Of a stretch of 64,000 nt of DNA, positions 1-64,000 are shown one piece after another. Every line of letters begins with the position of its first letter. The stretch's first letter is position 1. The notes beneath the pieces are model-generated. The model ran no database searches, was not told the DNA's origin, and saw nothing but the letters and a program-made list of their open reading frames with translations. The stretch lies in contig OZ250169.1 in NCBI GenBank assembly GCA_965237955.1, positions 736,001-800,000 of the forward strand, read 5' to 3'. The position numbers were made by a program, and so were the translations under genes. This DNA is from Candidatus Marinacidobacterales bacterium. Its GTDB lineage: Bacteria; Acidobacteriota; Vicinamibacteria; Marinacidobacterales; SMYC01.

Positions 1-91
1 CGGTATTCGAGCCCGGGGATTAGTGTCATCGGGTCACTGGCGTACGACTGGTAGCCGCGACTGACGAGAGCCAAAGTGAAAGGGGACACGC

Positions 92-280
92 ATGCATCGC
101 CATCACGAATCGGAGACGCTAGCCAGCGGTTCTCAACACTCAAGCCGGAATCTGGCCAACACTATGGCGAGTCGAGGGGAGCTGGATGCGGCATCGGACC
201 TTTTTCAATCGGTTCTTTCCGAGCAACCGGATCACCAACGCGCCAAAACGAACCTGATGGCGATACTCGAGGCTAAGTAA
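92..280 (+). pseudogene. C-terminal TPR-like fragment
   Basis: NLANTMASRGELDAASDLFQSVLSEQPDHQRAKTNL has TPR helix-pair spacing. In-frame stop upstream at 62-64, so 5' truncated. Confidence 0.35.
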
Positions 281-328
281 GGCAGTGCCCGGGGCATGCC
301 GTAGGCATGACATTCAAGGAGACCCAAA

Positions 329-1954
329 TTGGGTATACCCACAACGTTAAGAGCGCTCATCATCGTTGTCGCGTTGTTAGGCCTAGGCTTACCGACTGCT
401 ACGGCTGGCACCCGCACGGCGTTTCTAGTGATCGCACCCGATCGTGGCTTTCTCGGTAACGAGGAAGTCCGCGAAGTTTTTGCGGACTTCGCGACCTCTG
501 TCGATGACGCACAACTAGCGTTCGTCACGCAAGAGCGGGCTGAGGAGAACCTACGCAACGTTTGGAAGTCTCTCCCAACGGAAGGGCAGATCGCGAGGGT
601 GGTGGTCCTGCCCCTTTTTTTGTCCAAGCACGACGCGCTCTACAAGAAGGCTCAAGGGGTACTCGACGCTTTCGGAGGACCGCTTGTTTCCTTCGGCATT
701 CCACTGGGAGCAAGCTACCTGGCGGAGGAGATCCTCTTTGACCGCGTCGAAGCTCTCGCCTCCTCGCATGTCGGCAACGAGCAGCTCGTCGTGATAACGG
801 CGGGCGCTAACTCCAGCACTGCAGAGTCCGGTATCCGGGAGGACCTCGAACCGCTGGTGGATCGCGCGGCCAAGAAGTACGGCCTAGCAGGCGGCCGCCT
901 CTACGTCATCCATGACGGTGCCGAGACCGAGGAGGCTCGCAGCGCATCCATCGAGGGAATGATGAAGGATCTGGAATCCGTCTGCACCGGCGAGGAACGT
1001 ACCCTGGTCGTCCCGTTCAGCCTCGGGATGAAATACACGACCATGATGTCGGAGTGGAGCTACCTGAAAAGAAGAATGCGTGAATTCTCCGGTATCGTGT
1101 CCGACGGACGGGGGGTGTTGCCGCACGCGAACGTCGGCCACTGGCTGCAAAAAAGCGTGAACCACGCCCTGCCGCTCGACCGAGAGGACATCGGCGTCAT
1201 CCTGGTGCCGCACGGCAGTGATTACAATTGGAACGAGACCATGCGTCGCGGAATCTCCCCTATTCGTGACGAGTATGTAACTGAGGATGCCTTTAGCATG
1301 GTCGACCCTCTGCTCATCGAGAACGCGGTGCGAAAACTCGAGGCACGGGGAGTTCGGGCGGCGTTGGTGGTGCGCATATTCTTCATGGAGTCCAGTTTTC
1401 GAACCAAGGCGGAATACGTGCTGGGTCTGAGGCCCGATTATCGCAGTTTTCCGCGAAGGGTCCGTAGCGGCCTTGTCTTCCATACCGCGGGAGGTGTAGC
1501 TGCTAGCCAGCACCTCGCTCGGGCACTCGTCGATCGGGTCGACGAGATCAGTACCGCCCCCAACCGAGAGACCATCGTGTTGGTCGGGCATGGAAGCGGC
1601 AACGACAAGGTCAACGACCGCTGGCTCGAACTGCTCGCGAGCTTGGCGCGGGATATCGGCGAGCGCTGGGACGGTTTCCGAGCGATCCGCTACCACACCT
1701 GGAGGGAAGACTGGCCCGATAAGCGGCGGGACGCGGTGGCGGCCATTCGTGCTGATGTGGAGGCTGCGTCCAAAGACGACGGCATTGCCCTCGTTCTCCC
1801 GATACGCACGACAGGTCAGGGCCCGGCCACGCGTTACCTCGATGGTCTGAAGTATCGGTACGGGACTGGATTTGCCCCGCATCCAGAGTTCACCGCCTGG
1901 CTACAATCGGTCATCGAACAAGGACTGTTGAAGCTCACCGGAGACCCGCGGTGA
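329..1954 (+). CDS. Exported CbiX/sirohydrochlorin-chelatase-like protein with duplicated domains
   Basis: 541 aa with signal peptide. Chelatase-like motifs VVVLPLFL, ILVPHGS, IVLVGHGSG and TWREDWPDKR. Confidence 0.6.
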   Translation: MGIPTTLRALIIVVALLGLGLPTATAGTRTAFLVIAPDRGFLGNEEVREVFADFATSVDDAQLAFVTQERAEENLRNVWKSLPTEGQIARVVVLPLFLSKHDALYKKAQGVLDAFGGPLVSFGIPLGASYLAEEILFDRVEALASSHVGNEQLVVITAGANSSTAESGIREDLEPLVDRAAKKYGLAGGRLYVIHDGAETEEARSASIEGMMKDLESVCTGEERTLVVPFSLGMKYTTMMSEWSYLKRRMREFSGIVSDGRGVLPHANVGHWLQKSVNHALPLDREDIGVILVPHGSDYNWNETMRRGISPIRDEYVTEDAFSMVDPLLIENAVRKLEARGVRAALVVRIFFMESSFRTKAEYVLGLRPDYRSFPRRVRSGLVFHTAGGVAASQHLARALVDRVDEISTAPNRETIVLVGHGSGNDKVNDRWLELLASLARDIGERWDGFRAIRYHTWREDWPDKRRDAVAAIRADVEAASKDDGIALVLPIRTTGQGPATRYLDGLKYRYGTGFAPHPEFTAWLQSVIEQGLLKLTGDPR

Positions 1955-1989
1955 TACGGAGGAATAACTTCTTGGAACCAGCGACTGGC

Positions 1990-2040
1990 CGTGAGGGCAA
2001 AATACTCTTGCGGCTTCCAGATGGTAGAAACGTAGCACCC
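1990..2040 (-). mobile_element. 3' end remnant of an rve-type DDE element
   Basis: Minus strand reads LRFYHLEAA followed by GAGTATTTTGCCCTCACG. Same end at 10332, 39947 and 46537-46554. Confidence 0.7.
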
Positions 2041-2095
2041 CGTCCTGTGCCAAAACTCAGCCCTTTTGAAATAGGCCATAAATCAGCAGCTTAGT
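2041..2095. repeat. Type-a element end CGTCCTGTGCCAAAACTC...TTGAAATAG..CATAAATCAGCAGCTTAG (first of 18 copies counted)
   Basis: Core 18-mer seen at 2041, 5740, 6183, 6791, 10916, 15835, 25651, 30480, 30594, 36083, 36394, 39729, 42724, 46284, 50316, 54123, 54578 and 58757. Confidence 0.9.
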
Positions 2096-2378
2096 GTCTG
2101 TGTTTGCAACCGGGCGAAGGCGTCGTGTCCAAAAGCACGAACGAACTCACCACGTCGGGCCTTTAGGAAGGTGCAAACTGCTGACCCGCTGGGCGTTCGA
2201 ATATTTGGACCAGACGCATTCAGACGGTAGTGGTCTAGTTTGGGATTCGACCCAAGAACCATCCGACAACGACACCAAGCAGCGGAATCAGTCCAAGGCA
2301 GAGCTTCCGGTAAAATTCTCTCCTCTCACGCCTTAACTCGGCCTCTAACTCTAGGTGTTCAGAAGGCGTTCTTCCGGG

Positions 2379-3724
2379 TGTCCTTCATCATTATTGATCC
2401 AGCGGGAATGGTACCGCTGGTGGCCCTACGACGAACGAAGAAACCCGGGTCGGCGCGCGCGGGCACTTGCCGAGATCACGCGATCAATGGGCCGCGGAGC
2501 TGGACAACGCAATCGCGAGGGACCCCAGCAATCGACGCGCAGCGACTAAACTGGCTCAGGCGGCGTCGCGCCATTCGTAGCGGTGGTGGAGCCCACCCAC
2601 TCGCGGCAACGCGACGACTTTTGCGGTCGGTGATGGTCGGGGCGTGACGGGTCTTGAGTTCGGGGTGTCTTTGTCGAGACCCAAGTGGCAACGGTCCTCG
2701 TGGTAGTAGCTGATGTACAAGCGCATGAGCCGGACGAGATGCCGCTCACTGAGGACAACTACATGCTCTAACATCTCGCGGCGGCAGTTTCCGATCCAGC
2801 GTTCGGCGGTACCGTTTTGCCAAGGGCTGCGATAAGAAATGCGAACAGGCTTTGTGCCCATGGCCCTGATGAACTCCACCACTGCAGGGCTGAAAATCGC
2901 GTCGCGGTCAAAGACCAAGTATCGTGGTGCCGTGTCGTATGGGAACGCCTCGCGCAGTTGTTGAATCACCCACGCTGACGTGGGGTTGTACGTCGCGTTG
3001 AAGTGCAAGATATGGCGACGGCCGTGCTCGATGACGAAGAAGCCGTACAGCAGCCGTAGCGACGCCGTCGGTACGGCGAACAGATCCATCGCGGCGATGT
3101 CGTCCTTGTGGTTCCGCAAGAACGCAATCCATCGCTTCACTTCGTCGGGTTCGGCTCGGCGGTGCGGCATGTATCGCGACACCGTCATCTCGCTGACAAC
3201 GAATCCGAGCTTCGTCAGCTCAGCGTGGATACGAGGTGCACCCCAGCCGTCTTGGGCCATCGTGCGGACGAGACGACGAATCTCGGCATCAATCCGAGGT
3301 CGACCTGGATAGCGCGGACGGGAGATCCGAGCCCAGTATCGGCGGAACCGATCTCGATTCCACCGGGCGACCGTGTCGGCGTTCACGATAACGAGCCGGC
3401 TCGCCCACGCTGGCCACGAGCTTCGGAGCGCAACCCAGAATGCTCGGTCCGTGTCCTCGAGCGGTGGCCGGGGGCGCTCCTTCTTCAACGCCGTAACTTG
3501 CTGCCGCAGGGCCAGGTTTTCAATCACGAGGTCGGCTCGGCGCCGACACATCGCCCGGATCGCACGGGCGCCGAGTGAGACGAGGAAGATGAGGACACGG
3601 AGCATGGCGGCAGAGTTTGCCGTCTCAAGACCGGGATCTCAAGCGGGAGATGCGCTCGTTGGCCGAGGCGTGAACGGTGCGTAAGTCCTTGATTTCAGGA
3701 GCGGACGGATATTGATGATGCACA
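2379..3724 (-). mobile_element. Complete IS with integrase-core (rve) transposase and imperfect TGT...ACA terminal IRs
   Basis: Ends TGTCCTTCATCATTATTG and TGTGCATCATCAATATCC (13/18 match) enclose the 349-aa ORF. The 3' part is duplicated at about 31925-32610. Confidence 0.8.
2556..3605 (-). CDS. Integrase core domain (DDE) transposase
   Basis: WGAPRIHAEL HTH, AMDLF / FDRDAIF / QNGTAERW DDE motifs, GGLHHRY C-terminus. Confidence 0.9.
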   Translation of the reverse strand: MLRVLIFLVSLGARAIRAMCRRRADLVIENLALRQQVTALKKERPRPPLEDTDRAFWVALRSSWPAWASRLVIVNADTVARWNRDRFRRYWARISRPRYPGRPRIDAEIRRLVRTMAQDGWGAPRIHAELTKLGFVVSEMTVSRYMPHRRAEPDEVKRWIAFLRNHKDDIAAMDLFAVPTASLRLLYGFFVIEHGRRHILHFNATYNPTSAWVIQQLREAFPYDTAPRYLVFDRDAIFSPAVVEFIRAMGTKPVRISYRSPWQNGTAERWIGNCRREMLEHVVVLSERHLVRLMRLYISYYHEDRCHLGLDKDTPNSRPVTPRPSPTAKVVALPRVGGLHHRYEWRDAA

Positions 3725-4281
3725 GGTACGAAGAACTCGTGCTCGTCCGGGTCTCTCCATGCCACCGTCTCGGAGAAACCCTTAGCGATGAGCTTTTCCG
3801 CTTCCTCCTCGAAGCGGTCCGATAGCCGTTTCAGAAAGAGCAGACCGAAGATGTAGGTTTTGTAGTCGCTGCTGTCGATGGAGCCGCGCAGGATGTCTGC
3901 GGCGGACCAGAGATACTGCTCGAGCTGCGCGACGCTCAGCTCTTCACTCCGCGGTTCTGGCGCCTCTGCCACGGAACGGGTTGGCGCGGGCACGTTCCCG
4001 GTGTTGTTCTTCGACGCAGCGGCCGGTCGGATAAGACGGGCTACGAGATCCTCCTTTTTCCTGCCGGAATCATCGAGGTCGAACGTTCGACACAGCTCCT
4101 TCAGGCGCTCTCTAGAGAGGTCTTGCAGAATCTCATAGAGCCGCGCCTTCCGCGAGCGGGCAAGCGTATCAACGAGTTGCGGCTTGACGCGGCGATCCGC
4201 AACCGCCAGCTCATAGAAGTCGATGCTGGCGCGCAGCTCGTTCGCTGTCAGCTCGGCGAGAATTGCGTGTTTTGTTGGCAT
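3725..4281 (-). pseudogene. hsdM: Type I R-M methyltransferase N-terminal fragment with SAP-like extension, cut by an IS end
   Basis: LEQYLWSAADILRGSIDSSDYKTYIFGLLFLKRLSD is the HsdM N-terminal motif. Homology stops at FFVP, at the IR at 3724. Confidence 0.8.
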
Positions 4282-4607
4282 CTCCGTATCACTCGTGGAT
4301 CCACTTGCCGTGGTGGCAGCCGGAGTGGTCTTAGCCAGCGTGATCCTCGTCAGTGCTCGTGGGAGGCTACCACGAGGGCGCGCTGTGGTTTTCGGAAATT
4401 CTAGCCACCTGAGTTTTTGTCTCAGAATCGAGGACTTCGTCAAGTCTGCACTGGTAATTGTGATGAGTAGCCGCCGCCACACTCGTCTGCCCGGCCCCCC
4501 CGTGACGACGAGATCGGCTACGGCAAACCTCTGGTCTGCCATAGTTCTCTGAACAGAGCGCGGCACATTCTCAACCGAAGCCCGTCGTGTCCGGGGTATC
4601 TCAGACA

Positions 4608-5692
4608 GGCATTGTTGCACCGCTCTGGCTGAGAGCAAAATGCGCCTCTTGTGGTGGCCGAGGTATGTTCGACCATGAAGTATCCCAAGCGCTGCCAGTA
4701 CAAGCACGCGAAGCAGAAGAAGTACCACGTTCGCAACTGGGCGGAATACAACGAAGGGCTGCGCCGCCGGGGCGATTTGACAGTCTGGTTTGACGAGGAG
4801 GCAATCGCGAACTGGAAGGCCGACAAGACCGGTAAGCCTGGCGGTCAACGGGTCTATTCAGACATGGCTATTGAAACGGGCCTGGTTGTCCGGATGGTGT
4901 ACAAGCTCGCCTACCGACAAACCGAAGGCTTCTTGCACTCGATCGCCTCGCTGCTCGGGCTCGGTATCGAGATCCCGGACTACTCGACGTTGTCTCGGCG
5001 GTCGAGGCTGCTCCGCAAGAAGCTGCGGATTCCGAAAGCCGCAAGCAATCAACCAACCCACCTGATGATCGATAGCACGGGCTTGAGGATTCATGTTGGA
5101 ACCGCCCGCAAACCGCCAAAGCAGCGCGCATGGCGCAAGTTGCACATCGCCGTTGATCGCGAGACCGGCAACATTGTTGCGTCCGAACTGACGGCGTCAC
5201 GTGCTCGCGACGCAACCCGAGTCCCCGCTTTGCTAACACAGATTCAAGCACCTCTAGCGTCCGTGGCGGCGGACAGTGCATACGACAAGGAAGCGGTCTA
5301 CGAAGCGATCGAAGCGCACAGCCCTGGACGAAGGACGCGCGTGGTGATTCCGCCGCAACGAAACGCGACGCTCAATCAGAATTCGAACACCGCCATGCAG
5401 GAGCGCGACCGCCATATTCGTGCCATCGAAAGACACGGCCGACGTGAATGGTACAAGCTCTCAGGCTGCACCAAGCGAAGCATGGTGGAGAACGCGGTCT
5501 ATCGTTACAAAGCGATCATCGGGCCCGAGATGCGGACACGAACGTTGGCGAGGCAACGAGTTGAACACCGAATTGGGTGCGAGATACTCAACAAGATGAC
5601 CGCGCTCGGGATGCCCGATACGTACTGCGCCGGGTGACTCTACGACCGGCACAGGGAGGTCAGCGATTTGCTCCGGGCCGTGCAACAACGCC
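4608..5692 (+). mobile_element. IS5 family (IS903-like), copy 1; transposase 4651-5637
   Basis: IRs GGCATTGTTGCAC / GTGCAACAACGCC. Motifs NWAEYNEGLRRRGDLTVW, IDSTGL, WRKLHIAVD. Confidence 0.9.
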
Positions 5693-5762
5693 GCGGATCA
5701 CAACTAAGCTGCTGATTTATGGGCTATTTCAAAAGGGCGGAGTTTTGGCACAGGACGGCGTC

Positions 5763-6014
5763 TTATTGCTTCGCTGTCTTCTTCGCCTTCTCTGCCGCTT
5801 TGGCTTCTCGCACCTTTGCCTTCTCCGCCGCTTTGGCCTTGGCTTCCCGCACCTTTAGCCACGCCCGGACCTCCCGCAGACGGAATTGAGACGCCACGCC
5901 GCGCCCTCTAGTGTGGACCGGCATCCCAGACCGCTCCCATTTTGTTACCATCTGTTTATCGACGCCCAAATGCTCGGCTAGTTCCGACCTCGTCAACACT
6001 CGCGCTTTGGCCAT
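5763..6014 (-). CDS. Winged-HTH DNA-binding protein resembling phage terminase small subunit (Nu1-like) N-terminus; probably truncated
   Basis: LTRSELAEHLGVDKQMVTKWERSGMP...FRLREVRAWL followed by Ala/Lys/Glu tandem repeats. Confidence 0.5.
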   Translation of the reverse strand: MAKARVLTRSELAEHLGVDKQMVTKWERSGMPVHTRGRGVASQFRLREVRAWLKVREAKAKAAEKAKVREAKAAEKAKKTAKQ

Positions 6015-6229
6015 AGTCCTCCTCCAAACGGCACTGCCCTCTTCTGCATTGAAAGACGCTCTTAGGGTACTACGGTTTCCCCTTGAACGAAGGATTCCAA
6101 TTACTTTACTTCATTTCCACTCCTTTTGAGGGTAGCTCGTGTCCGTCAATTCATGACACTGATGGTCTATTTCAAATGGGCCGAGTTTTGGCACAGGACG
6201 GGGATGGTGTGGGCGGCAACCAACGCGCC

Positions 6230-6625
6230 CCGATGCTCGCAAAGCCTATGACGAGTCTCGTCGCCAAGTGGACGCCTCTCGCGCCGGCCGTCGTCCGAGG
6301 CCTAGAGGAGGCCGGTAATCAGCTACTGACCTTCTACGAATTCCCTCGTGCCATGTGGAAATCGATTCGAACGACCAATGCTCTGGAGAATCTCAACCGC
6401 GAGTTTCGACGCCGGACGAAAATCCAAGCGTCGTTCTCCAGCGAGGAGTCCGCAGTCGCTTTGCTGTTTGGGCTTATCGCCTCTGGCCAGATTCAACTAC
6501 GACGCATCGACGGCTACCAACGTCTGAGCGAGGTTCTCGAACACGCGCAGGTTGCCGCCTGATCTGATACCCTGATGACGGAGTGGAGGGCGCTGTTCTT
6601 TTTCCACGGACCTCGGGACACATCC
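6230..6625 (+). mobile_element. IS256-family 3' fragment
   Basis: Near-identical to 40940-41334 (IRTTNALENLNREFRRRTK and right IR). Confidence 0.85.
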
Positions 6626-7199
6626 AAGATGTTGATTAAAATATACTTACGTTATGTGCAAGCCACGCAATCTTCGGTCGCGCGCGAAGCACGGAGGCGG
6701 ACGGACGAAGCCGACGACTGATCGCCAGACTTCGCAGTAAATGCGTGAAAGAAGACAAGTTATTCTCTTTCAACATAGGCTCCTAGATCTCGTCCTGTGC
6801 CAAAACTCGGCCCTTTTGAAATAGACCGCAAGAGCAAACTGAACCTTTCGACGTTTACAATGACGTCGGATCACCTCATCCGTTCGCCGCGAAGCCGCTA
6901 ATCCTGGCAGCTCTAAACTGCGGAATCAACGACGGATCGAGTTTTTGCGGAGCACAACTCAAGCAGCGCGTCGAGTGTAATAATGATGGAGACCACCAAC
7001 CTTTGGAATGGCGTCCTGTACGGTGCTTCCGCCATTAAGTGTTGGTGAGATGACGCTAAGACGTTACGCTGCATTAAATTACAGCCAAAATAGAGCTCAC
7101 GACCTTCGCCGCGCGCTAAATGGAGCGTAAGCGCTTTTTTTACAAAGAGATACGTACACATCACCAACAGCAAACAGCGCAAGCACCGGATGTGACTCA

Positions 7200-7904
7200 A
7201 TGAGAGCTCATTACTTGCAGCACGTTCCATTCGAAGGACTCGGCAGCATTGAGTCATGGCTCCGGTCAGCTCGATATGAGCTAACACACACGCCGTTCTT
7301 CGAATCAACCGATCTGCCTGCGGCCCGGGATGTCGACTTCGTGATCGTGATGGGCGGCCCCATGAGCGTGAACGATGAGACCAAGCATCCCTGGCTGGTG
7401 GACGAAAAACGTTTCATTCGCGATTGCATCCAGACGGGAAAGCCGGTTCTGGGCGTGTGTCTCGGGGCCCAGCTGATTGCCAGCGCTATGGGTGCGAAGG
7501 TTTATCCGAACCCCGCGAAGGAGATTGGCTGGTTCCCCGTCTACGCGGCGTCCGCGGAGAACGAGTTCGGCTTGCCGTCCTCTATGGATGTGTTCCACTG
7601 GCACGGCGAGACGTTCGATTTGCCGCATGGTGCGCGATTGCTGGCCAGGGGCGAAGCCTGTGAAAACCAGGCGTTCCAGTTTGGAAACCGTGTGCTGGGG
7701 CTTCAGTTTCATCTGGAAACCACACCCGAAGCGGCCCGTCAGCTTGCCGAGCACTGTCGAGGAGAGCTGCTGCCGTCAAAGTACGTTCAGTCCGAAGGGG
7801 AAATTCTTGCCGCACCGGCCGAAAGGTATCAGACGATCAACAATCTGATGGGTCAAATACTGTCCCGACTGCATGGTTCGAACGGTACTGACCTTGCCCC
7901 CTAA
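7200..7904 (+). CDS. Type 1 glutamine amidotransferase (GMP synthase-like)
   Basis: MGGPMSV, LGVCLGAQL (catalytic Cys), FHWHGETF, GLQFHLE (His-Glu). Confidence 0.9.
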   Translation: MRAHYLQHVPFEGLGSIESWLRSARYELTHTPFFESTDLPAARDVDFVIVMGGPMSVNDETKHPWLVDEKRFIRDCIQTGKPVLGVCLGAQLIASAMGAKVYPNPAKEIGWFPVYAASAENEFGLPSSMDVFHWHGETFDLPHGARLLARGEACENQAFQFGNRVLGLQFHLETTPEAARQLAEHCRGELLPSKYVQSEGEILAAPAERYQTINNLMGQILSRLHGSNGTDLAP

Positions 7905-7905
7905 C

Positions 7906-7950
7906 TGAACCGCCCCGGGTTTTCCGGAGAGTGTTTTAGTTGAGTCCGGC
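7906..7950 (-). mobile_element. IS3-family terminal IR remnant
   Basis: TGAACCGCCCCGGG...TTGAGTC matches the reverse complement of the IS3 end at 16340-16379. Confidence 0.6.
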
Positions 7951-8057
7951 CTCAGCGAGGCCGGACCGTACGACGTGGTTTGCTCATGACAGCTCCTTTT
8001 TCCATGTGCGTATTTTAACTTCAGGACTGTCATGTTCCAGCTGAACCGAAACAATCT

Positions 8058-8112
8058 GGCCTGCCTGTGTCGGCGAACGCCATTAATAAGGATGTCGGCG
8101 TGCACACGAAGG
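8058..8112. repeat. Direct repeat shared with the end of the window (63945-64000)
   Basis: CTGGCCTGCCTGTGTCGGCGAACGCCATTAATAAGGATGTCGGCGTGCACACGAAG at both positions. Confidence 0.8.
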
Positions 8113-8365
8113 TGTCCCTGAACGTCAGGCACCGTGTGGTCAGCCCAGCCCGCTGCGCCGAAAGAACTGTGTCTCTCGAAATCAGGCTCAAACTCTAGCA
8201 CACGAGCGGGTTACGCGGCAGTCACCAACACTTGATTGCGGAAGCACCGCACAGGACGGGTATAAACTGAAAACCCTCTCTTAGAAATACGGCCGTTCTG
8301 TCCGAAATGCTTTGACGACGTACAGGAGGCGATAGAACACGCCAAATTCGAGACAAGTAAGGACA

Positions 8366-10027
8366 TCAAGGAGGCCCAAGCGGACCTGGACTCAAACGTG
8401 CTAGCCCACTACCCCGCGCGCTAGCCTCGGCCTCGATTTTGGACCCCCACTCCAACAGGTCCACGGGTGAGCACCCGTCGGCAGATCCGAGAACCTCAAG
8501 TCTTAGTCGCGCGCGCGCGGCGAGCTCAAGTGGACTCGTGTTCGCGGCAAACGAGGCATGTACAACGCGGTCCATTCCCGCACCTACCAGAGGGGCAGCC
8601 GTTCTCAGTGCGGCTCGAAGACCAACTGCATTCGTTCGGCCCCAGTGTAAGACGAGATTTCTCTGGCGGTACAGTCGTCGTAAGGTGTGCTTTGCATGCT
8701 GCTCGATATCAAGCAGGGCAGCTCTAGGTTCCTGAAGGATTTTCTTCAATCGTTGTTCGGCCAGCCGATCCGTGTCTGACGTGAGTTGAAGTGGTGTCCC
8801 GTTCAATATTGCGTCGCCCACGAGCGTCGCCCTGTCCCGGTTAGTCGCCGCATCGGCTATCGAACTGGCCAACTCGTCATCGCATGCTTTCCGATGCGCG
8901 TAAGCCAGGGTGGTGAGCTCTGCGCGGGGAAAGGAGCAAGCGACAAACGAGGCCATGCGGTCTCCGGCCACACCGCGATCCCCGGAGTCACCGGGACCGA
9001 GCAAGAGCGTCTCAATCGCGGCCCACCCGCCAGACACAGCTGTCCCTGGTGACCCTCTGTCGAGTGGGTCGATGAGCTCAAGTGCCGCATTGATCCGATC
9101 GTCGTCGGTCTTTCGGTACAGACTGTTTTCTCGATCCAATGCATGGATCTCTACTCCCCTTCGATTCCTGCGAAGTTGGAATGGCTTCCCTTCCCCTGCG
9201 ATCCAAGCGCTACCGTGAAATTGGAGTTGCGAACGAGTACCCACCGCAATTCTCGCTGCGAGCCTCTCAACACCTTCGAAGACTTCATCGATAGCCGACC
9301 ATGGGTCGCGAGCTGTGACTCTAAACAGCATTCCGCCACCCTGTCGAATATCGGTCGCGCTATGGTGGTTTTCCTTAAGCCAATCAGATACCTGCGGGGC
9401 GCTTCGCCACTCGTCGGGCATCTCCGCCCGCGACCGCGGTGCTTTGAGAAAAGCGACTAAGACCTCAAATGCTTTCGCCGGACCGGTCACGAGGTCATGA
9501 GCGTCTTCCAGAAGCTTAGCTAACGTTCGCGTTGAATGCTCGTGATGGATCCGATATGACCACCAACGATGAAGGTACGTAGAGCTGAAGCCCGAGTCGA
9601 GTAGGTGTGTCGCGATGGCACGGGCAACTCTTTCTTCGTTGGGCTGATCGGAAGAAGGATCGCCAACGGCTCGCGACCATCTGGCCAAGTACGTCCGTTC
9701 GATTTGCCTACGAATCTGCTCAAGGAGTCGAAACTCCACACCTTCCGGTTTGGGTGAAAGCCGGAGCAGTTTTTGGAGCACACGGTGCTGCTCGGCACCC
9801 CCCACTCCGGGATCCCGAGAAGCGGTCAGTTCGACGGTCTTACGAAGATGCTTGAGCGACTTTTCGCTCAGGACACCGGCGTGAAATGCCTCGCATCCTT
9901 CGAGAACTTCGCGCACACCGAGCTTGAGTCCCACAGCCCAGAGCCTTCGTTGCCAAGGAGTAGGGCGGCTGAAGAAATCGAGGAGGATAGCTGTAACACG
10001 GCGATCGTACGTATTGACAGAGACCAT
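8366..10027 (-). CDS. ApeA-like HEPN-domain protein (putative defence RNase)
   Basis: 553 aa. WAAIETLL helix and C-terminal LRRLYRQRNLVLHWG (R-N-x3-H HEPN motif). Confidence 0.65.
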   Translation of the reverse strand: MVSVNTYDRRVTAILLDFFSRPTPWQRRLWAVGLKLGVREVLEGCEAFHAGVLSEKSLKHLRKTVELTASRDPGVGGAEQHRVLQKLLRLSPKPEGVEFRLLEQIRRQIERTYLARWSRAVGDPSSDQPNEERVARAIATHLLDSGFSSTYLHRWWSYRIHHEHSTRTLAKLLEDAHDLVTGPAKAFEVLVAFLKAPRSRAEMPDEWRSAPQVSDWLKENHHSATDIRQGGGMLFRVTARDPWSAIDEVFEGVERLAARIAVGTRSQLQFHGSAWIAGEGKPFQLRRNRRGVEIHALDRENSLYRKTDDDRINAALELIDPLDRGSPGTAVSGGWAAIETLLLGPGDSGDRGVAGDRMASFVACSFPRAELTTLAYAHRKACDDELASSIADAATNRDRATLVGDAILNGTPLQLTSDTDRLAEQRLKKILQEPRAALLDIEQHAKHTLRRLYRQRNLVLHWGRTNAVGLRAALRTAAPLVGAGMDRVVHASFAANTSPLELAARARLRLEVLGSADGCSPVDLLEWGSKIEAEASARGSGLARLSPGPLGPP

Positions 10028-10549
10028 AGACGAAGCCTATTATAGTCGCAGGACATAGGTCCGACATCTAACAAAGGAGGGCGTCGCCCGCCGTTGGCTT
10101 CGGCTGGCTGTGGGCTGCCCCCTCCGGTTTAGCCTACCTATGCTGTGGTCCGCAAAAAAAAGAATATTGCGTTACCTCTGGACCGACTTTTGCGGAGCAC
10201 AGGGCTCTTTCGGCCATTTGCGCGGACTGATCAGGCGTCTGATCGACCGCTGGGGGCGTCTGACGCGCGCCTGGGGGTCCAAAGGGATACCGGCGGCGGC
10301 GCTCGTCAACTCAATCGCTCATCGCCAAGCTCGTGAGGTCAAAATACTCATGCGGCTTCCCGATGGTAGAAACGTAGCAGCCCGCCAAGCCGTTCACGGG
10401 AGCGCATAACGTGTGCCTGACGAAATCGCGAAGCGCAACAGTCAACCGGGACCAGTCTGGCTACAATGACGCCAACTAATAAGAAACTCAGGGTGTAGCG
10501 TTTGGGGCAGTGACGTCAAACCCGAGCTCCCTCAGGCGTCCTGTTGAGC

Positions 10550-10624
10550 CGGTGCCACCTCCAGAAACTACCGCGTTTCATTCATTCGGGGTGGCCGTCA
10601 GGCTGTGGAAAACTTGACAGTACC
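10550..10624 (-). repeat. IS110 upstream-end remnant
   Basis: Matches 31632-31705, the non-coding end upstream of the IS110 transposase that starts at 31478. Confidence 0.6.
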
Positions 10625-10933
10625 TGTGCCTTCTATTTATTCATCCGGGCGCCCCAAACTTGATTAGTCTCCGGTCTGCCGGCACCATGCCTGCTTGATT
10701 TCGTCGTTTGTTCGCGCTCTCATCTCCGCCTTCAAGGCTCGTCGCGAGCTGGCTCTCGACAATGTCGCTCTTCGGCAGCAGCTCGCCGTCCTCCGCCGTT
10801 CGGTGAAACGGCCGCGGCTCTCGAACGTCGACCGCGGGTTTTGGGTAACTGTAGAGCCTAAGGGCCCTTGGCCCAGTCGCTAAGCTGCTGATTTATGGTC
10901 TATTTCAAAAGGGCCGAGTTTTGGCACAGGACG
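10625..10933 (+). mobile_element. 309-bp MITE (internally deleted rve element), copy 1
   Basis: Starts TGTGCCTTCTATTTATTC, encodes the transposase N-terminal stub MISSFVRAL...ALRQQLAVL, ends GAGTTTTGGCACAGGACG. Confidence 0.9.
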
Positions 10934-11048
10934 GGGTACGGTCCTGACAATGCGTCGTTCGCGTCAATCGTGCATGAGGCTACGTCGATCGCGTTCACGA
11001 TGCTGCTCAGCCATCTGACGTGTGCGGATAGTGGTTTCAAATCGTACG

Positions 11049-11705
11049 TCAGGAGATACGACGCCAGCCTCCAACCGGTCGAGACCGTCGTGAACGGAAA
11101 GTCCAGTGACAATATACCGTCGTGCTCGATGACCCTCTGAGGTGGGCGTCCCGTCCGACGATCTCCCCGTTGACGATGGCGATGAAGTGACCCGGTAAGA
11201 GTGCAACGCACCTCGCCGGCCGGCTGCCTAGTCCCCTGGATCTTTGATTACTATACAAAGTTAGGCTTTTCGCCAGCCCATAAGATTCATAAGATTCATG
11301 CACTTAGAAGGGTTTCGGCAAGCTCTGCTTTATCTAGTTTGTTCTGATACAGGGGACTAGCAGCGCGCCCAGTGTTTCCAGGTCCGTGGAGTAGTGACTC
11401 TTCGCCTTCAGGTACTTCAGGGCTATCTGGAACTCCTTGTTGGTGACGCCGCCATAGGGCCAGTTCTCCGTGCAGAAGCCGAAAGCTTCGACTATCCGGT
11501 TCTCTGGAATCCACGGCGCGGCCCAGTAGAGGGAAGCCAACGCGCAGTCGTGGTCTCCCGCGCCTATCGTGGTCGGGGCCACGAGATGAGCCCCCCCTAG
11601 CCAGACCCAGATTGTGTCCATTATCCGACGAAGAGCGAATGGACCTCTATTGCGTGCCGGTGCTGTGGTTACGGCCGGCCAGACCCGATCAGATGCGTTC
11701 TCCAT
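11049..11705 (-). pseudogene. Small papain-like/C39-like cysteine peptidase disrupted by a MITE
   Basis: DHDCALASL before the insert at 11228-11360 and PGHFIAIVNG after it. The frames join when the insert is removed. Confidence 0.5.
11228..11360. mobile_element. 125-bp MITE with CTAG target duplication, copy 1
   Basis: CTAG-TCCCCTG...CAGGGGA-CTAG. Second copy at 30985-31117. Confidence 0.85.
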
Positions 11706-11751
11706 GCAGTCTGGATTGTACAGCCATTGACTGTGGCTGGATATTGGTGAC

Positions 11752-12314
11752 ACCAACCCGCCCTGAGTCCACACTTGCGTGGTGAAGAAATCTGTTGCCG
11801 CGAGGACGTCCATGTGCGAGCGGATGAACTCCCTCCACGTCGTGGTCTTCCGACGCTCTGGTGCGAACGGAATGCCGTGGCGTTTCAGAATGTTACCGAC
11901 GGTTTGATCGGCCACTTCATGCCCGAGGTTGGCTAGCGCCCCGGCAATCCGGTCGTAACTCCAGGATTTGTTCTCCTTGGCGAGACGCACCACCAGCTCT
12001 TCGATGTCGGCGTCGACCCGCGGTCGCCCTGGATACTGACGGTTCTTGGAGCCATCGAACTTCTTCGCGACAAGCCTCCGGTGCCAACCTAGGATCGTGT
12101 CGGGCTTCACGATACTCGCGACCTCATCAAGGGCTTGCTTACCCAGACGCTTTCCGAGCTCGGCCAGAGACCGCCGTTCACCATCGGTCAGACGCAAGCG
12201 ACCCTGGAGCTGATTTCGAAGAACTCGATTCTCTGCTACAAGATACTCGTTGCGCAGGAGCAACTCCTCATCCACGGACCCTGAGATGTAGCTCAGCATG
12301 GTCTTCCAGTCCAT
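11752..12314 (-). pseudogene. rve transposase N-terminal half
   Basis: EYLVAENRVLR, IVKPDTILGWHRRLV, WSYDRIAGALANLG, AATDFFT, then homology is lost. Confidence 0.8.
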
Positions 12315-12744
12315 CGCGACTCCTTCCGCTGAACTGGAATACGTATCCGACCACGATGGCGGATTCAAGCAGCCTTTGGAAAGGTGCAAACTGCTGATCC
12401 GCTGGGCGTTCGAGTATTTTGACCAGACGACCACTTCGAAGTCCCCAGCGATGTCCACCACGGTGAGGCGAATCTGATGGCGTTCGATTCGTCTCCGTAC
12501 GAGGTGCAGCGGTGGAGGCGCTATCGGTTTATGTTACGGATCGACCTGCCGCTTTGGTCCGAGGTTTAACCCCAGACGCCGGCATTGACCACTCGGAAAC
12601 AGGCAGAATCTGGTTGATGGTGCTACAATCCGCCGTCTCGGCCCACTTGGCGACTGACAAAAATTTCCGCAAAATTCAGGGATATCGCGTAACCTCTGGA
12701 TGCCTAAAGCGAAGCTTATGACGACAATGTGAGGAGGTCGCTGG

Positions 12745-13215
12745 ATGAAGCTGTGGATTGACTGGACTCGTCCGATCCAGCTCAGAGACGTCAGAAGGGG
12801 TGTCATGATCTACAGCCTCGACCTTAGCAAGGTCGACGATGCAGCAGGGATCTACATCTTTGGAAGGCAGTGGGGCCGTCACTTCGAAGCGTTGTATGTG
12901 GGCAAGGCGAGCAACATCCGCGCACGCGTCAAGGGGCATCTCAACAACCTGCGTTTGATGCGGCATCTTCACGCCGCCAAAACCGGAAAGCGGGTTCTGC
13001 TGGCCGGTAGACTTGTGACGAAACGCGGCCAACGACTATCCAAGTGCTTGGCCTTGGCTGAGCGGGCTCTCATCCGGTATCTCTTGTCGAAAGGCCACGA
13101 CCTAGTCAACAAGCAAGGAACCAAGCTTCGTAGGCATCAACTAGAATTCTCAGGTCAGTATCCGAAACGATCCTTCCCGACAACGATTTACCTGGAGAAA
13201 ACCAAAGGCGAATAG
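12745..13215 (+). CDS. GIY-YIG nuclease
   Basis: GIYIF...LYVGKASNIRARVKGH...AERALIR...LVN. Confidence 0.75.
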   Translation: MKLWIDWTRPIQLRDVRRGVMIYSLDLSKVDDAAGIYIFGRQWGRHFEALYVGKASNIRARVKGHLNNLRLMRHLHAAKTGKRVLLAGRLVTKRGQRLSKCLALAERALIRYLLSKGHDLVNKQGTKLRRHQLEFSGQYPKRSFPTTIYLEKTKGE

Positions 13216-13370
13216 TAGATCAACGTGGCGACGTGACAACGTGCCAGATTACCGGAATCCGTTACGCCGTCGGGATCCAGCGTTGGGACAATGACAAAGG
13301 GTACTTTCGAGTGAACGAACGATTTCGCTCACTCCCCGATGACCTCCGCCCACGCGGGCGGTGCCATTGC

Positions 13371-13480
13371 TGTCAAGTTGAGGTCTCAAGCTCGGAGCGG
13401 GCCGCTAAATAATGGGGCTTGAGCGCACCGTGTTGCCAACATCTTGGGGTCGGATCGGCCCTGAATGCCTCAACTTGACA
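13371..13480. repeat. 110-bp segment bounded by a perfect 13-bp inverted repeat
   Basis: TGTCAAGTTGAGG...CCTCAACTTGACA. Related copies at 28422-28531 and 58775-58828. Confidence 0.8.
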
Positions 13481-13581
13481 GTACCTTGCGGTGTATTCGA
13501 TGGCAAGCGGTGCCACGACGTTTCGCTGACGATCCTGCCCAACGCGTTTGCCGGTGGCTCGGCCGGACCCGAGGTCATAAG

Positions 13582-14102
13582 ATGAGCCCGAACGACGTCC
13601 AATTGGATAACCCCTCGCTCCGGCTGGCGCGCTACCTGAAGGAGTTCGTCGGGCTTCGGACAACCACAGTCCGAGATGTGACGAATTATGACACCGTTCT
13701 TTGGTTTGGCAACATGCCTCAAGAGTCGGACTGTCGATGCGCGGCATGGATGGACGACCACGATACAGACGACCCTTGGCTGGAGGTCAAGAAGCAGCGA
13801 TTCGAAAAGACGCCACCACCGCCCGCGTCGACGCTGCCGTGGCTAGACGAGCAAGCACTCAGGCGCGCGACGACCGAAATCCCCGCGTTGCGGCCGACCA
13901 TATTCCTGCAGGACCAAGAAGCTGAGCTTGAAGAGGGAGAGACTCCACCGCTGAGGGAACGGTCACTCAGCGACCATCCGGAGGTCCAGAAAGCCTACGA
14001 CAGCTACGCGCCACACTGGGAGGCGTGGTCGACGGAGCATCGTCGTCGCGAGGCGATTCAGAGAGTCTACGCCCAGCTGTTCCGCTTGCATACGCAAGTA
14101 CA
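13582..14102 (+). pseudogene. N-terminal fragment of a large protein resembling defence-associated AAA/SF1-helicase proteins
   Basis: LARYLKEFVGLRTTTVRDVTNYDTVLWF...WLEVKK...VYAQLF. Stops abruptly at about 14102. Family recalled from memory only. Confidence 0.4.
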
Positions 14103-14138
14103 ACCTTCGCACCTCTGCCACCAGCTCTTTGGAGAGCA

Positions 14139-14546
14139 TCACCATCCCTCGATCTCGAGCCATCGACTGCGTCGACCGCAGAGCCGACACCGTGGAGGGA
14201 ACTCGAATGCGATTTCTCGGTCGCTGACATCCTCGAAGCCGATGCCCGCAACGACTACCGCCACCTTGACAGAACCCGTGGTTAGGTCTCTACCCTGATC
14301 CGTCACCCGTCGTTTCAGACGTTCTAGATACGCGCGCTGGTGATCTCGGTGATCCAGCCGACCTTCAGGACTTTCTTGATGCAGACGATTCGCCGCACGA
14401 CACTGCTCACGACGACATCGTTGTTGACACTCTTCGCTGCAGTAGCGCTGACCCCGGTCGCACGAACGACAGATGTGAAACTCCCGACCACATCGGCGGT
14501 CGCGGCAAAACCTCCGCCGCAGAACGGGTTCGCTCGTCTGCACCAT
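14139..14546 (-). CDS. Cys-rich accessory ORF of the type found upstream of IS21-like transposases
   Basis: ICRSCDRGQRYCSEEC...HQESPEGRLDHRDHQRAY...CRLCG. Confidence 0.55.
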   Translation of the reverse strand: MVQTSEPVLRRRFCRDRRCGREFHICRSCDRGQRYCSEECQQRCRREQCRAANRLHQESPEGRLDHRDHQRAYLERLKRRVTDQGRDLTTGSVKVAVVVAGIGFEDVSDREIAFEFPPRCRLCGRRSRWLEIEGW

Positions 14547-14551
14547 TGTCC

Positions 14552-15635
14552 GGCGTTGTTGCACCGCTCTGGCTGAGAGCGAAATCCGCCTATGGTGGTG
14601 GCCGAGGTATGTTCGAGCATGAAGTATCCCAAGCGCTGCCAGTACAAGCACGCGAAGCAGAAGAAGTACCACGTTCGCAACTGGGCGGAATACAACGAAG
14701 GGCTGCGCCGCCGGGGCGATTTGACAGTCTGGTTTGACGAGGAGGCAATCGCGAACTGGAAGGCCGACAAGACCGGTAAGCCTGGCGGTCAACGGGTCTA
14801 TTCAGACATGGCGATTGAAACGGGCCTGGTTGTCCGGATGGTGTACAAGCTCGCCTACCGACAAACCGAAGGCTTCTTGCACTCGATCGCCTCGCTTCTC
14901 GGCTCGGTATCGAGATACCGGACTACTCGACGTTGTGTCGGCGCTCGAGGTTGCTCCGCAAGAAGCTGCGGATTCCGAAAGCCGCGAGCACTCAACCCAT
15001 CCACCTGATGATCGATAGCACGGGCTTGAGGATTCATGTTGGAAACGCTCGCAAACCGCCAAAGCAGCGCGCATGGCGCAAGTTGCACATCGCCGTTGAT
15101 CGCGAGACAGGGAACATTGTTGCGTCCGAACTGACGGCGTCACGAGCTCGCGACGCAACCCGAGTCCCCGCTTTGCTAACACAGATTCAAGCACCTCTAG
15201 TGTCGGTGGCGGCGGACAGTGCATTCGACAAGGAAGCGGTCTACGAAGCCATCGAAGCGCACAGTCCTGGACGAAGGACGCGCGTGGTGATTCCGCCGCA
15301 ACGAAACGCGACGCTCAGTCAGAATTCGAACACCGCCATGCAGGAGCGCGATCGCCATATTCGTGCAATCGAAAGACACGGCCGACGTGAATGGTACAAG
15401 CTCTCAGGCTACACCAAGCGAAGCATGGTGGAGAACGCGGTCTATCGTTACAAGGCGATCATCGGGCCGGAGATGCGGGCTCGAACGTTGGCGAGGCAAC
15501 GAGTTGAACACCGAATTGGGTGCGAGATACTCAACAAGATGGCTGCGCTCGGGATGCCCGATACGTACTGCGCCGGGTGACTCTGCAACCGGCACAGGGA
15601 GGTCAGCGATTTGCTCCGGGCCGTGCAACAACGCC
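14552..15635 (+). mobile_element. IS5 family (IS903-like), copy 2, frameshifted
   Basis: Same IRs, 1 bp shorter than the other copies, transposase split into 14592-15008 and 14933-15580. Confidence 0.9.
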
Positions 15636-16379
<744 letters not shown>

Positions 16380-16483
16380 ATTGCCAATCAGACCAAGAGG
16401 AGGGCCTTGATGCCCGAGGCTTGGCGCTGGTACACCCAGCGGCACCTTCGTCGGAGAATTTCTCAACTTCTACACAAATCTTA

Positions 16484-16981
16484 CTACTTGATCATCGAGA
16501 AAATGATCGAAGGCACCAATGGTTCACCGGCCGGCTGGATAGCTTCAATGCATAGGTTCGCCTCTGAATTATTAGCTGACATCATGACTTCTACAACATC
16601 ACCCGCCTTCAGTGGGACGATTCCCTGCGATATGATGACGTCTTTCGCCCTGCTGTCGGCATCCTGACACAGCTGTACGTTGGAGTTCGCTACATCATCT
16701 CCATTAACACGTAGCCATAAATCGAAGCAACCATAGGGTCCTCCACCTTCGCGTCCCACTTGGGGTGCAGCGACTATCAGATAGGGTCCGGCTTCACTTA
16801 CAGTGATTTTGTTGTCTTTTAGGGCAAGGCCATTGGCTGCATCCGTGACATCCATTTTAACGACCACGGGTGCATTGCCGGGGCACTGGGTAATCGTTGA
16901 GGATGCCTGCAAATACTGGTCGGCGTTTGCCATACTCATGGATGTCAATAATACAAACACTGTAGAGATAATCTTCTTCAT
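16484..16981 (-). CDS. Secreted beta-sandwich protein, C1q/TNF (BclA-CTD)-like
   Basis: Signal peptide MKKIISTVFVLL...ANA. ITVSEAGPYLI, LWLRVNG and VPLKAGDVVEV fit the C1q-like strand pattern. Confidence 0.5.
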   Translation of the reverse strand: MKKIISTVFVLLTSMSMANADQYLQASSTITQCPGNAPVVVKMDVTDAANGLALKDNKITVSEAGPYLIVAAPQVGREGGGPYGCFDLWLRVNGDDVANSNVQLCQDADSRAKDVIISQGIVPLKAGDVVEVMMSANNSEANLCIEAIQPAGEPLVPSIIFSMIK

Positions 16982-17405
16982 GCTCTTGCGCTCCTTTTCA
17001 GTCCAGGTCAAAGCTTTTTGGGCATTCAGCTCAGCCAGTCGGGCAGGCGGTCCCCCTGACACCTGACGATGGCTTGCCGGTCAACTAAGTCAGTACAAGT
17101 AGAGTACTTTAGCAGAATTTATGGCGTAGTCAAAGGATGCTGGGCAGGTCGTAGGTGCAAACTGCTGACCCGCTGGGCCTTCGCGTATTTTGACCAGACG
17201 GGTTTTGGCGCTTTTGGCGCAGGATCTATTCGGTCGCAGCTCCGGAGCTCGTGTTTGTGGGTGTCCATTCGAGTCTGGAGAGACGGTTTCCCGAAGAGTT
17301 CGGACGCCGGGTCGAGAACGCCAGACCGGAGACTAATCAAGTTCGGTGCGCGCGGATGAATAAATAGAAGGCACAGGTACCAGCGCAGGAGTCAAGCCCA
17401 TTCTC

Positions 17406-17662
17406 CTAAGAAACTACCGCCTGAACGACGTCGCCCGTTTGAGTGTCGATGAGAGCGAAACCGAGGTCAGCGGCGCGTTGGGTCAGGCGGCGCACGGCAC
17501 GGGAGCGATCTTGAGCGTTGTAGGCGGCGGCCCCGGGGTCTTGATAGACGAGCCCATCCTTGAGAGTGCGGTAGACGAGAATGGCGAGCTTTCGAGCGGT
17601 GGCGGTGATGGCTTTGGATTTACCGACGCGATAGGCGAGACGTCGATAGTAGGCGCCAAGGA
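17406..17662 (-). pseudogene. IS110-family transposase C-terminal fragment
   Basis: Manual translation: LGAYYRRLAYRVGKSKAITATARKLAILVYRTLKDG. Confidence 0.75.
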
Positions 17663-17694
17663 GGTTGAGGTTGCCGTCGAGAAAAGCGTATTGA

Positions 17695-18300
17695 AGCCAA
17701 TTCGAATTCCGGCTCGAATGGCCACCCGTCCATGAGGTGTGCGGGGACCGAGCACGTGAAGGCAGCCGTTAAATCACTGTAGAAAAAGAGGATAAAATGA
17801 TGTGGACACCACTGCTTCTCTGAGTATTCGCTACATTGCCCCAACACGCGCATGGCGAAAAGGGCGATATGACTCGCAAAACTCGCAAAGCCCCCCGTAT
17901 GGGCCAGGACGTAGGTTCCGACCTGTGCTTCGGGGTTTCCAGCCGAGACCGGATAGCTCCGGACTTCACCATCCGCCACCCAGTCTTGCAAATTGTGGCA
18001 CTGCAGAGACGGGTGAGATTTTCCGCGCGGTTTGCGGGGTTTTATAGGATTAGGTGTCACCAGAGACGCGCTAGAAGGGCTGAAGAGGCCTCATTTTCGG
18101 TTTTGGTCTCTAATCTCGATTTTCGAGTGCCACGTTTGCGCCAAAGGGGGGATTGGGCCGCTGACGGGGCCGTGCAGCGTCGGAAAAGAGGCTACCCGAG
18201 GGGTCCAGAATCAAGGCCAGGGCTACCGCGGCGTAGCCGGCTAGCACGTTCTGGTCCAGGTGCGGCCCGGGCCTGGATCCAGGTCTCCGTGGCATCCCGT
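17695..18300. repeat. ~600-bp non-coding block homologous to 53240-53880 (downstream region of the serine recombinase element)
   Basis: Collinear shared motifs, e.g. CCGAGACCGGATAGCTCC, AATTGTGGCACTGCAGAGACGG, TTTTCGAGTGCCACGTTTGCGC, CTAGCACGTTCTGGTCCA. Confidence 0.8.
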
Positions 18301-18582
18301 TGCTGGACGGTGTTTCCCCTGCGCGTACGGGGAACCCGAATCGCCGACATCGCCTCCGAAACGCCCCAGATCTGGGGCTCGCCACGGGGCGATGACCATC
18401 GAAACGGCCCGGCGCGCCAGTCTTGAGTTCGTTTGTGTTTTTGGACAGGACGGGTCGACATTCGAGAGCCGCGGCCGTTTCACCGAACGGCGGAGCACGG
18501 CGAGCTGCTGCCGAAGAGCGACATTCTCGAGAGCCAGCTCGCGACGAGCAGCACCCGCCTTCTGTAATTTGGTGCTGATATC

Positions 18583-21045
18583 ATGGCCGGAGCAATGGAC
18601 AAGAAAAGCCTCAGTGAACGTGACATCTGCACCAAGTTCATCACACCGGCCTTGCGCCAAGCCGGGTGGGACGAGATGGCGCAGATCCGGGAGGAGGTCA
18701 GCTTCACCAAGGGCCGCATCATCGTGCGCGGCAAGCTGGTCAGCCGGGGAAAGGGCAAGCGGGCCGACTACATCCTTTATTACAAGCCCAACATTCCCAT
18801 CGCCCTGATCGAGGCCAAGGACAACACCCACGCCACCGGCGACGGGATGCAGCAGGGGCTGGACTACGCCGAGACCCTGAATATCCCCTTCGTGTTTTCC
18901 TCCAACGGCGACGGCTTCGTCTTCCACGACCGGACGGGAGCAGGCGCCGAGCGGGAAACGACCCTCGGTCTTGACGCCTTCCCGCCGCCCGACGACCTGT
19001 GGGCGCGCTATCGCGCCTGGAAGGGGCTGACGCCCGAGGCCGAATCCATCGTCCTGCAGGACTATTTCGACGATGGCGGCGACAAGGCCCCGCGCTACTA
19101 CCAGGTCAACGCCATCAACGCCGCCATCGAGGCTATCGCCAAAGGTAACGAACGTATCCTGCTGGTCATGGCGACCGGTACTGGCAAGACCTATACCGCT
19201 TTTCAAATCATCTGGCGGCTATGGAAGGCGGGCCGCAAGAAGCGCATCCTGTTTCTGGCAGATCGCAACGTGTTGGTCGACCAGACGATGGTCAACGACT
19301 TCCGGCCTTTCGGCGCGGCGATGGCGAAGCTCTCGACAAAAGCAAAGACCATCGAACGAGCGGACGGCACTTCCGAAGACCTGACCAGCGCCATCGACGC
19401 AAGACGGCGCATCGACCCCGCCTATGAAATCTATCTCAGCCTCTATCAGGCGATCACCGGACCGGAAGAACATCAGAAGATTTTCCGTGAGTTCTCGCCC
19501 GGATTCTTCGACCTCATTGTGATCGACGAGTGCCATCGCGGCAGCGCCGCCGATGATTCGGCCTGGCGGGAGATTCTGGAGTACTTTTCGTCAGCCACCC
19601 AAATCGGCCTCACCGCCACACCCAAGGAAACCCGCTACGTTTCCAACATCCACTACTTCGGCGAGCCGGTGTACACCTATTCCCTGAAGGAGGGTATCCG
19701 CGACGGTTTTCTGGCACCCTACAAGGTCGTCAAGATCCATGTTGATCGCGACGTGGAGGGCTATCGTCCCGAAAAGGGGCAGCTTGACCGCAATGGCGAG
19801 GAGGTCGAGGACCGCATCTACAACGTCAAGGACTTCGACCGCACGCTGGTCCTAGATGAGCGGACCAAGCTCGTGGCCCGAAAGGTCACGGCGTTCTTGA
19901 AGGAAAGTGGAGACCGTTTTCAGAAAGCGATCGTTTTCTGTGTCGACCAGGAACATGCTGCTCGCGTGCGCCAGGCACTCATCAACGAAAACGCCGACCT
20001 GGTGGAAAAGAACCACCGCTACGTCATGCGCATCACCGGCGCCGACCTTGAGGGGCAGAAGCAACTCAGCAACTTCATCGACCCGGAATCCAGATACCCC
20101 GTGTTGGTCACCACATCACAGCTGCTATCGACCGGTGTCGATGTGCAGACTTGCCGGCTCATCGTGCTGGACCGCGAGGTCGGCTCCATGACCGAGTTCA
20201 AGCAGATCATCGGGCGCGGGACGCGCGTGCATGAGGATACCCGCAAGTTCTACTTCACCTTGATGGATTTTAGGGGCGCGACCACCCATTTCGCGGACCC
20301 GGATTTCGACGGCGAACCGGTGCAAATATACGAACCCGGCGATGACGACCCTATCCTGCCGCCCGAAGATACTTCGCCCAACGGCGACAGCGATGACCCC
20401 ATACCGCCGGAACCGGGCGATGACGAAACCGGTGTTGACGAACCGCCCGACATCATCGTGCCGAATACCGATGGTAGTGTGCGCAAGGTCTATGTGGATG
20501 GTGTCGCCGCGGCCATCGTCGCCGAACGGGTGGAATATCTCGATGAGAACGGCAAGCTCGTCACCGAATCCCTGCGCGACTTCACAAAAAAGGCGCTGAG
20601 GAAGCGCTTCGCCAGCCTCGACGATTTCTTGAAGCGCTGGAAAGCCGCCGAACGCAAGCAGGCGATTGTCGAGGAGCTGGAGGCCGAGGGCTTGCCGCTC
20701 GACATCATCGCCTTGGAATTGGGCAAGGACCTCGACCCCTTCGACCTCATTTGCCATGTCGCCTTCGATGCCAAGCCACTGACCCGGCGCGAGCGGGCCG
20801 ACAACGTCAAGAAGCGGGGCGTGTTCAACAAGTACGGAGACCAGGCCCGCGCTGTGCTCGACGCGTTGCTCGCCAAGTACGCCGACGAAGGTGTGTTCAA
20901 CCTCGACGACATAACCGTGCTGCGCATCCCACCCTTCACCCAACTCGGCACGCCGGTGCAGTTGGTCGAGGTCTTCGGCGGGAGAGCGGGTTTCATCGAG
21001 GCCGTCCACGAGCTTCAATCGGCCCTTTATCGGGAGACTGCTTAG
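18583..21045 (+). CDS. hsdR: Type I restriction endonuclease subunit R (EcoAI/EcoEI-like)
   Basis: ADYIL...IEAK nuclease motif, MATGTGKT, IDECHRGS, LTATP, QIIGRGTR. Confidence 0.95.
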   Translation: MAGAMDKKSLSERDICTKFITPALRQAGWDEMAQIREEVSFTKGRIIVRGKLVSRGKGKRADYILYYKPNIPIALIEAKDNTHATGDGMQQGLDYAETLNIPFVFSSNGDGFVFHDRTGAGAERETTLGLDAFPPPDDLWARYRAWKGLTPEAESIVLQDYFDDGGDKAPRYYQVNAINAAIEAIAKGNERILLVMATGTGKTYTAFQIIWRLWKAGRKKRILFLADRNVLVDQTMVNDFRPFGAAMAKLSTKAKTIERADGTSEDLTSAIDARRRIDPAYEIYLSLYQAITGPEEHQKIFREFSPGFFDLIVIDECHRGSAADDSAWREILEYFSSATQIGLTATPKETRYVSNIHYFGEPVYTYSLKEGIRDGFLAPYKVVKIHVDRDVEGYRPEKGQLDRNGEEVEDRIYNVKDFDRTLVLDERTKLVARKVTAFLKESGDRFQKAIVFCVDQEHAARVRQALINENADLVEKNHRYVMRITGADLEGQKQLSNFIDPESRYPVLVTTSQLLSTGVDVQTCRLIVLDREVGSMTEFKQIIGRGTRVHEDTRKFYFTLMDFRGATTHFADPDFDGEPVQIYEPGDDDPILPPEDTSPNGDSDDPIPPEPGDDETGVDEPPDIIVPNTDGSVRKVYVDGVAAAIVAERVEYLDENGKLVTESLRDFTKKALRKRFASLDDFLKRWKAAERKQAIVEELEAEGLPLDIIALELGKDLDPFDLICHVAFDAKPLTRRERADNVKKRGVFNKYGDQARAVLDALLAKYADEGVFNLDDITVLRIPPFTQLGTPVQLVEVFGGRAGFIEAVHELQSALYRETA

Positions 21046-21048
21046 CCC

Positions 21049-22506
21049 ATGTCCGTCCGTACCCTTGTCAAATCCATCCAGAACATCATGCGCCAGGACA
21101 CCGGCGTTGATGGCGACGCCCAGCGCATCAGCCAGTTGTGCTGGATGTTCTTCCTCAAGATCATCGGTGATCAAGACCAGGAACTAGGATTGATGCGGCC
21201 CGGCTACGCCTCGCCGATACCCAAGCGCTACCAATGGCGCGCTTGGGCGGCGGACCCCGAGGGCATCACCGGTGAAGAACTGCTTGCCTTCATCAACGAC
21301 GACCTGTTCCCGGCCTTTAAGAACCTCCGGATGACCGGGCATCTCGGCGACCGACGCCGCGTCGTACGCGCCGTGTTCGAGGATGCCCACAACTACATGA
21401 AATCCGGTCAGTTGATGCGCCAGGTGGTCAACAAGATCAACGGCGTCGACTTCAACAACCTGACCGAACGCCAGCATTTCGGCGACATCTACGAGCAGAT
21501 TCTCAACGACCTGCAATCGGCGGGCAACGCTGGCGAGTACTATACGCCCCGCGCCGTCACCGCCTTCATGGTCGACCGCATCGACCCGAAGCTTGGCGAG
21601 AGCTTGCTCGATCCCGCCTGCGGCACCGGAGGGTTCCTCACCTGTTCGCTGCGTCACATGCGCGAGCGTTACGTCAAGCGGCCCGAGGATGAGCAGAACA
21701 TGCAGGCGGCGTTGCGCGCGGTGGAGAAAAAGCAGCTTCCGCACATGCTCTGCGTCACCAACATGCTGCTGCACGGCATCGAGGACCCGAGCTTCGTCCG
21801 CCACGACAACACCCTAGCCCGTCCCTATATCAGCTGGGAGCGGAAGGACCGGGTGGACATCGTGCTTACCAATCCACCCTTTGGCGGCAAGGAGGAGGAC
21901 GGCATCGAGTCGAATTTCCCGCAACATTTCCGCACGCGGGAGACGGCAGACCTGTTTCTCGCTCTCATCATTCGCTTGTTGAAGCCGAATGGTCGCGCCG
22001 CCGTGGTGCTGCCCGACGGCTCGCTATTTGGCGAGGGCGTCAAGACACGCCTCAAGGAACACTTGATGGAGGAATGCAACCTCCACACCATCGTCCGGCT
22101 GCCCAACTCCGTGTTCCGGCCCTATGCTTCCATCGGCACCAACCTGCTGTTCTTTGAGAAGGGCGAACCGACCGTGGATATCTGGTTCTACGAGCACTTG
22201 GTGCCCGAGGGCCAGAAGGCCTACTCCATGACCCGGCCGATCCGGCTGGAGCATTTGCAAGGCTGTATAGACTGGTGGGGTGGGGCGAAGCGCGAGGGTC
22301 GGAAGGAGACGGAGCGCGCCTGGAAGGTGACGGTCGACGAGGTCAAGACGCGAAACTACAACCTCGATATCAAGAACCCGCACACGGAGGACGACGACCA
22401 CGGCGACCCCGAGGAACTGCTGAAGGAACTGACTGCTGCCGAGGCTGAAACGGGATACTTACGCGACCGCTTGAAGGCGATCCTGGCCGAGGCGCTCATG
22501 CGATGA
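21049..22506 (+). CDS. hsdM: Type I R-M N6-adenine methyltransferase subunit M
   Basis: GEYYTPR, DPACGTGGFL, TNPPFGG. Confidence 0.95.
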   Translation: MSVRTLVKSIQNIMRQDTGVDGDAQRISQLCWMFFLKIIGDQDQELGLMRPGYASPIPKRYQWRAWAADPEGITGEELLAFINDDLFPAFKNLRMTGHLGDRRRVVRAVFEDAHNYMKSGQLMRQVVNKINGVDFNNLTERQHFGDIYEQILNDLQSAGNAGEYYTPRAVTAFMVDRIDPKLGESLLDPACGTGGFLTCSLRHMRERYVKRPEDEQNMQAALRAVEKKQLPHMLCVTNMLLHGIEDPSFVRHDNTLARPYISWERKDRVDIVLTNPPFGGKEEDGIESNFPQHFRTRETADLFLALIIRLLKPNGRAAVVLPDGSLFGEGVKTRLKEHLMEECNLHTIVRLPNSVFRPYASIGTNLLFFEKGEPTVDIWFYEHLVPEGQKAYSMTRPIRLEHLQGCIDWWGGAKREGRKETERAWKVTVDEVKTRNYNLDIKNPHTEDDDHGDPEELLKELTAAEAETGYLRDRLKAILAEALMR

Positions 22507-24188
22507 ACGCCGATCGATTGCTGACCCATTACGAACGGATCGCCGACGCTCCGGATGCGATTGTGCGCTTTCGCCGCTTCATTCTCGATCTGGCCGTACG
22601 CGGCAAGCTCGTGGGGCAGGACCCGAACGATGAACCGGCGTCGGAACTGTTGAAGCGAATCGCGGCGGAGAAAACGCGACTGGTAAGGGCGGGACAGATC
22701 AGGAAGCAAAAAGCCTTTCCCTTTTTGGAGTCGCCGCCCTTCTATGTTCCAGAGAACTGGCGTTGGGCTCGGATCCGAGAGGTCACAAGCGATCGAGGAC
22801 AGAAGGTTCCTGACGCAGTATTCACATATATCGACGTGACTGCCATAGATAAGGAAAACGGCTTGATAATTGGCCCTAGAGTTTTGGCGCCTAGCGAAGC
22901 TCCGAGCCGCGCGCGCAAGATCATACAACGGGGCGATGTAATTTACTCCTGCGTTCGTCCCTACCTTCTGAATATTGCAGTTATCGAGGATGATTACGAT
23001 CCAGCCCCAATCGCTAGTACGGCATTTGCGATTTTGAATGGACACGGTTTTGTGCTCCCGCGATACCTTTGGATCACGCTCCGCAGTCCGTTCATGGTTG
23101 CATGCGTCGAGGAGAATCAGCGCGGCCAAGCTTATCCGGCGATTAATGACGCTGACTTCGCGGTCCTTCCATTACCTCTCCCGCCACTGGCCGAGCAGCA
23201 CCGCATCGTCGCCAAGGTCGATGAACTGATGGCGCTCTGCGACCAGTTAGAGGCGGCACGGGCGGAGCGGGAGGCGACGCGCGACTGGCTGACCAAAGCT
23301 AGCCTCGCCCGTCTCAGCGCATCCGATATAGACGACAAGACATTTCGTTCCTATGCACGCTTTGCCGTCTATGCCCTTCCAGCACTGACGGCTCGTGCCG
23401 ACCAGGTGGAACATCTCCGCCAGACCATCCTTAACCTCACCGTGCGCGGCAAACTGGTGGAGCAGGACCCGAACGACGAACCGGCGGCGGAATTATTGAA
23501 ACGGATTACTGCAGAGAAGGTGGGGGGGAGAAAGAAGACCAAACCGACGACCAACCTGACCAGTTCAATTACAGGATGGGACGTGCCACAGGGATGGGTG
23601 ATTACCGGTCTCCAAACCGTGTGTGCGTCGATTACCGATGGAGACCATCTTCCACCGCCGAAGACCGAGAGTGGAATCCCATTCCTGGTGATCGGTAACG
23701 TCCGTAGCCAAACGATTGAGTTCGCAGGGTCACGATTCGTGTCGCCGGAATACTACGAAGCCCTTGACCCGATTCGCCGCCCAAGAAGTGGTGACCTTCT
23801 TTACACCCTGGTTGGGTCGTATGGGATACCCATCGTTGTCCGTGACGATCAACCTTTCTGCGTTCAGCGCCACATTGGAATATTGCGGCCTTCCAAACTC
23901 ATTGATGTGTTGTTCTTGGCTCGTGCGATGGAAAGCCGTCTGGTATTCGAGCAAGCAATCGCTTGTGCGACAGGCATCGCACAAAAGACCGTTCCGCTTT
24001 CTGGTCTCCGGCGTCTCTTGATCCCGCTCCCACCCCTTGCCGAACAACACCGCATCGTCGCCAAGGTCGATGAACTGATGGCGCTTTGCGACCGGTTAGA
24101 GGCGAACCTCGCCACCGGTGACAACACCCGCTGCCGCCTGCTTGACACCCTCCTACACCAGGTGCTGTCGCCGGTTGCGGATCAATAG
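22503..24188 (+). CDS. hsdS: Type I R-M specificity subunit S
   Basis: Two TRDs, each followed by PLPPLAEQHRIVAKVDELMALCD. ATGA overlap with hsdM. Confidence 0.95.
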   Translation: MNADRLLTHYERIADAPDAIVRFRRFILDLAVRGKLVGQDPNDEPASELLKRIAAEKTRLVRAGQIRKQKAFPFLESPPFYVPENWRWARIREVTSDRGQKVPDAVFTYIDVTAIDKENGLIIGPRVLAPSEAPSRARKIIQRGDVIYSCVRPYLLNIAVIEDDYDPAPIASTAFAILNGHGFVLPRYLWITLRSPFMVACVEENQRGQAYPAINDADFAVLPLPLPPLAEQHRIVAKVDELMALCDQLEAARAEREATRDWLTKASLARLSASDIDDKTFRSYARFAVYALPALTARADQVEHLRQTILNLTVRGKLVEQDPNDEPAAELLKRITAEKVGGRKKTKPTTNLTSSITGWDVPQGWVITGLQTVCASITDGDHLPPPKTESGIPFLVIGNVRSQTIEFAGSRFVSPEYYEALDPIRRPRSGDLLYTLVGSYGIPIVVRDDQPFCVQRHIGILRPSKLIDVLFLARAMESRLVFEQAIACATGIAQKTVPLSGLRRLLIPLPPLAEQHRIVAKVDELMALCDRLEANLATGDNTRCRLLDTLLHQVLSPVADQ

Positions 24189-24339
24189 TTTGTGGCGTAG
24201 CGATCCAGCTGATGGTTCGGAGATAGAGACATGATGACCGAACGAAGGGAACTCGAGAGCCACGTGATGACGAAGTGGAGGAGCGCCGTTTTCTTCCACG
24301 GACCTCGGCACGCGCTCCCTGGGCCGTCACCGAGTTCAT

Positions 24340-25552
24340 CTCTTCGTCTACGGCACGCTCCAAGCGGGGTGGACCGGGGCCCGACCGCCTGTGGGTCGCC
24401 GATATCAGTGTGCCGCAGCAAGCGGCGCGAGAGATGGGGGTAGGTCCCCCGGAATCGCTTTGCAGGAGGAGATTCCAAACCACCGTAAGCGGCTGTGGTC
24501 AAAAGCCATGGTCGTGAGCGTTACGGAAAAGGTGCAGTGAGATGCATCAGGTGAGAACCAGGAAGACGAACACCAGTGAACCGCCGTTCACGTGTCGAAA
24601 GTGGTTAGACGGTGTCAAAACTGGGGAGGTGATGTTGCCCCAGGATGAGCTTGGCGGATTGCCTGCTGACTGGCCAAGCGGCACCCGGCATAGAGGCGGC
24701 GTCAGCCTGGTTTGGGCTCTCGTGTTGAACTGCGGGATCCTCGACGTGCAATGCTAAGGGAAAGGCACAAGCAGCGACCCTGTGAGGCCGATAGTACCGA
24801 TGTGTCGTCGAGGGGCGGACGAGCTCGTAGTAGCGATGAAGCGGCTGTAATGGTCGCGGAGCGAAGGGGCTCGATCATCATGTCGTGCGCATGCGTCAAC
24901 TGGATTTTCAGGATGAGCAAATGAGTACGGCGAAACCGTTTGGGAAAAGGGAATCATCCCTGCGGTTTGATGATGGGAGCCGGATGAGCTGAGAGGTTCA
25001 CGTCCGGTTCTGAGAGGGGCTGGGGGTGCAACTCCCCCGGCCTACTCACCCCTACGTGCCCACGTGGTCGGGCTTCTTGTTCCTCGCCGTCGTGCTGGAC
25101 GCCTTCAGCCGACGCATCGTCGGATGGGCGATGGCTACCCGCCTGCGGACGTCGCTCGTCTTGAGCGCCTTCGACATGGCGCTGTTCCAACGCAAGCCCG
25201 GCGACGTCACCCATCACTCGGACCAAGGCACGCAGTACACGTCACTAGCGTTCGGCCAGCGATGCCGGGAGGCCGGGGTGCGACCGTCGATGGGTTCGGT
25301 CGGGGACTGTTACGACAATGCGATGTGCGAGAGCTTCTTCGCGACGCTCGAGTGCGAGCTGATCGAGCGCCGATCGTTTCGCTCCCACGCTGAGGCGCGC
25401 ATGGCGGTCTTCGATTTCATCGAAGGCTGGTACAACCCGCGACGCCGACACTCCGCCATCGACTATTGCTCGCCGATCCAATTCGAAAGGAGGTACTATC
25501 GCGCCGCTTGATCCCTAACTCTTAACCTGTCCACGAAAGCGGGGTCACTTCA
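24340..25552 (+). mobile_element. IS3-family 3' fragment split by a group II intron
   Basis: Exons join as [34 protein letters not shown]. Right IR is CTGTCCACGAAAGCGGGGTCACTTCA. Confidence 0.85.
24408..25050 (+). ncRNA. ORF-less group II intron (likely bacterial class D / IIB)
   Basis: 5' GTGTG. Domain V GGGAGCCGGATGAGCTGAGAGGTTCACGTCCGGTTCT, domain VI GGGGGTGCAACTCCCCC...CTACTCACC. Only an MSTAKPF stub of the intron-encoded protein remains. Confidence 0.88.
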
Positions 25553-25879
25553 AATCAACGCCGGATCGATTTTTTGCGGAGCACAAGCCGCCAGGAGTGA
25601 CTGGAAAAATTGGAAAAACGCTCCCGCCCAATGATCCCTGGCGGGAAGGCCGTCCTGTGCCAAAACTCGGCCTTTTTGAAATAGGCCATAAATCAGCAAC
25701 TTAGTGTCTGTGTTTGCGACTGGGCCAAGGGCCGTGGGCTTTACAATCGTCTTGGGCGGGCGGGTCGTCACCATGCAGATGACCACCTAGTCGAGAGCGA
25801 ATATCGAAGCGTGTTCCTGAAGCTGTTTCCACGCTACGCCGGTCGAGCCCGCCGAGGGGCTACCGTCGCCGGCGACCAT

Positions 25880-26952
25880 CTACGCGGCACGGCAGTAGTA
25901 GTTGAGAATGCCCCCAAGTCGCTCTCGCGACACGATGGGGCCAGTGTCATTCGCGCTTGCCGGCAGAGGTGTGAGGAGCTCGTTGCCGAGACCTTGGTGG
26001 TTCCGTTCTGTGTGATAGTGCACTACGTATTCGGTTACCGCTGTGCGCAGGTGTCGCTCACTGAGAGGTACGAAGCGGTCGAGACACTCTCGACGTATGG
26101 AGAGAACGAATCTTTCCGCATATGCGTTCAGATTCGGACTATTAGCGGGAAGGCGAAGGGGCTTCACGCCTGAATCTCTCAACAGCCCACGTACCGCCTC
26201 GGTGAATAGCGGGTCCCGGTCGTGGATGAGGTATCGCTTGCCAAGGAGGAAACCATCCCACATGTCAGTGAGGTTTCTTGCCACCTGCTTCATCCACTCC
26301 CCGTTGGGGTCCGACGTTATCCCACCGATGCACACGCAGCGAGTGGCGATATCGATGACAAACAGGACATGGTAGCGGACGAGCCCGAACGGGTTCACAA
26401 CCTCGACGGTGAACAGGTCTGTCGCAGCGATGGCGCCCCAATGAGAGCCTTGATGAAGGTGCTCCACAACATGCTCCTGCCCCGCTCCGGCGCAGGAGCG
26501 ATACCGTGCTCGGCGAGGATCCTCTTGATAGTATTGCGTCCGAGTTCATGTCCTAGGTTCTTGAGTGCGCCTCGCAGGCGCGTATATCCCCACGTCGGGT
26601 TCTCCCGCGCCATGCGCACAATGAGCTCACGGATGTCCTTCGCCGTCGGAGGTCGGCCTGGACTCCGGTTCTTGCTGCCATCGTACTTGGCTGCGATGAG
26701 GTGGCGGTACCAGCGCAGAAGCGTAGCGGGTGTGGCAACGGACGCAATCTGGGCCAGCGCCTCGCGGCCCAAAGCCTGGGCCTTGACCGCGAGCCTGCGC
26801 CGGTCGTCGTCCGAGAGACTGAGACGCTTGCCCCGAAGCCCGGCTCGGAGCACACGGTTCTCCTCTTGCAGGTAGTCGATCACATCCTGCTGCTGGCGGT
26901 TGACCCAGCCAGCTAGAACGAGCAGTAGGAATTGCACGTGGTACGTCATCAT
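25880..26952 (-). pseudogene. rve transposase, frameshifted near 26445, 5' end replaced by IS5
   Basis: Two overlapping ORFs (26395-26952 and 25880-26467) together give the HTH, DDE and [11 protein letters not shown] regions. Confidence 0.85.
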
Positions 26953-26957
26953 GGACC

Positions 26958-28042
26958 GGCGTTGTTGCACGGCCCGGAGCAAATCGCTGACCTCCCTGTG
27001 CCGGTTGCAGAGTCACCCGGCGCAGTACGTATCGGGCATCCCGAGCGCAGCCATCTTGTTGAGTATCTCGCACCCAATTCGGTGTTCAACTCGTTGCCTC
27101 GCCAACGTTCGAGCCCGCATCTCCGGCCCGATGATCGCCTTGTAACGATAGACCGCGTTCTCCACCATGCTTCGCTTGGTGTAGCCTGAGAGCTTGTACC
27201 ATTCACGTCGGCCGTGTCTTTCGATTGCACGAATATGGCGATCGCGCTCCTGCATGGCGGTGTTCGAATTCTGACTGAGCGTCGCGTTTCGTTGCGGCGG
27301 AATCACCACGCGCGTCCTTCGTCCAGGACTGTGCGCTTCGATGGCTTCGTAGACCGCTTCCTTGTCGTATGCACTGTCCGCCGCCACCGACACTAGAGGT
27401 GCTTGAATCTGTGTTAGCAAAGCGGGGACTCGGGTTGCGTCGCGAGCGCGTGACGCCGTCAGTTCGGACGCAACAATGTTCCCTGTCTCGCGATCAACGG
27501 CGATGTGCAACTTGCGCCATGCGCGCTGCTTTGGCGGTTTGCGGGCGTTTCCAACATGAATCCTCAAGCCCGTGCTATCGATCATCAGGTGGATGGGTTG
27601 AGTGCTCGCGGCTTTCGGAATCCGCAGCTTCTTGCGGAGCAACCTCGAGCGCCGACACAACGTCGAGTAGTCCGGGATCTCGATACCGAGCCCGAGAAGC
27701 GAGGCGATCGAGTGCAAGAAGCCTTCGGTTTGTCGGTAGGCGAGCTTGTACACCATCCGGACAACCAGGCCCGTTTCAATCGCCATGTCTGAATAGACCC
27801 GTTGACCGCCAGGCTTACCGGTCTTGTCGGCCTTCCAGTTCGCGATTGCCTCCTCGTCAAACCAGACTGTCAAATCGCCCCGGCGGCGCAGCCCTTCGTT
27901 GTATTCCGCCCAGTTGCGAACGTGGTACTTCTTCTGCTTCGCGTGCTTGTACTGGCAGCGCTTGGGATACTTCATGCTCGAACATACCTCGGCCACCACC
28001 ATAGGCGGATTTCGCTCTCAGCCAGAGCGGTGCAACAACGCC
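26958..28042 (-). mobile_element. IS5 family (IS903-like), copy 3; intact transposase 27013-28002
   Basis: Perfect GGCGTTGTTGCAC IRs and a 329-aa ORF. Confidence 0.92.
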
Positions 28043-28067
28043 ACTTCGCCCCGAGACGCTGGCCGCG

Positions 28068-28406
28068 TTGAGGCCCATCGTCAAGGCAGCCACCAGCGGC
28101 CATGCGATGCCGTTGCCCGGATTCACCGAATACTTTCTAAGCATCAGGAACACCTGGATCGGCGCGGTGGGCTGGCTCATTGAGGGAACCGAGGGCCGAG
28201 TCATGGTTCGTTGCGTGACGGCCTGGACGGTCGGGGGCGCAGCGAAGGGCGTGCGCTGGTTGGCGGCGGAGCTACCGGCGGAGCTGGACTTGCCCTGTTG
28301 TTTGGTCAGGCTTGGAGTACCACTGCTTGAGGACCCCGCCGCGGCAAGTTTGCTTGATGATGCTGAGCGGTGCATTGGCTGGGCGTTGCTACCCACCGCG
28401 CCCTAG
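28068..28406 (+). pseudogene. Probable 3' fragment of a transposon accessory gene
   Basis: ORF ending RLGVPLLEDP...RCIGWALLP directly before a TGTCAAGTTGAGG repeat. 5' end cut by IS5. Confidence 0.3.
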
Positions 28407-28711
28407 CCTTTTTACCGGCATTGTCAAGTTGAGGCTGACGGCCGTTTCTGATGCCCAGCATGGTGGGTTCACCACGGGCTTGAGCCCAGTATCTTGGGGG
28501 TCGGTCTGCTAGCTTTTTCATCAACTTGACAGTTGTGATCCGCAAAAAAGAAGATCGCCATGCAGAGCGCGCCCGATCACGGCCGTCTGCGGCGCACGGC
28601 GGTGTGCCGGGAGGCCCGGGGCGGGCGCGCACGGCGCTCGGGATGCCTGATAGCGAGGTGACCGGATGATGGGAGTCGGGGTCAAGCGAGCTCTCGGCCT
28701 CTATCGGAGTT

Positions 28712-30331
28712 GTGCACCAAGGCAGCAAGACGCTGCTGATCGGCGACGCGCTCATGGCGGCAGGCACCGGCTCGGCGAACTGCCCCACGGTCGCAATCAC
28801 CGACCACGTCGCCGACCCGGCCTCCCTGGAGCAGGTGTTCGACGACCCGAACTGCTTCTCGTTCAGGGAGCGGTTTCCAGGCGGTTTCACCCCGAACTTC
28901 GGTGGCGAAGCGACGGACGTGTCACTCGTTGTCGGCGTCCGTGGCTTCACTGCGGCCGGCTTCGTCTGGGACGTGAGCGGCTCGGTCGGGGCTCACGAGA
29001 CTGATCTGTTCATCTCCGACACCGTCAACGCCTCGCTCGGTCCCGACACGCCGACCGCGTTCGATCTCGGTAGCAACCGGCAGCGGGAGACCGGCGTCAA
29101 CTTCGATGTCTCCTACGCCGCTACCGAGATGGTCAACCTCGCCGTTGGCGCGGAATGGCGTGACGAGCAGTACCAGACTACCGAGGGTCATCCGACATCG
29201 TGGACAGTCGGTCCCTATGGACGCGGGCAGGGCTTCTCGGCCGGTTCCAACGGCTTCTTCGGCTACGGGCCGCTCGCCGCGGGCACCTGGAACCGGAGCA
29301 ACGTCGCGGTCTACGGCGATCTGGAGCTGAACGACCCAGACGACGGCTGGACCCTCGGAGCCGCAGTCCGGGTCGAGAACTTCGAAGATTTCGGCACGAC
29401 GACGAACGGTAAGGTCTCCGGCCGGCTCGGTTTCGTGCGCGCCAGCGTGAGCAGTGGCTTCCGCGCGCCGACCCCAGGCCAGCAGAACGGGTTCAACATT
29501 GCGACCATCTTCGACCCGGCGCTCGGCGATCTAGTGAACAACGGCACCATCCCGTCGAACTCCCCGGTGGCGGCACTTCGCGGCGGTGTGCCTCTGCGTC
29601 CCGAAACGTCGATCAACTACACAGCCGGAGTGGTTTTCGATACCGGGCTGTTCAATTTCACGGCCGACTACTTCCGCATCGACGTCTCGGACCGGATCGG
29701 CATCACGAGCAACTTCACTCTCGAGAATGACGAGATCGACGCGCTGCTGGCGCAGGGTGTGGACGCCGCACGCGACCTGAAACGATTCAGGTTCTTCACC
29801 AACGCGTTCGCCACCCGGTCGCAGGGCATCGACCTAGTCTCGACCTTCACGCCGATCGCCCTGCGGGGCAACACCGTCATCAGCGCCGTCTTCAACTACA
29901 CCGACACCAAGGTGACCAACAACGACCAGGGACTGCTCAACGACCGGCGGCTCACCGAGTTAGCCTACGCGCTGCCACGGACCCGCTGGAATATCGGCCT
30001 CACCCAGCGGATGGGGCGCATGAGCTTCCTCGGCCGGGTCAACTACTACGGCGGCTGGTACGACTACGACAGCGGATTCGCCAGGCTCTACACGCCATCG
30101 GGCGGTATCGACAACGGCTTCTTCGGAGGCAAGCCGGTCGTCGATCTGGAGTTGACCATTGACGCCGGCGCCAGCGCGACGGTGACGGTTGGTGCCCAGA
30201 ACGCGTTCAACACCTACCCGGACGAGAGTGCGCGCGCGATGTCCGTCGGCGAGAAGTACAGCGAGTACACGCCATGGGGCTTCAACGGCGCCTACTACTA
30301 CGTGCGACTCGGGTACGGATGGGGCAGTTAG
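28712..30331 (+). pseudogene. TonB-dependent receptor, 5' truncated (plug domain missing)
   Basis: RVENFEDFG, SSGFRAPTPGQ, LRPETSINY, GAQNAFNTYPD, C-terminal aromatic beta strand. No signal peptide. Confidence 0.85.
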
Positions 30332-30391
30332 TCAACCGTCCCGGCGCGCCGACCTTGAGCTCGTTTGTGTTTTTGGACACGATGCGCTCGC

Positions 30392-30478
30392 GACCTTCGC
30401 CGCGCGCTAAATGGAGCGTAAGCGCTTTTTTTCGCAAAGGGATACGTACACATCACCAACAGTAAACAGCGCAAGCAC
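30392..30478. repeat. ~87-bp repeat shared with 7101-7188
   Basis: GACCTTCGCCGCGCGCTAAATGGAGCGTAAGCGCTTTTTTT...AAACAGCGCAAGCACC. Confidence 0.8.
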
Positions 30479-30740
30479 CCGTCCTGTGCCAAAACTCGGC
30501 CCTTTGAAATAGACCACAAATCAGCAGCTTAGACGCCCTTGGAATCCGCGCGGAAGCGAGGGTATTTCACGCCGCAGGGCTGCCTTCCGACCCCGTCCTG
30601 TGCCAAAACTCGGCCCTTTTGAAATAGACCATAAATCAACAGCTTAGACGCCCTTGGAATCCGCGCAGAATCCAGGGTATTTCGCGCCGCAGGGCTGACT
30701 TCCGACCCATAGGCTGGCGGATGAATAAATAGAAGGCACA

Positions 30741-31478
30741 GGCTTTGAGTCGGCTCGAGCCAAGCTCGCTCAGCTTGTGAGGGTCGCTTTCTCCCGCAAT
30801 GATCCCTCGGATAATCGCTCGCCCGCTTACTCCTAAATTGCTGCTCATCACGCTCGTCAATTTGATGTTCGCATCTTCCAACGTCTTTTGAATCCGTTGG
30901 GTCTCCCGAGCGATTTCTCGAACGAACTGCTTTCGCGTTCGGGTCAGCTCTCGCAGTTCCTGGATCGGTGTTGGCGGAACGAAGCTAGTCCCATGGATCT
31001 TTGATTACTATACAAAGTTAGGCTTTTCGCCAGCCCATAAGATTCATAAGATTCATGCACTTAGAATGGTTTCGGCAAGCTCTGCTTTATCTAGTTTGTT
31101 CTGATACAGGGGACTAGCACGAATGAGACTATGGGCAAGCAAATCCGCTATCCAGAAGGCATCACTGATATCGCTCTTACGACCCGGCATGTTCTTGACG
31201 TGGGCCGGTTGTGCCAACACCAACTCGAAATGACCTTCGAGCACATGCCACACCGGCTTCCAATACACTCCGGTCGCTTCCATCGCTACAATCGTGCAAC
31301 CGCTCTGCCCCAGCCAATCCGCCATTTTCAGCAATTCGCTCGTGGCTGTACCGAACACACGCGTCTCGCGCACCACCTTCCGCTTCAACGCAACCCGCAC
31401 GCAAGCCGTAATCGATTTCTGGTGGACGTCCAATCCGGCGCATCGCTTATGAACCACTCTCATCGCAGCCTCCTTCAC
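30741..31478 (-). pseudogene. IS110-family transposase, interrupted by a MITE and 3' truncated
   Basis: AGLDVHQK, AMEATGVYW, GRKSDISDAFW (DEDD). LIRAS|FVPP is split by the insert. Confidence 0.88.
30985..31117. mobile_element. 125-bp MITE with CTAG target duplication, copy 2
   Basis: Removing the insert plus one CTAG restores the IS110 frame. Confidence 0.88.
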
Positions 31479-31924
31479 GTCGCACCGGCGTGGAGCCCAC
31501 GAACTTGTAATCTAATAGACGCGCTCAACAATCCCAGCTGGATAGAAAACGCAATTTGGGGTACGCGCAGGACTCCCAGCCAAACTTGACAACGGGCTCA
31601 GCCGCACCAACGTTGAGCCGACCTCTGAGCTGGTGCCACCTACAGAGACTACCGCGTTTCATTCATTCGGGGTGGCTGTCAGGCCGTGGAAAACTTGACA
31701 GTACCAATTTAAGTGAGTTTTTACGAGATACCTAAAGTAATTCCTAAGCAAATCTGTAAAAACCATTGTAAACAAGAGATCTTTCATGTAAAGTTCGAAG
31801 TTACCGTGGATGGACTCTTCGGCAAGAGCATTCACCGAGGTTAGATACCAACCAGGACGGGTTAGCATGGGCCAGGAAAGCATTCGAAGAATCCTCACCA
31901 TCGCGCTCCTGACCCTGCCCTTGT

Positions 31925-32610
31925 CCGTCGCTACGGCTGCTGTACGGCTTCTTCGTCATCGAGCACGGCCGTCGCCATATCTTGCACTTCAACGCGACGT
32001 ACAACCCCACGTCAGCGTGGGTGATTCAACAACTGCGCGAGGCGTTCCCATACGACACGGCACCACGATACTTGGTCTTTGACCGCGACGCGATTTTCAG
32101 CCCTGCAGTGGTGGAGTTCATCAGGGCCATGGGCACAAAGCCTGTTCGCATTTCTTATCGCAGCCCTTGGCAAAACGGTACCGCCGAACGCTGGATCGGA
32201 AACTGCCGCCGCGAGATGTTAGAGCATGTAGTTGTCCTCAGTGAGCGGCATCTCGTCCGGCTCATGCGCTTGTACATCAGCTACTACCACGAGGACCGTT
32301 GCCACTTGGGTCTCGACAAAGACACCCCGAACTCAAGACCCGTCACGCCCCGACCATCACCGACCGCAAAAGTCGTCGCGTTGCCGCGAGTGGGTGGGCT
32401 CCACCACCGCTACGAATGGCGCGACGCCGCCTGAGCCAGTTTAGTCGCTGCGCGTCGATTGCTGGGGTCCCTCGCGATTGCGTTGTCCAGCTCCGCGGCC
32501 CATTGATCGCGCGATCTCGGCAAGTGCCCGCGCGCGCCGACCCGGGTTTCTTCGTTCGTCGTAGGGCCACCAGCGGTACCATTCCCGCTGGATCAATAAT
32601 GATGAAGGAC
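31925..32610 (+). mobile_element. 3' half of the rve IS seen at 2379-3724
   Basis: Near-identical reverse complement of about 2379-3065. Confidence 0.9.
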
Positions 32611-33149
32611 ACGTACGACGATCGCCTGCTAGAAGTTGTAGGTAAGGCTCAGATCGAGGAACGTGTCGTTCCGCATCGCGTAGTGGAGATCCGCTTCGTC
32701 CACGCTGAGAAGCACAATCGCTTCCGTACGCACGGACCACGCATTGGAGAGGCGCCGGCCGAATTCGAGCGCCAGCGTGCGCGTGGCGCGGGCCACGTCA
32801 GTGAGATAACCAGCGGTTATCTCGGTGCTCAGGACATCATTGAAAGCGAGACGCGAGCCGAAGAAAAGGTCGTTCTCGAGCGTGTTAGGCGAACGGCTTG
32901 GGGTTGCGTTGCGGCCTCGCCCGTCGTAGTGCGTATTCCGGGGCATCGTGAACGCAGATTCCAGCCGAAGGTGAACATCCATTCCAAAGCATCGTGAACA
33001 CGGATTCCGGGGATCGTGAACATCGATTCCGGGGAAGGTGAACACGGATTCCAGGCAACGTGAACGCCGGTTCCGGCATCGCGAACGCTCATCGATAGCA
33101 CGTTTCAAGGCAACTCTAGGTCGTACCCGGAAGGAGGACGATCTAGGAA

Positions 33150-34706
33150 ATGGCAGCTAAGAGGTTATCGATGAGAAAAATACGAGAGGTTCTAAGGTTA
33201 AAGTACGAGCTGGGTTTTACTCACCGCATGATCGCAAAGGCACTTCGCGTGGCGGTTGGAACGGTGAGTGAGTACCTGGCCAAGGCGAAGAAGGGTGGTC
33301 TGAGCTGGCCGCTCCCGGAGGAGCTGAGCGACGGGGAGCTGGAGGCAGGGCTGTTTCCGCCGCCGGGCTCGTCTGGCGCACGGCCGGGTCTGGACTATGC
33401 CCACATCCACGAGGAGCTGAGGCGTCACCGAGAGCTGACGTTGCTGCAGCTGTGGGTGGAGTACGCGGAGAATAAGCCGGGAGCGTACGGCTACAGCCGT
33501 TATTGCGAGCTGTACGGTCAGTGGAAGAAGAAGCTGAACCCGACGATGCGTCAACGGCATCGAGCAGGCGAGAAGACATTCGTCGATTTTTCGGGGAAGA
33601 AGCCTCACATCGTCGATCCGAAAACGGGAGAGCTCGTCGAAATGGAGCTGTTCGTCGGGACGTTGGGCGCGAGCAGTTACACCTACGTCGAAGCGACACT
33701 GAACCAGTCGCTGGAATCGTGGGCGAAGGCCCATAAGGGGATGTCGGATTACTTCGGTGGCAGTACGGAGATCTGGGTTCCGGACAACTTGAAGAGCGGC
33801 GTGGATTTGGTGGACCGTTACGAGCCAGGGATCAACCGGACGTACGAAGAGATGGCGACGCATTACGGTGCGGTTGTGGTCCCGGCTCGGGTGTTCAAGC
33901 CGAAAGACAAAGCGAAGGTGGAGTCGGCAGTGCAGGTGGCGCAGCGCTGGATCCTGGCGGTGCTTCGTCATCGCACGTTCTTCAGCCTGGCGGAACTGAA
34001 CGAAGCCATCTGGGAGAAGTTAGAGGTCCTGAATGCGCGTCCGATGCAGAAGCTCGGTGTGAGTCGGCGGGAGTTGTACGAAAGGCTAGACCGGCCCGTA
34101 CTGAAACCGCTACCGCAGGAGAGCTACGAGTTATCGACGTGGAAGCGGTGCAGAGTGAACATCGACTACCACGTGGAGGTGGAGAACAACTTGTACAGCG
34201 TTCCCTATCAGCTCATTCACGAGAAAGTCGAGGCACGGGTGACGGCCTCGGTGGTGGAGGTCCTGTTCAAGGGAAAGCGCGTCGCGTCGCATCCCCGCAA
34301 GAAAGGAAAGGGGCACTACTCCACGAACCCGGAGCATATGCCACGTTCGCATCGGGAGCACCTGGAGTGGACGCCGTCGCGGCTGCTCCACTGGGCGGAG
34401 CAGTCAGGTCGCGCCACGGGAAGGCTGGTTGCGGGGATTCTAGAGAGTCGGCCTCACCCGGAGCAGGGATTTCGCTCTTGCCTGGGAGTCATGCGACTAG
34501 GCAGCCGCTGGGGCAGTGAGCGTCTCGAGGCCGCTTGCGCACGAGCGGAAGCTTTGAGCTCTTACAGCTATCGCACGGTGAAAAACATTCTCTCGGCTGG
34601 TCTGGATCGTGTGGTGCTCGAATCGGACGCCGAAGCGAAACCGCGAGAGGAGCACGAGAACATCCGAGGCGCGGATCACTACGAAGGAGGAGAGTCCCGA
34701 TGCTGA
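33150..34706 (+). CDS. istA: IS21 transposase
   Basis: FVDFSG, VPDNLKSGV, KPKDKAKVESAV. Confidence 0.95.
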   Translation: MAAKRLSMRKIREVLRLKYELGFTHRMIAKALRVAVGTVSEYLAKAKKGGLSWPLPEELSDGELEAGLFPPPGSSGARPGLDYAHIHEELRRHRELTLLQLWVEYAENKPGAYGYSRYCELYGQWKKKLNPTMRQRHRAGEKTFVDFSGKKPHIVDPKTGELVEMELFVGTLGASSYTYVEATLNQSLESWAKAHKGMSDYFGGSTEIWVPDNLKSGVDLVDRYEPGINRTYEEMATHYGAVVVPARVFKPKDKAKVESAVQVAQRWILAVLRHRTFFSLAELNEAIWEKLEVLNARPMQKLGVSRRELYERLDRPVLKPLPQESYELSTWKRCRVNIDYHVEVENNLYSVPYQLIHEKVEARVTASVVEVLFKGKRVASHPRKKGKGHYSTNPEHMPRSHREHLEWTPSRLLHWAEQSGRATGRLVAGILESRPHPEQGFRSCLGVMRLGSRWGSERLEAACARAEALSSYSYRTVKNILSAGLDRVVLESDAEAKPREEHENIRGADHYEGGESRC

Positions 34707-35458
34707 CACCCGAAACGATAGAAAAGATGAACGCCATGAAGTTGTTCGGCTTGGTGTCCGCGTTCGAAACCCAGTTGAGCTCGAGCGAATACAAGGAGCT
34801 GAGCTTCGAGGAACGTGTGGGACTCCTGGTCGATGCCGAGTGGACCGCCCGCGAACAGCGTAAGCTTTCTCGACGACTGCGAGCGGCAAAGCTCCGCTAT
34901 CCGGCATGTTTGGAGAACGTGAACTTCCAAGCGCCTCGAGGCTTAAACCGCGAACAGATCTTGAGCCTGGGCAACTGCCGCTTTGTCGGTGAGCGCCATA
35001 ACCTGCTCATCACCGGCCCGACGGGGATTGGCAAATCGTTCTTGGCTTGCGCCTTCGTGGAGCGGGCCTGTCGTCGCGGCTTCACCGGATGCTACGTGCG
35101 AGCACCGCGCTTGCTCCACGAGCTCGCGGTCGCTCGTGGTGATGGTTCCTACGCCCGGCTTTTGACGAAACTCGCCAAGCTGGACTTACTGGCTATCGAT
35201 GATTGGCTGCTTCACCCGCTGAAAGAATCGGAGAGACGGGATCTAATGGAGGTCATCGAAGACCGCGCCGAGCGTGGCTCCACACTCATCGCGACCCAGA
35301 TTCCGCTCAAGCAGTGGCACGAAGCGATTGGCGACCCAAACCAGGCAGACGCTATCTGCGATCGCATTCTCCACAGCGCGCACCGCATCACTCTCAAAGG
35401 AGCTTCTCTGAGAAAGACCAAGGCTGCGCCAAAGGCATTTGACAACGCCGATGCATGA
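34700..35458 (+). CDS. istB: IS21 helper ATPase
   Basis: GPTGIGKS, LLAIDDW, ADAICDRILH. Confidence 0.95.
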   Translation: MLTPETIEKMNAMKLFGLVSAFETQLSSSEYKELSFEERVGLLVDAEWTAREQRKLSRRLRAAKLRYPACLENVNFQAPRGLNREQILSLGNCRFVGERHNLLITGPTGIGKSFLACAFVERACRRGFTGCYVRAPRLLHELAVARGDGSYARLLTKLAKLDLLAIDDWLLHPLKESERRDLMEVIEDRAERGSTLIATQIPLKQWHEAIGDPNQADAICDRILHSAHRITLKGASLRKTKAAPKAFDNADA

Positions 35459-36102
35459 GCGAGCGAGGGACCACAGCGTCGATGCGATAAAAACGGGTGA
35501 AACCGCCAAACCCGGGGTACCAGACGATGCGGCGCCAAAACGACGCGCGAGAATGCCTCAGGAAGCGTCTTCTCGAGCCAGGCCATACCCCAGCAACCCC
35601 CCGAAACCAGCCCCACATCGCCCGGGGTTCGGCCGCGGCAGGTCGCTGCCTACGGGAGCGGGAAGGTCGCTTCGCGTCTTTCCTTACGCCCGCTCCCTCC
35701 GGCACCGACCTGCCGCCCCTTGCTACACAACACGCAGGTAAGATAGGTTCACGTTTTCAATCAGTGGAAAGGAGGTCACCCAACACTTCATCGCTTCGAT
35801 GAGCGTTCGGCTTCACCGGATTCGCTGTTCAGCTTGCTCTGGATTCGGCGTTCACGATGGCTGGAATACGCATCGTAGTTCCATTCGCTGATCACGCTGA
35901 GATCGACCACCGATCTAGCCACCGAGTAGAATGTGTACTCGCCGCCGAAAACGGTAGCGAAGTAGTCTCTTCTACTCCCGACAGGTTGCGTGCCCCCGCG
36001 CGCTGAATCGCCTCCGGCTTCAAGAGCCAGGAGCCGGTCGTCATCTGGGCGTCCACCCCGAACTGGCGGATCTGCGCGTAGTCGTCCTGTGCCAAAACTC
36101 GC

Positions 36103-36411
36103 TGTGCCTTCTATTTATTCATCCGGGCGCCCCAAACTTGATTAGTCTCCGGTCTGCCGGCACCATGCCTGCTTGATTTCGTCGTTTGTTCGCGCTCTCA
36201 TCTCCGCCTTCAAGGCTCGTCGCGAGCTGGCTCTCGACAATGTCGCTCTTCGGCAGCAGCTCGCCGTCCTCCGCCGTTCGGTGAAACGGCCGCGGCTCTC
36301 GAACGTCGACCGCGGGTTTTGGGTAACTGTAGAGCCTAAGGGCCCTTGGCCCAGTCGCTAAGCTGCTGATTTATGGTCTATTTCAAAAGGGCTGAGTTTT
36401 GGCACAGGACG
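36103..36411 (+). mobile_element. 309-bp MITE, copy 2
   Basis: Near-identical to 10625-10933. Confidence 0.9.
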
Positions 36412-36553
36412 GGATTGGGTACGCATCCCCGAGGCTCCGACTAATCCCGAACGAAGGACCGTTGCGCCCCGATTCATTGGAGCAGGTGACGAAAACCTGC
36501 TACTCTCGTCGTTTCTAGAAACAACGACTTGGACCTGCGGTGGGTCTTACAAT

Positions 36554-37738
36554 ATGGACGCGGACACGGCCAAGAACTCATCTCCAAACAACGGCAAACT
36601 CTGTCCGCCAGCCGAGCCGGGGCGGTGGATTCACGTTTCCTACATAGGCTGTCTAGGCTGTCTCATTTATGTCATCCTTCTACCCATAGGTGGACTGCCT
36701 AACTATTTTCCTCAACAAACCCTCCTAGCCCACGCAGCTCTCGCGATCGTGCTGGTTTCGATAATCTTGGAGCAATACTTTAGTTACGGTACTAGAGTTC
36801 ACAAGCAACGGCTGGAGGACTGTAGCGTCGTGGAGGCTACTATCGTCGAAGCACGAACCGTAGCTCCGCGGCTAACGGAACCCGAAGTGAGACCGCACGA
36901 TTACGATCGGAAGCAAAAAGAACTGCAGGAAGAGGCCACTAGACTGGAAGATATAGGAAGTGAGTGTTGGACGGAGTATCAGATCCTGCCGCTAAGCCAA
37001 ATGCTTGTGGAATTTCTGGCCATTGATGACTTGAAAGAGCAAGCTAGGTCAAGCCTTTCTGATATCGAGGAATACGCGATCGACATTTCGTACCCATTGG
37101 ATATCCGTAGGTACGATCGTTGGGAAGAGCGAATCAACAACAAGATGGGCGAGATTGAGAAAGCGCGTGACCAACCCAAGGGAGTCGATCCTGACATTGC
37201 ACAGGACGACGCCGCCGAACCTTTACGGGCCGCTCTCCGGATGCTTCTCGAGCACGTCGCTGGCTACGAAAAGTACTGGGTTGAGGGAAGCGCATATCTT
37301 CGTAGTCTCATCACGTGTTCAGCGGTAGCGATCCCTGTTTTCGTAGCAATGGGACTGCTACCGCTTTGGCATCCGGGCGGGGACGGCCGGCTCGATTGGT
37401 TGCATTGGGCTCAGTTGGGAATCGCAGGTGCATTGACGGCCGTGTTGCTAGATTATCGGAGATCTGATGTCGTTGAAGTGGGCGTGACGGAGGGCCGAAA
37501 GGAACTGTGGCGTGCCGTCACAGGTTCAGTACTGGGGTCAGTTGCTGGCCTTCTCGTCTACGGCATGTTGCTCGGCGGCCTACTGGAGGGCAACTTGTTC
37601 CCTGAAGTATTGTTCTCTGAAACAGGAAGTGACACGTTGTCGCATGCGGGACGGTCCTTCTTCTGGGCCCTCTCAGCAGGATTCACTTTCGAAAAGGTAT
37701 TCGAACGTGTTCGTGGCGCACTGGGGCCAAATCAATGA
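36554..37738 (+). CDS. Hypothetical membrane protein: 2 N-terminal TM, soluble helical domain, about 4 C-terminal TM
   Basis: Hydrophobic segments YIGCLGCLIYVILLPIGG, AALAIVLVSIIL, AVAIPVFVAMGLL, LGIAGALTAVLL, VLGSVAGLLVYGMLLGGLL, FFWALSAGF. ATGA overlap with the next gene. Confidence 0.8.
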   Translation: MDADTAKNSSPNNGKLCPPAEPGRWIHVSYIGCLGCLIYVILLPIGGLPNYFPQQTLLAHAALAIVLVSIILEQYFSYGTRVHKQRLEDCSVVEATIVEARTVAPRLTEPEVRPHDYDRKQKELQEEATRLEDIGSECWTEYQILPLSQMLVEFLAIDDLKEQARSSLSDIEEYAIDISYPLDIRRYDRWEERINNKMGEIEKARDQPKGVDPDIAQDDAAEPLRAALRMLLEHVAGYEKYWVEGSAYLRSLITCSAVAIPVFVAMGLLPLWHPGGDGRLDWLHWAQLGIAGALTAVLLDYRRSDVVEVGVTEGRKELWRAVTGSVLGSVAGLLVYGMLLGGLLEGNLFPEVLFSETGSDTLSHAGRSFFWALSAGFTFEKVFERVRGALGPNQ

Positions 37739-38163
37739 AGGATCAACAAGTTCTTCGTTCTATTGACAAGAGTCCTGGCGAGCGGGTCGCGCACGAAGTG
37801 TATGGAGAGGAGCTCATTCTCGATCTGCACGGCTGCCAAACCGAGCGGTTTACACGAGCCGAGATTGCGCGCTTCTGCTCAGAGCTGTGTGAATTGATCG
37901 ACATGGAACGGTGCGATCTGCATTTTTGGGATGATGTAGACGTGCCTGTAGGTGAACGCCAAACGCACCCCAAGACAAAGGGAACGAGCGCTGTGCAGTT
38001 CATCCTCACGAGTACGATCGTCATCCACACGCTGGAGCTGATGGGTTCCGCGTATGTCAACATTTTTTCGTGCAAAGAATTCGATTCAGACGAAGCAGCC
38101 CGTTTTACGGCGAAGTGGTTTGAATCCACTGACTGGACAACCACCGTAGTAACCAGACGCTAA
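37735..38163 (+). CDS. Pyruvoyl-dependent S-adenosylmethionine decarboxylase-like proenzyme
   Basis: YGEELILDLHGC, GTSAVQFILTSTIVIHT (canonical G.S....L.ESH..IHT), NIFSCKEF. Confidence 0.8.
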   Translation: MKDQQVLRSIDKSPGERVAHEVYGEELILDLHGCQTERFTRAEIARFCSELCELIDMERCDLHFWDDVDVPVGERQTHPKTKGTSAVQFILTSTIVIHTLELMGSAYVNIFSCKEFDSDEAARFTAKWFESTDWTTTVVTRR

Positions 38164-38186
38164 CGGGCATCAGACTGGAGGTAAGA

Positions 38187-39554
38187 ATGGCTATGTTGTT
38201 GTTCGAGGAGCAATTTGAGGCTTCGGTGAACGTGAGGCATAACGGTCTTCTCGGACACCTCCGCGAATCCAGCGCACGGCAGTTGTCGAAGGACCTCGTA
38301 GCGGTCAGATTCGTGGTCACCTCTAGTACGTCGTCGGGTTATCAATGTGAGCTCGGGGCCATAACCGGCCTTGATGAAACCAGACATCGGTCAATCAGCT
38401 CCATCTTTAGATTCCAACGCCGACTCACCGAGAATGCCCAAGAGTTCAACGTCGTGCTTATGGTTCCCACAGGTGTGGGCTCGGAGATAGGCGGGCACGC
38501 CGGCGATGCCGCCCCAGTTGCCAGAATGCTGGCGGAAGTGTCCGACACGATCCTTCTTCATCCGAACGTGGTGAACGCGTCCGATGTCAACGAAATGCCA
38601 GAGAATGCCCTGTACGTTGAGGGAAGTGTACTGTGCCGCCTATTGATGGGCACAGTTGGGCTGCAACGAGTACGCTCGAATCGTGTTTTGGTCGTAATCG
38701 ATGCACACAGCGACGAACTTTTTGTGAACGCAGCCGTCAATGCTGTCAGTGGCGCTCGAGCCGCCTATGGTCTCTCATGTGCTGAGGTCGTCTGCCTTGA
38801 TCCGCCGGTGAAACTCCTAGCACGCTACGCTGCGTCTGGCAGGGCAGCGGGCCGCGTCGAGGACTTGGAAGGTTTGATCCAGCTACTCGATGATCGTGCT
38901 GGACAGTACGATGCCGTAGCCATCTCATCAGTTATCGACGTACCTGCGGAGTTTCACCAGGGCTACTTTGACGCGGGCGGGAAGATGGTAAATCCGTGGG
39001 GCGGAGTCGAAGCCATGCTAACGCATTCACTGTCAAGCCTTTATAACTTGCCCACAGCTCATTCACCGATGTTCGAGTCTCGAGAGATCGCCAACATGGA
39101 CCCGGGAATTGTCGACCCCCGAATGGCGGCGGAAGCCGTGTCGGCGACTTTCCTACAATGCACCTTGAAGGGTCTTCAAAGAAGCCCTCGCCTCGTTACA
39201 AGTCCACAAGCGATGAACGAGTCAGGGGTGTTCACAGCTTCGGACGTCTCGTGTCTCGTGATCCCAGACGGATGCTTAGGGCTCCCGACGCTCGCGGCGC
39301 TAGAACAGGGTATTCCAGTGATCGCCGTCCGAGAGAACCGCAACAAGATGAAGAATGATCTCTCCTCACTGCCCTGGGCTGCCGGCCAGTTTCATCAGCT
39401 CGAGAACTACTGGGAGGCAGCAGGAGTGATTGCGGCGATGCGCGCCGGGATCGATCCAGTTTCAGTCCGGCGGCCACTCGCCCGAACAACAGTGTCGAAG
39501 TTTGTTGCTTCCGATATGACTCGCGCCGGAAGACGCGGGTCGTATAATCTTTAG
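38187..39554 (+). CDS. DUF3326-domain protein with N-terminal extension
   Basis: VPTGVGSEIGGHAGDA, LHPNVVNAS, LYVEGS, WGGVEAMLTH, VDPRMAAE, IAVREN, NYWEAAG. RBS GGAGG upstream. Confidence 0.8.
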   Translation: MAMLLFEEQFEASVNVRHNGLLGHLRESSARQLSKDLVAVRFVVTSSTSSGYQCELGAITGLDETRHRSISSIFRFQRRLTENAQEFNVVLMVPTGVGSEIGGHAGDAAPVARMLAEVSDTILLHPNVVNASDVNEMPENALYVEGSVLCRLLMGTVGLQRVRSNRVLVVIDAHSDELFVNAAVNAVSGARAAYGLSCAEVVCLDPPVKLLARYAASGRAAGRVEDLEGLIQLLDDRAGQYDAVAISSVIDVPAEFHQGYFDAGGKMVNPWGGVEAMLTHSLSSLYNLPTAHSPMFESREIANMDPGIVDPRMAAEAVSATFLQCTLKGLQRSPRLVTSPQAMNESGVFTASDVSCLVIPDGCLGLPTLAALEQGIPVIAVRENRNKMKNDLSSLPWAAGQFHQLENYWEAAGVIAAMRAGIDPVSVRRPLARTTVSKFVASDMTRAGRRGSYNL

Positions 39555-39728
39555 TGTCCCTTCCGGGGATGGTAGAGACCTGTGCCTTCTATTTATTCAT
39601 CCGCGCGCACCGAATTTGACTAGTCCCTATACAAGCGCGATTGTGAGAAAAAAATAGGCCAGGGAAGAGAGACATCCTTTCGAGGCCTGCTAGCAGGAAA
39701 GCCGCTGCACGGCCTCGTTCGGCTACCC

Positions 39729-39946
39729 CGTCCTGTGCCAAAACTCCAGCCCTTTCGAAATAGACCACAAATCAGCGGCTTAGACGCCCTTGGAATCCGC
39801 GCAGAATCGAGGGTATTTCGCGCCGCAGGGTTGTCTTCCGACCCCTGGGCTGCGGGTGGCGAGCGAAGGCCCACCGGGGGTGCGCACGGCTGGCTCAAAT
39901 CGGCTGCGGGGCGAGCTACGGGCAGTGAAACTGCGCACCCGGAAGT
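39729..39946. repeat. Type-a end plus ~200 bp internal segment, repeated at 50316-50532
   Basis: Direct sequence match. Partial copies at 30480-30710. Confidence 0.85.
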
Positions 39947-39965
39947 CGTAAGGTCAAAATACTCA

Positions 39966-41334
39966 GGATCCGTCCCGCTTCCCGTGGAAATAAGAATGGC
40001 GTAACCTCCGGTTAAACAAAACGAAACCGCGCCTGGAAAGGCGAGGAGGAGGATTACGCCATGAAGAAGCCTACCACCATATCGAAGGAGTCTGTAAGCG
40101 AGTATCGGGAGTTCGTCCAACTTCGGCTGCGTAAGCGGGTACTGGAGGCAATCGAGGTCGTGCTCGAGGAAGAAGTCGACCAAGCGCTGGGGTGTGGTAG
40201 CTACGAGCGTGCGGAAGACCGCCGTGGATATCGCAACGGAGCCGAAACCCGTCGCGTGACGACGTCGGTGGGGACTCGGCGAGCTCCGGGTGCCACGAGC
40301 CCGCGTGCGAGACGAGGAAACGGGAGAAACGACAGAGTTCAGGAGCGAGCTGTTGCCCCGGTACGCGCGCCGGACTCGTGAGGTCGACGAGGCGATCTTG
40401 GGGACGTACTTGTCGGGCGCGAATAGCCGCCGGATCCGCAAAGCGCTGAAACCACTGCTCGGTGAGGAGCACCTATCGAAGAGCGCGGTGTCTCGCGTGG
40501 TTAGCCGGCTGAAGGAGCGCTTCGAGGAATGGCAGAACCGTGCTCTCAGCGAGGAGGTCTACGCGATCGTTTACCTGGACGGCTTCCACCTGAAAGTACG
40601 GATGGCGAAACGTGTGATCAGCGTACCCGTACTGGTCGCGCTCGGGGTCGCGCCAGACGGGCACAAACGTCTGTTGTCATTGCGTCTGGCGGTGAGCGAA
40701 GCCTCGACGCATTGGGGCTCCGTGCTGGAGGGACTCCAGGCTCGAGGACTCCGGGCTCCCAAGCTAGTGATCAGCGACGGCCACAAGGGGCTGACGAAAG
40801 CGCTGGAGAAGTGGCCGGGGTGCCGGTTGCAGCGATGTACCGAGCACAAGCGCGCCAACTTGCTCGAACATTGCCCGGCGCACGCACGCCGTGAGCTCCG
40901 GCGTGACTACAACCGGATCGTCTACGCCAAGAACGGGATCGATGCTCGCAAAGCCTATGACGAGCTCGTCGCCAAGTGGACGCCTCTCGCGCCGGCCGTC
41001 GTCCGAAGCCTAGAGGAGGCCGGTAATCAGCTGCTGACCTTCTACGAATTCCCTCGTGCCATGTGGAAATCGATTCGAACGACCAATGCTCTGGAGAATC
41101 TCAACCGCGAGTTTCGACGCCGGACGAAAACCCAAGCGTCGTTCTCCAGCGAGGAGTCCGCGGTCGCTTTGCTGTTTGGGCTTATCGCCTCTGGCCAGAT
41201 TCAACTACGACGCATCGACGGCTACCAACGTCTGAGCGAGGTTCTCGAACACGCGGAGGTTGCCGCCTGATCTGATACTCTGATGACGGAGTGGAGCGTG
41301 CCGTTCTTTTTCCACGGACCTCGGGACACATCCG
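39966..41334 (+). mobile_element. IS256-family element, frameshifted transposase 40061-41270, 8-bp TSD
   Basis: AATACTCA at 39958 and 41335. Motifs YRNG, VYLDG, ISDGHKGL, QRC..H, RTTNALE. Confidence 0.9.
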
Positions 41335-41408
41335 AATACTCATGCGGCTTCCCGATGGTAGAAACGTAGCAACCCGCCAAGCCGTTCACGGGAGCGCACC
41401 ATAGACAC

Positions 41409-42691
41409 TAAGTAGTCTTTTTCATAAGTACAGTGACGTATATTTAAGTTGCTGAAAGAGCGCCTCTCTGGCATGATTCTGCCCATTGGAGCAGATAAAT
41501 GCCTAGAGAATCGCCGTTTGACATTGAGTTGACCGTCGACGAGCACGATATCCTTGAAGAAACAGCCAGAGCATATACGTCACCGTATATCGATGTTGTT
41601 CGTGCAAAGATCATTCTGTATGCCGCCGAAGGCCTGACGAACAAGGAGATTGGAGAGCGCCTCGACACTCCGCGACAGATCGTGAGCAAGTGGCGGAAGC
41701 GTTTTTTCGACCAACGCCTGGCAGGGCTGCAAGAGCAGCCCCGCCGGGGGCGGCCCGGCCAGTTTTCCCCCCTCCGTCGTCGTCGCCGTAAAGGCTCTCG
41801 CGTGTGAGTTGCCGCACCAAACTGGACTGCCGCTCTCACGACTCAGCACCGCGGACCTCCGTCGAGCCGCGATCGACCGTGGGATCGTGGCGAACATCGG
41901 ACAGACGACCATCTGGCGTTGGTTGAGTGAGGACGCCATTAAGCCCTGGACCCATCGTAGCTGGGTGTTCCCGCGCGACCCGGACTTCGAAGCCAAAGCA
42001 GCTCCCATTCTCGACCTCTACCAAGGACGTTGGCGTCGTAAGCCCTTCTCTGGAAACGAGTTCGTCATCAGCGCCGATGAGAAACCCCGTATCCAGTGCC
42101 GGCTTCGCACATACCCGACGACTTCGACGGCTCCAGGGCGGCCGATGCGCATCGAGCATGAGTACTCTCGTGAAGGCACGGTGAACTACCTTGCCGCATG
42201 GGATGTTCACCGCGCGAAAGTCTTCGGTCATTGCGAACCGAAGAGCACGATCGTCTCCTTCGAGCGCTTCGTCGGGCAAGTCATGCGTCGCAAGCCCTAT
42301 CGCACCGCGAAGCGAGTCTTCTGGATCGTCGATAACGCTTCCATTCATCGCGGCAAAGCTTCTGTCGAGCGCTTCCGGCAACAGTGGCCTAATTCCGTAC
42401 TCGTTCATACCCCAACCCATGCCAGCTGGCTCAATCAAGTCGAGATCTTCTTCTCTATCGTTCAAAGAAAGGTCCTCACCCCGAACGACTTCTTGGCACC
42501 CGACGACATCCCTTTCCATCTTTCCAAGTTCGAACGCTACTACGAGGACATCGCTCGACCCTTTCAATGGAAATTCACCCGCAAAGACCTCAAACAGCTG
42601 ATGAAACGCCTTGCCGTATACGAACCTCGTCTTGCTTCCGCCGCTTGACCGTTGAAAAATACGTCACCGAACTTTCGGGATAGCGTACTTA
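41409..42691 (+). mobile_element. IS630-family element (ORFs 41499-41807 and 41809-42648)
   Basis: TA-flanked AGTA...TACT ends. HTH plus SADEK, IVDNASIH, HASWLNQVEIFFS. Confidence 0.88.
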
Positions 42692-42741
42692 GCGGCTGAT
42701 TTATGGTCTATTTCAAAAGGGCCGAGTTTTGGCACAGGACG

Positions 42742-43147
42742 GGGTGCATTGGTACAACACGCAACGACTCTTGGAGCCGATCGGAAATGTCGCCCCCGTC
42801 GAGTACGAGATGAACTACTATCGGTCGCAGGAAGGCTCGCTAGAGATGGCGAGACTCAACTAAAACAGTCTCCGGAAAACCAAACGACGTGGGAGCTCAC
42901 ACCGGGCCGCATCATCAACCGATGCTACGAGCACGCCTCGACAGTGTTGACGTCCAACAAGAGCTTCGAAGAATGGGGGGCCGTCATGGGCGATGAGGTC
43001 CACCAATCAGCCTCAAACTGGCCCCAATTCCCTGTCCTGGTTTCCAGACAAGATCGCGTAGCTCCTTGTACTGGACGGAGTCATCTGCGTCTCCTCTGTA
43101 AAGCTCCGCTGGATGAATTCGAGATTTGGCCAATTCGAATTCCGCTC
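42742..43147 (+). mobile_element. Patchwork of IS3 end, istB fragment and recombinase-element downstream sequence
   Basis: 42745-42880 resembles 16230-16360. IINRCYEHASTVLTSNKSFEEWG is IstB-like. 43000-43147 matches 52739-52888. Confidence 0.7.
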
Positions 43148-43228
43148 AGACCGAGTCTGGACCCGGAAGATCCCCCTTGATAGTCATAGTCCCGCAGCCT
43201 CGCAATGACACACTTGTTAGGTGCTGCA

Positions 43229-45749
43229 TCAAGCGATCTGGGCCTTCAGATAGTTTACGAACGATGTACATGAAAGTAGAAAGTAACGAGCGTCCGCCGC
43301 AGTGAGTGTTGGTTCGTCGAGCATCGCATGACGGATGCCGTCCGCGTCGCTCGTGTATCCGTACAGCTTAATGAAGCCATCCTTCAGCGCCTCCCCTCTG
43401 TGCCAACCTCCTTGAGACACTTCGCCCCTTGAAATTAGTGTAGAGGGCGGAGGAGGATCATGAATGACTACGTTGATTGAGAGAATGACCCCGGCGGGAT
43501 CGGAAGGAGCCCGTAGGGCGACTGCAGATCGCGCCGGCCGCGATGCGGCAGGGGTCCCGGATCCCGAAGTGAGTGAGCAAGCGAAGCGTCGACGCTTTAC
43601 CGCAGAGTACAAGCTGCGGATAGTGCGCGAGGCCGATGCTTGCAAGGGTGACGGGGATGTTGCGGCTCTTCTGCGTCGAGAGGGACTGTACTCGCCGCAT
43701 CTTTCGAGTTGGCGTCGCCAACGTGACAAGATTGCCAAGGCGGGGTTGACATCGAGGAAGCGAGGACGGAAGGCGAAGGCAGAGGATCCACGGGTCAAGG
43801 AGCTCGAGCGCGAGAACGCGCGATTGAAGCATCGCCTGGCTCGGGTGGAGACGATGCTAGAGATCCAAAAAAAAACCTCCGAACTTCTGGGGATCCCCCT
43901 GAATCCACCAGACAGCGACGAGAACGATTGATGGTGGCGGCCGAGGAGCTGGCGGGACGAATTGGACAGACGGCGGAAGCCTGCGAGGCCCTTGGAATAG
44001 CTCGCTCCACGTTGTATCGCAGGCGCCAGACGGTGACGTCCAATGCGAAACGCCGCCCTCGGTCGCACCGAGCCCTCGATGTGACCGAACGTGAGCTGGT
44101 TCTCGGTGCCTTGCACTCCGAGCGGTTCGTCGACAAGGCGCCCGCTCAGGTGTGGGCCACGCTCCTGGACGAGGGAATCTACTACTGCTCGATCCGCACG
44201 ATGTATCGGATTCTGGCGGAGAACGGAGAGGTCCGAGAGCGCCGGAACCAGCTGCGACATCCGAATTATCAAAAGCCGGAGCTGCTGGCCGAAGCGCCGA
44301 ACCAGGTTTGGTCGTGGGATATCACCAAGCTGCGTGGCCCCGTCAAGTGGACCTACTACTACCTCTACGTGATTCTGGACATCTTCTCCCGTTACGTGAC
44401 CGGGTGGATGTTGGCTCGACGAGAAAGCGCTGAGCTCGCTCGTCGTCTCATCAGCGAGAGCTGCCGCAAACAGAACATCGAACCAGACCAGCTCACCATC
44501 CACGCCGACCGTGGCAGCTCGATGCGAAGCAAGTCCGTAGCTATGCTCCTGGCTGACCTCGGCGTTACCAAGACCCACTCCAGACCTTACGTCTCGAACG
44601 ATAACCCCTACTCCGAGTCCCAGTTCAAGACTCTGAAGTATTGCCCTCAGTTTCCGAGCCGTTTTGGTTCCATCGAAGACGGCCGGCTGTTCTGCGGCGG
44701 CTTCCTCGACTACTACAATCACGAACGCCGGCACGCGGGAATCGGCCTCATGACACCGGCCGCCGTTCACGATGGTCTCGCGGAACAGCTCACCACTGCC
44801 CGGCGCCAAATCCTCCTCGAAGCTCATCGGGCTCATCCCGAACGCTTCGTTCGCGGAATGCCACAGCCCCCCGTTTTGCCTCCTCAGGCCTGGATCAACC
44901 CGCCGCCGGAGAAAACGACGCGCCAGGAGGCCGCCGGAGCCACTTTCTCGAGGTGGTCCACACCTGGGGTACCCCCGGATTCAGGCCAACGCGACCAGAT
45001 CTCGCCGCACGCAGACGGTGACCGCCCCGGGCCCACGAGTCTTACTGCATTGATTGAGGCTCACTAAATGCAGTCCGCGGGTGTCTCAAAGTTGTTGACA
45101 CGTTCCGCTCATGCAGCAATCCATTCTTTTCTATCGCCTTGAGAGCGTCACTCAACGTGGCCTTTGGCTTTTCCGAAACAATTCTGGCCATGCTTTCGAC
45201 TGCCAAGATTGACTCTTTGATTGAGTTCCTATAGTCAGGGTTCTCGCGTTTGGCGTACAGGTCCAATGCCTGTTGTATGTGAGCGCCAACGCCAGCGAAC
45301 CGGGAGTCCGCAAGAACCGTTTCCAGCATTTCGCGTTCTTGGGCATTTGTTATGTCTGTGATGTGTCCAGACACAAAGCGGTATCCTGACAACTCCCGCT
45401 CAAGAGTACGGTTGAAGGATTCGAGTTGCAGTTCGGATTTGAAGTACCCAACAACAAATTCGAGAAAGTCGTACACTTCAAACCACTCGCACCCAAAAAA
45501 ATGCTCTCGAATGTGTGCCAGAATTAGGTCGTTATCCTTGGGCCTCGAATCAATTGGTTTCTTGAAGAAGTCAGACCACAATGCTTCGCTGAATAATTCT
45601 ATTAAGCCGTGGTTCAGGGACTGATCCTGGAGCCATAGCTCCACGGTGAGTGTGTTCCAGAGAGAATTCCGTAGTTCGGAATTCATCGAGTCAATCTGGA
45701 TGACTTCCGAGACCGGCTTGAGTCCCTTCCGATGACTGAATGGCTTCAT
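43229..45749 (-). pseudogene. AbiJ-NTD4-like/HEPN abortive-infection protein interrupted by an IS3-family element
   Basis: MKPFSHRKG...LRNSLWN...WFEVYDFLEF...DYRNSIKESI...LLHE joins ALKDGFIKLYGYTSDADGIRHAM when 43394-45107 is removed. Confidence 0.75.
43394..45107 (+). mobile_element. Complete IS3-family element (orfA 43464-43931, orfB 43928-45067), 3-bp TSD CTC
   Basis: RRRFTAEYKLRIV, WSWDITKL, HADRGSSM, DNPYSESQFKTLKY. Subterminal IRs TTGAGACAC / GTGTCTCAA. Confidence 0.9.
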
Positions 45750-45992
45750 TTTCGCAACAGATTCTCTCAGGTCCAGGCGGCGCGCGTTGGCGACGATCTC
45801 GTTGCCATGAAACGCCTCGTGTCGACCACCGCACGCCGTCGTGTCCGAAAATACGAACGGAGCCGGAAAACTCGAATCCTAGAGGCGTTCTCAAAATTCG
45901 CAGAGACCAGCCGACGTGGCACTGGCTCTGTGATAGGCGCTCCCGAGCAGACCTCTTATTCTAGCTCCCATTGCCAACCAAGCCTAGACACC

Positions 45993-46301
45993 TGTGCCTT
46001 CTATTTATTCATCCGGGCGCCCCAAACTTGATTAGTCTCCGGTCTGCCGGCACCATGCCTGCTTGATTTCGTCGTTTGTTCGCGCTCTCATCTCCGCCTT
46101 CAAGGCTCGTCGCGAGCTGGCTCTCGACAATGTCGCTCTTCGGCAGCAGCTCGCCGTCCTCCGCCGTTCGGTGAAACGGCCGCGGCTCGCGAACGTCGAC
46201 CGCGGGTTTTGGGTAACTGTAGAGCCTAAGGGCCCTTGGCCCAGTCGCTAAGCTGCTGATTCATGGTCTATTTCAAAAGGGCTGAGTTTTGGCACAGGAC
46301 G
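45993..46301 (+). mobile_element. 309-bp MITE, copy 3
   Basis: Near-identical to 10625-10933. Confidence 0.9.
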
Positions 46302-46554
46302 GGGGTGAAGTCAGTCAAAGAGGAATGTCTCTCGAAGCTCATCCTGTTCGGCGAGAAGTCGCTCCGTCATGCGCTTAGGGAGTACGTCGTCTACTATCAC
46401 CACGAGAGGAATCATCAAGGCAAGGAGAATCTACTGCTGTTCCCAGCCAGCGACCAGTTACCTCAGTCCGAGCGCAAGGTGTGCTCCCGTGAACGGCTTG
46501 GCGGGTTGCTACGTTTCTACCATCGGGAAGCCGCATGAGTATTTTGACCTCACG
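46302..46554 (+). mobile_element. rve transposase 3' fragment with end
   Basis: VKEECLSK...ERNHQG...RERLGGLLRFYHREAA, then GAGTATTTTGACCTCACG. Confidence 0.85.
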
Positions 46555-46621
46555 GAGTGATCAGACTTACCGAATTGTCTGGTCGGGTGGCGTCAATCCG
46601 CTGCTCAATTACATCAGCCAT
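46555..46621 (-). pseudogene. First ~22 codons of a probable DUF3326 paralogue, cut by an element end
   Basis: MADVIEQRIDATRPDNSVSLI starts 19 bp after the decarboxylase stop and aligns weakly with MLLFEEQFEASVNVRHNGLL at 38193. Confidence 0.4.
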
Positions 46622-46640
46622 GCTTTATCGCACTTTCCCC

Positions 46641-47028
46641 TTAGTGCCGAACTACTACGTTCGCCGTCCAGTTCGCAGAGCCAAACCACTCGGCCGTAAA
46701 CTGAGCCGCTTCATCCGTCGAATTTCTTGCACGAGAAGATATTGATGTAGGCGGACTTCATCAAATCGAGCGTGTGAATCACAATTGTGCTCGTGAGAAT
46801 GAATTGGACGGCGCTGGTTCCCTTCGTCTTGGGATCAGTTTGCTGGTCTTCGTTGGGCACACCGAGATCATCCCAAAAATAGAGATCGCAGCATTCCATG
46901 TCGATTACTTCACAAAGCTCTGAACAACACCGTTCAATATCAGCGCGTGTAAACGTGCTTGAGTCGCAGTCGTGCAAATCTAAAATGAGTTCCAATCCGT
47001 AATGATCTGTTTGTACGGTTGTTGTCAT
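46641..47028 (-). pseudogene. Second SAM-decarboxylase-like gene, frameshifted near 46715
   Basis: Highly similar to 37735-38163 (identical PKTKGTSAVQFILTSTIVIHTL). The shifted frame continues DEAAQFTAEWFGSANWTANVVVRH*. Confidence 0.85.
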
Positions 47029-47053
47029 CGGCTCCGCACCAAGAAACTGTCTA

Positions 47054-47210
47054 ACAGCCCGTCGCGAAAGTCATCCAGCAGCGAAAAATAGAGGCTGTCA
47101 CCAATTCGCCGCCCCCCCGGTCATAGCCTTAGAAACAAAGTGCTTGGACTGAAGCGAATTGTCTGGCTGTATCCGTTTTTTTTGCGACGTATACTTCCAT
47201 CAGAGGCTTA
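47054..47210. mobile_element. ~156-bp MITE inserted at the HNH stop codon
   Basis: CTA(A) repeated at 47051 and 47211. Imperfect IRs CAGCCCGTCGCGAAAGT / AAGCCTCTGATGGAAGT (10/17). Confidence 0.55.
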
Positions 47211-48056
47211 CTAACCCTCTCCGTGTGCAAGATCGAACAGCGGAGTGTATCGCGACAATGACTTCTTGAGGGCAAAGCGTCGAGCCAATGCAAACGTCAA
47301 AGCGCCAGAACGAACCTCCTCCAAGTACTGCCACTTCTTTGGGACATCGGGGCTGTTAGCGCCCAAGCATGTCACGTACATATGTACAGCATTCTCTGTG
47401 TCTTCGATAGCCTTCAACCTGTCTTTGATCAGCGCTTCACGGATATTCAAACCCAAAATGCGAATAAACACCTTGCCTCTTTCTGATTTTTCTCTGAGTA
47501 TTCCCGTCTCATCTATAGAGAGATGTTCAGCCGGTTCATCCACCAGCGGATTTAACAGGAGTGGTTGCTCATTCACCTCACCTCCCGGTTCGGTCGCATG
47601 TTTTCCATCCACCGGGAACCGCGCCCCCTTTCCTACTGGGACGCCTCCGTGCTTCTTCGCGTTGATTCGGTTGCAGTCGATGCACGCATAAAGGAGATTT
47701 GACCACTCGTACGTTAGCCAGTAATAGCCCGGATGAGGAACCTCCTCTCCACCGTTCGAATCTACCATAACGGGACTTTGATCTTCGTGAGTCACCTTGC
47801 CCTTTGGCCGATAGTGCTCAATGTCGCCTGGTTGGGTGCTCTCGATTCGACCCTCGCAGTACGCACACTTGCCAAAAAATGGCGGTCCATCGTGCTTGTA
47901 AACCGCCGTCATGCGGGAATCCTTGTACAGATTAATGAGTTGGGCATCTTCACCGTTCCGGACTCGTTCAATCACAGCATCACGTTCCAACTGGCACTCA
48001 TTACACCACTCTTTCCAATCGTCGGAATCCGGTTCCACTAATTCCAGCTTAATCAC
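47211..48056 (-). CDS. HNH endonuclease (PtuB/retron-effector-like)
   Basis: GKCAYCE, DIEHYRPK, GYYWLTYEWSNLLYACIDCN, PLLLNP. Confidence 0.85.
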   Translation of the reverse strand: MIKLELVEPDSDDWKEWCNECQLERDAVIERVRNGEDAQLINLYKDSRMTAVYKHDGPPFFGKCAYCEGRIESTQPGDIEHYRPKGKVTHEDQSPVMVDSNGGEEVPHPGYYWLTYEWSNLLYACIDCNRINAKKHGGVPVGKGARFPVDGKHATEPGGEVNEQPLLLNPLVDEPAEHLSIDETGILREKSERGKVFIRILGLNIREALIKDRLKAIEDTENAVHMYVTCLGANSPDVPKKWQYLEEVRSGALTFALARRFALKKSLSRYTPLFDLAHGEG

Positions 48057-49378
48057 GAATCGCCTTCATCAAATATCTCGGTGAGCTGTCTCCTCGCTTC
48101 GAGATCCAAAGCCTCCAGCGTCACGTTGCCACTCGTAATTGCGTCGGCAGCCAGTCTCTCTAATGTCTCTCGTACCGCCTTGCGAACGTACGCCTGAAGG
48201 GTGCTCTCGTTTTGGCTGAATGTGTCCACGAGTCCATCATGCAGCCCTTGAAGTTCTTGTTCTTCCTCTGGTGTGCGCTGGCGCTTGCTTGACAGGTCGG
48301 AATAGCGCCCCACATCTTGTGTGACCTGATCACTGGTCGTGGATACAAGACCGAACAAGTGAGAGGTCAGTACCTGGTCTGCGCGGAGATTGCGAGGGGG
48401 ATACAAGTCCTTCCGCACGGTGAGGTTCGATCCCGACAGCTCCAACAGTATGAGCTGACACAGCTCGTCAGCTAGAGCTGACGAGCCAATAGCCACTAAA
48501 GGTGCGTGTGTTGTCGTGATGAATTGAATGCCAGGAAACTCCTTGGCAAGTCGGCCGATGATTACCCTTTGCCAGTAGGGATGCAGATGTTTTTCAAGTT
48601 CATCTATTAGTACTATTCCTTCAATTCGTGTCGCGAATTTATTTTGCCTGCTAAGAAGTGACCATCCAAGTAGGTCACAGACCCACGCAATTGTGGCGAC
48701 GTATCCGTCACCCAATGCCCCGAGTGGTACGAACTCTCCCCACGGCCCACGAACTTTAAGACCGGAAGAATTTAGAGTTGTCGCTCCGGGAGGCAAGTTC
48801 AAAACACGATCGACGAGCGTGAGCAGTTCGTCTTGTGAGGTCTCCGCGTTACGTAGAATCCGATACAGTGCAGTTTCTGGATTCTGAAGGCGCGAGTCGT
48901 AGTTGAAGAGAGAATAAACAGCGTCGACTACGCGATATTTTTCATATACTTCGTTTCCCACAGATCGGACGGCTGCGCCGTATCCGCAAGCAAACAATTG
49001 TGACCGCGGGATGCCATTGGATTCGGCCTCCTGCTTAACATCTTCATTTCCATCATCGTTTTTTCTGAAAGTCGTTGTAATCGTATAGGCTATGCCTGGG
49101 TCCGTGCTGGAAAAGAGTTTGATCTCAATGATGGCTTCGCTGGAGCCCGTCCGGATGATTTCTCCAGACATTTCCGTTAGGAGGCCGGATGCTCCGGTTT
49201 CGTCGCAAAGCCCCATCGCAATCGCACGGAGAAGGCTCGTCTTACCGGTACCGTTGTCACCGAGAATTAAGGTCCAGCTTGCTTGCTCTTGGTCTTGCGA
49301 CGGAGGGACCAGGTCGATCACCGTTTCCCCTTGGAAACATCGCACATCAACTAGTCGTATGCTGGATATGTAGAGCAT
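48053..49378 (-). CDS. ABC/AAA ATPase (PtuA-like)
   Basis: GDNGTGKT Walker A, LGDGY signature, VLIDELEKHLHPYWQ Walker B, QFITTTHAP. 4-bp overlap with the HNH gene. Confidence 0.88.
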   Translation of the reverse strand: MLYISSIRLVDVRCFQGETVIDLVPPSQDQEQASWTLILGDNGTGKTSLLRAIAMGLCDETGASGLLTEMSGEIIRTGSSEAIIEIKLFSSTDPGIAYTITTTFRKNDDGNEDVKQEAESNGIPRSQLFACGYGAAVRSVGNEVYEKYRVVDAVYSLFNYDSRLQNPETALYRILRNAETSQDELLTLVDRVLNLPPGATTLNSSGLKVRGPWGEFVPLGALGDGYVATIAWVCDLLGWSLLSRQNKFATRIEGIVLIDELEKHLHPYWQRVIIGRLAKEFPGIQFITTTHAPLVAIGSSALADELCQLILLELSGSNLTVRKDLYPPRNLRADQVLTSHLFGLVSTTSDQVTQDVGRYSDLSSKRQRTPEEEQELQGLHDGLVDTFSQNESTLQAYVRKAVRETLERLAADAITSGNVTLEALDLEARRQLTEIFDEGDS

Positions 49379-49454
49379 GCTTCGTCTCGCTTTGTTGCTT
49401 AATAGAGTCCGATCCCCTCCTGCAGATTATAGAGCAGAAAACCCAGAGGCCAAA

Positions 49455-50065
49455 GGCTGTGATCCGCAAAAAGAAACTCGCGTATCGACGTGGGGATTGC
49501 AGTTCGGAGATTTTGTCGAAATCGGGACGATGTCCACGTCGTTTTCCTTCAGGACTTCTCGAAACTCTGTTGTGTATTTCGAATCTCGGTCGGTGATGAG
49601 GTGCGAGTAGCCTCGGAGAAAGCTGTCGTCGAACGCGGCAAGGTCGAGCGCTACTTGTTTCATGAAGACTCGGTCCGGGGTGAACTTCTGGTCGCGGTCC
49701 AAGATGAGCAATCGCTTGCCACGCAGAAAGCGCTCGAGCGGGTCGGTGAGATTCCGACCGACCTGCATCATGAACGCGCCGTCCGGCCTGGGAGTGATTC
49801 CGGCAATGTGCACTTTTCGCGAAGACAGCTCGATGACGACGAGCACATAGTAGGTCACGAGCCTGCGGACCGTGGCGACCTCGACGGTGAAAAAGTCGGT
49901 CGCAGCAATGGTTTCCCAATGGGCGGTGAGAAACGTGCGCCACGGTGTCCGTTCACCTCTCTCCGGCGCAGGCTCGATACCGTGTTCTCGCAGAATATTG
50001 GCGATGGTGCTCCTGGCTACCGTATGGCGGAGATTCGAGAGGGCACCGCGAATGCGTGTATACCT
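49455..50065 (-). pseudogene. Scrambled rve transposase fragments
   Basis: TRIRGALSNL, AATDFFTVEV, LDRDQKF, then a second overlapping ITDRDSKY segment. Confidence 0.75.
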
Positions 50066-50579
50066 GTCCCTTCCATAAACTCGAGCTTGCATGAGATTGG
50101 CGAACTGCCCGCAACCAGGACGCTTTGGTCGTCTTCATGTAGGACGTTTTTAGAGCCGGCGTCGGCTCTACTCAGGGGTAGAGGTGTAAGCTGGTGCGAA
50201 GTCCCACAGCCATTCCGAGCAGGTCGGACTCAAGCAGCGCTTCGAGTGTAATAATGATGGAGACCACCGACCTTTGGAATGGCACTGACTTTGCCCATCG
50301 CCGGTGACTCTACCCCGTCCTGTGCCAAAACTCGGCCCTTTTGAAATAGACTACAAATCAGCAGCTTAGACGCCCTTGGAATCCGCGCAGAATCGAGTGT
50401 ATTTCGCGCCGCAGGGCTGGCTTCCGACCCCTGAGCTGCGGGTGGCGAGCGACAGGCCCACCGGGGGTGCGCACGGCTGGCTCAAATCGGCTGCGGGGCG
50501 AGCTACGGGCAGTGAACTTCGCACCCGGAAGTCCCTCATTAGACTGGACTTTATCGAGCACAAGAGCGAACGTTCGGTG

Positions 50580-51011
50580 ATGCCGCAGGATACAGGGGTT
50601 GGCCGGAACGTCGTTTTGGACGGTTTGGACTTCGCCAGCTTACGGCGGGTCTGGGAGCAGACCTTTGGGGCTGCTCCTCCAAGCTCGCTCTCGCGTGTTT
50701 TCCTGCGCCGCGTTCTCTTGCACGAACGCCAGTGCCGGACCCATGGCGGGCTTTCGGCCGCAACCCGGCGCGCTCTGGCTGCCATGGCGAACGAGACACC
50801 AAGCTCCGGCGCTCCCGCAGGGTCCGTTTCTGCCGGCACCCATCTCGTCCGCGAGTGGAATGGCCGGACCTACCAGGTCGAGGTACTCGACAACGGCTAT
50901 CGGTTCGATGGCAAAACCTATCCGTCCCTCACTACCATCGCAAAGCGAATCACCGGCACCCACTGGTCAGGACCACGCTTTTTCGGTCTCACGCCCAAGC
51001 GCAAGGCCTAA
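50580..51011 (+). CDS. DUF2924-family protein
   Basis: GTHLVREWNGRTYQVEV...SLTTIAKRITGTHWSGPRFFGL. Confidence 0.85.
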   Translation: MPQDTGVGRNVVLDGLDFASLRRVWEQTFGAAPPSSLSRVFLRRVLLHERQCRTHGGLSAATRRALAAMANETPSSGAPAGSVSAGTHLVREWNGRTYQVEVLDNGYRFDGKTYPSLTTIAKRITGTHWSGPRFFGLTPKRKA

Positions 51012-51012
51012 C

Positions 51013-52674
51013 ATGAAGAAGATCCGCTGTGCCATCTATACGCGAAAGAGTGCGGAAGAGGGTCTCGAACAGGAGTTCAACTCCCTCGATGCGCAGCGAG
51101 AAGCCTGCGCCGCGTATGTCGCGAGCCAGAAAGCGGAGGGCTGGGTGCTGCTGCCAACCGTCTACGAGGACGCGGGGCTCTCGGGAGGAACCCTGGAGCG
51201 CCCGGGCCTCCAGCGCTTGCTCGCCGACATCGACGCAGGTCTCGTCGACCAGATTGTGGTCTACAAGGTCGACCGGCTGACCCGTTCCCTCTCCGACTTT
51301 GCGAAGCTCGTCGAGCGGCTCGAGGCGGCCGGCGCGGTTTTCGTCTCGGTGACTCAGTCCTTCAACACCGCGACCAGCATGGGACGACTGACGCTGCATA
51401 TGCTGCTGTCCTTCGCACAATTCGAGCGGGAGGTCACGGCCGAGCGGATCCGCGATAAGGTCGCTGCCTCCAAGCGCAAGGGACTATGGATGGGCGGCCG
51501 CGTACCGCTAGGCTATGAGAAGGACGAGCGCACGCTGCGCATCAACGAGGCTGAGGCCGAAACGGTCCGGACGCTCTATGCGCTGTACCGGAAGCACGGA
51601 ACGCTCCGGCAGGTGAAGGCCGACGCGGACCGTCTGAGACTGCGCACCAAGCAACGCTTCGCCGCGGATGGAACCCGGACAGGCGGGCTGCCGTTCCGTC
51701 GCGGACACCTTCACTGCCTACTGACCAATCCTCTCTACGCCGGCCGCATCCGGCACCAGAGGTGTGTCTACGAGGGCCAGCATCCATCGATCATTGCTCC
51801 GGAGCTCTGGGACGCGGTCCAGGCGCAGCTGCAGGCAGGGGCTGCCAAACCAAGGAGACGCACGACGAAGGGCCGTGCAGCCCGTTCCCCACTGGCAGGC
51901 AAGCTCTTCGACGAGACCGGGGACCGGCTGACGCCGAGCCACACCAAAAAGAAAAACGGGCAACGGCTCCGCTACTACGTCTCCCGGCGCCTCATCCAGC
52001 ACAGTGGCCAAAAGGACCTCTCCGGCTGGCGACTGCCCGCCCCGATGCTGGAACAGACCGTCTTGCATCTCATCCGACAGCATGTGGATGCCACGACCTT
52101 CTCGGCCTCGTTGATCCACACTCCGACGATGCAAGAGCTCGCCTCGGTGCGTCGCTTTTTAGACGGGCTGTGTTCCGGTACTAATGATGATAGTGCCTCG
52201 GCAGCCCCCCTGCTCCGTCTTATCCGGCGGGTCGACATCAGCCCCGGCTCTGTGTCCATCCTGCTCGACCGCAATACGTTCGCTGCTTGCCTCTCTATGG
52301 GACCCGAACGCATTCGCGAGGATGCACTCCGCATCCACGCACCGTTCCGCTTGCGTCGACGCGGCGTCGAGACCAAGCTCGTTCTGGGCAACCCCACGAA
52401 ATCCGTCGACCGCACACTCCTGCGCAATATCGCCAACGCCCTCTCCTGGCTCAACCGAATCAAAGCAGGCAAAACCTATGAGCAGATTGCCACCGAAAAC
52501 GCCATCCCAACGGACCGCGTGCGCAAGGCAATCCGTTATGCCTTCCTGGCTCCCGACATCGTCCGCGCCATTGTCGAAGGCCGCCAGCCCGTTGGGCTGA
52601 CCTCGAGCTACCTCTTGAATCATCCGCTTCCCGACGATTGGGAGAAACAGCGAGTGCTCGTCAAAACGCTGTGA
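51013..52674 (+). CDS. Large serine recombinase
   Basis: RCAIYTRKS, SLDAQRE, SGGTLERPGL, VYKVDRLTRS, FAQFERE, NPLYAG. Confidence 0.93.
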   Translation: MKKIRCAIYTRKSAEEGLEQEFNSLDAQREACAAYVASQKAEGWVLLPTVYEDAGLSGGTLERPGLQRLLADIDAGLVDQIVVYKVDRLTRSLSDFAKLVERLEAAGAVFVSVTQSFNTATSMGRLTLHMLLSFAQFEREVTAERIRDKVAASKRKGLWMGGRVPLGYEKDERTLRINEAEAETVRTLYALYRKHGTLRQVKADADRLRLRTKQRFAADGTRTGGLPFRRGHLHCLLTNPLYAGRIRHQRCVYEGQHPSIIAPELWDAVQAQLQAGAAKPRRRTTKGRAARSPLAGKLFDETGDRLTPSHTKKKNGQRLRYYVSRRLIQHSGQKDLSGWRLPAPMLEQTVLHLIRQHVDATTFSASLIHTPTMQELASVRRFLDGLCSGTNDDSASAAPLLRLIRRVDISPGSVSILLDRNTFAACLSMGPERIREDALRIHAPFRLRRRGVETKLVLGNPTKSVDRTLLRNIANALSWLNRIKAGKTYEQIATENAIPTDRVRKAIRYAFLAPDIVRAIVEGRQPVGLTSSYLLNHPLPDDWEKQRVLVKTL

Positions 52675-53895
52675 GCCTGCCAGCGCCCACTTCGTGAATG
52701 GGCTCGGTTAGCAGCAAGCTGCTCTCCGACACTGGCCTCCACCAATCAGACTCAAACTGGCCCAAATTCCCTGTCATGGTTTCCAGACTCGGATAGCTCC
52801 TTGTACTGGACCGTCTGCGGAGTCATCTTCGTTTCCTCCGTAAAACTCCGCTGGATGAATTCGAGGTTTGGCCAATTCGAATTCCGCTATTCGCCCTCTC
52901 CTCAGGCGCGATCTAGGCATTGAGCGTCTTCTCATTGTCTGCGCGATTAAGTGCAAAAAACGACACCATAAGCCCTAAAATCGCACGAAATTGCATGCTA
53001 AGGGCCTCTTTTGCTCTGTTTCTGATCGTTTTCAGCCTAGAACCAGAAGCTCCAGTCGCCCCCACTCGAGCCTGCCGACTGCGATAGCCGGAAAGGTGTC
53101 CCGTCGACGAACATTCGCTGATGAGACGTAAAGCCTTTTATAACAATAAGTAACGGCCGTAGGTGCCTCCGGAGGGTTTACGACACGGCCCTCTTTCAGG
53201 CGTCCAGGAGGTTGAGATTGCCGTATAGAAAATTTAATTGAAGCAAATTCAATTCCGGCTCGAACGACCACCCGTCGATGATGCGTGCGGGGACCAGCAC
53301 GTGACGGAGGCCGTTAAATCGCTGTAGGGGAAGAGGATAGAAGGAAATGGGCACCAAGGTTGAAACCCGAGAGCACGTAAAACAGCCTTCTCCCGAAACC
53401 TGTGTACGCATCAAAAAACTCAAGAAATGCGCGAAACTCGAAACCTCCTGAATCTCCACTGGCTTTTCTGTTTGAGGATTTCCGCCAAAAGCTGGACCAC
53501 TTTTTGCCGAGACCGGATAGCTCCAACCTGCACCATCCGCCACCCAGTCTGGCCAATTGTGGCACTGCAGAGACGGATGAGATTTTCCGCGCGGTTGGCG
53601 GGGTTTTGCAAGGGTAGGTGGCACCAGAGACGCGCTAGAAGGGCGGAACGGGCCTCATTTTCGGTATTCGTCTCTAATTCCGATTTTCGAGTGCCACGTT
53701 TGCGCTAAAGGGGAGAACGGGCGCTGACCGGGCCGTGCGGCGGCGGAAAAGAGGCCACCCGAGAAGCCCAGAATCGAGGCCGGGGATACCGCAGCGTAGC
53801 TCGCCTAGCACGTTCTGGTCCAAGGTGCGGCCCTGGCCTACTGGATTTCCATCTTGCCCCAGGCCCGGATCCAGGGTCTTCGCCCGGGAGCATGG

Positions 53896-54140
53896 AAGCC
53901 CGGCTCGGAGCACACGGTTCTCCTCTTGCAGGTAGTCGATCACATCCTGCTGCTGGCGGTTGACCCAGCCAGCTAGAACGAGCACTAGGAATTGCACGTG
54001 GTACGTCATCATGGATCTGAAGATAACACCCTCGGGCCAGACGATTGTAAAGCCTACGGCCCTTGGCCCCGGCGCAAACACAGACACTAAGCTGCTGATT
54101 TATGGCCTATTTCAAAAGGGCCGAGTTTTGGCACAGGACG
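53896..54140 (-). mobile_element. rve element 5' stub with type-a end
   Basis: Matches 15636-15852. Confidence 0.8.
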
Positions 54141-54286
54141 GGGTATCCATATCTATCGCTCAACGTGGGGGTGGCGACTGAGTTGACTCCTTTTAAGTCG
54201 GGCAGTTCACCAGGCGCGCGCTGGAGCGCCTGGCAACTGCTTCAAACCTAGAAGGCGGAAATGGCCCGTTTCCCGTTCATCAAGGG

Positions 54287-54595
54287 TGTGCCTTCTATTT
54301 ATTCATCCGGGCGCCCCAAACTCGATTAGTCTCCGGTCTGCCGGCACCATGCCTGCTTGATTTCGTCGTTTGTTCGCGCTCTCATCTCCGCCTTCAAGGC
54401 TCGTCGCGAGCTGGCTCTCGACAATGTCGCTCTTCGGCAGCAGCTCGCCGTCCTCCGCCGTTCGGTGAAGCGGCCGCGGCTCTCGAACGTCGACCGCGGG
54501 TTTTGGGTAACTGTAGAGCCTAAGGGCCCTTGGCCCAGTCGCTAAGCTGCTGATTTATGGTCTATTTCAAAAGGGCTGAGTTTTGGCACAGGACG
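54287..54595 (+). mobile_element. 309-bp MITE, copy 4
   Basis: Near-identical to 10625-10933. Confidence 0.9.
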
Positions 54596-54600
54596 GGGAA

Positions 54601-54633
54601 CGAAAAAAGACCGGGCCGCCTGAGCGACCCGGG
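54601..54633 (-). terminator. Intrinsic terminator of groEL
   Basis: Minus strand CCGGGTCGC-TCAG-GCGGCCCGG followed by TCTTTTTT. Confidence 0.75.
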
Positions 54634-54652
54634 CTCTCGGAAAGTATGTAGC

Positions 54653-56311
<1,659 letters not shown>

Positions 56312-56327
56312 TTAAACTACCTCCAAG

Positions 56328-56618
56328 CTATTCCACGATGCCGAGTACTTCGTCCTCTTTAAGGATGAGGTACTCAGTTCCGTCCAGTTTCACTTCCGAG
56401 CCCGAGTACTTGCCGATGAGCACTCTGTCGCCCACCTTCACGTCGAGCGCAACCTTCTTTCCGTCCTTCAAGGTCCGGCCCGATCCGATAGCTATGACTT
56501 CGGCCGTCATCGGCTTTTCCTTCGCGGTGTCGGGGATGATGATGGATCCGACTTTCTTCTCATCGCTCTCCTCGAGCCTCTTTACGACGATGTTGTCCCT
56601 GATCGGTGTGATCTTCAT
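56328..56618 (-). CDS. groS: Co-chaperonin GroES
   Basis: [25 protein letters not shown]. Confidence 0.97.
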
Positions 56619-56679
56619 TTCTCGATTACTCCTCCTTGTTTTTCAGGACCTGTCGGCGGGGTCGAGCTCCCGACGGCGG

Positions 56680-57128
56680 TCAACGACTGATGGGAATCTG
56701 ACGGCTTTTCTCGCTCGCCTTCTTCGGTATGGTCACCGTCAGCAGAATGCCCTTCTTGAAATCGGCCTTTACTCTGTCCGTTTCGATGCTCGTCGGGAGC
56801 TCGAACGTACGATGGAACGGGCCGTAGGAACGTTCCATCGTACGAACTGTTTCTCGTTGATGGCTTCGTTGACCGGGCGCTTGCCTTACAGCGTGACTCG
56901 ATCGTCGTCGATGTGAAGCTCGATGTCGTCTTGATCTACTTCGGGGAGCTCGGCCTTGAGAACGAGGCTCTTTTCGGTTTCGTAGAGATCCATGGCGGGG
57001 GACCATGCCCCTGTGGTCGAGAACTTCCCCTCGGAGCGCGTGCGCGACAGCGTCTGATCGATTAGCCGGTTCATCCGTTCTTGGAGCGCAAGAAGCTCAC
57101 GCACGGGGTCCCAATGGGCGAGTGGCAT
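56680..57128 (-). pseudogene. Hsp20/alpha-crystallin small heat-shock protein, frameshifted
   Basis: WDPVRELLALQERMNRL...WSPAMDLYE...AELP in one frame; ERSYGPFHRTFELP...FKKGIL in another. Confidence 0.85.
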
Positions 57129-57152
57129 GTGTAATCCATCAACGTCGACATA

Positions 57153-57179
57153 TTAGCACTCTACACACCCGAGCGCTAA
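57153..57179. promoter_or_regulatory. CIRCE element (HrcA operator)
   Basis: TTAGCACTC-N9-GAGCGCTAA, one mismatch to consensus, upstream of hsp20-groES-groEL. Confidence 0.9.
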
Positions 57180-57199
57180 TCGTACGAGATAGTAGTTAT

Positions 57200-58583
57200 G
57201 GGTCTACGCGGGTTCGTGTGGGTTGAAAACGGCATTTCTGGGTAATGGCGGAAGGAATGCCGCCACGATCTTCAGCTTGAGATATCCCTCGTCACGATAG
57301 CCGTAGGCGCGTCGTTGCAGAACACGGATTTTGTTGTTGACCCCTTCAACCAGTCCGAGACTGACTTTGTTCTCAGGATGACAGTAGGAGGCGATACCAT
57401 CCCAATGGGACTCAATCATTCCGGCGAACTTCTGGTAGGGATGCAGGCGCTGCCATTTGAGGCTGTCTTTCCAACGTGTGAAAAAGGCGCGAGCCCCGCG
57501 TTCGGTGCGGTAATCCCAGAGTTGCCCGAAGGCCTCCTTCAAAACATAGGCGGTGTTCAGGCGCCGGTTGGCCTGGAGCAACTTCTTGAGTGCGCGGCGA
57601 CCGTCCAGGCTCAGGTTCTCCCGCCGGGAAAGCAACGTGTAACGCTGCCCCTTGATATACGACCGGTCCTCGCCGCTGAGGCGTTTGTACTCACGGCGCC
57701 GGACCTCATCGAGAGCCTTTGACAGGTGACGCATGATATGAAACTTGTCGAAGATGATCCGCGCATTGGGTGCGTTGTTAATCACCGAGTTCCGGAAGGG
57801 CTTCCACATATCCATGGCGGCCAGCTTGATACGGGCGCTTTTCTTCCCGCCCAGCGCCTTGAAGAACAAATCGATGTCGGTTTCTTTGCGACCCTCACCG
57901 CCCACCCAGATGGGACGCGCCCGCTCCAGGTCGCTGACAATGACACGATAGTTATGTCCCTTGCGGATGGAGATCTCATCGATACCGATGGCCCGAGGCG
58001 CCGGCAGCCCCGCCCGCTCGACTTGCTCTTGCATGTAGAGCTTATCCAGGTCCTTCACCGTAGTGTGGTGCAGACGTTCCATCTCGGCCACCGCCTTGTT
58101 CGGCATATCCCGGCACAGCTTGCCCACATGCGTCGCAAAGCGCTGGGTGTAGCGCGGGTTGTTCGCCAGCCAGTCCAAGTGTTCTACATGCACACCACCG
58201 CACCCACGACAGTTGACGCGCCAACGCTCGTATTCCAGATAGATCCGCCAGCCTGCCAACGACAGGTCGCGGACCCGGCACACTTGCTTGTCATAGCGCC
58301 CCCGGCACCGATGCCCACAGTACGAGCACACGGCTGTTTTTTTCGCCTCTTGAGCTGGATGACGCGGGCGTATCGGTCACCGAATACACCGTTCAATCGG
58401 GCGCCAGCCACGAAACCTGGTAGCGCAAAAAGCGAGCGGATCGACTGGGGATTTTTCACTCGGTTAGCCTATCCTAAAAACGGATCACTTCTCAGCACCT
58501 GATGAAGTGCTGAATACCTTTTCCACACAATGAGTTACACTATTTCTCCGTCAGCATTCGCCCACAGATTTCCGCGTAGACCC
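57200..58583 (-). mobile_element. ISL3-family element with 8-bp TSD; transposase 57204-58459 with a frameshift at an A7 run
   Basis: GGGTCTACGCGG IRs, GTAGTTAT at 57192 and 58584. Motifs IGIDE, AMDMW, FDKFH, EGVNNKI. Confidence 0.93.
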
Positions 58584-58596
58584 GTAGTTATTTGGT

Positions 58597-58774
58597 TGTG
58601 CCTTCTATTTATTCATCCGCGCGCCCCGAACTTGATCGGTCTCCGGTCTGCCGCGACCATGCCTACATGATTTCGTCGTTTGTTCGCGCTCGGCCCTTGG
58701 CACGGCCGCAAACACAGACACTAAGCTACTGATTTATGCTCTATTTCAAAAGGGCCGAGTTTTGGCACAGGACG
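58597..58774 (+). mobile_element. 178-bp shorter MITE with the same two ends
   Basis: TGTGCCTTCTATTTATTC...GAGTTTTGGCACAGGACG. Confidence 0.85.
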
Positions 58775-58983
58775 GGCTCGAGCCCAGTATCTTGGGGATC
58801 GATCGACTAGCTTTTCGTCAACTTGACAGCAATGGCACCGCCCGCGTGGGCGGAGGTCATCGGGAAGTGACCGAAATCGTTCGTTCACTCGAAAGTACCT
58901 TCCGAAACGTCCCGGCGCGTGGGTCTTGAGTTCGTTTGTATTTTTGGACAGGACGCGGAGCACGCACCCAGACCAGCAACAGA

Positions 58984-60405
58984 TTACACGGGCTCGATGC
59001 GGACGATGCGAAGCACATTGGTGGCGTCAGGTGTGCCAAAAGGCACCCCGGCAGTGATGACCACCGTATCGCCCGGCCCGGCGACTTCCTCAAGCGCAGC
59101 CGCAGCGACCGCCTTGCGCACCATTTCGTCGAAGTCCCGTACGTCCGCCGTATGCACGCTGTGTACGCCGTAGGTTAGCGTTAGACGCCGTGCGGTTGCA
59201 AGTTCGGACGTGACGCCCAGAATCGGCTGCTCAGGGCGCTCGCGGGCGGCGCGCAACGTCGTCGACCCGGAGGTCGTGTAGGTTACAATGGCGGCGGCGC
59301 CGATGGTGTCGGCCACTTGATGGGCCGCCACCGAGATCGCATCCGCGGAGGTTGCCAGCGGCCGGAGATGGTCCGCGGCCGCAATGTGACGGTGCAGCGG
59401 GTCGCGCTCCACCCGTTTAATCACCCGGTCCATGATCTGGACCGCCGCAGTCGGATAGGCGCCGACTGCGGTTTCCGCCGACAGCATCACCGCATCCGCG
59501 CCGTCGTACACCGCCGTCGCTATGTCCGAGACCTCGGCGCGCGTCGGCACCGGCGCCTGGACCATGGACTCCAGCATCTGCGTTGCCACGATCACCGGTT
59601 TGCCGGCGTCGCGGCAGGTGCGGATGATGGTCTTCTGCGCGATCGGCACTTCCTCCGGAGGCATTTCCACGCCGAGATCGCCACGAGCCACCATCACGGC
59701 ATCGGCGGCGGCGACAATCTCGTCGATACGGTCGAGCGCAGATGGTTTCTCGACTTTGACCAGAACATGGGCGCGGTTGCCGATCAGCCGGCGCGCCTCG
59801 ACCACATCCTCCGGGCACTGCACGAAGGACAGGGCGATCCATTCGCACCCGAGTTCGAGTGCGAATCTCAGATCGACTAGGTCCTTTTCGGTAAGCGGCG
59901 AGATCGGCAGCATCACGCCGGGCAGATTGATGCCCTTGCGGTCGCTGAGCCGGCCGCCGACCAGCACCTGCGTCTCTACTTCTGCATTGGATTTCGAGGT
60001 CACATTCAGCCGGAGCCGCCCGTCGTCAAGCAGCATTTCGTCGCCAGGCTGGACAGCGGCGAAGATCTCCGGATGCGGCACGGAAACCCGAACGGCGGTG
60101 CCGGGCCGGTCCGAACGGTCGAGTATGAAACGCCGTCCCGGCTCAAGCTCGACGCTCCCGCCTTCGAAGACGCCGACGCGAAGCTTGGGTCCCTGCATGT
60201 CGGCCATGATACCTATTGGCCTGAGCGCATCCCGTTCCAACTCGCGCACGATCCGATGGCGCCGGGCGTGGTTCTCGGGTTCGCCATGACTGAAATTGAA
60301 GCGGAAGACATCGACCCCTGCCTCGAACAGTGCTTTGATGGCCGTTGCACTTGAGGTCGCCGGCCCCAGCGTCGCGACGATCTTGGCCCTACGTTTGCGG
60401 CGCAT
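58984..60405 (-). CDS. pyk: Pyruvate kinase
   Basis: KIVATLGPA, RFNFSHG, MVARGDLGVE, ATQMLESM, DAVMLSAETA. Confidence 0.97.
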   Translation of the reverse strand: MRRKRRAKIVATLGPATSSATAIKALFEAGVDVFRFNFSHGEPENHARRHRIVRELERDALRPIGIMADMQGPKLRVGVFEGGSVELEPGRRFILDRSDRPGTAVRVSVPHPEIFAAVQPGDEMLLDDGRLRLNVTSKSNAEVETQVLVGGRLSDRKGINLPGVMLPISPLTEKDLVDLRFALELGCEWIALSFVQCPEDVVEARRLIGNRAHVLVKVEKPSALDRIDEIVAAADAVMVARGDLGVEMPPEEVPIAQKTIIRTCRDAGKPVIVATQMLESMVQAPVPTRAEVSDIATAVYDGADAVMLSAETAVGAYPTAAVQIMDRVIKRVERDPLHRHIAAADHLRPLATSADAISVAAHQVADTIGAAAIVTYTTSGSTTLRAARERPEQPILGVTSELATARRLTLTYGVHSVHTADVRDFDEMVRKAVAAAALEEVAGPGDTVVITAGVPFGTPDATNVLRIVRIEPV

Positions 60406-60511
60406 CGTCTCCGGTGCTCCGCAAAAACTCGATCCGTCGTTGATTCCGCAGTTTAGACATACCAGGATTGGCCGTTTCGCGGCGAGTGGTACGTCATTAT
60501 GGATCTGAAGA

Positions 60512-60539
60512 GGCGTTGTTGCACCGCTCTGGCTGAGAG
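60512..60539 (+). mobile_element. Isolated IS5/IS903-like left end
   Basis: GGCGTTGTTGCACCGCTCTGGCTGAGAG. Confidence 0.8.
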
Positions 60540-60640
60540 GGTGCTTCCGCCATCAAGTGATGGAATGGACTCCTCCGCTGACATAGACGGCATCGATGTG
60601 CCAAAGTCAGTCGAATACGCATCGAAAAGGAGGAGTCCGA

Positions 60641-61672
60641 ATGAAAGATACGACGATCGCTGTGGATCTTGCAAAGAACGTCTTCGAGATTGCCATCTCG
60701 GGAGAAGCGGGGAAGGTGTCCAAGCAACTCCGTGTGAGTCGACCCAAGTTGGTGTCGTTTTTTGCCAAACAGAGCGCTGCCACCGTGCTTCTCGAAGCCT
60801 GCGGCTCTGCTCACTTCTGGGCAAGGACGTTCCGAAGGTTGGGACACGACGTCGTCCTGCTCCCACCTCACCTCGTGAGGCCCTATCGACGCGGGAGCAA
60901 GAACGACCGCGCCGACGCCAAAGCGTTGCTCGAGGCCTACAGGAACGAGGAGATTCTTCCCGTGCCCATTAAGTCCGTGCACCAGCACAGCCTCGCCGCG
61001 CTCCATCGCCTGCGCTCAGGATGGCTCTCCACACGGACCGCACGCATCAATGCCGTACGCGGGATCCTGCGCGAACTCGGATTCATCATCCCAAAGGGCG
61101 CTCACTTCGTCGTGCCCGCCCTCTTCGAACTCGTCGAAGACGCTGATTCTGATTTGCCCGACGTGCTCCGTTCGCATCTCCGTGATGCCTGCTCCGAGAT
61201 TCGAGAACTCAAGGACAAGTGCGCTGGCATCGAGCACGAGCTCAAGGCGCTCACCAAGCAGCTTCCTGAAGTCCAACGACTTCTCGCCATTCCCGGCATC
61301 GGACTTCTGACCGCGACCGCCATCGTGGGCTTCGTCGGCGATCTTCGCCGCTTCCCATCGGGGCGCCGCTTCTCGAGCTACCTCGGCCTAGTTCCCAAGG
61401 AAAACTCCAGTGGCGACATTCGCCGCCTCGGACGCATCACCAAGCGTGGCGACTCCTACCTCCGTATGCTCCTCACCCAGGGCGGGCGCGCCGTGCTCCG
61501 CGCGGCGAACGTCAGTAAGAGCCCGCCCGACAAGCTCCGCGCCTGGGCTCGGAAGGTCCACCGCTCGCGGGGACACAACAAGGCCGTGATTGCTGTCGCC
61601 AACAAACTCGCCCGGATCGTCTGGGCCGTCTCCACCCGCGAGAGTGAATTCCAGTCGCCGATGGCCGCTTAG
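60641..61672 (+). CDS. IS110-family DEDD transposase/recombinase
   Basis: AVDLAKNVF, LEACG, KNDRADA, IPGIG, GLVPKENSSG, AVANKLARI. Confidence 0.93.
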   Translation: MKDTTIAVDLAKNVFEIAISGEAGKVSKQLRVSRPKLVSFFAKQSAATVLLEACGSAHFWARTFRRLGHDVVLLPPHLVRPYRRGSKNDRADAKALLEAYRNEEILPVPIKSVHQHSLAALHRLRSGWLSTRTARINAVRGILRELGFIIPKGAHFVVPALFELVEDADSDLPDVLRSHLRDACSEIRELKDKCAGIEHELKALTKQLPEVQRLLAIPGIGLLTATAIVGFVGDLRRFPSGRRFSSYLGLVPKENSSGDIRRLGRITKRGDSYLRMLLTQGGRAVLRAANVSKSPPDKLRAWARKVHRSRGHNKAVIAVANKLARIVWAVSTRESEFQSPMAA

Positions 61673-61677
61673 ACTTA

Positions 61678-63603
61678 GGGCCGCCGACAAAATAACTGTC
61701 TATTTTTGAGCACACTCTTCCTGTTTCAGGTCGTGATCGCGATGTCGTCTGGCATCACGAGAGCCTGGCAAGCTCCCTAGAAACGGAACATTTGTAGATC
61801 TTCAGCAACCAGCGCGTGTTTGACAAACGGTCCTCATTTTAGGGAGGATTACGCCTATCAAGGAGCACTTCTCCTATTATGAGACCTACGAGCTATCAGT
61901 CTGAAGATCTCGACCGCCTGTTGAGGAAGCACAAAATAGCTACCCTCGATGATTTGAAGGCAGTGTTGGGTACCGATGTGGACTCGACCGTCTTCCGAAA
62001 GCTCAATGAGTTGGCGTATCGGACAAGCTACTCCCACCGTGGTAGCTACTACACGTTGGACGAGATCGCCCAGTTCGATCGAAAAGGTCTTTGGTCGTTG
62101 CGCTCAGTGTGGTTCTCGAAGTACGGGACGTTGCTTGCGACGGTAAAAGCGTTGGTCGCGGCCTGTGAGGCAGGCTACTACGTCGACGAGCTCGAGGACG
62201 TGGTGCAGGTTGACGTCAAGGCTCCTCTGTTGAAACTGGTCCGAGAGAAAAGATTGGCGCGCGAGCAGGTGTTCGGCCGATATCTGTATCTGGCCACCGA
62301 TGTGAGCACGCGCAAGCAACAGCTCTCGGCCCGCCAGGTACATGAGGCGTCACCTTCCACGTTGGGCTGGGTCGGGGGAGTCCGCGTGCTCCCCGTGGAG
62401 TTGAAGGCTGCGATCGTTCTTTTCTACAGCCTGCTCGATGAAAAGCAGCGCCGTCTCTACGCGGGAGTCGAGGCCATGAAGCTCGGTCACGGTGGCGACC
62501 AACAGATTGCCGAACTGCTCGGGATGGATCCGAGCACGGTAGCCAGAGGTCGTAGGGAATTGCTAATGAGAGATGTTGAGCTCGACGGAGTTCGGCGAAA
62601 GGGTGGCGGACGGCGCGCCGTGCAAAAAAAACGCCAGAAGTCATCGCCAAGATCGAAGAACTCATGAAGCACGACACCGCGGGCGATCCGATGACGGGAG
62701 TGAAATGGACGCGGCGGACCACCGACAAGATTGCTTGCGAGCTAAGAAGCCTTGGTGTGAACGTCAGCAGCAAAACCGTCGGTCGACTGCTCAAACAGCT
62801 CGGCTTCTCGTTGCGGGTGAACCACAAGAAGCTGTGCGGTGCCACGTCCGAAGATCGCGATACCCAATTCGCGTGTATCGCCGAACTGCGCGAGCGTTTT
62901 GCCGCAGCTGGTCATCCCATCATCAGCGTAGACACGAAGAAACGGGAGCTGGTGGGATTATTCAAAAACGGCGGGCAGGCCTGGAACCGCGAGCCGACTC
63001 TCGTCAAAGACCATGACTTCCGTTCCGAATCGAACGGCATCGCAATCCCCTACGGCGTCTACGATCTGCTCGCGAACCGCGGGACAGTGTTCATTGGTAC
63101 CTCGTACAACACCCCGGACTTCGCCGTGAATGCCATCGAGAAGTGGTGGCGAACGGAAGGACGGCGACGCTATCCTGCAGCCCGTGACCTCGCGATATTG
63201 GCAGACGCCGGGGGCAGCAATGGCTATCGGTGTCGGGGTTGGAAGCACGGGCTTCAAACGCGGATTTGCAATCGCCACGACATCGCTATCACCATAGCCC
63301 ACTATCCGTCCGGTACATCCAAGTGGAATCCAGTGGAGCACCGTCTGTTCAGCGAGATCAGCAAGAACTGGGCGGGCAGGCCTCTCGACAGCTACGAAAC
63401 CATCCTCAAATACATCCGCACGACCACCACCTCTTCCGGTTTGCGAGTACGCGCACACCTTATCCGGCGTCGTTATCCGAAGGGCGTCAAAATCACTGAC
63501 GAGCGGATGCAGGCGCTTTCCGTTACAAAGGACCAGACTCTACCCAAATGGAACTACACCATCCGACCGTCTTGAAAACGGGAACTTATTTTGTCGCCGG
63601 CCC
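61678..63603 (+). mobile_element. ISAzo13-family element (ORFs 61879-62667 and 62664-63575, A-run frameshift), TSD TTA
   Basis: IRs GGGCCGCCGACAAAATAA / TTATTTTGTCGCCGGCCC. Motifs GDPM...WT, ISVDTKKRE, ADAGGSN, SKWNPVEHRLFS, WNYTI. Confidence 0.9.
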
Positions 63604-63629
63604 TTAGAGGCTCCACTTTCGTGTTTTCC

Positions 63630-63895
63630 TTTTTCCCTTCCAAAAGAGGCTGCGACGATACCCATCCAACTGATGGCGTACCGGTCGGACCGGCGCGGGG
63701 TCAAGCCGATAGCAACACTGGCCCTAAGAGGTCGTTCAAAGTGATTGGCTCCTCGCGCGCGGATTTTCCATCATGGCCCGGAGCACCCAAGACGCTCCTC
63801 ACTGAGGCCGAAGATACGTTTGCAGTCTGACCCACTCGTCACGACGCGATGGATGCGCAGCTTCGATGGAAGATTTATTAAGAAAGGGGCTTGAC
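63630..63895 (+). ncRNA. Putative seekRNA/bridge RNA region of the IS1111-type element
   Basis: Non-coding region between the transposase and the right IR, where IS1111-group elements encode their guide RNA. Boundaries not determined. Confidence 0.55.
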
Positions 63896-64000
63896 TAGAG
63901 GAGTCCAGATATGTTGCTACGCCGTATTTGAATGCTAATGTCAGCTGGCCTGCCTGTGTCGGCGAACGCCATTAATAAGGATGTCGGCGTGCACACGAAG

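Follow-up and report, generated by a model that had tools for sequence, protein, structure and literature searches.

The three genes at positions 36554–39554 of the window (the whole 64,000 nt stretch of Candidatus Marinacidobacterales DNA analysed here) probably constitute an undescribed phage-defence system of some kind, judging from the company that their relatives keep. Comparison of gene neighbourhoods supports a conserved unit composed of a decarboxylase and a DUF3326 protein, with the transmembrane (TM) protein encoded by the first gene occupying the same slot as PtuA and PtuB, a pair already known from phage defence. The mode of action is less certain. The reading that we prefer, held at a little below even confidence, is an anti-phage guard system in which an effector would be braked by a polyamine that the operon itself makes.

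The operon, its products and its surroundings

All three ORFs are on the forward strand (36554–37738, 37735–38163 and 38187–39554) and encode proteins of 394, 142 and 455 aa. As the preliminary description had it, the operon is intact and tightly coupled: genes 1 and 2 overlap in an ATGA at 37735–37738, and the 23 nt between genes 2 and 3 include a GGAGG ahead of 38187. A single contig from run X1, which may be the source sample, spans 36387–39606 with zero differences, and two contigs from run X4 cover the operon, also with zero differences. No sigma-70-like promoter was found at the operon, and terminator-like sites occur there at chance frequency. PADLOC returned no match for any of the three genes and a literature search found no description of a DUF3326/decarboxylase/effector system, which agrees with the earlier view that this is not a recognized named system; supplementary system lists could still name one.

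Gene 1 (36554–37738) encodes a predicted effector of an unnamed family. Family-averaged hydropathy gave six TM segments, two N-terminal and four C-terminal with the last one weak, and the helices predicted by AlphaFold agree with these, bearing out the approximately six segments first proposed. Between the two blocks is a cytoplasmic helical bundle (approximately residues 87–245). The protein has no Pfam, NCBIfam or PADLOC match, and thus none to a defence family or Pfam transporter. PDB sequence and profile searches yielded nothing specific, fold searches gave no specific match, only the generic three-helix-bundle type, and ESM Atlas matches were to unnamed clusters. The family comprises 224 clusters at 50% identity, is sporadic (2/301 genomes of the class) and was absent from IMG/VR when this was searched.

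Gene 2 (37735–38163) encodes a class 1b AdoMetDC-fold pyruvoyl proenzyme, as had been recognized, with a PF02675 (AdoMet_dc) match of 56 bits (cut-off 25). In an alignment to the Thermotoga maritima enzyme (1tlu/1vr7), S93, H98 and C113 correspond to S63, H68 and C83, which are given as the class 1b self-cleavage and catalysis residues in the available text of PMC10407285, and they are conserved in 54/54, 53/54 and 54/54 family members, respectively. Gene 2 nonetheless differs from a bona fide SpeD. Its score against the TIGR03330 equivalog is 28 bits, below the cut-off of 76; the Pro that follows the His in true AdoMetDCs, in a column placed by inference from the 1tlu alignment, is Glu here and is found in only 5/54 family members; and, as observed at the outset, no spermidine synthase (SpeE) is adjacent. 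Residues Q88, F89, T92 and Y107 are conserved in the family; they agree in residue type, which is not a match of position, with the Gln, Thr, Phe and Tyr listed as diagnostic for SpeDC, a pyruvoyl ornithine decarboxylase, in the available text of PMC10407285. Because an NspC-like enzyme can take the place of gene 2 (see below), the AdoMetDC Pro is missing and the host genome has a separate, adjacent speD–speE pair elsewhere, SAM is probably not the substrate. The original proposal of an amine or SAM-derived metabolite is therefore retained for the amine, and the SAM-derived product has become less likely.

Gene 3 (38187–39554) encodes a long-form DUF3326 protein, a predicted amine-condensing enzyme, in which PF11805 matches residues 89–427 at 316 bits (gathering score 25) behind an N-terminal extension of approximately 85 aa. 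Its fold comprises two domains of alpha/beta type, with a glycine-rich loop. A fold comparison that looked for HSS, CASDH and deoxyhypusine synthase folds had lumazine synthase as its top match (Z 8.1, rmsd 4.2, 141 aligned), and saccharopine reductase (Z 7.3, rmsd 3.5, 137 aligned) was inside a tied group. PDB sequence and profile searches gave nothing specific, fold searches gave generic alpha/beta matches, ESM Atlas gave no usable match beyond PF11805, and INPHARED and PLSDB held no match apart from a single one at E 0.6. DUF3326 is sporadic (6/401 genomes of the phylum).

The operon had been described as bracketed by element ends at 36411 and 39581. Ends of IS-like elements are indeed present, one at 36358–36413 and those of two elements at 39580–39783, whose exact copies number 437 and 50 across the genome, with 18 and 6 in the window. 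As these ends are repeated genome-wide, the bracketing is not special, and the idea that the operon is a composite transposon carrying dedicated ends is unsupported. Of the R-M, HEPN, Abi and nuclease genes in which the window was said to be rich, type I R-M, AbiJ-N/PDC-S32 and PtuA/PtuB were confirmed. No HEPN gene was confirmed in the window, and 8366–10027 had no PADLOC or Pfam match.

The window also contains a second, decayed cassette on the reverse strand. Its first gene (48053–49378) encodes a PtuA-type ABC ATPase of the core-linked clade with Walker A and B present, and the next (47211–48056) an apparently intact PtuB-type HNH nuclease, both identified by PADLOC. A second decarboxylase copy (46647–47001), 75% identical, carries a frameshift near 46716; an assembly error was considered and rejected as the cause. 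By this copy is a repeat boundary at approximately 46555, and no DUF3326 remnant was found by HMM or BLAST after the decarboxylase copy. This PtuAB has lost its own core, and an intact core is 7 kb away.

Conserved core and exchangeable partners

Among 33 long-form DUF3326 loci in GTDB genomes, 32 have a same-strand decarboxylase gene no more than 5 kb away, AdoMetDC-like at 18 and NspC-like (PLP) at 14, and never both together; the folds of the two types are unrelated. The closest family to the PLP-type partner is NspC (214–300 bits vs 64–97 for LysA in 7/7 tested), and all seven are below the TIGR01047 cut-off of 409 bits. NspC–DUF3326 fusion proteins also occur. Starting from the TM protein, 11 full-length loci were found that have DNA downstream of it, and each has a decarboxylase.

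PtuA/PtuB and/or the TM protein accompany the core at 25/33 loci (PtuA and PtuB at 19/33, TM at 7/33, both at 1/33), and all 25 have a long-form DUF3326 with the extension. Overall, two loci combine the TM protein and PtuA/PtuB on one core; the gene order in L107 is TM-PtuA-PtuB-DC-DUF3326. The PADLOC E values for PtuA and PtuB at core loci are approximately 1e-60 and 1e-50, and 19 of the 20 rows in the core-linked PtuA clade are tied to the core. The two kinds of partner interleave on the DUF3326 tree, where the TM label requires at least seven changes, and the closest relative of the DUF3326 in the window (78–79%) is PtuAB-linked. On near-identical cores, the TM protein and PtuAB exchange places. 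A decarboxylase–DUF3326 core with swappable partners, as first suggested, is thus what the long-form loci display.

The remaining eight long-form loci have neither partner. Nothing was recognized at three, and five, from Dehalococcoidia, encode a soluble protein (F8) and a K+ channel. F8 has a Cys-His-Asp pattern, seen by eye, and no Pfam match; counting these five as effector loci was rejected, as F8 has no family match. Non-generic PADLOC matches were found near 5/11 TM loci vs 0/10 stand-alone DUF3326 loci, and there was no PADLOC match near the other 6/11 TM loci. The neighbourhood check proposed at the start therefore came out on the side of defence: the long-form pair nearly always co-occurs, and it is found close to defence genes rather than as part of a polyamine housekeeping operon. 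The AdoMetDC-like family was not found in five genomes with a stand-alone short DUF3326, in a search that had no positive control and with genome completeness not given.

Viral copies lack the partners. In IMG/VR contigs, 45 DUF3326 loci were found, with a decarboxylase at 37/45 and an effector at 0/45. Nine are long forms, of which two are nested among host copies on the tree, and 36 are short forms without the extension, which fall in a clade apart and differ in their polar residues. These short forms may have a different product that serves a different end, e.g. DNA packaging. Of 80 viral decarboxylases, 28 have no DUF3326 within 3 kb, six of these having <500 nt downstream. Head or packaging genes are within approximately 2.5 kb of the core in 14/31 viral loci scanned, a figure without a background control.

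A possible polyamine brake and its rivals

PavB, the sole DUF3326 protein studied, helps to make a triamine according to a preprint: PavB and the carboxynorspermidine-decarboxylase-like PavA are both required for N-(5-aminopentyl)pentane-1,5-diamine, and cadaverine is still present without them (bioRxiv 10.64898/2026.06.12.731819). Genes 3 and 2 likely make an unusual polyamine. In the guard that we propose, DUF3326 and the self-cleaving decarboxylase would synthesize it constantly, DUF3326 first building a carboxy-polyamine from a pair of amine or amino-acid units and the decarboxylase then acting on it, as in CASDH/CASDC. The polyamine would diffuse to conserved acidic and aromatic residues in the cytoplasmic bundle of the TM protein and keep it shut, rather than activating it. 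Infection would drain the amine, whether because it is acetylated, because newly made phage DNA binds it or because the host is shut off, and its loss would free the membrane protein and lead to cell arrest or death. Phages with their own core would replenish the amine.

Several observations touch on this brake. Effector genes are split and the visible core genes whole at L011, L026 and L111, and no effector is nearby at the broken cores L032, L033, L034 and L051; both sets were counted for it, with the caution that gene splits in MAGs may be sequencing errors and that the loci are not independent. The PtuAB in the window, with an intact core 7 kb off, was counted likewise. Counted against it were the viral short-form clade, the viral decarboxylases without DUF3326 and the long-form loci without TM or PtuAB. 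A strict brake also does not predict G394 (99% complete, 220 contigs), one of three non-own genomes reached from the PtuA side, which has an apparently intact core-clade PtuA/PtuB while DUF3326 was not found genome-wide.

The main rival is an activating messenger with CBASS/Thoeris logic, as the preliminary description envisaged. Infection would switch on the long-form DUF3326, perhaps via its extension, the amine would turn on TM or PtuAB, and viral short forms would function in packaging or produce an amine that competes. The core with swappable effectors is the same pattern as in CBASS/Thoeris, the extension is in every effector-linked GTDB locus and missing from most viral copies, the packaging genes near viral cores fit, and the orphan PtuAB of G394 would be harmless. 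However, phages carrying a same-family synthase, some of it long-form and nested among host copies, would risk triggering the defence, and the published PtuAB partners are brakes in the available text of the sources. As phages carry the core without an effector, we favour the inverse, a brake, and regard activation as unlikely. Less likely again is a non-defence mobile cassette that makes a specialized polyamine for stress, symbiosis or antagonism, in which the TM protein would act in export or confer self-resistance and PtuAB would ride along. The small-molecule pathway of PavB, a DUF3326 joined to a methyltransferase and SET domain (P0297), stand-alone DUF3326 in Planctomycetota and a Synechococcus control, and the lack of a defence-family match for the TM protein are all in keeping with it. 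Against such a cassette are the PtuAB in the operon at over half of the long-form loci and in a clade of its own, the exchange of TM and PtuAB on near-identical cores, and the absence of a Pfam transporter match.

Some phages encode SAM-cleaving enzymes (SAM lyases), and a guard fed by SAM can be pictured: gene 2 would be a genuine AdoMetDC, DUF3326 would transfer an aminopropyl or aminocarboxypropyl group, and the brake would fail once a phage drains SAM. Decarboxylation would come earlier with AdoMetDC and later with NspC, so that one product accounts for both decarboxylase types. Among annotated phage homologues of gene 2, the nearest (25%) comes from Sinorhizobium phage phiN3; it belongs to the ODC-like clade and has been proven to be an AdoMetDC, and its near-twin in phiM12 also lacks the Pro. 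We nevertheless think this improbable, as the genome already has speD–speE, the PavAB product lacks an aminopropyl unit and the Pro is rare in the family. A covalent self-mark, with the amine placed on DNA or protein, PtuAB cutting unmarked DNA and phages marking themselves with the core, would suit a nuclease partner, the phage copies and perhaps the Cys-His-Asp pattern of F8. It is highly improbable, since no conserved DNA-modifying or transferase gene was found in TM or PtuAB loci and a membrane effector is ill-suited to a DNA mark.

Relation to known systems

Septu, PtuA ABC ATPase with PtuB HNH nuclease, supplies the commonest partner of the core, but this operon has the TM protein instead; the pair itself is found at 47211–49378 and at 19/33 related loci. 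Retron-Septu keeps PtuAB locked with a molecule that its partner makes, according to the available text of PMC13434031. Here the partner is a small-molecule enzyme pair, and no reverse transcriptase, which together with an msr-msd RNA marks retron-Septu, was found among the three genes or recurring neighbour families. Hailong (HalA/HalB) and Panoptes (OptS/OptE), as far as the available text of PMC13434031 and PMC12657218 goes, pair an enzyme with a membrane effector and follow the logic of the proposed brake, in which an inhibitor is made constitutively and defence sets in once it is lost. In those systems nucleotidyltransferases supply the inhibitor, a nucleotide or oligonucleotide, whereas a decarboxylase and DUF3326 are present here, and no homology was found. 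CBASS, Thoeris and Pycsar likewise have a conserved enzyme core and swappable TM or nuclease effectors, but no cyclase, TIR or nucleotide sensor domain was found in the three operon proteins with PADLOC, Pfam and NCBIfam, and genes 2 and 3 (PF02675 and PF11805) had no nucleotidyltransferase or cyclase match.

Among polyamine pathways, the pavAB(C) pavettamine cluster of Burkholderia s.l. has DUF3326 beside a decarboxylase and depends on the two for its symmetric triamine, the likeness to PavB being by published description and not by alignment; the preprint does not mention phage (bioRxiv 10.64898/2026.06.12.731819). The operon differs in its pyruvoyl decarboxylase and effector-like partner, and no Rieske or JmjC hydroxylase domain, as in the Rieske-decarboxylase PavA and the JmjC protein PavC, was found in it or among the recurring neighbours scanned. 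CASDH/CASDC (NspD/NspC) is a two-enzyme module ending in decarboxylation, and SpeDA and SpeDC are neofunctionalized decarboxylases of the AdoMetDC fold, with amino acids, not SAM, as substrates and with phage copies (available text of PMC10407285 and PMC9992855). Here DUF3326 is in the place of the dehydrogenase, both decarboxylase types are below the equivalog cut-offs, and they are linked to defence effectors.

Taken more widely, and tentatively, these loci could represent a polyamine-run immune family in which DUF3326 would be a polyamine synthase of a new, non-homologous kind and its product would gate both a membrane-channel effector not described before and a PtuAB clade dedicated to it, with many phages carrying both enzymes, often beside packaging genes, and so keeping the brake on. 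In the available texts on the compared systems (Hailong, Panoptes, retron-Septu and CBASS-type), every small molecule that controls defence is a nucleotide or a nucleic acid. A polyamine in that role, as brake or as signal, would if true be a new chemical class of defence control. It would also give DUF3326 a function, add a new family of membrane effectors and provide a reason for phages to carry the DUF3326/decarboxylase pair.

The operon and its surroundings

An ORF check confirmed the three genes where the preliminary description had placed them. The first (36554–37738) encodes a 394 aa TM protein, a predicted effector, that had no match in Pfam, NCBIfam or PADLOC, the second (37735–38163) a 142 aa AdoMetDC-like decarboxylase (PF02675, 56 bits), and the third (38187–39554) a 455 aa DUF3326 protein (316 bits). 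They are as tightly coupled as described, with an ATGA overlap between genes 1 and 2 and a 23 nt gap containing GGAGG before gene 3. The operon is identical in contigs of sequencing runs X1, the possible source sample, and X4. Contigs of runs X5 and X6 show one gap in the TM region (36809–37584), being one base longer by length, and match the covered part of the core genes without gaps; they may come from strains whose TM gene is broken. Element ends do flank the operon but, as they occur 437 and 50 times in the 8.1 Mb genome, the bracketing carries no special meaning.

As for other defence genes in the window, a type I R-M operon (R, M and S; 18583–24188, forward strand), an AbiJ-NTD4/PADLOC PDC-S32 gene (45042–45749, reverse strand) and PtuAB are present; the HEPN gene of the preliminary description was unconfirmed. 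The AbiJ-NTD4 product is 235 aa against models of approximately 280 aa, and contigs of four runs connect 43390 directly to 45108, omitting 1.7 kb, as if an element had been inserted at the 3′ end of the gene. PtuA and PtuB, the Septu ABC ATPase and HNH nuclease, appear intact in a second, decaying cassette (46647–49378, reverse strand) 7 kb from the operon. The decarboxylase there is 75% identical to gene 2 and is frameshifted, also in the X1 and X4 contigs, and the cassette has no DUF3326.

A conserved core with alternating effectors

A GTDB genome scan with gene 3 returned 52 loci, whose ORFs were clustered and the clusters named. Same-strand neighbours within 5 kb were counted with profiles derived from these clusters, a procedure that is circular for these loci, and independent anchors were used besides. 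The core pair recurs, as anticipated in the preliminary description: 32 of the 33 loci with the long form of DUF3326, which carries an N-terminal extension (approximately 85 aa in gene 3), have a decarboxylase, AdoMetDC-like in 18 and a PLP enzyme in 14, with both together in none. PtuA and PtuB accompany 19/33 and the TM protein 7/33; one or both types are found in 25/33, and both in L014. Five further long-form loci have a K+ channel and a protein of unnamed kind instead, and three (L024, L025 and L033, the last with a broken DUF3326) lack a recognized partner. L011 and L012 are from the same genome. None of these neighbour genes was found at the remaining 19 loci (15 full short forms and 4 fragments).

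On a quick-mode DUF3326 tree of 98 rows without duplicates, the TM label requires at least seven changes, and one tight clade comprises five TM, two PtuAB and one double locus, in keeping with the proposed conserved core and swappable effectors. The window DUF3326 shares 79% identity with a PtuAB-linked homologue and 57–62% with the TM-linked homologues of L009–L017. In L014 and L107 both effectors share one core, an arrangement more easily explained by a diffusible product than by a one-to-one complex. The loci as a whole look like an enzyme core that controls interchangeable effectors via a small molecule.

Twenty loci came from a metagenome search that used the TM alignment as query. Where a full-length TM gene was followed by downstream DNA, the decarboxylase was present in 11/11 and DUF3326 in 10/11; the L111 contig ends in the decarboxylase, and L105 and L106 are duplicates. 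Of the remainder, four stop at or in the TM gene and five are distant partial matches without the core. The TM family forms 224 clusters at 50% identity and is rare, in 2/301 class genomes; genome G211 has the same three genes as the window operon. Core-linked PtuA forms one clade (19/20 rows), found among 401 phylum genomes in G000, G590 and G109 (with the core) and in G394, where core-clade PtuA/PtuB lie at L234:7830–10060 and no DUF3326 was found in the genome.

Non-generic PADLOC matches (SIR2/ThsA-like, PDC-M41B, type I R-M, AbiEi and HEC-02) lie near 5/11 TM loci versus 0/10 stand-alone DUF3326 loci, with 67/80 and 69/71 listed ORFs scanned, three TM loci on short contigs and two hand-picked L130 proteins excluded. 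McrBC is near a sixth TM locus. The operon is probably a defence system of some kind, and a metabolite cassette with no defence role is improbable.

Several loci carry additional genes. Directly after DUF3326 in Bacteroidota PtuAB-type loci are a patatin gene (L021:3635–5197) or Mrr and TIR genes (L030:4591–5585), possible further effectors. An MfnB-like (4-HFC-P synthase) gene lies within PtuAB-type cassettes L001, L015 and L027. A Dehalococcoidia/Chloroflexota variant (L018, L019, L020, L022 and L035) combines an NspC-like enzyme, DUF3326, a soluble 470–560 aa protein with a Cys-His-Asp pattern (by eye) and a K+ channel with an RCK domain, and in 4/5 loci a SecA-like gene is downstream of DUF3326.

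Phage copies and predicted chemistry

IMG/VR contains 45 DUF3326 loci, including four near-duplicate pairs, of which 37 have an AdoMetDC-like gene and none has TM or PtuAB. A decarboxylase-anchored viral search found 123 loci; among the best 80, DUF3326 is within 3 kb in 52. In a scan of 31 viral loci, 14 had head or packaging genes no more than approximately 2.5 kb away (raw count). Viral DUF3326 is of the short form in 36/45, in a largely separate clade, and searches of isolate phage and plasmid collections yielded no DUF3326. In the viral locus L054 (4293–7287), a phosphatidylserine-decarboxylase-family gene, possibly a third decarboxylase fold, is followed by long-form DUF3326 and a portal gene; in L062 (3939–6134), L083 and L096, also from IMG/VR, an ornithine cyclodeaminase/mu-crystallin gene precedes DUF3326, replacing the decarboxylase. 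Fifteen stand-alone short DUF3326 (L036–L050), mostly from Planctomycetota, group in a single clade that is nested among the viral copies, with no partner decarboxylase found nearby.

By alignment, gene 2 retains the Ser, His and Cys needed for self-cleavage of the AdoMetDC fold (PMC10407285). It scores 28 bits against the AdoMetDC equivalog model, far below the cut-off of 76. A SAM-derived metabolite, one of the options first proposed, fared unevenly. The nearest annotated phage homologue of gene 2, from phiN3 (25% identity), is a proven AdoMetDC (PMC9992855), but gene 2 lacks the Pro common to all true AdoMetDCs (PMC10407285; column placed by this analysis) and the genome has an adjacent speD–speE pair at another site. 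SAM is probably not the substrate, and a SAM-fed guard is quite improbable.

The alternative PLP decarboxylase is NspC-like in 7/7 tested, below the cut-off and far above LysA, and is fused to DUF3326 in two of four long homologues; NspC acts on carboxy-polyamines. The single study of a DUF3326 protein found that N-(5-aminopentyl)pentane-1,5-diamine requires both that protein, PavB, and the decarboxylase PavA, although cadaverine is always present (bioRxiv 10.64898/2026.06.12.731819). We infer that condensation by DUF3326 comes first and is followed by the decarboxylase step. DUF3326 is modelled by AlphaFold (pLDDT 83.7) as two alpha/beta domains with two low-confidence loops, one glycine-rich, that are conserved across the host, viral and stand-alone forms. 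In the available text of PMC4284462, DUF3326 is merely listed beside fed3 in cyanobacteria. Homologue P0297 joins DUF3326 to an NNMT-type methyltransferase and a SET domain, and a SET gene (L128:4947–5342) is near an NspC–DUF3326 pair, hinting at methylated amines.

The TM protein is modelled (pLDDT 87.7) as a cytoplasmic helical bundle between two N-terminal and four C-terminal TM helices. Positions conserved at ≥90% (15 acidic, 5 basic and 13 aromatic) are mostly in the bundle, where the acidic and aromatic ones would suit a predicted polycation site; polyamines block channels. The fold searches proposed earlier gave only generic bundle matches for the TM protein and no specific relative for DUF3326.

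A proposed brake on the effector

We tentatively favour a core product that acts as a brake, in which a core-made small molecule would keep the effector off, phages encoding the core would supply the inhibitor, and phage spermidine acetyltransferases, encoded by diverse phages (PMC9992855), could drain the amine and release it. Phages would gain from making an inhibitor, not an activator, and retron-Septu, Hailong and Panoptes are controlled by brakes (PMC13434031, PMC12657218). In L011, L026 and L111 the effector genes are split and the adjacent core genes whole, and at four loci with a broken core there is no effector. Several points speak against a brake: G394 has an orphan PtuAB, most phage copies fall in a separate clade, eight long-form loci have neither TM nor PtuAB, and some gene breaks may be MAG errors. 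That the core product instead switches the effector on is unlikely, and a covalent mark is very improbable.

The operon fits none of Septu, retron-Septu, CBASS-type systems, Hailong, Panoptes or pavABC. It likely works as guard systems do, but with a chemistry that none of them uses. The literature search found no description of the operon or system; the available text of a preprint on Hma-embedded systems has an AdoMetDC-like domain only inside RNase HEC-07 (10.1101/2024.01.29.577857). We conclude that the operon is a real, undescribed candidate defence family.

Follow-up and report, generated by a model that had tools for sequence, protein, structure and literature searches.

The locus described here raises the question of why a PtuA/PtuB-like ATPase-nuclease pair (PtuAB) should share an operon with a pyruvoyl decarboxylase and a protein of the uncharacterised family DUF3326. 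It is referred to as locus 2 and lies, together with a related locus 1, in a stretch of 64,000 nucleotides from the genome of a Candidatus Marinacidobacterales bacterium (contig OZ250169.1), which is called the window below. Taken together, the evidence suggests an undescribed defence system in which a small molecule, probably of the polyamine type, is likely to control the effectors.

Locus 2 is encoded on the minus strand. Its first gene (48053..49378) is intact and codes for a PtuA-like ABC ATPase of 441 amino acids, which matches the PADLOC PtuA model (E 3.8e-62) as well as profiles of retron PtuA and of the stand-alone PtuA 8ee4 (E about 1e-26) and keeps the conserved columns (0 deviations in 89). 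The ATPase stop codon is overlapped by the GTG start of a PtuB-like HNH nuclease (47211..48056, 281 amino acids, intact), for which the matches are PADLOC PtuB (E 9.1e-44) and, under the cut-off of the model, NF041761 (E 2.6e-12), with one deviation in 49 conserved columns. A promoter-like site, TTGGCC-16-TATAAT (49426..49453, minus strand), is located 48 nt before the ATPase start; it agrees in 10 of 12 positions, yet three sites were found in the scan against 2.8 expected, which is chance level. Third in the operon is a pseudogene of an AdoMetDC-fold pyruvoyl decarboxylase (46641..47028; PF02675, E 1.5e-10), which starts at 47028 and meets a premature TGA at 46711, its C-terminus being encoded in another frame up to the TAA at 46643-46641. 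The frameshift corresponds to a 2-nt gap at about 46715 in comparison with the closest homologue, L022 (77% DNA identity over 356 nt). An assembly artefact was ruled out, because identical letters are found, free of gaps, in the contigs of three of four sequencing runs (X1, X2, and X4; two samples, two studies); the contig of the fourth run overlaps the site by 9 nt only. The gene order, every coordinate, and the frameshift reported by an earlier, sequence-only reading of this DNA hold.

Nineteen nucleotides past the decarboxylase TAA, an ATG at 46621 opens a stub of 22 codons (46556..46621, minus strand; MADVIEQRIDATRPDNSVSLIT). It had been taken for the N-terminus of a DUF3326 protein on account of a weak likeness to locus 1. 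The assignment stands, but the likeness does not: aligned without gaps, the stub barely matches the DUF3326 protein of locus 1 (BLOSUM62 score 2 at best), whereas it shares 10 of its 22 residues with the start of the protein encoded by the fourth gene of L007, a DUF3326 gene in the same operon place (score 49, reached by none of 5000 shuffles), and it also resembles L004. The stub is the beginning of a DUF3326 gene, rather than of an unrelated one, that was cut by a multi-copy element. The truncating element end is a fragment at 46218..46555. About 40 genome copies of the end at about 46555 and about 30-80 copies across the stretch were estimated, and further copies of the element leave loose ends at 46555; the sequence that spans the junction itself reaches just 30 letters into the element, one fewer than the bridging rule demands, so that its support is weak. 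The remainder of the gene is absent from the assembly, in which tblastn returned a single DUF3326 match, that of locus 1. As a whole, locus 2 is read as one decaying instance of a widespread operon of four genes, comprising a PtuA-like ATPase, a PtuB-like HNH nuclease, the decarboxylase, and DUF3326. The surroundings hold further defence genes, namely a type I restriction-modification system (18583-24188) and a PDC-S32/AbiJ gene (45042-45749), and insertion elements are abundant around both loci.

Locus 1 is located on the plus strand and begins with an all-helical membrane protein without a family name (36554..37738, 394 amino acids), which is a candidate second effector. It has no match in Pfam, PADLOC, or NCBIfam; its homologues form 202 clusters at E<=1e-10, and searches with its sequence and with its structure model (pLDDT 91.8) returned generic helical bundles only, with no decisive relative. 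An intact pyruvoyl decarboxylase follows (37735..38163, 142 amino acids; PF02675, E 4.4e-15; 0 deviations in 65 conserved columns). Its residues S93, H98, and C113 are invariant (for S93 and C113, over 30 sequences). In T. maritima SpeD, the processing Ser, His, and Cys occupy the aligned positions; presumably, S93 and C113 are the pyruvoyl-forming Ser and the catalytic Cys as in that enzyme. The last gene encodes an intact DUF3326 protein of the long form (38187..39554, 455 amino acids; PF11805, E 2.8e-94), with an additional N-terminal domain of about 85 amino acids. In its model (pLDDT 91.6), a Rossmann-like domain is split and carries an alpha/beta domain as an insertion; the structural matches are generic Rossmann-like and lumazine-synthase-like folds (best VIA-align Z 10.1, rmsd 3.2, 135 aligned), and neither sequence nor fold searches gave a decisive relative. 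The decarboxylases of the two loci had been described as homologous but diverged. They are 75% identical, as is usual in this family (67-82% among its 119 top homologues), so that the two are best read as separate acquisitions. A recent duplication of locus 1 is ruled out by this value and by the resemblance of the stub to L007 and L004.

Uninterrupted operons of the four genes, a search for which the sequence-only reading had recommended, are widespread. Among 78 genome loci selected by the decarboxylase, DUF3326 is present in 72 and a PtuA-like ATPase in 37, across 13 named phyla. In 35 of these 37, the ATPase gene lies upstream in the same orientation; the two deviating arrangements are L029, with PtuAB convergent on the opposite strand, and L010, with PtuAB after the core. 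In 8 of the 78 loci the membrane protein adjoins the core and in 7 (5 + 2) HD-type proteins do so; partners of these types are absent from 26, about a third, many of the contigs being short; the core alone is present in several loci of CPR, archaeal, or prophage-like type. When 803 genomes from three classes were searched for the membrane protein, only four matches were obtained, one in the window genome and three in core-linked loci that had been known before; none was core-less, and no independent case was gained. Upon selection by the ATPase, the core was present in 40 of 55 informative loci, counts throughout including near-identical contigs (e.g., L093-L095 and L096-L098); the metagenome loci of this set were obtained by an alignment query, a single-ATPase query having given no matches. 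All ATPases closest to that of the window in the tree (L015, L090, L091, L017, L018, and L039) are core-linked, and the contrary outcome, that the closest homologues never carry the core, is thereby disposed of. The core is missing near 15 of the 55 relatives (L146, with a PLP decarboxylase of another type, is counted here) and is therefore not obligatory for this PtuA lineage. Seven of the 15 have a TIR or Roc-COR-TIR domain fused in front of the ATPase, while four (L110, L113, L139, and L171) are devoid of both core and N-terminal extension, from which it follows that this PtuAB lineage is able to stand alone like Septu. MfnB-like and NDT-like genes sometimes join the PtuAB-linked core. The distribution of DUF3326 is patchy (3 of 61 related genomes), and no match was obtained in the GenBank phage collection.

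What stays constant is the pair of decarboxylase and DUF3326, a core that many uncultured bacteria join to PtuAB or to the membrane protein and that is also joined to HD-type proteins. Trees show repeated swaps of the putative effectors on this core: a single clade of membrane-linked cores is rejected (p-AU 1.5e-13), and the starred branches require at least four changes of the membrane label. The earlier proposal that one core serves unrelated effectors is borne out by gene order and trees alike; the membrane and HD-type partners, which match no PADLOC model, may be effectors as well. The decarboxylase is exchanged, too, as DUF3326 is paired with predicted decarboxylases of three unrelated folds (AdoMetDC-like, NspC-like, and PSD-like). 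The NspC-like PLP enzyme, which matches TIGR01047 at E 1e-52 to 1e-105 without reaching its cut-off, occurs in 8 ATPase-linked metagenome loci and the PSD-like one in 11 of 77 viral loci. Swapping of effectors argues for control by a diffusible molecule rather than for direct binding of the retron type. The 77 viral DUF3326 loci include a decarboxylase in 71 cases, and PtuAB or the membrane effector in none; in addition, DUF3326 is part of a cyanobacterial ferredoxin cluster (PMC4284462). Both observations imply that the core has roles outside defence.

Several known systems resemble parts of this arrangement. With Septu, an anti-phage system with an ATP-inhibited nuclease, it shares the order of ABC ATPase and HNH nuclease, the strong PADLOC PtuA and PtuB matches, and the 8ee4 profile match; unlike in Septu, a decarboxylase and DUF3326 are conserved attachments, and this core serves partners foreign to Septu as well. 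The stand-alone two-gene layout of Septu was not encountered at locus 2, which retains remains of the core present in most of its informative relatives. Type I-A retrons (Ec78/Eco7, Ec83) likewise combine PtuAB in one operon with a separate, likely controlling module; in locus 2, however, the partner consists of two metabolic enzymes, and the window PtuA is shorter than theirs (441 versus about 550 amino acids) and scores 99.6 bits against the Ec78 cut-off of 500. A reverse transcriptase had been said to be lacking, and indeed there is no RVT_1 match in the window, all five matches of the genome being at least 170 kb away. None was found in the operons of 235 related loci with a profile of three reverse transcriptases from the window genome, which could miss those of retrons; it matched in two loci, both times outside the operon, and one match is a group II intron reverse transcriptase. 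No Rfam match, and thus no known ncRNA, was found in 34000-54000, such libraries covering retron RNAs poorly. The locus would be a defence system in which the core may take the regulatory place of a retron.

A molecule-making core with exchangeable nuclease or membrane effectors is the layout of Panoptes (OptS/OptE) and CBASS, and partners exchangeable in this manner (PtuAB, membrane, and HD-type) are found here; Panoptes is moreover the model of a repressing signal (PMC12657218). Unlike in these systems, no nucleotide cyclase (mCpol, CD-NTase) is present, the predicted molecule is an amine, and its gating is predicted, too. The core genes AdoMet_dc and DUF3326 have no PADLOC match. According to a preprint (10.64898/2026.06.12.731819), PavB (DUF3326) and the carboxynorspermidine-decarboxylase-like PavA of the pavettamine cluster pavABC are both required for N-(5-aminopentyl)pentane-1,5-diamine, a triamine. 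The same combination occurs in the 8 ATPase-linked loci mentioned above, the link to PavB being the common Pfam domain. Rieske-fused PavA and JmjC PavC are, in contrast, absent from both window loci and from the scanned neighbours, so that a hydroxylated toxin pathway is not expected, and the pair is tied to defence effectors. Class 1b SpeD and the neofunctionalised ornithine/arginine decarboxylases (PMC10407285, PMC9992855) share with the pyruvoyl decarboxylase the fold and the aligned pyruvoyl Ser, following His, and Cys. Differences from SpeD are the Thr-Ser-Thr/Asn in place of the Glu-Ser-His processing motif, the missing WPE motif, a TIGR03330 score of 28.3 bits (cut-off, 75.65), and DUF3326 as partner instead of spermidine synthase, for which no match was found among 78 scanned neighbour proteins. 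Two better-scoring PF02675 genes are located elsewhere in the window genome.

It is considered probable, though by no means assured, that the operon belongs to a modular anti-phage system whose swappable toxic effector is controlled by a polyamine-like molecule made by the two enzymes. Following the PavA/PavB result, DUF3326 would condense an amino acid and/or a diamine, and the decarboxylase would either yield the diamine or remove the carboxyl group from the condensed product to give a triamine. This product would diffuse and act on the effector; exchange between unrelated effectors would be explained in this way. It would be made constantly and keep the effector off; this step is the least certain one, the analysis leaning only slightly towards it. 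Upon infection, the phage would deplete, acetylate, or sequester the product, and tRNA/DNA cutting or membrane damage would be released. PtuAB as a toxic unit held by its partner is described for retron Ec78 (PMC12819146). If the product holds the effector off, the phage-borne enzyme pair would represent counter-defence or plain amine supply. At locus 2, where the core has been lost to frameshift and element and the effectors are intact, intact locus 1 might serve in trans. An intact second core is likewise found in G526 and G1081, two further genomes in which a broken core adjoins an intact effector; this pattern, seen in three genomes including that of the window, is compatible with activation and repression alike and does not separate them. 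L054 seemed to combine an intact effector with a broken core and no other; it was discarded, as its apparent break is a run of N. In this reading, a diffusible polyamine-like product would gate the effectors and is more likely to hold them off than to switch them on. More tentatively, a new family of bacterial immune systems may use a self-made polyamine in place of a nucleotide as its signal, with the triamine, made by DUF3326 and a decarboxylase of any of the three folds, guarding PtuAB, the membrane effector, and the HD enzymes, and with the two phage enzymes keeping the guard satisfied. The literature searched, supplementary tables (candidate systems, PavB distribution) and subscription papers being outside its scope, contained nothing on DUF3326 in defence. 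No paper was found on AdoMetDC together with anti-phage activity, on Septu with polyamine and decarboxylase, or on polyamine, anti-phage activity, and carboxynorspermidine decarboxylase combined, and the accessible portions of sources yielded nothing related that joins PtuA with a decarboxylase.

It is unlikely that two independent defences share one operon, PtuAB acting as ordinary Septu and the cassette polyamine slowing phage DNA replication or supporting the infected cell. Polyamine accumulation does inhibit phage replication in P. aeruginosa (10.1101/2022.04.01.486733), and defence genes are often nested in one another (10.1101/2024.01.29.577857); core-less PtuAB relatives and effector-less cores both occur. 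Mere neighbourhood would, however, hardly account for a core linkage that is tight and ordered throughout the sampled ATPase subfamily (33-58% identity) and persists where the decarboxylase has been replaced by another fold, nor for the tendency of core-less branches to acquire TIR or Roc-COR domains, and the same enzymes in phages fit poorly with a directly antiviral product.

Rather improbable is sequestration as in retrons, in which either the decarboxylase or DUF3326, the latter perhaps by means of its additional N-terminal domain, would bind the effector and sense the phage as a protein, chemistry being secondary. Direct contact holds PtuAB in type I-A retrons (PMC12819146), and the domain of about 85 amino acids is a feature of effector-linked DUF3326 that is missing from most phage forms; the long form is, however, seen also in loci without PtuAB or membrane effectors and in some phages. 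Furthermore, DUF3326 proteins that are 70-77% identical to each other adjoin either PtuAB or the unrelated membrane protein, and replacement of the decarboxylase by unrelated folds fits a conserved reaction, not a conserved surface.

A toxin-antidote (addiction) cassette without anti-phage function, by which mobile islands would be retained through neutralisation of a toxic gene by the amine or the enzymes, is judged to be of similarly low probability. The insertion elements, the patchy presence, and the second core in all three cases of an intact effector beside a broken core would suit it, but PtuAB is an established anti-phage effector, DUF3326 has no match among 72,556 plasmid records, and viruses encode the core and not the toxins. 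Restriction-modification logic, with an amine attached to DNA or tRNA marking self and shielding it from the HNH nuclease, is most improbable: phage-borne cores could protect phage nucleic acid and 8 loci have an NDT-like gene after the core, but the scanned neighbours show no recurrent gene of the transferase, kinase, or thymidylate-synthase-like kind, and the membrane effector would be left unexplained.

Control by a diffusible amine would set this system apart, as the signal-controlled anti-phage systems compared (retrons, Panoptes, and CBASS) use nucleotides or nucleic acids as signal. If true, it would be a second natural regulation of PtuAB beside that by retrons. Regardless of defence, the three-way swap of the decarboxylase provides a testable reaction for the DUF3326 family. 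The window genome is a natural test, since it contains intact effectors without a core of their own and, 7 kb away, an intact core with a different effector. An amine-controlled system would, if true, tie polyamine metabolism, which is manipulated by phages, directly to immunity.

On the minus strand, locus 2 comprises a PtuA-like ATPase gene (48053-49378, 441 aa; PADLOC PtuA, E 3.8e-62), a PtuB-like HNH nuclease gene (47211-48056, 281 aa; PADLOC PtuB, E 9.1e-44) and, according to the reading frames, a decarboxylase gene starting at 47028 with a frame change near 46715 and a 22-codon stub, which begins 19 nt past the natural decarboxylase stop and runs into a multi-copy element whose end lies at about 46555. 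Frames and PADLOC matches bear out the gene order and coordinates claimed by the sequence-only reading. The effector pair is undecayed, with deviations at 0 of 89 conserved columns in the ATPase and at 1 of 49 in the HNH nuclease. The decarboxylase frameshift is a 2-nt gap in the alignment with the nearest homologue; in three of the four public runs, which come from two samples and two studies, the contigs carry identical letters across it at about 46715, where that reading had placed it. The stub is the true start of a DUF3326 gene: 10 of its 22 residues are identical with the fourth gene, DUF3326, of the related locus L007 (equal place, equal operon). This score was reached by 0 of 5000 shuffles and equalled or passed by 1 of 1712 other long-ORF starts, that one scoring 109 and most likely lying within this region itself. 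The assignment of the stub thereby stood; its resemblance to locus 1, described in that reading as a weak alignment, is negligible.

Locus 1 (36554-39554, plus strand) encodes an unnamed membrane protein and intact decarboxylase and DUF3326 genes. The two decarboxylases share 75% identity, which matches the family background and agrees with the earlier view that no recent duplication took place. Loci 1 and 2 are both embedded in an insertion-element island, together with a type I restriction-modification operon (HsdR, HsdM, HsdS-like; 18583-24188, plus strand) and a candidate defence gene (AbiJ_NTD4/PDC-S32, E 7e-74; 45042-45749, minus strand), cut short after residue ~214 by an insertion element present in many copies. 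One element fragment flanks both loci in inverted orientation (36083-36420 and 45970-46305). In a related genome (L002:534-2685), the same element ends surround a 5'-truncated DUF3326 gene adjoining a gene for a CAP12/TIR-like nucleotide-binding protein (by eye).

The uninterrupted ATPase-HNH-decarboxylase-DUF3326 operon was sought elsewhere from either side. The locus-2 decarboxylase, used as query against GTDB genomes, retrieved 78 loci, with neighbours counted within 8 kb: DUF3326 is present in 72, a PtuA-like ATPase in 37 (13 named phyla; same-strand and upstream in 35), the locus-1-type membrane protein in 8, an HD-like protein in 5 and an HD protein together with a CxxCxxCC gene in 2. 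No partner type was found in 26, many of them short contigs and some CPR, archaeal or prophage-like with the core alone. Conversely, an alignment of 41 ATPases picked by sequence alone was searched against metagenomes, and the best 80 of 393 relatives were taken, to which a search of 301 genomes in the phylum added one; 55 of these loci have at least 1500 nt downstream. A pyruvoyl decarboxylase or DUF3326 follows in 37 and an NspC-like gene at the contig end in 3 more, so that the core accompanies 40 of 55, near-duplicates included. The closest ATPase homologues are thus core-linked, as the sequence-only reading demanded, and core-linked members occur throughout the ATPase tree, the core-less ones forming a few nested branches. 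Among the 15 core-less ATPases, 7 carry TIR or Roc-COR-TIR (Pfam), 2 other N-terminal extensions and 4 none. The relatives with TIR or LRR-Roc-COR-TIR fusions (L109:1925-5935, L138:2-2530, L164:4143-6005, L129:3-1790, L137, L155, L156), mostly with the HNH gene next and with the enzyme core absent, are possibly a separate, undescribed Septu branch. At L080:6625-7977, a PtuB with a nuclease-like extension of ~230 aa (by eye) overlaps decarboxylase remains, the core being gone.

That one core serves unrelated effector types, as had been proposed, is upheld by its PtuAB, membrane and HD partners. The DUF3326 tree comprises 41 long proteins: every membrane-linked one (8), every full-length HD-linked one (6) and 27 chosen among those linked to PtuA. 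On it, the membrane label must change 6 times, with at least 4 of the changes forced by strong branches, and a single membrane-linked clade is rejected (p-AU 1.5e-13); the nearest kin of the locus-1 DUF3326 are PtuA-linked (77%). The membrane protein family is compact (202 clusters at E<=1e-10), with no match in library searches and no clear relative in fold searches; its 4 occurrences in 803 genomes are all core-adjacent, at loci already known. A third partner type of ~520-670 aa with an HD-like motif precedes the core in L033:5868-7965, L035, L058, L062 and L074, with 0 matches in Pfam, NCBIfam and PADLOC and, in four loci, a small gene upstream. A fourth, an HD protein accompanied by a CxxCxxCC gene, does so in L048:6805-7984 and L051:2753-5635, the latter also with a ParA-like gene. 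Directly 3' of DUF3326 in L059:9724-11271 and L065 lies a gene whose product looks cyclase-like and has helical repeats (by eye; Pfam negative).

The AdoMetDC-like decarboxylase retains the SpeD processing residues Ser, His and Cys in an alignment in which the surrounding SpeD motifs are not kept; two better SpeD-like genes lie elsewhere in the genome. The locus-1 DUF3326 model (pLDDT 91.6) has a split Rossmann-like domain bearing a strictly conserved Gly-rich loop (PTGxGxxxGGHxGD), an inserted alpha/beta domain and numerous acidic residues that do not vary; structure searches gave no close solved relative. The AdoMetDC fold is reported to have repeatedly changed substrate to ornithine or arginine (PMC10407285, PMC9992855), and PavB (DUF3326) and the carboxynorspermidine-decarboxylase-like PavA are both required for a triamine from lysine/cadaverine (10.64898/2026.06.12.731819). 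PavB is the single functional clue in print for DUF3326, whose predicted reaction would be a nucleotide-cofactor-dependent amine condensation. Optional genes, both absent from the window's genome, may add to this chemistry. An MfnB-like gene (4-HFC-P synthase; L008:5098-5832 and 26 other loci) adjoins the operon in 10 of 78 decarboxylase-selected and 17 of 80 ATPase-selected loci (best 80 of 393), nearly always immediately before the effector, and in L024 a fragment of it precedes the membrane gene. The other optional gene, NDT-like, lies 3' of the core in 8 loci (L047:7942-8760 and 7 others).

The core would make a diffusible amine, which would gate the effector, somewhat more likely by holding it off. 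Both core-less PtuAB relatives and effector-less cores are found, which counts against this gating; that independent defences share one place is unlikely. Beside DUF3326, the decarboxylase slot is filled by three unrelated folds, AdoMetDC-like pyruvoyl, NspC-like PLP (8 loci) and phosphatidylserine-decarboxylase-like (11 viral loci); therefore, what DUF3326 requires is that the reaction be conserved rather than the surface, and direct binding of the effector is improbable. An intact effector next to a broken core, with a second intact core, occurs in the window's genome and in two others (n=3, sign not fixed); in two further genomes the effector of a broken core is likewise broken or gone. In one apparent exception, a lone broken core beside an intact effector, the break is an assembly gap. 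An addiction cassette is about as improbable as direct binding, and self-marking by the product is very unlikely.

The locus-2 effector is Septu-type, whereas Septu stands alone; retrons have a reverse transcriptase, which locus 2 lacks; Panoptes and CBASS are alike in layout, but their cyclases are absent here. Searches of the literature other than closed papers and preprint supplements gave no description of this system. Among 77 viral DUF3326 loci, 60 have a pyruvoyl enzyme and 11 the phosphatidylserine-decarboxylase-like one, with the ATPase, the membrane protein and the optional MfnB-like and NDT-like genes in 0 of 77. Viral DUF3326 is mostly a short form without the N-terminal domain, on its own tree branch; the long form accompanies a phosphatidylserine-decarboxylase-like gene on viral contigs, several of them large (L188-L193, L208, L227, L230, L235, L180). 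Polyamine synthesis or acetylation by phages is known (PMC9992855). Gating of the effector by a predicted diffusible amine is moderately likely, with repression somewhat likelier than activation. This reading is favoured because of retron Ec78, where PtuAB is the toxic unit in need of restraint (PMC12819146), of Panoptes as precedent for a repressing signal (PMC12657218) and of phage carriage of the core, which fits a repressing product that phages would supply or disturb and also plain amine supply.
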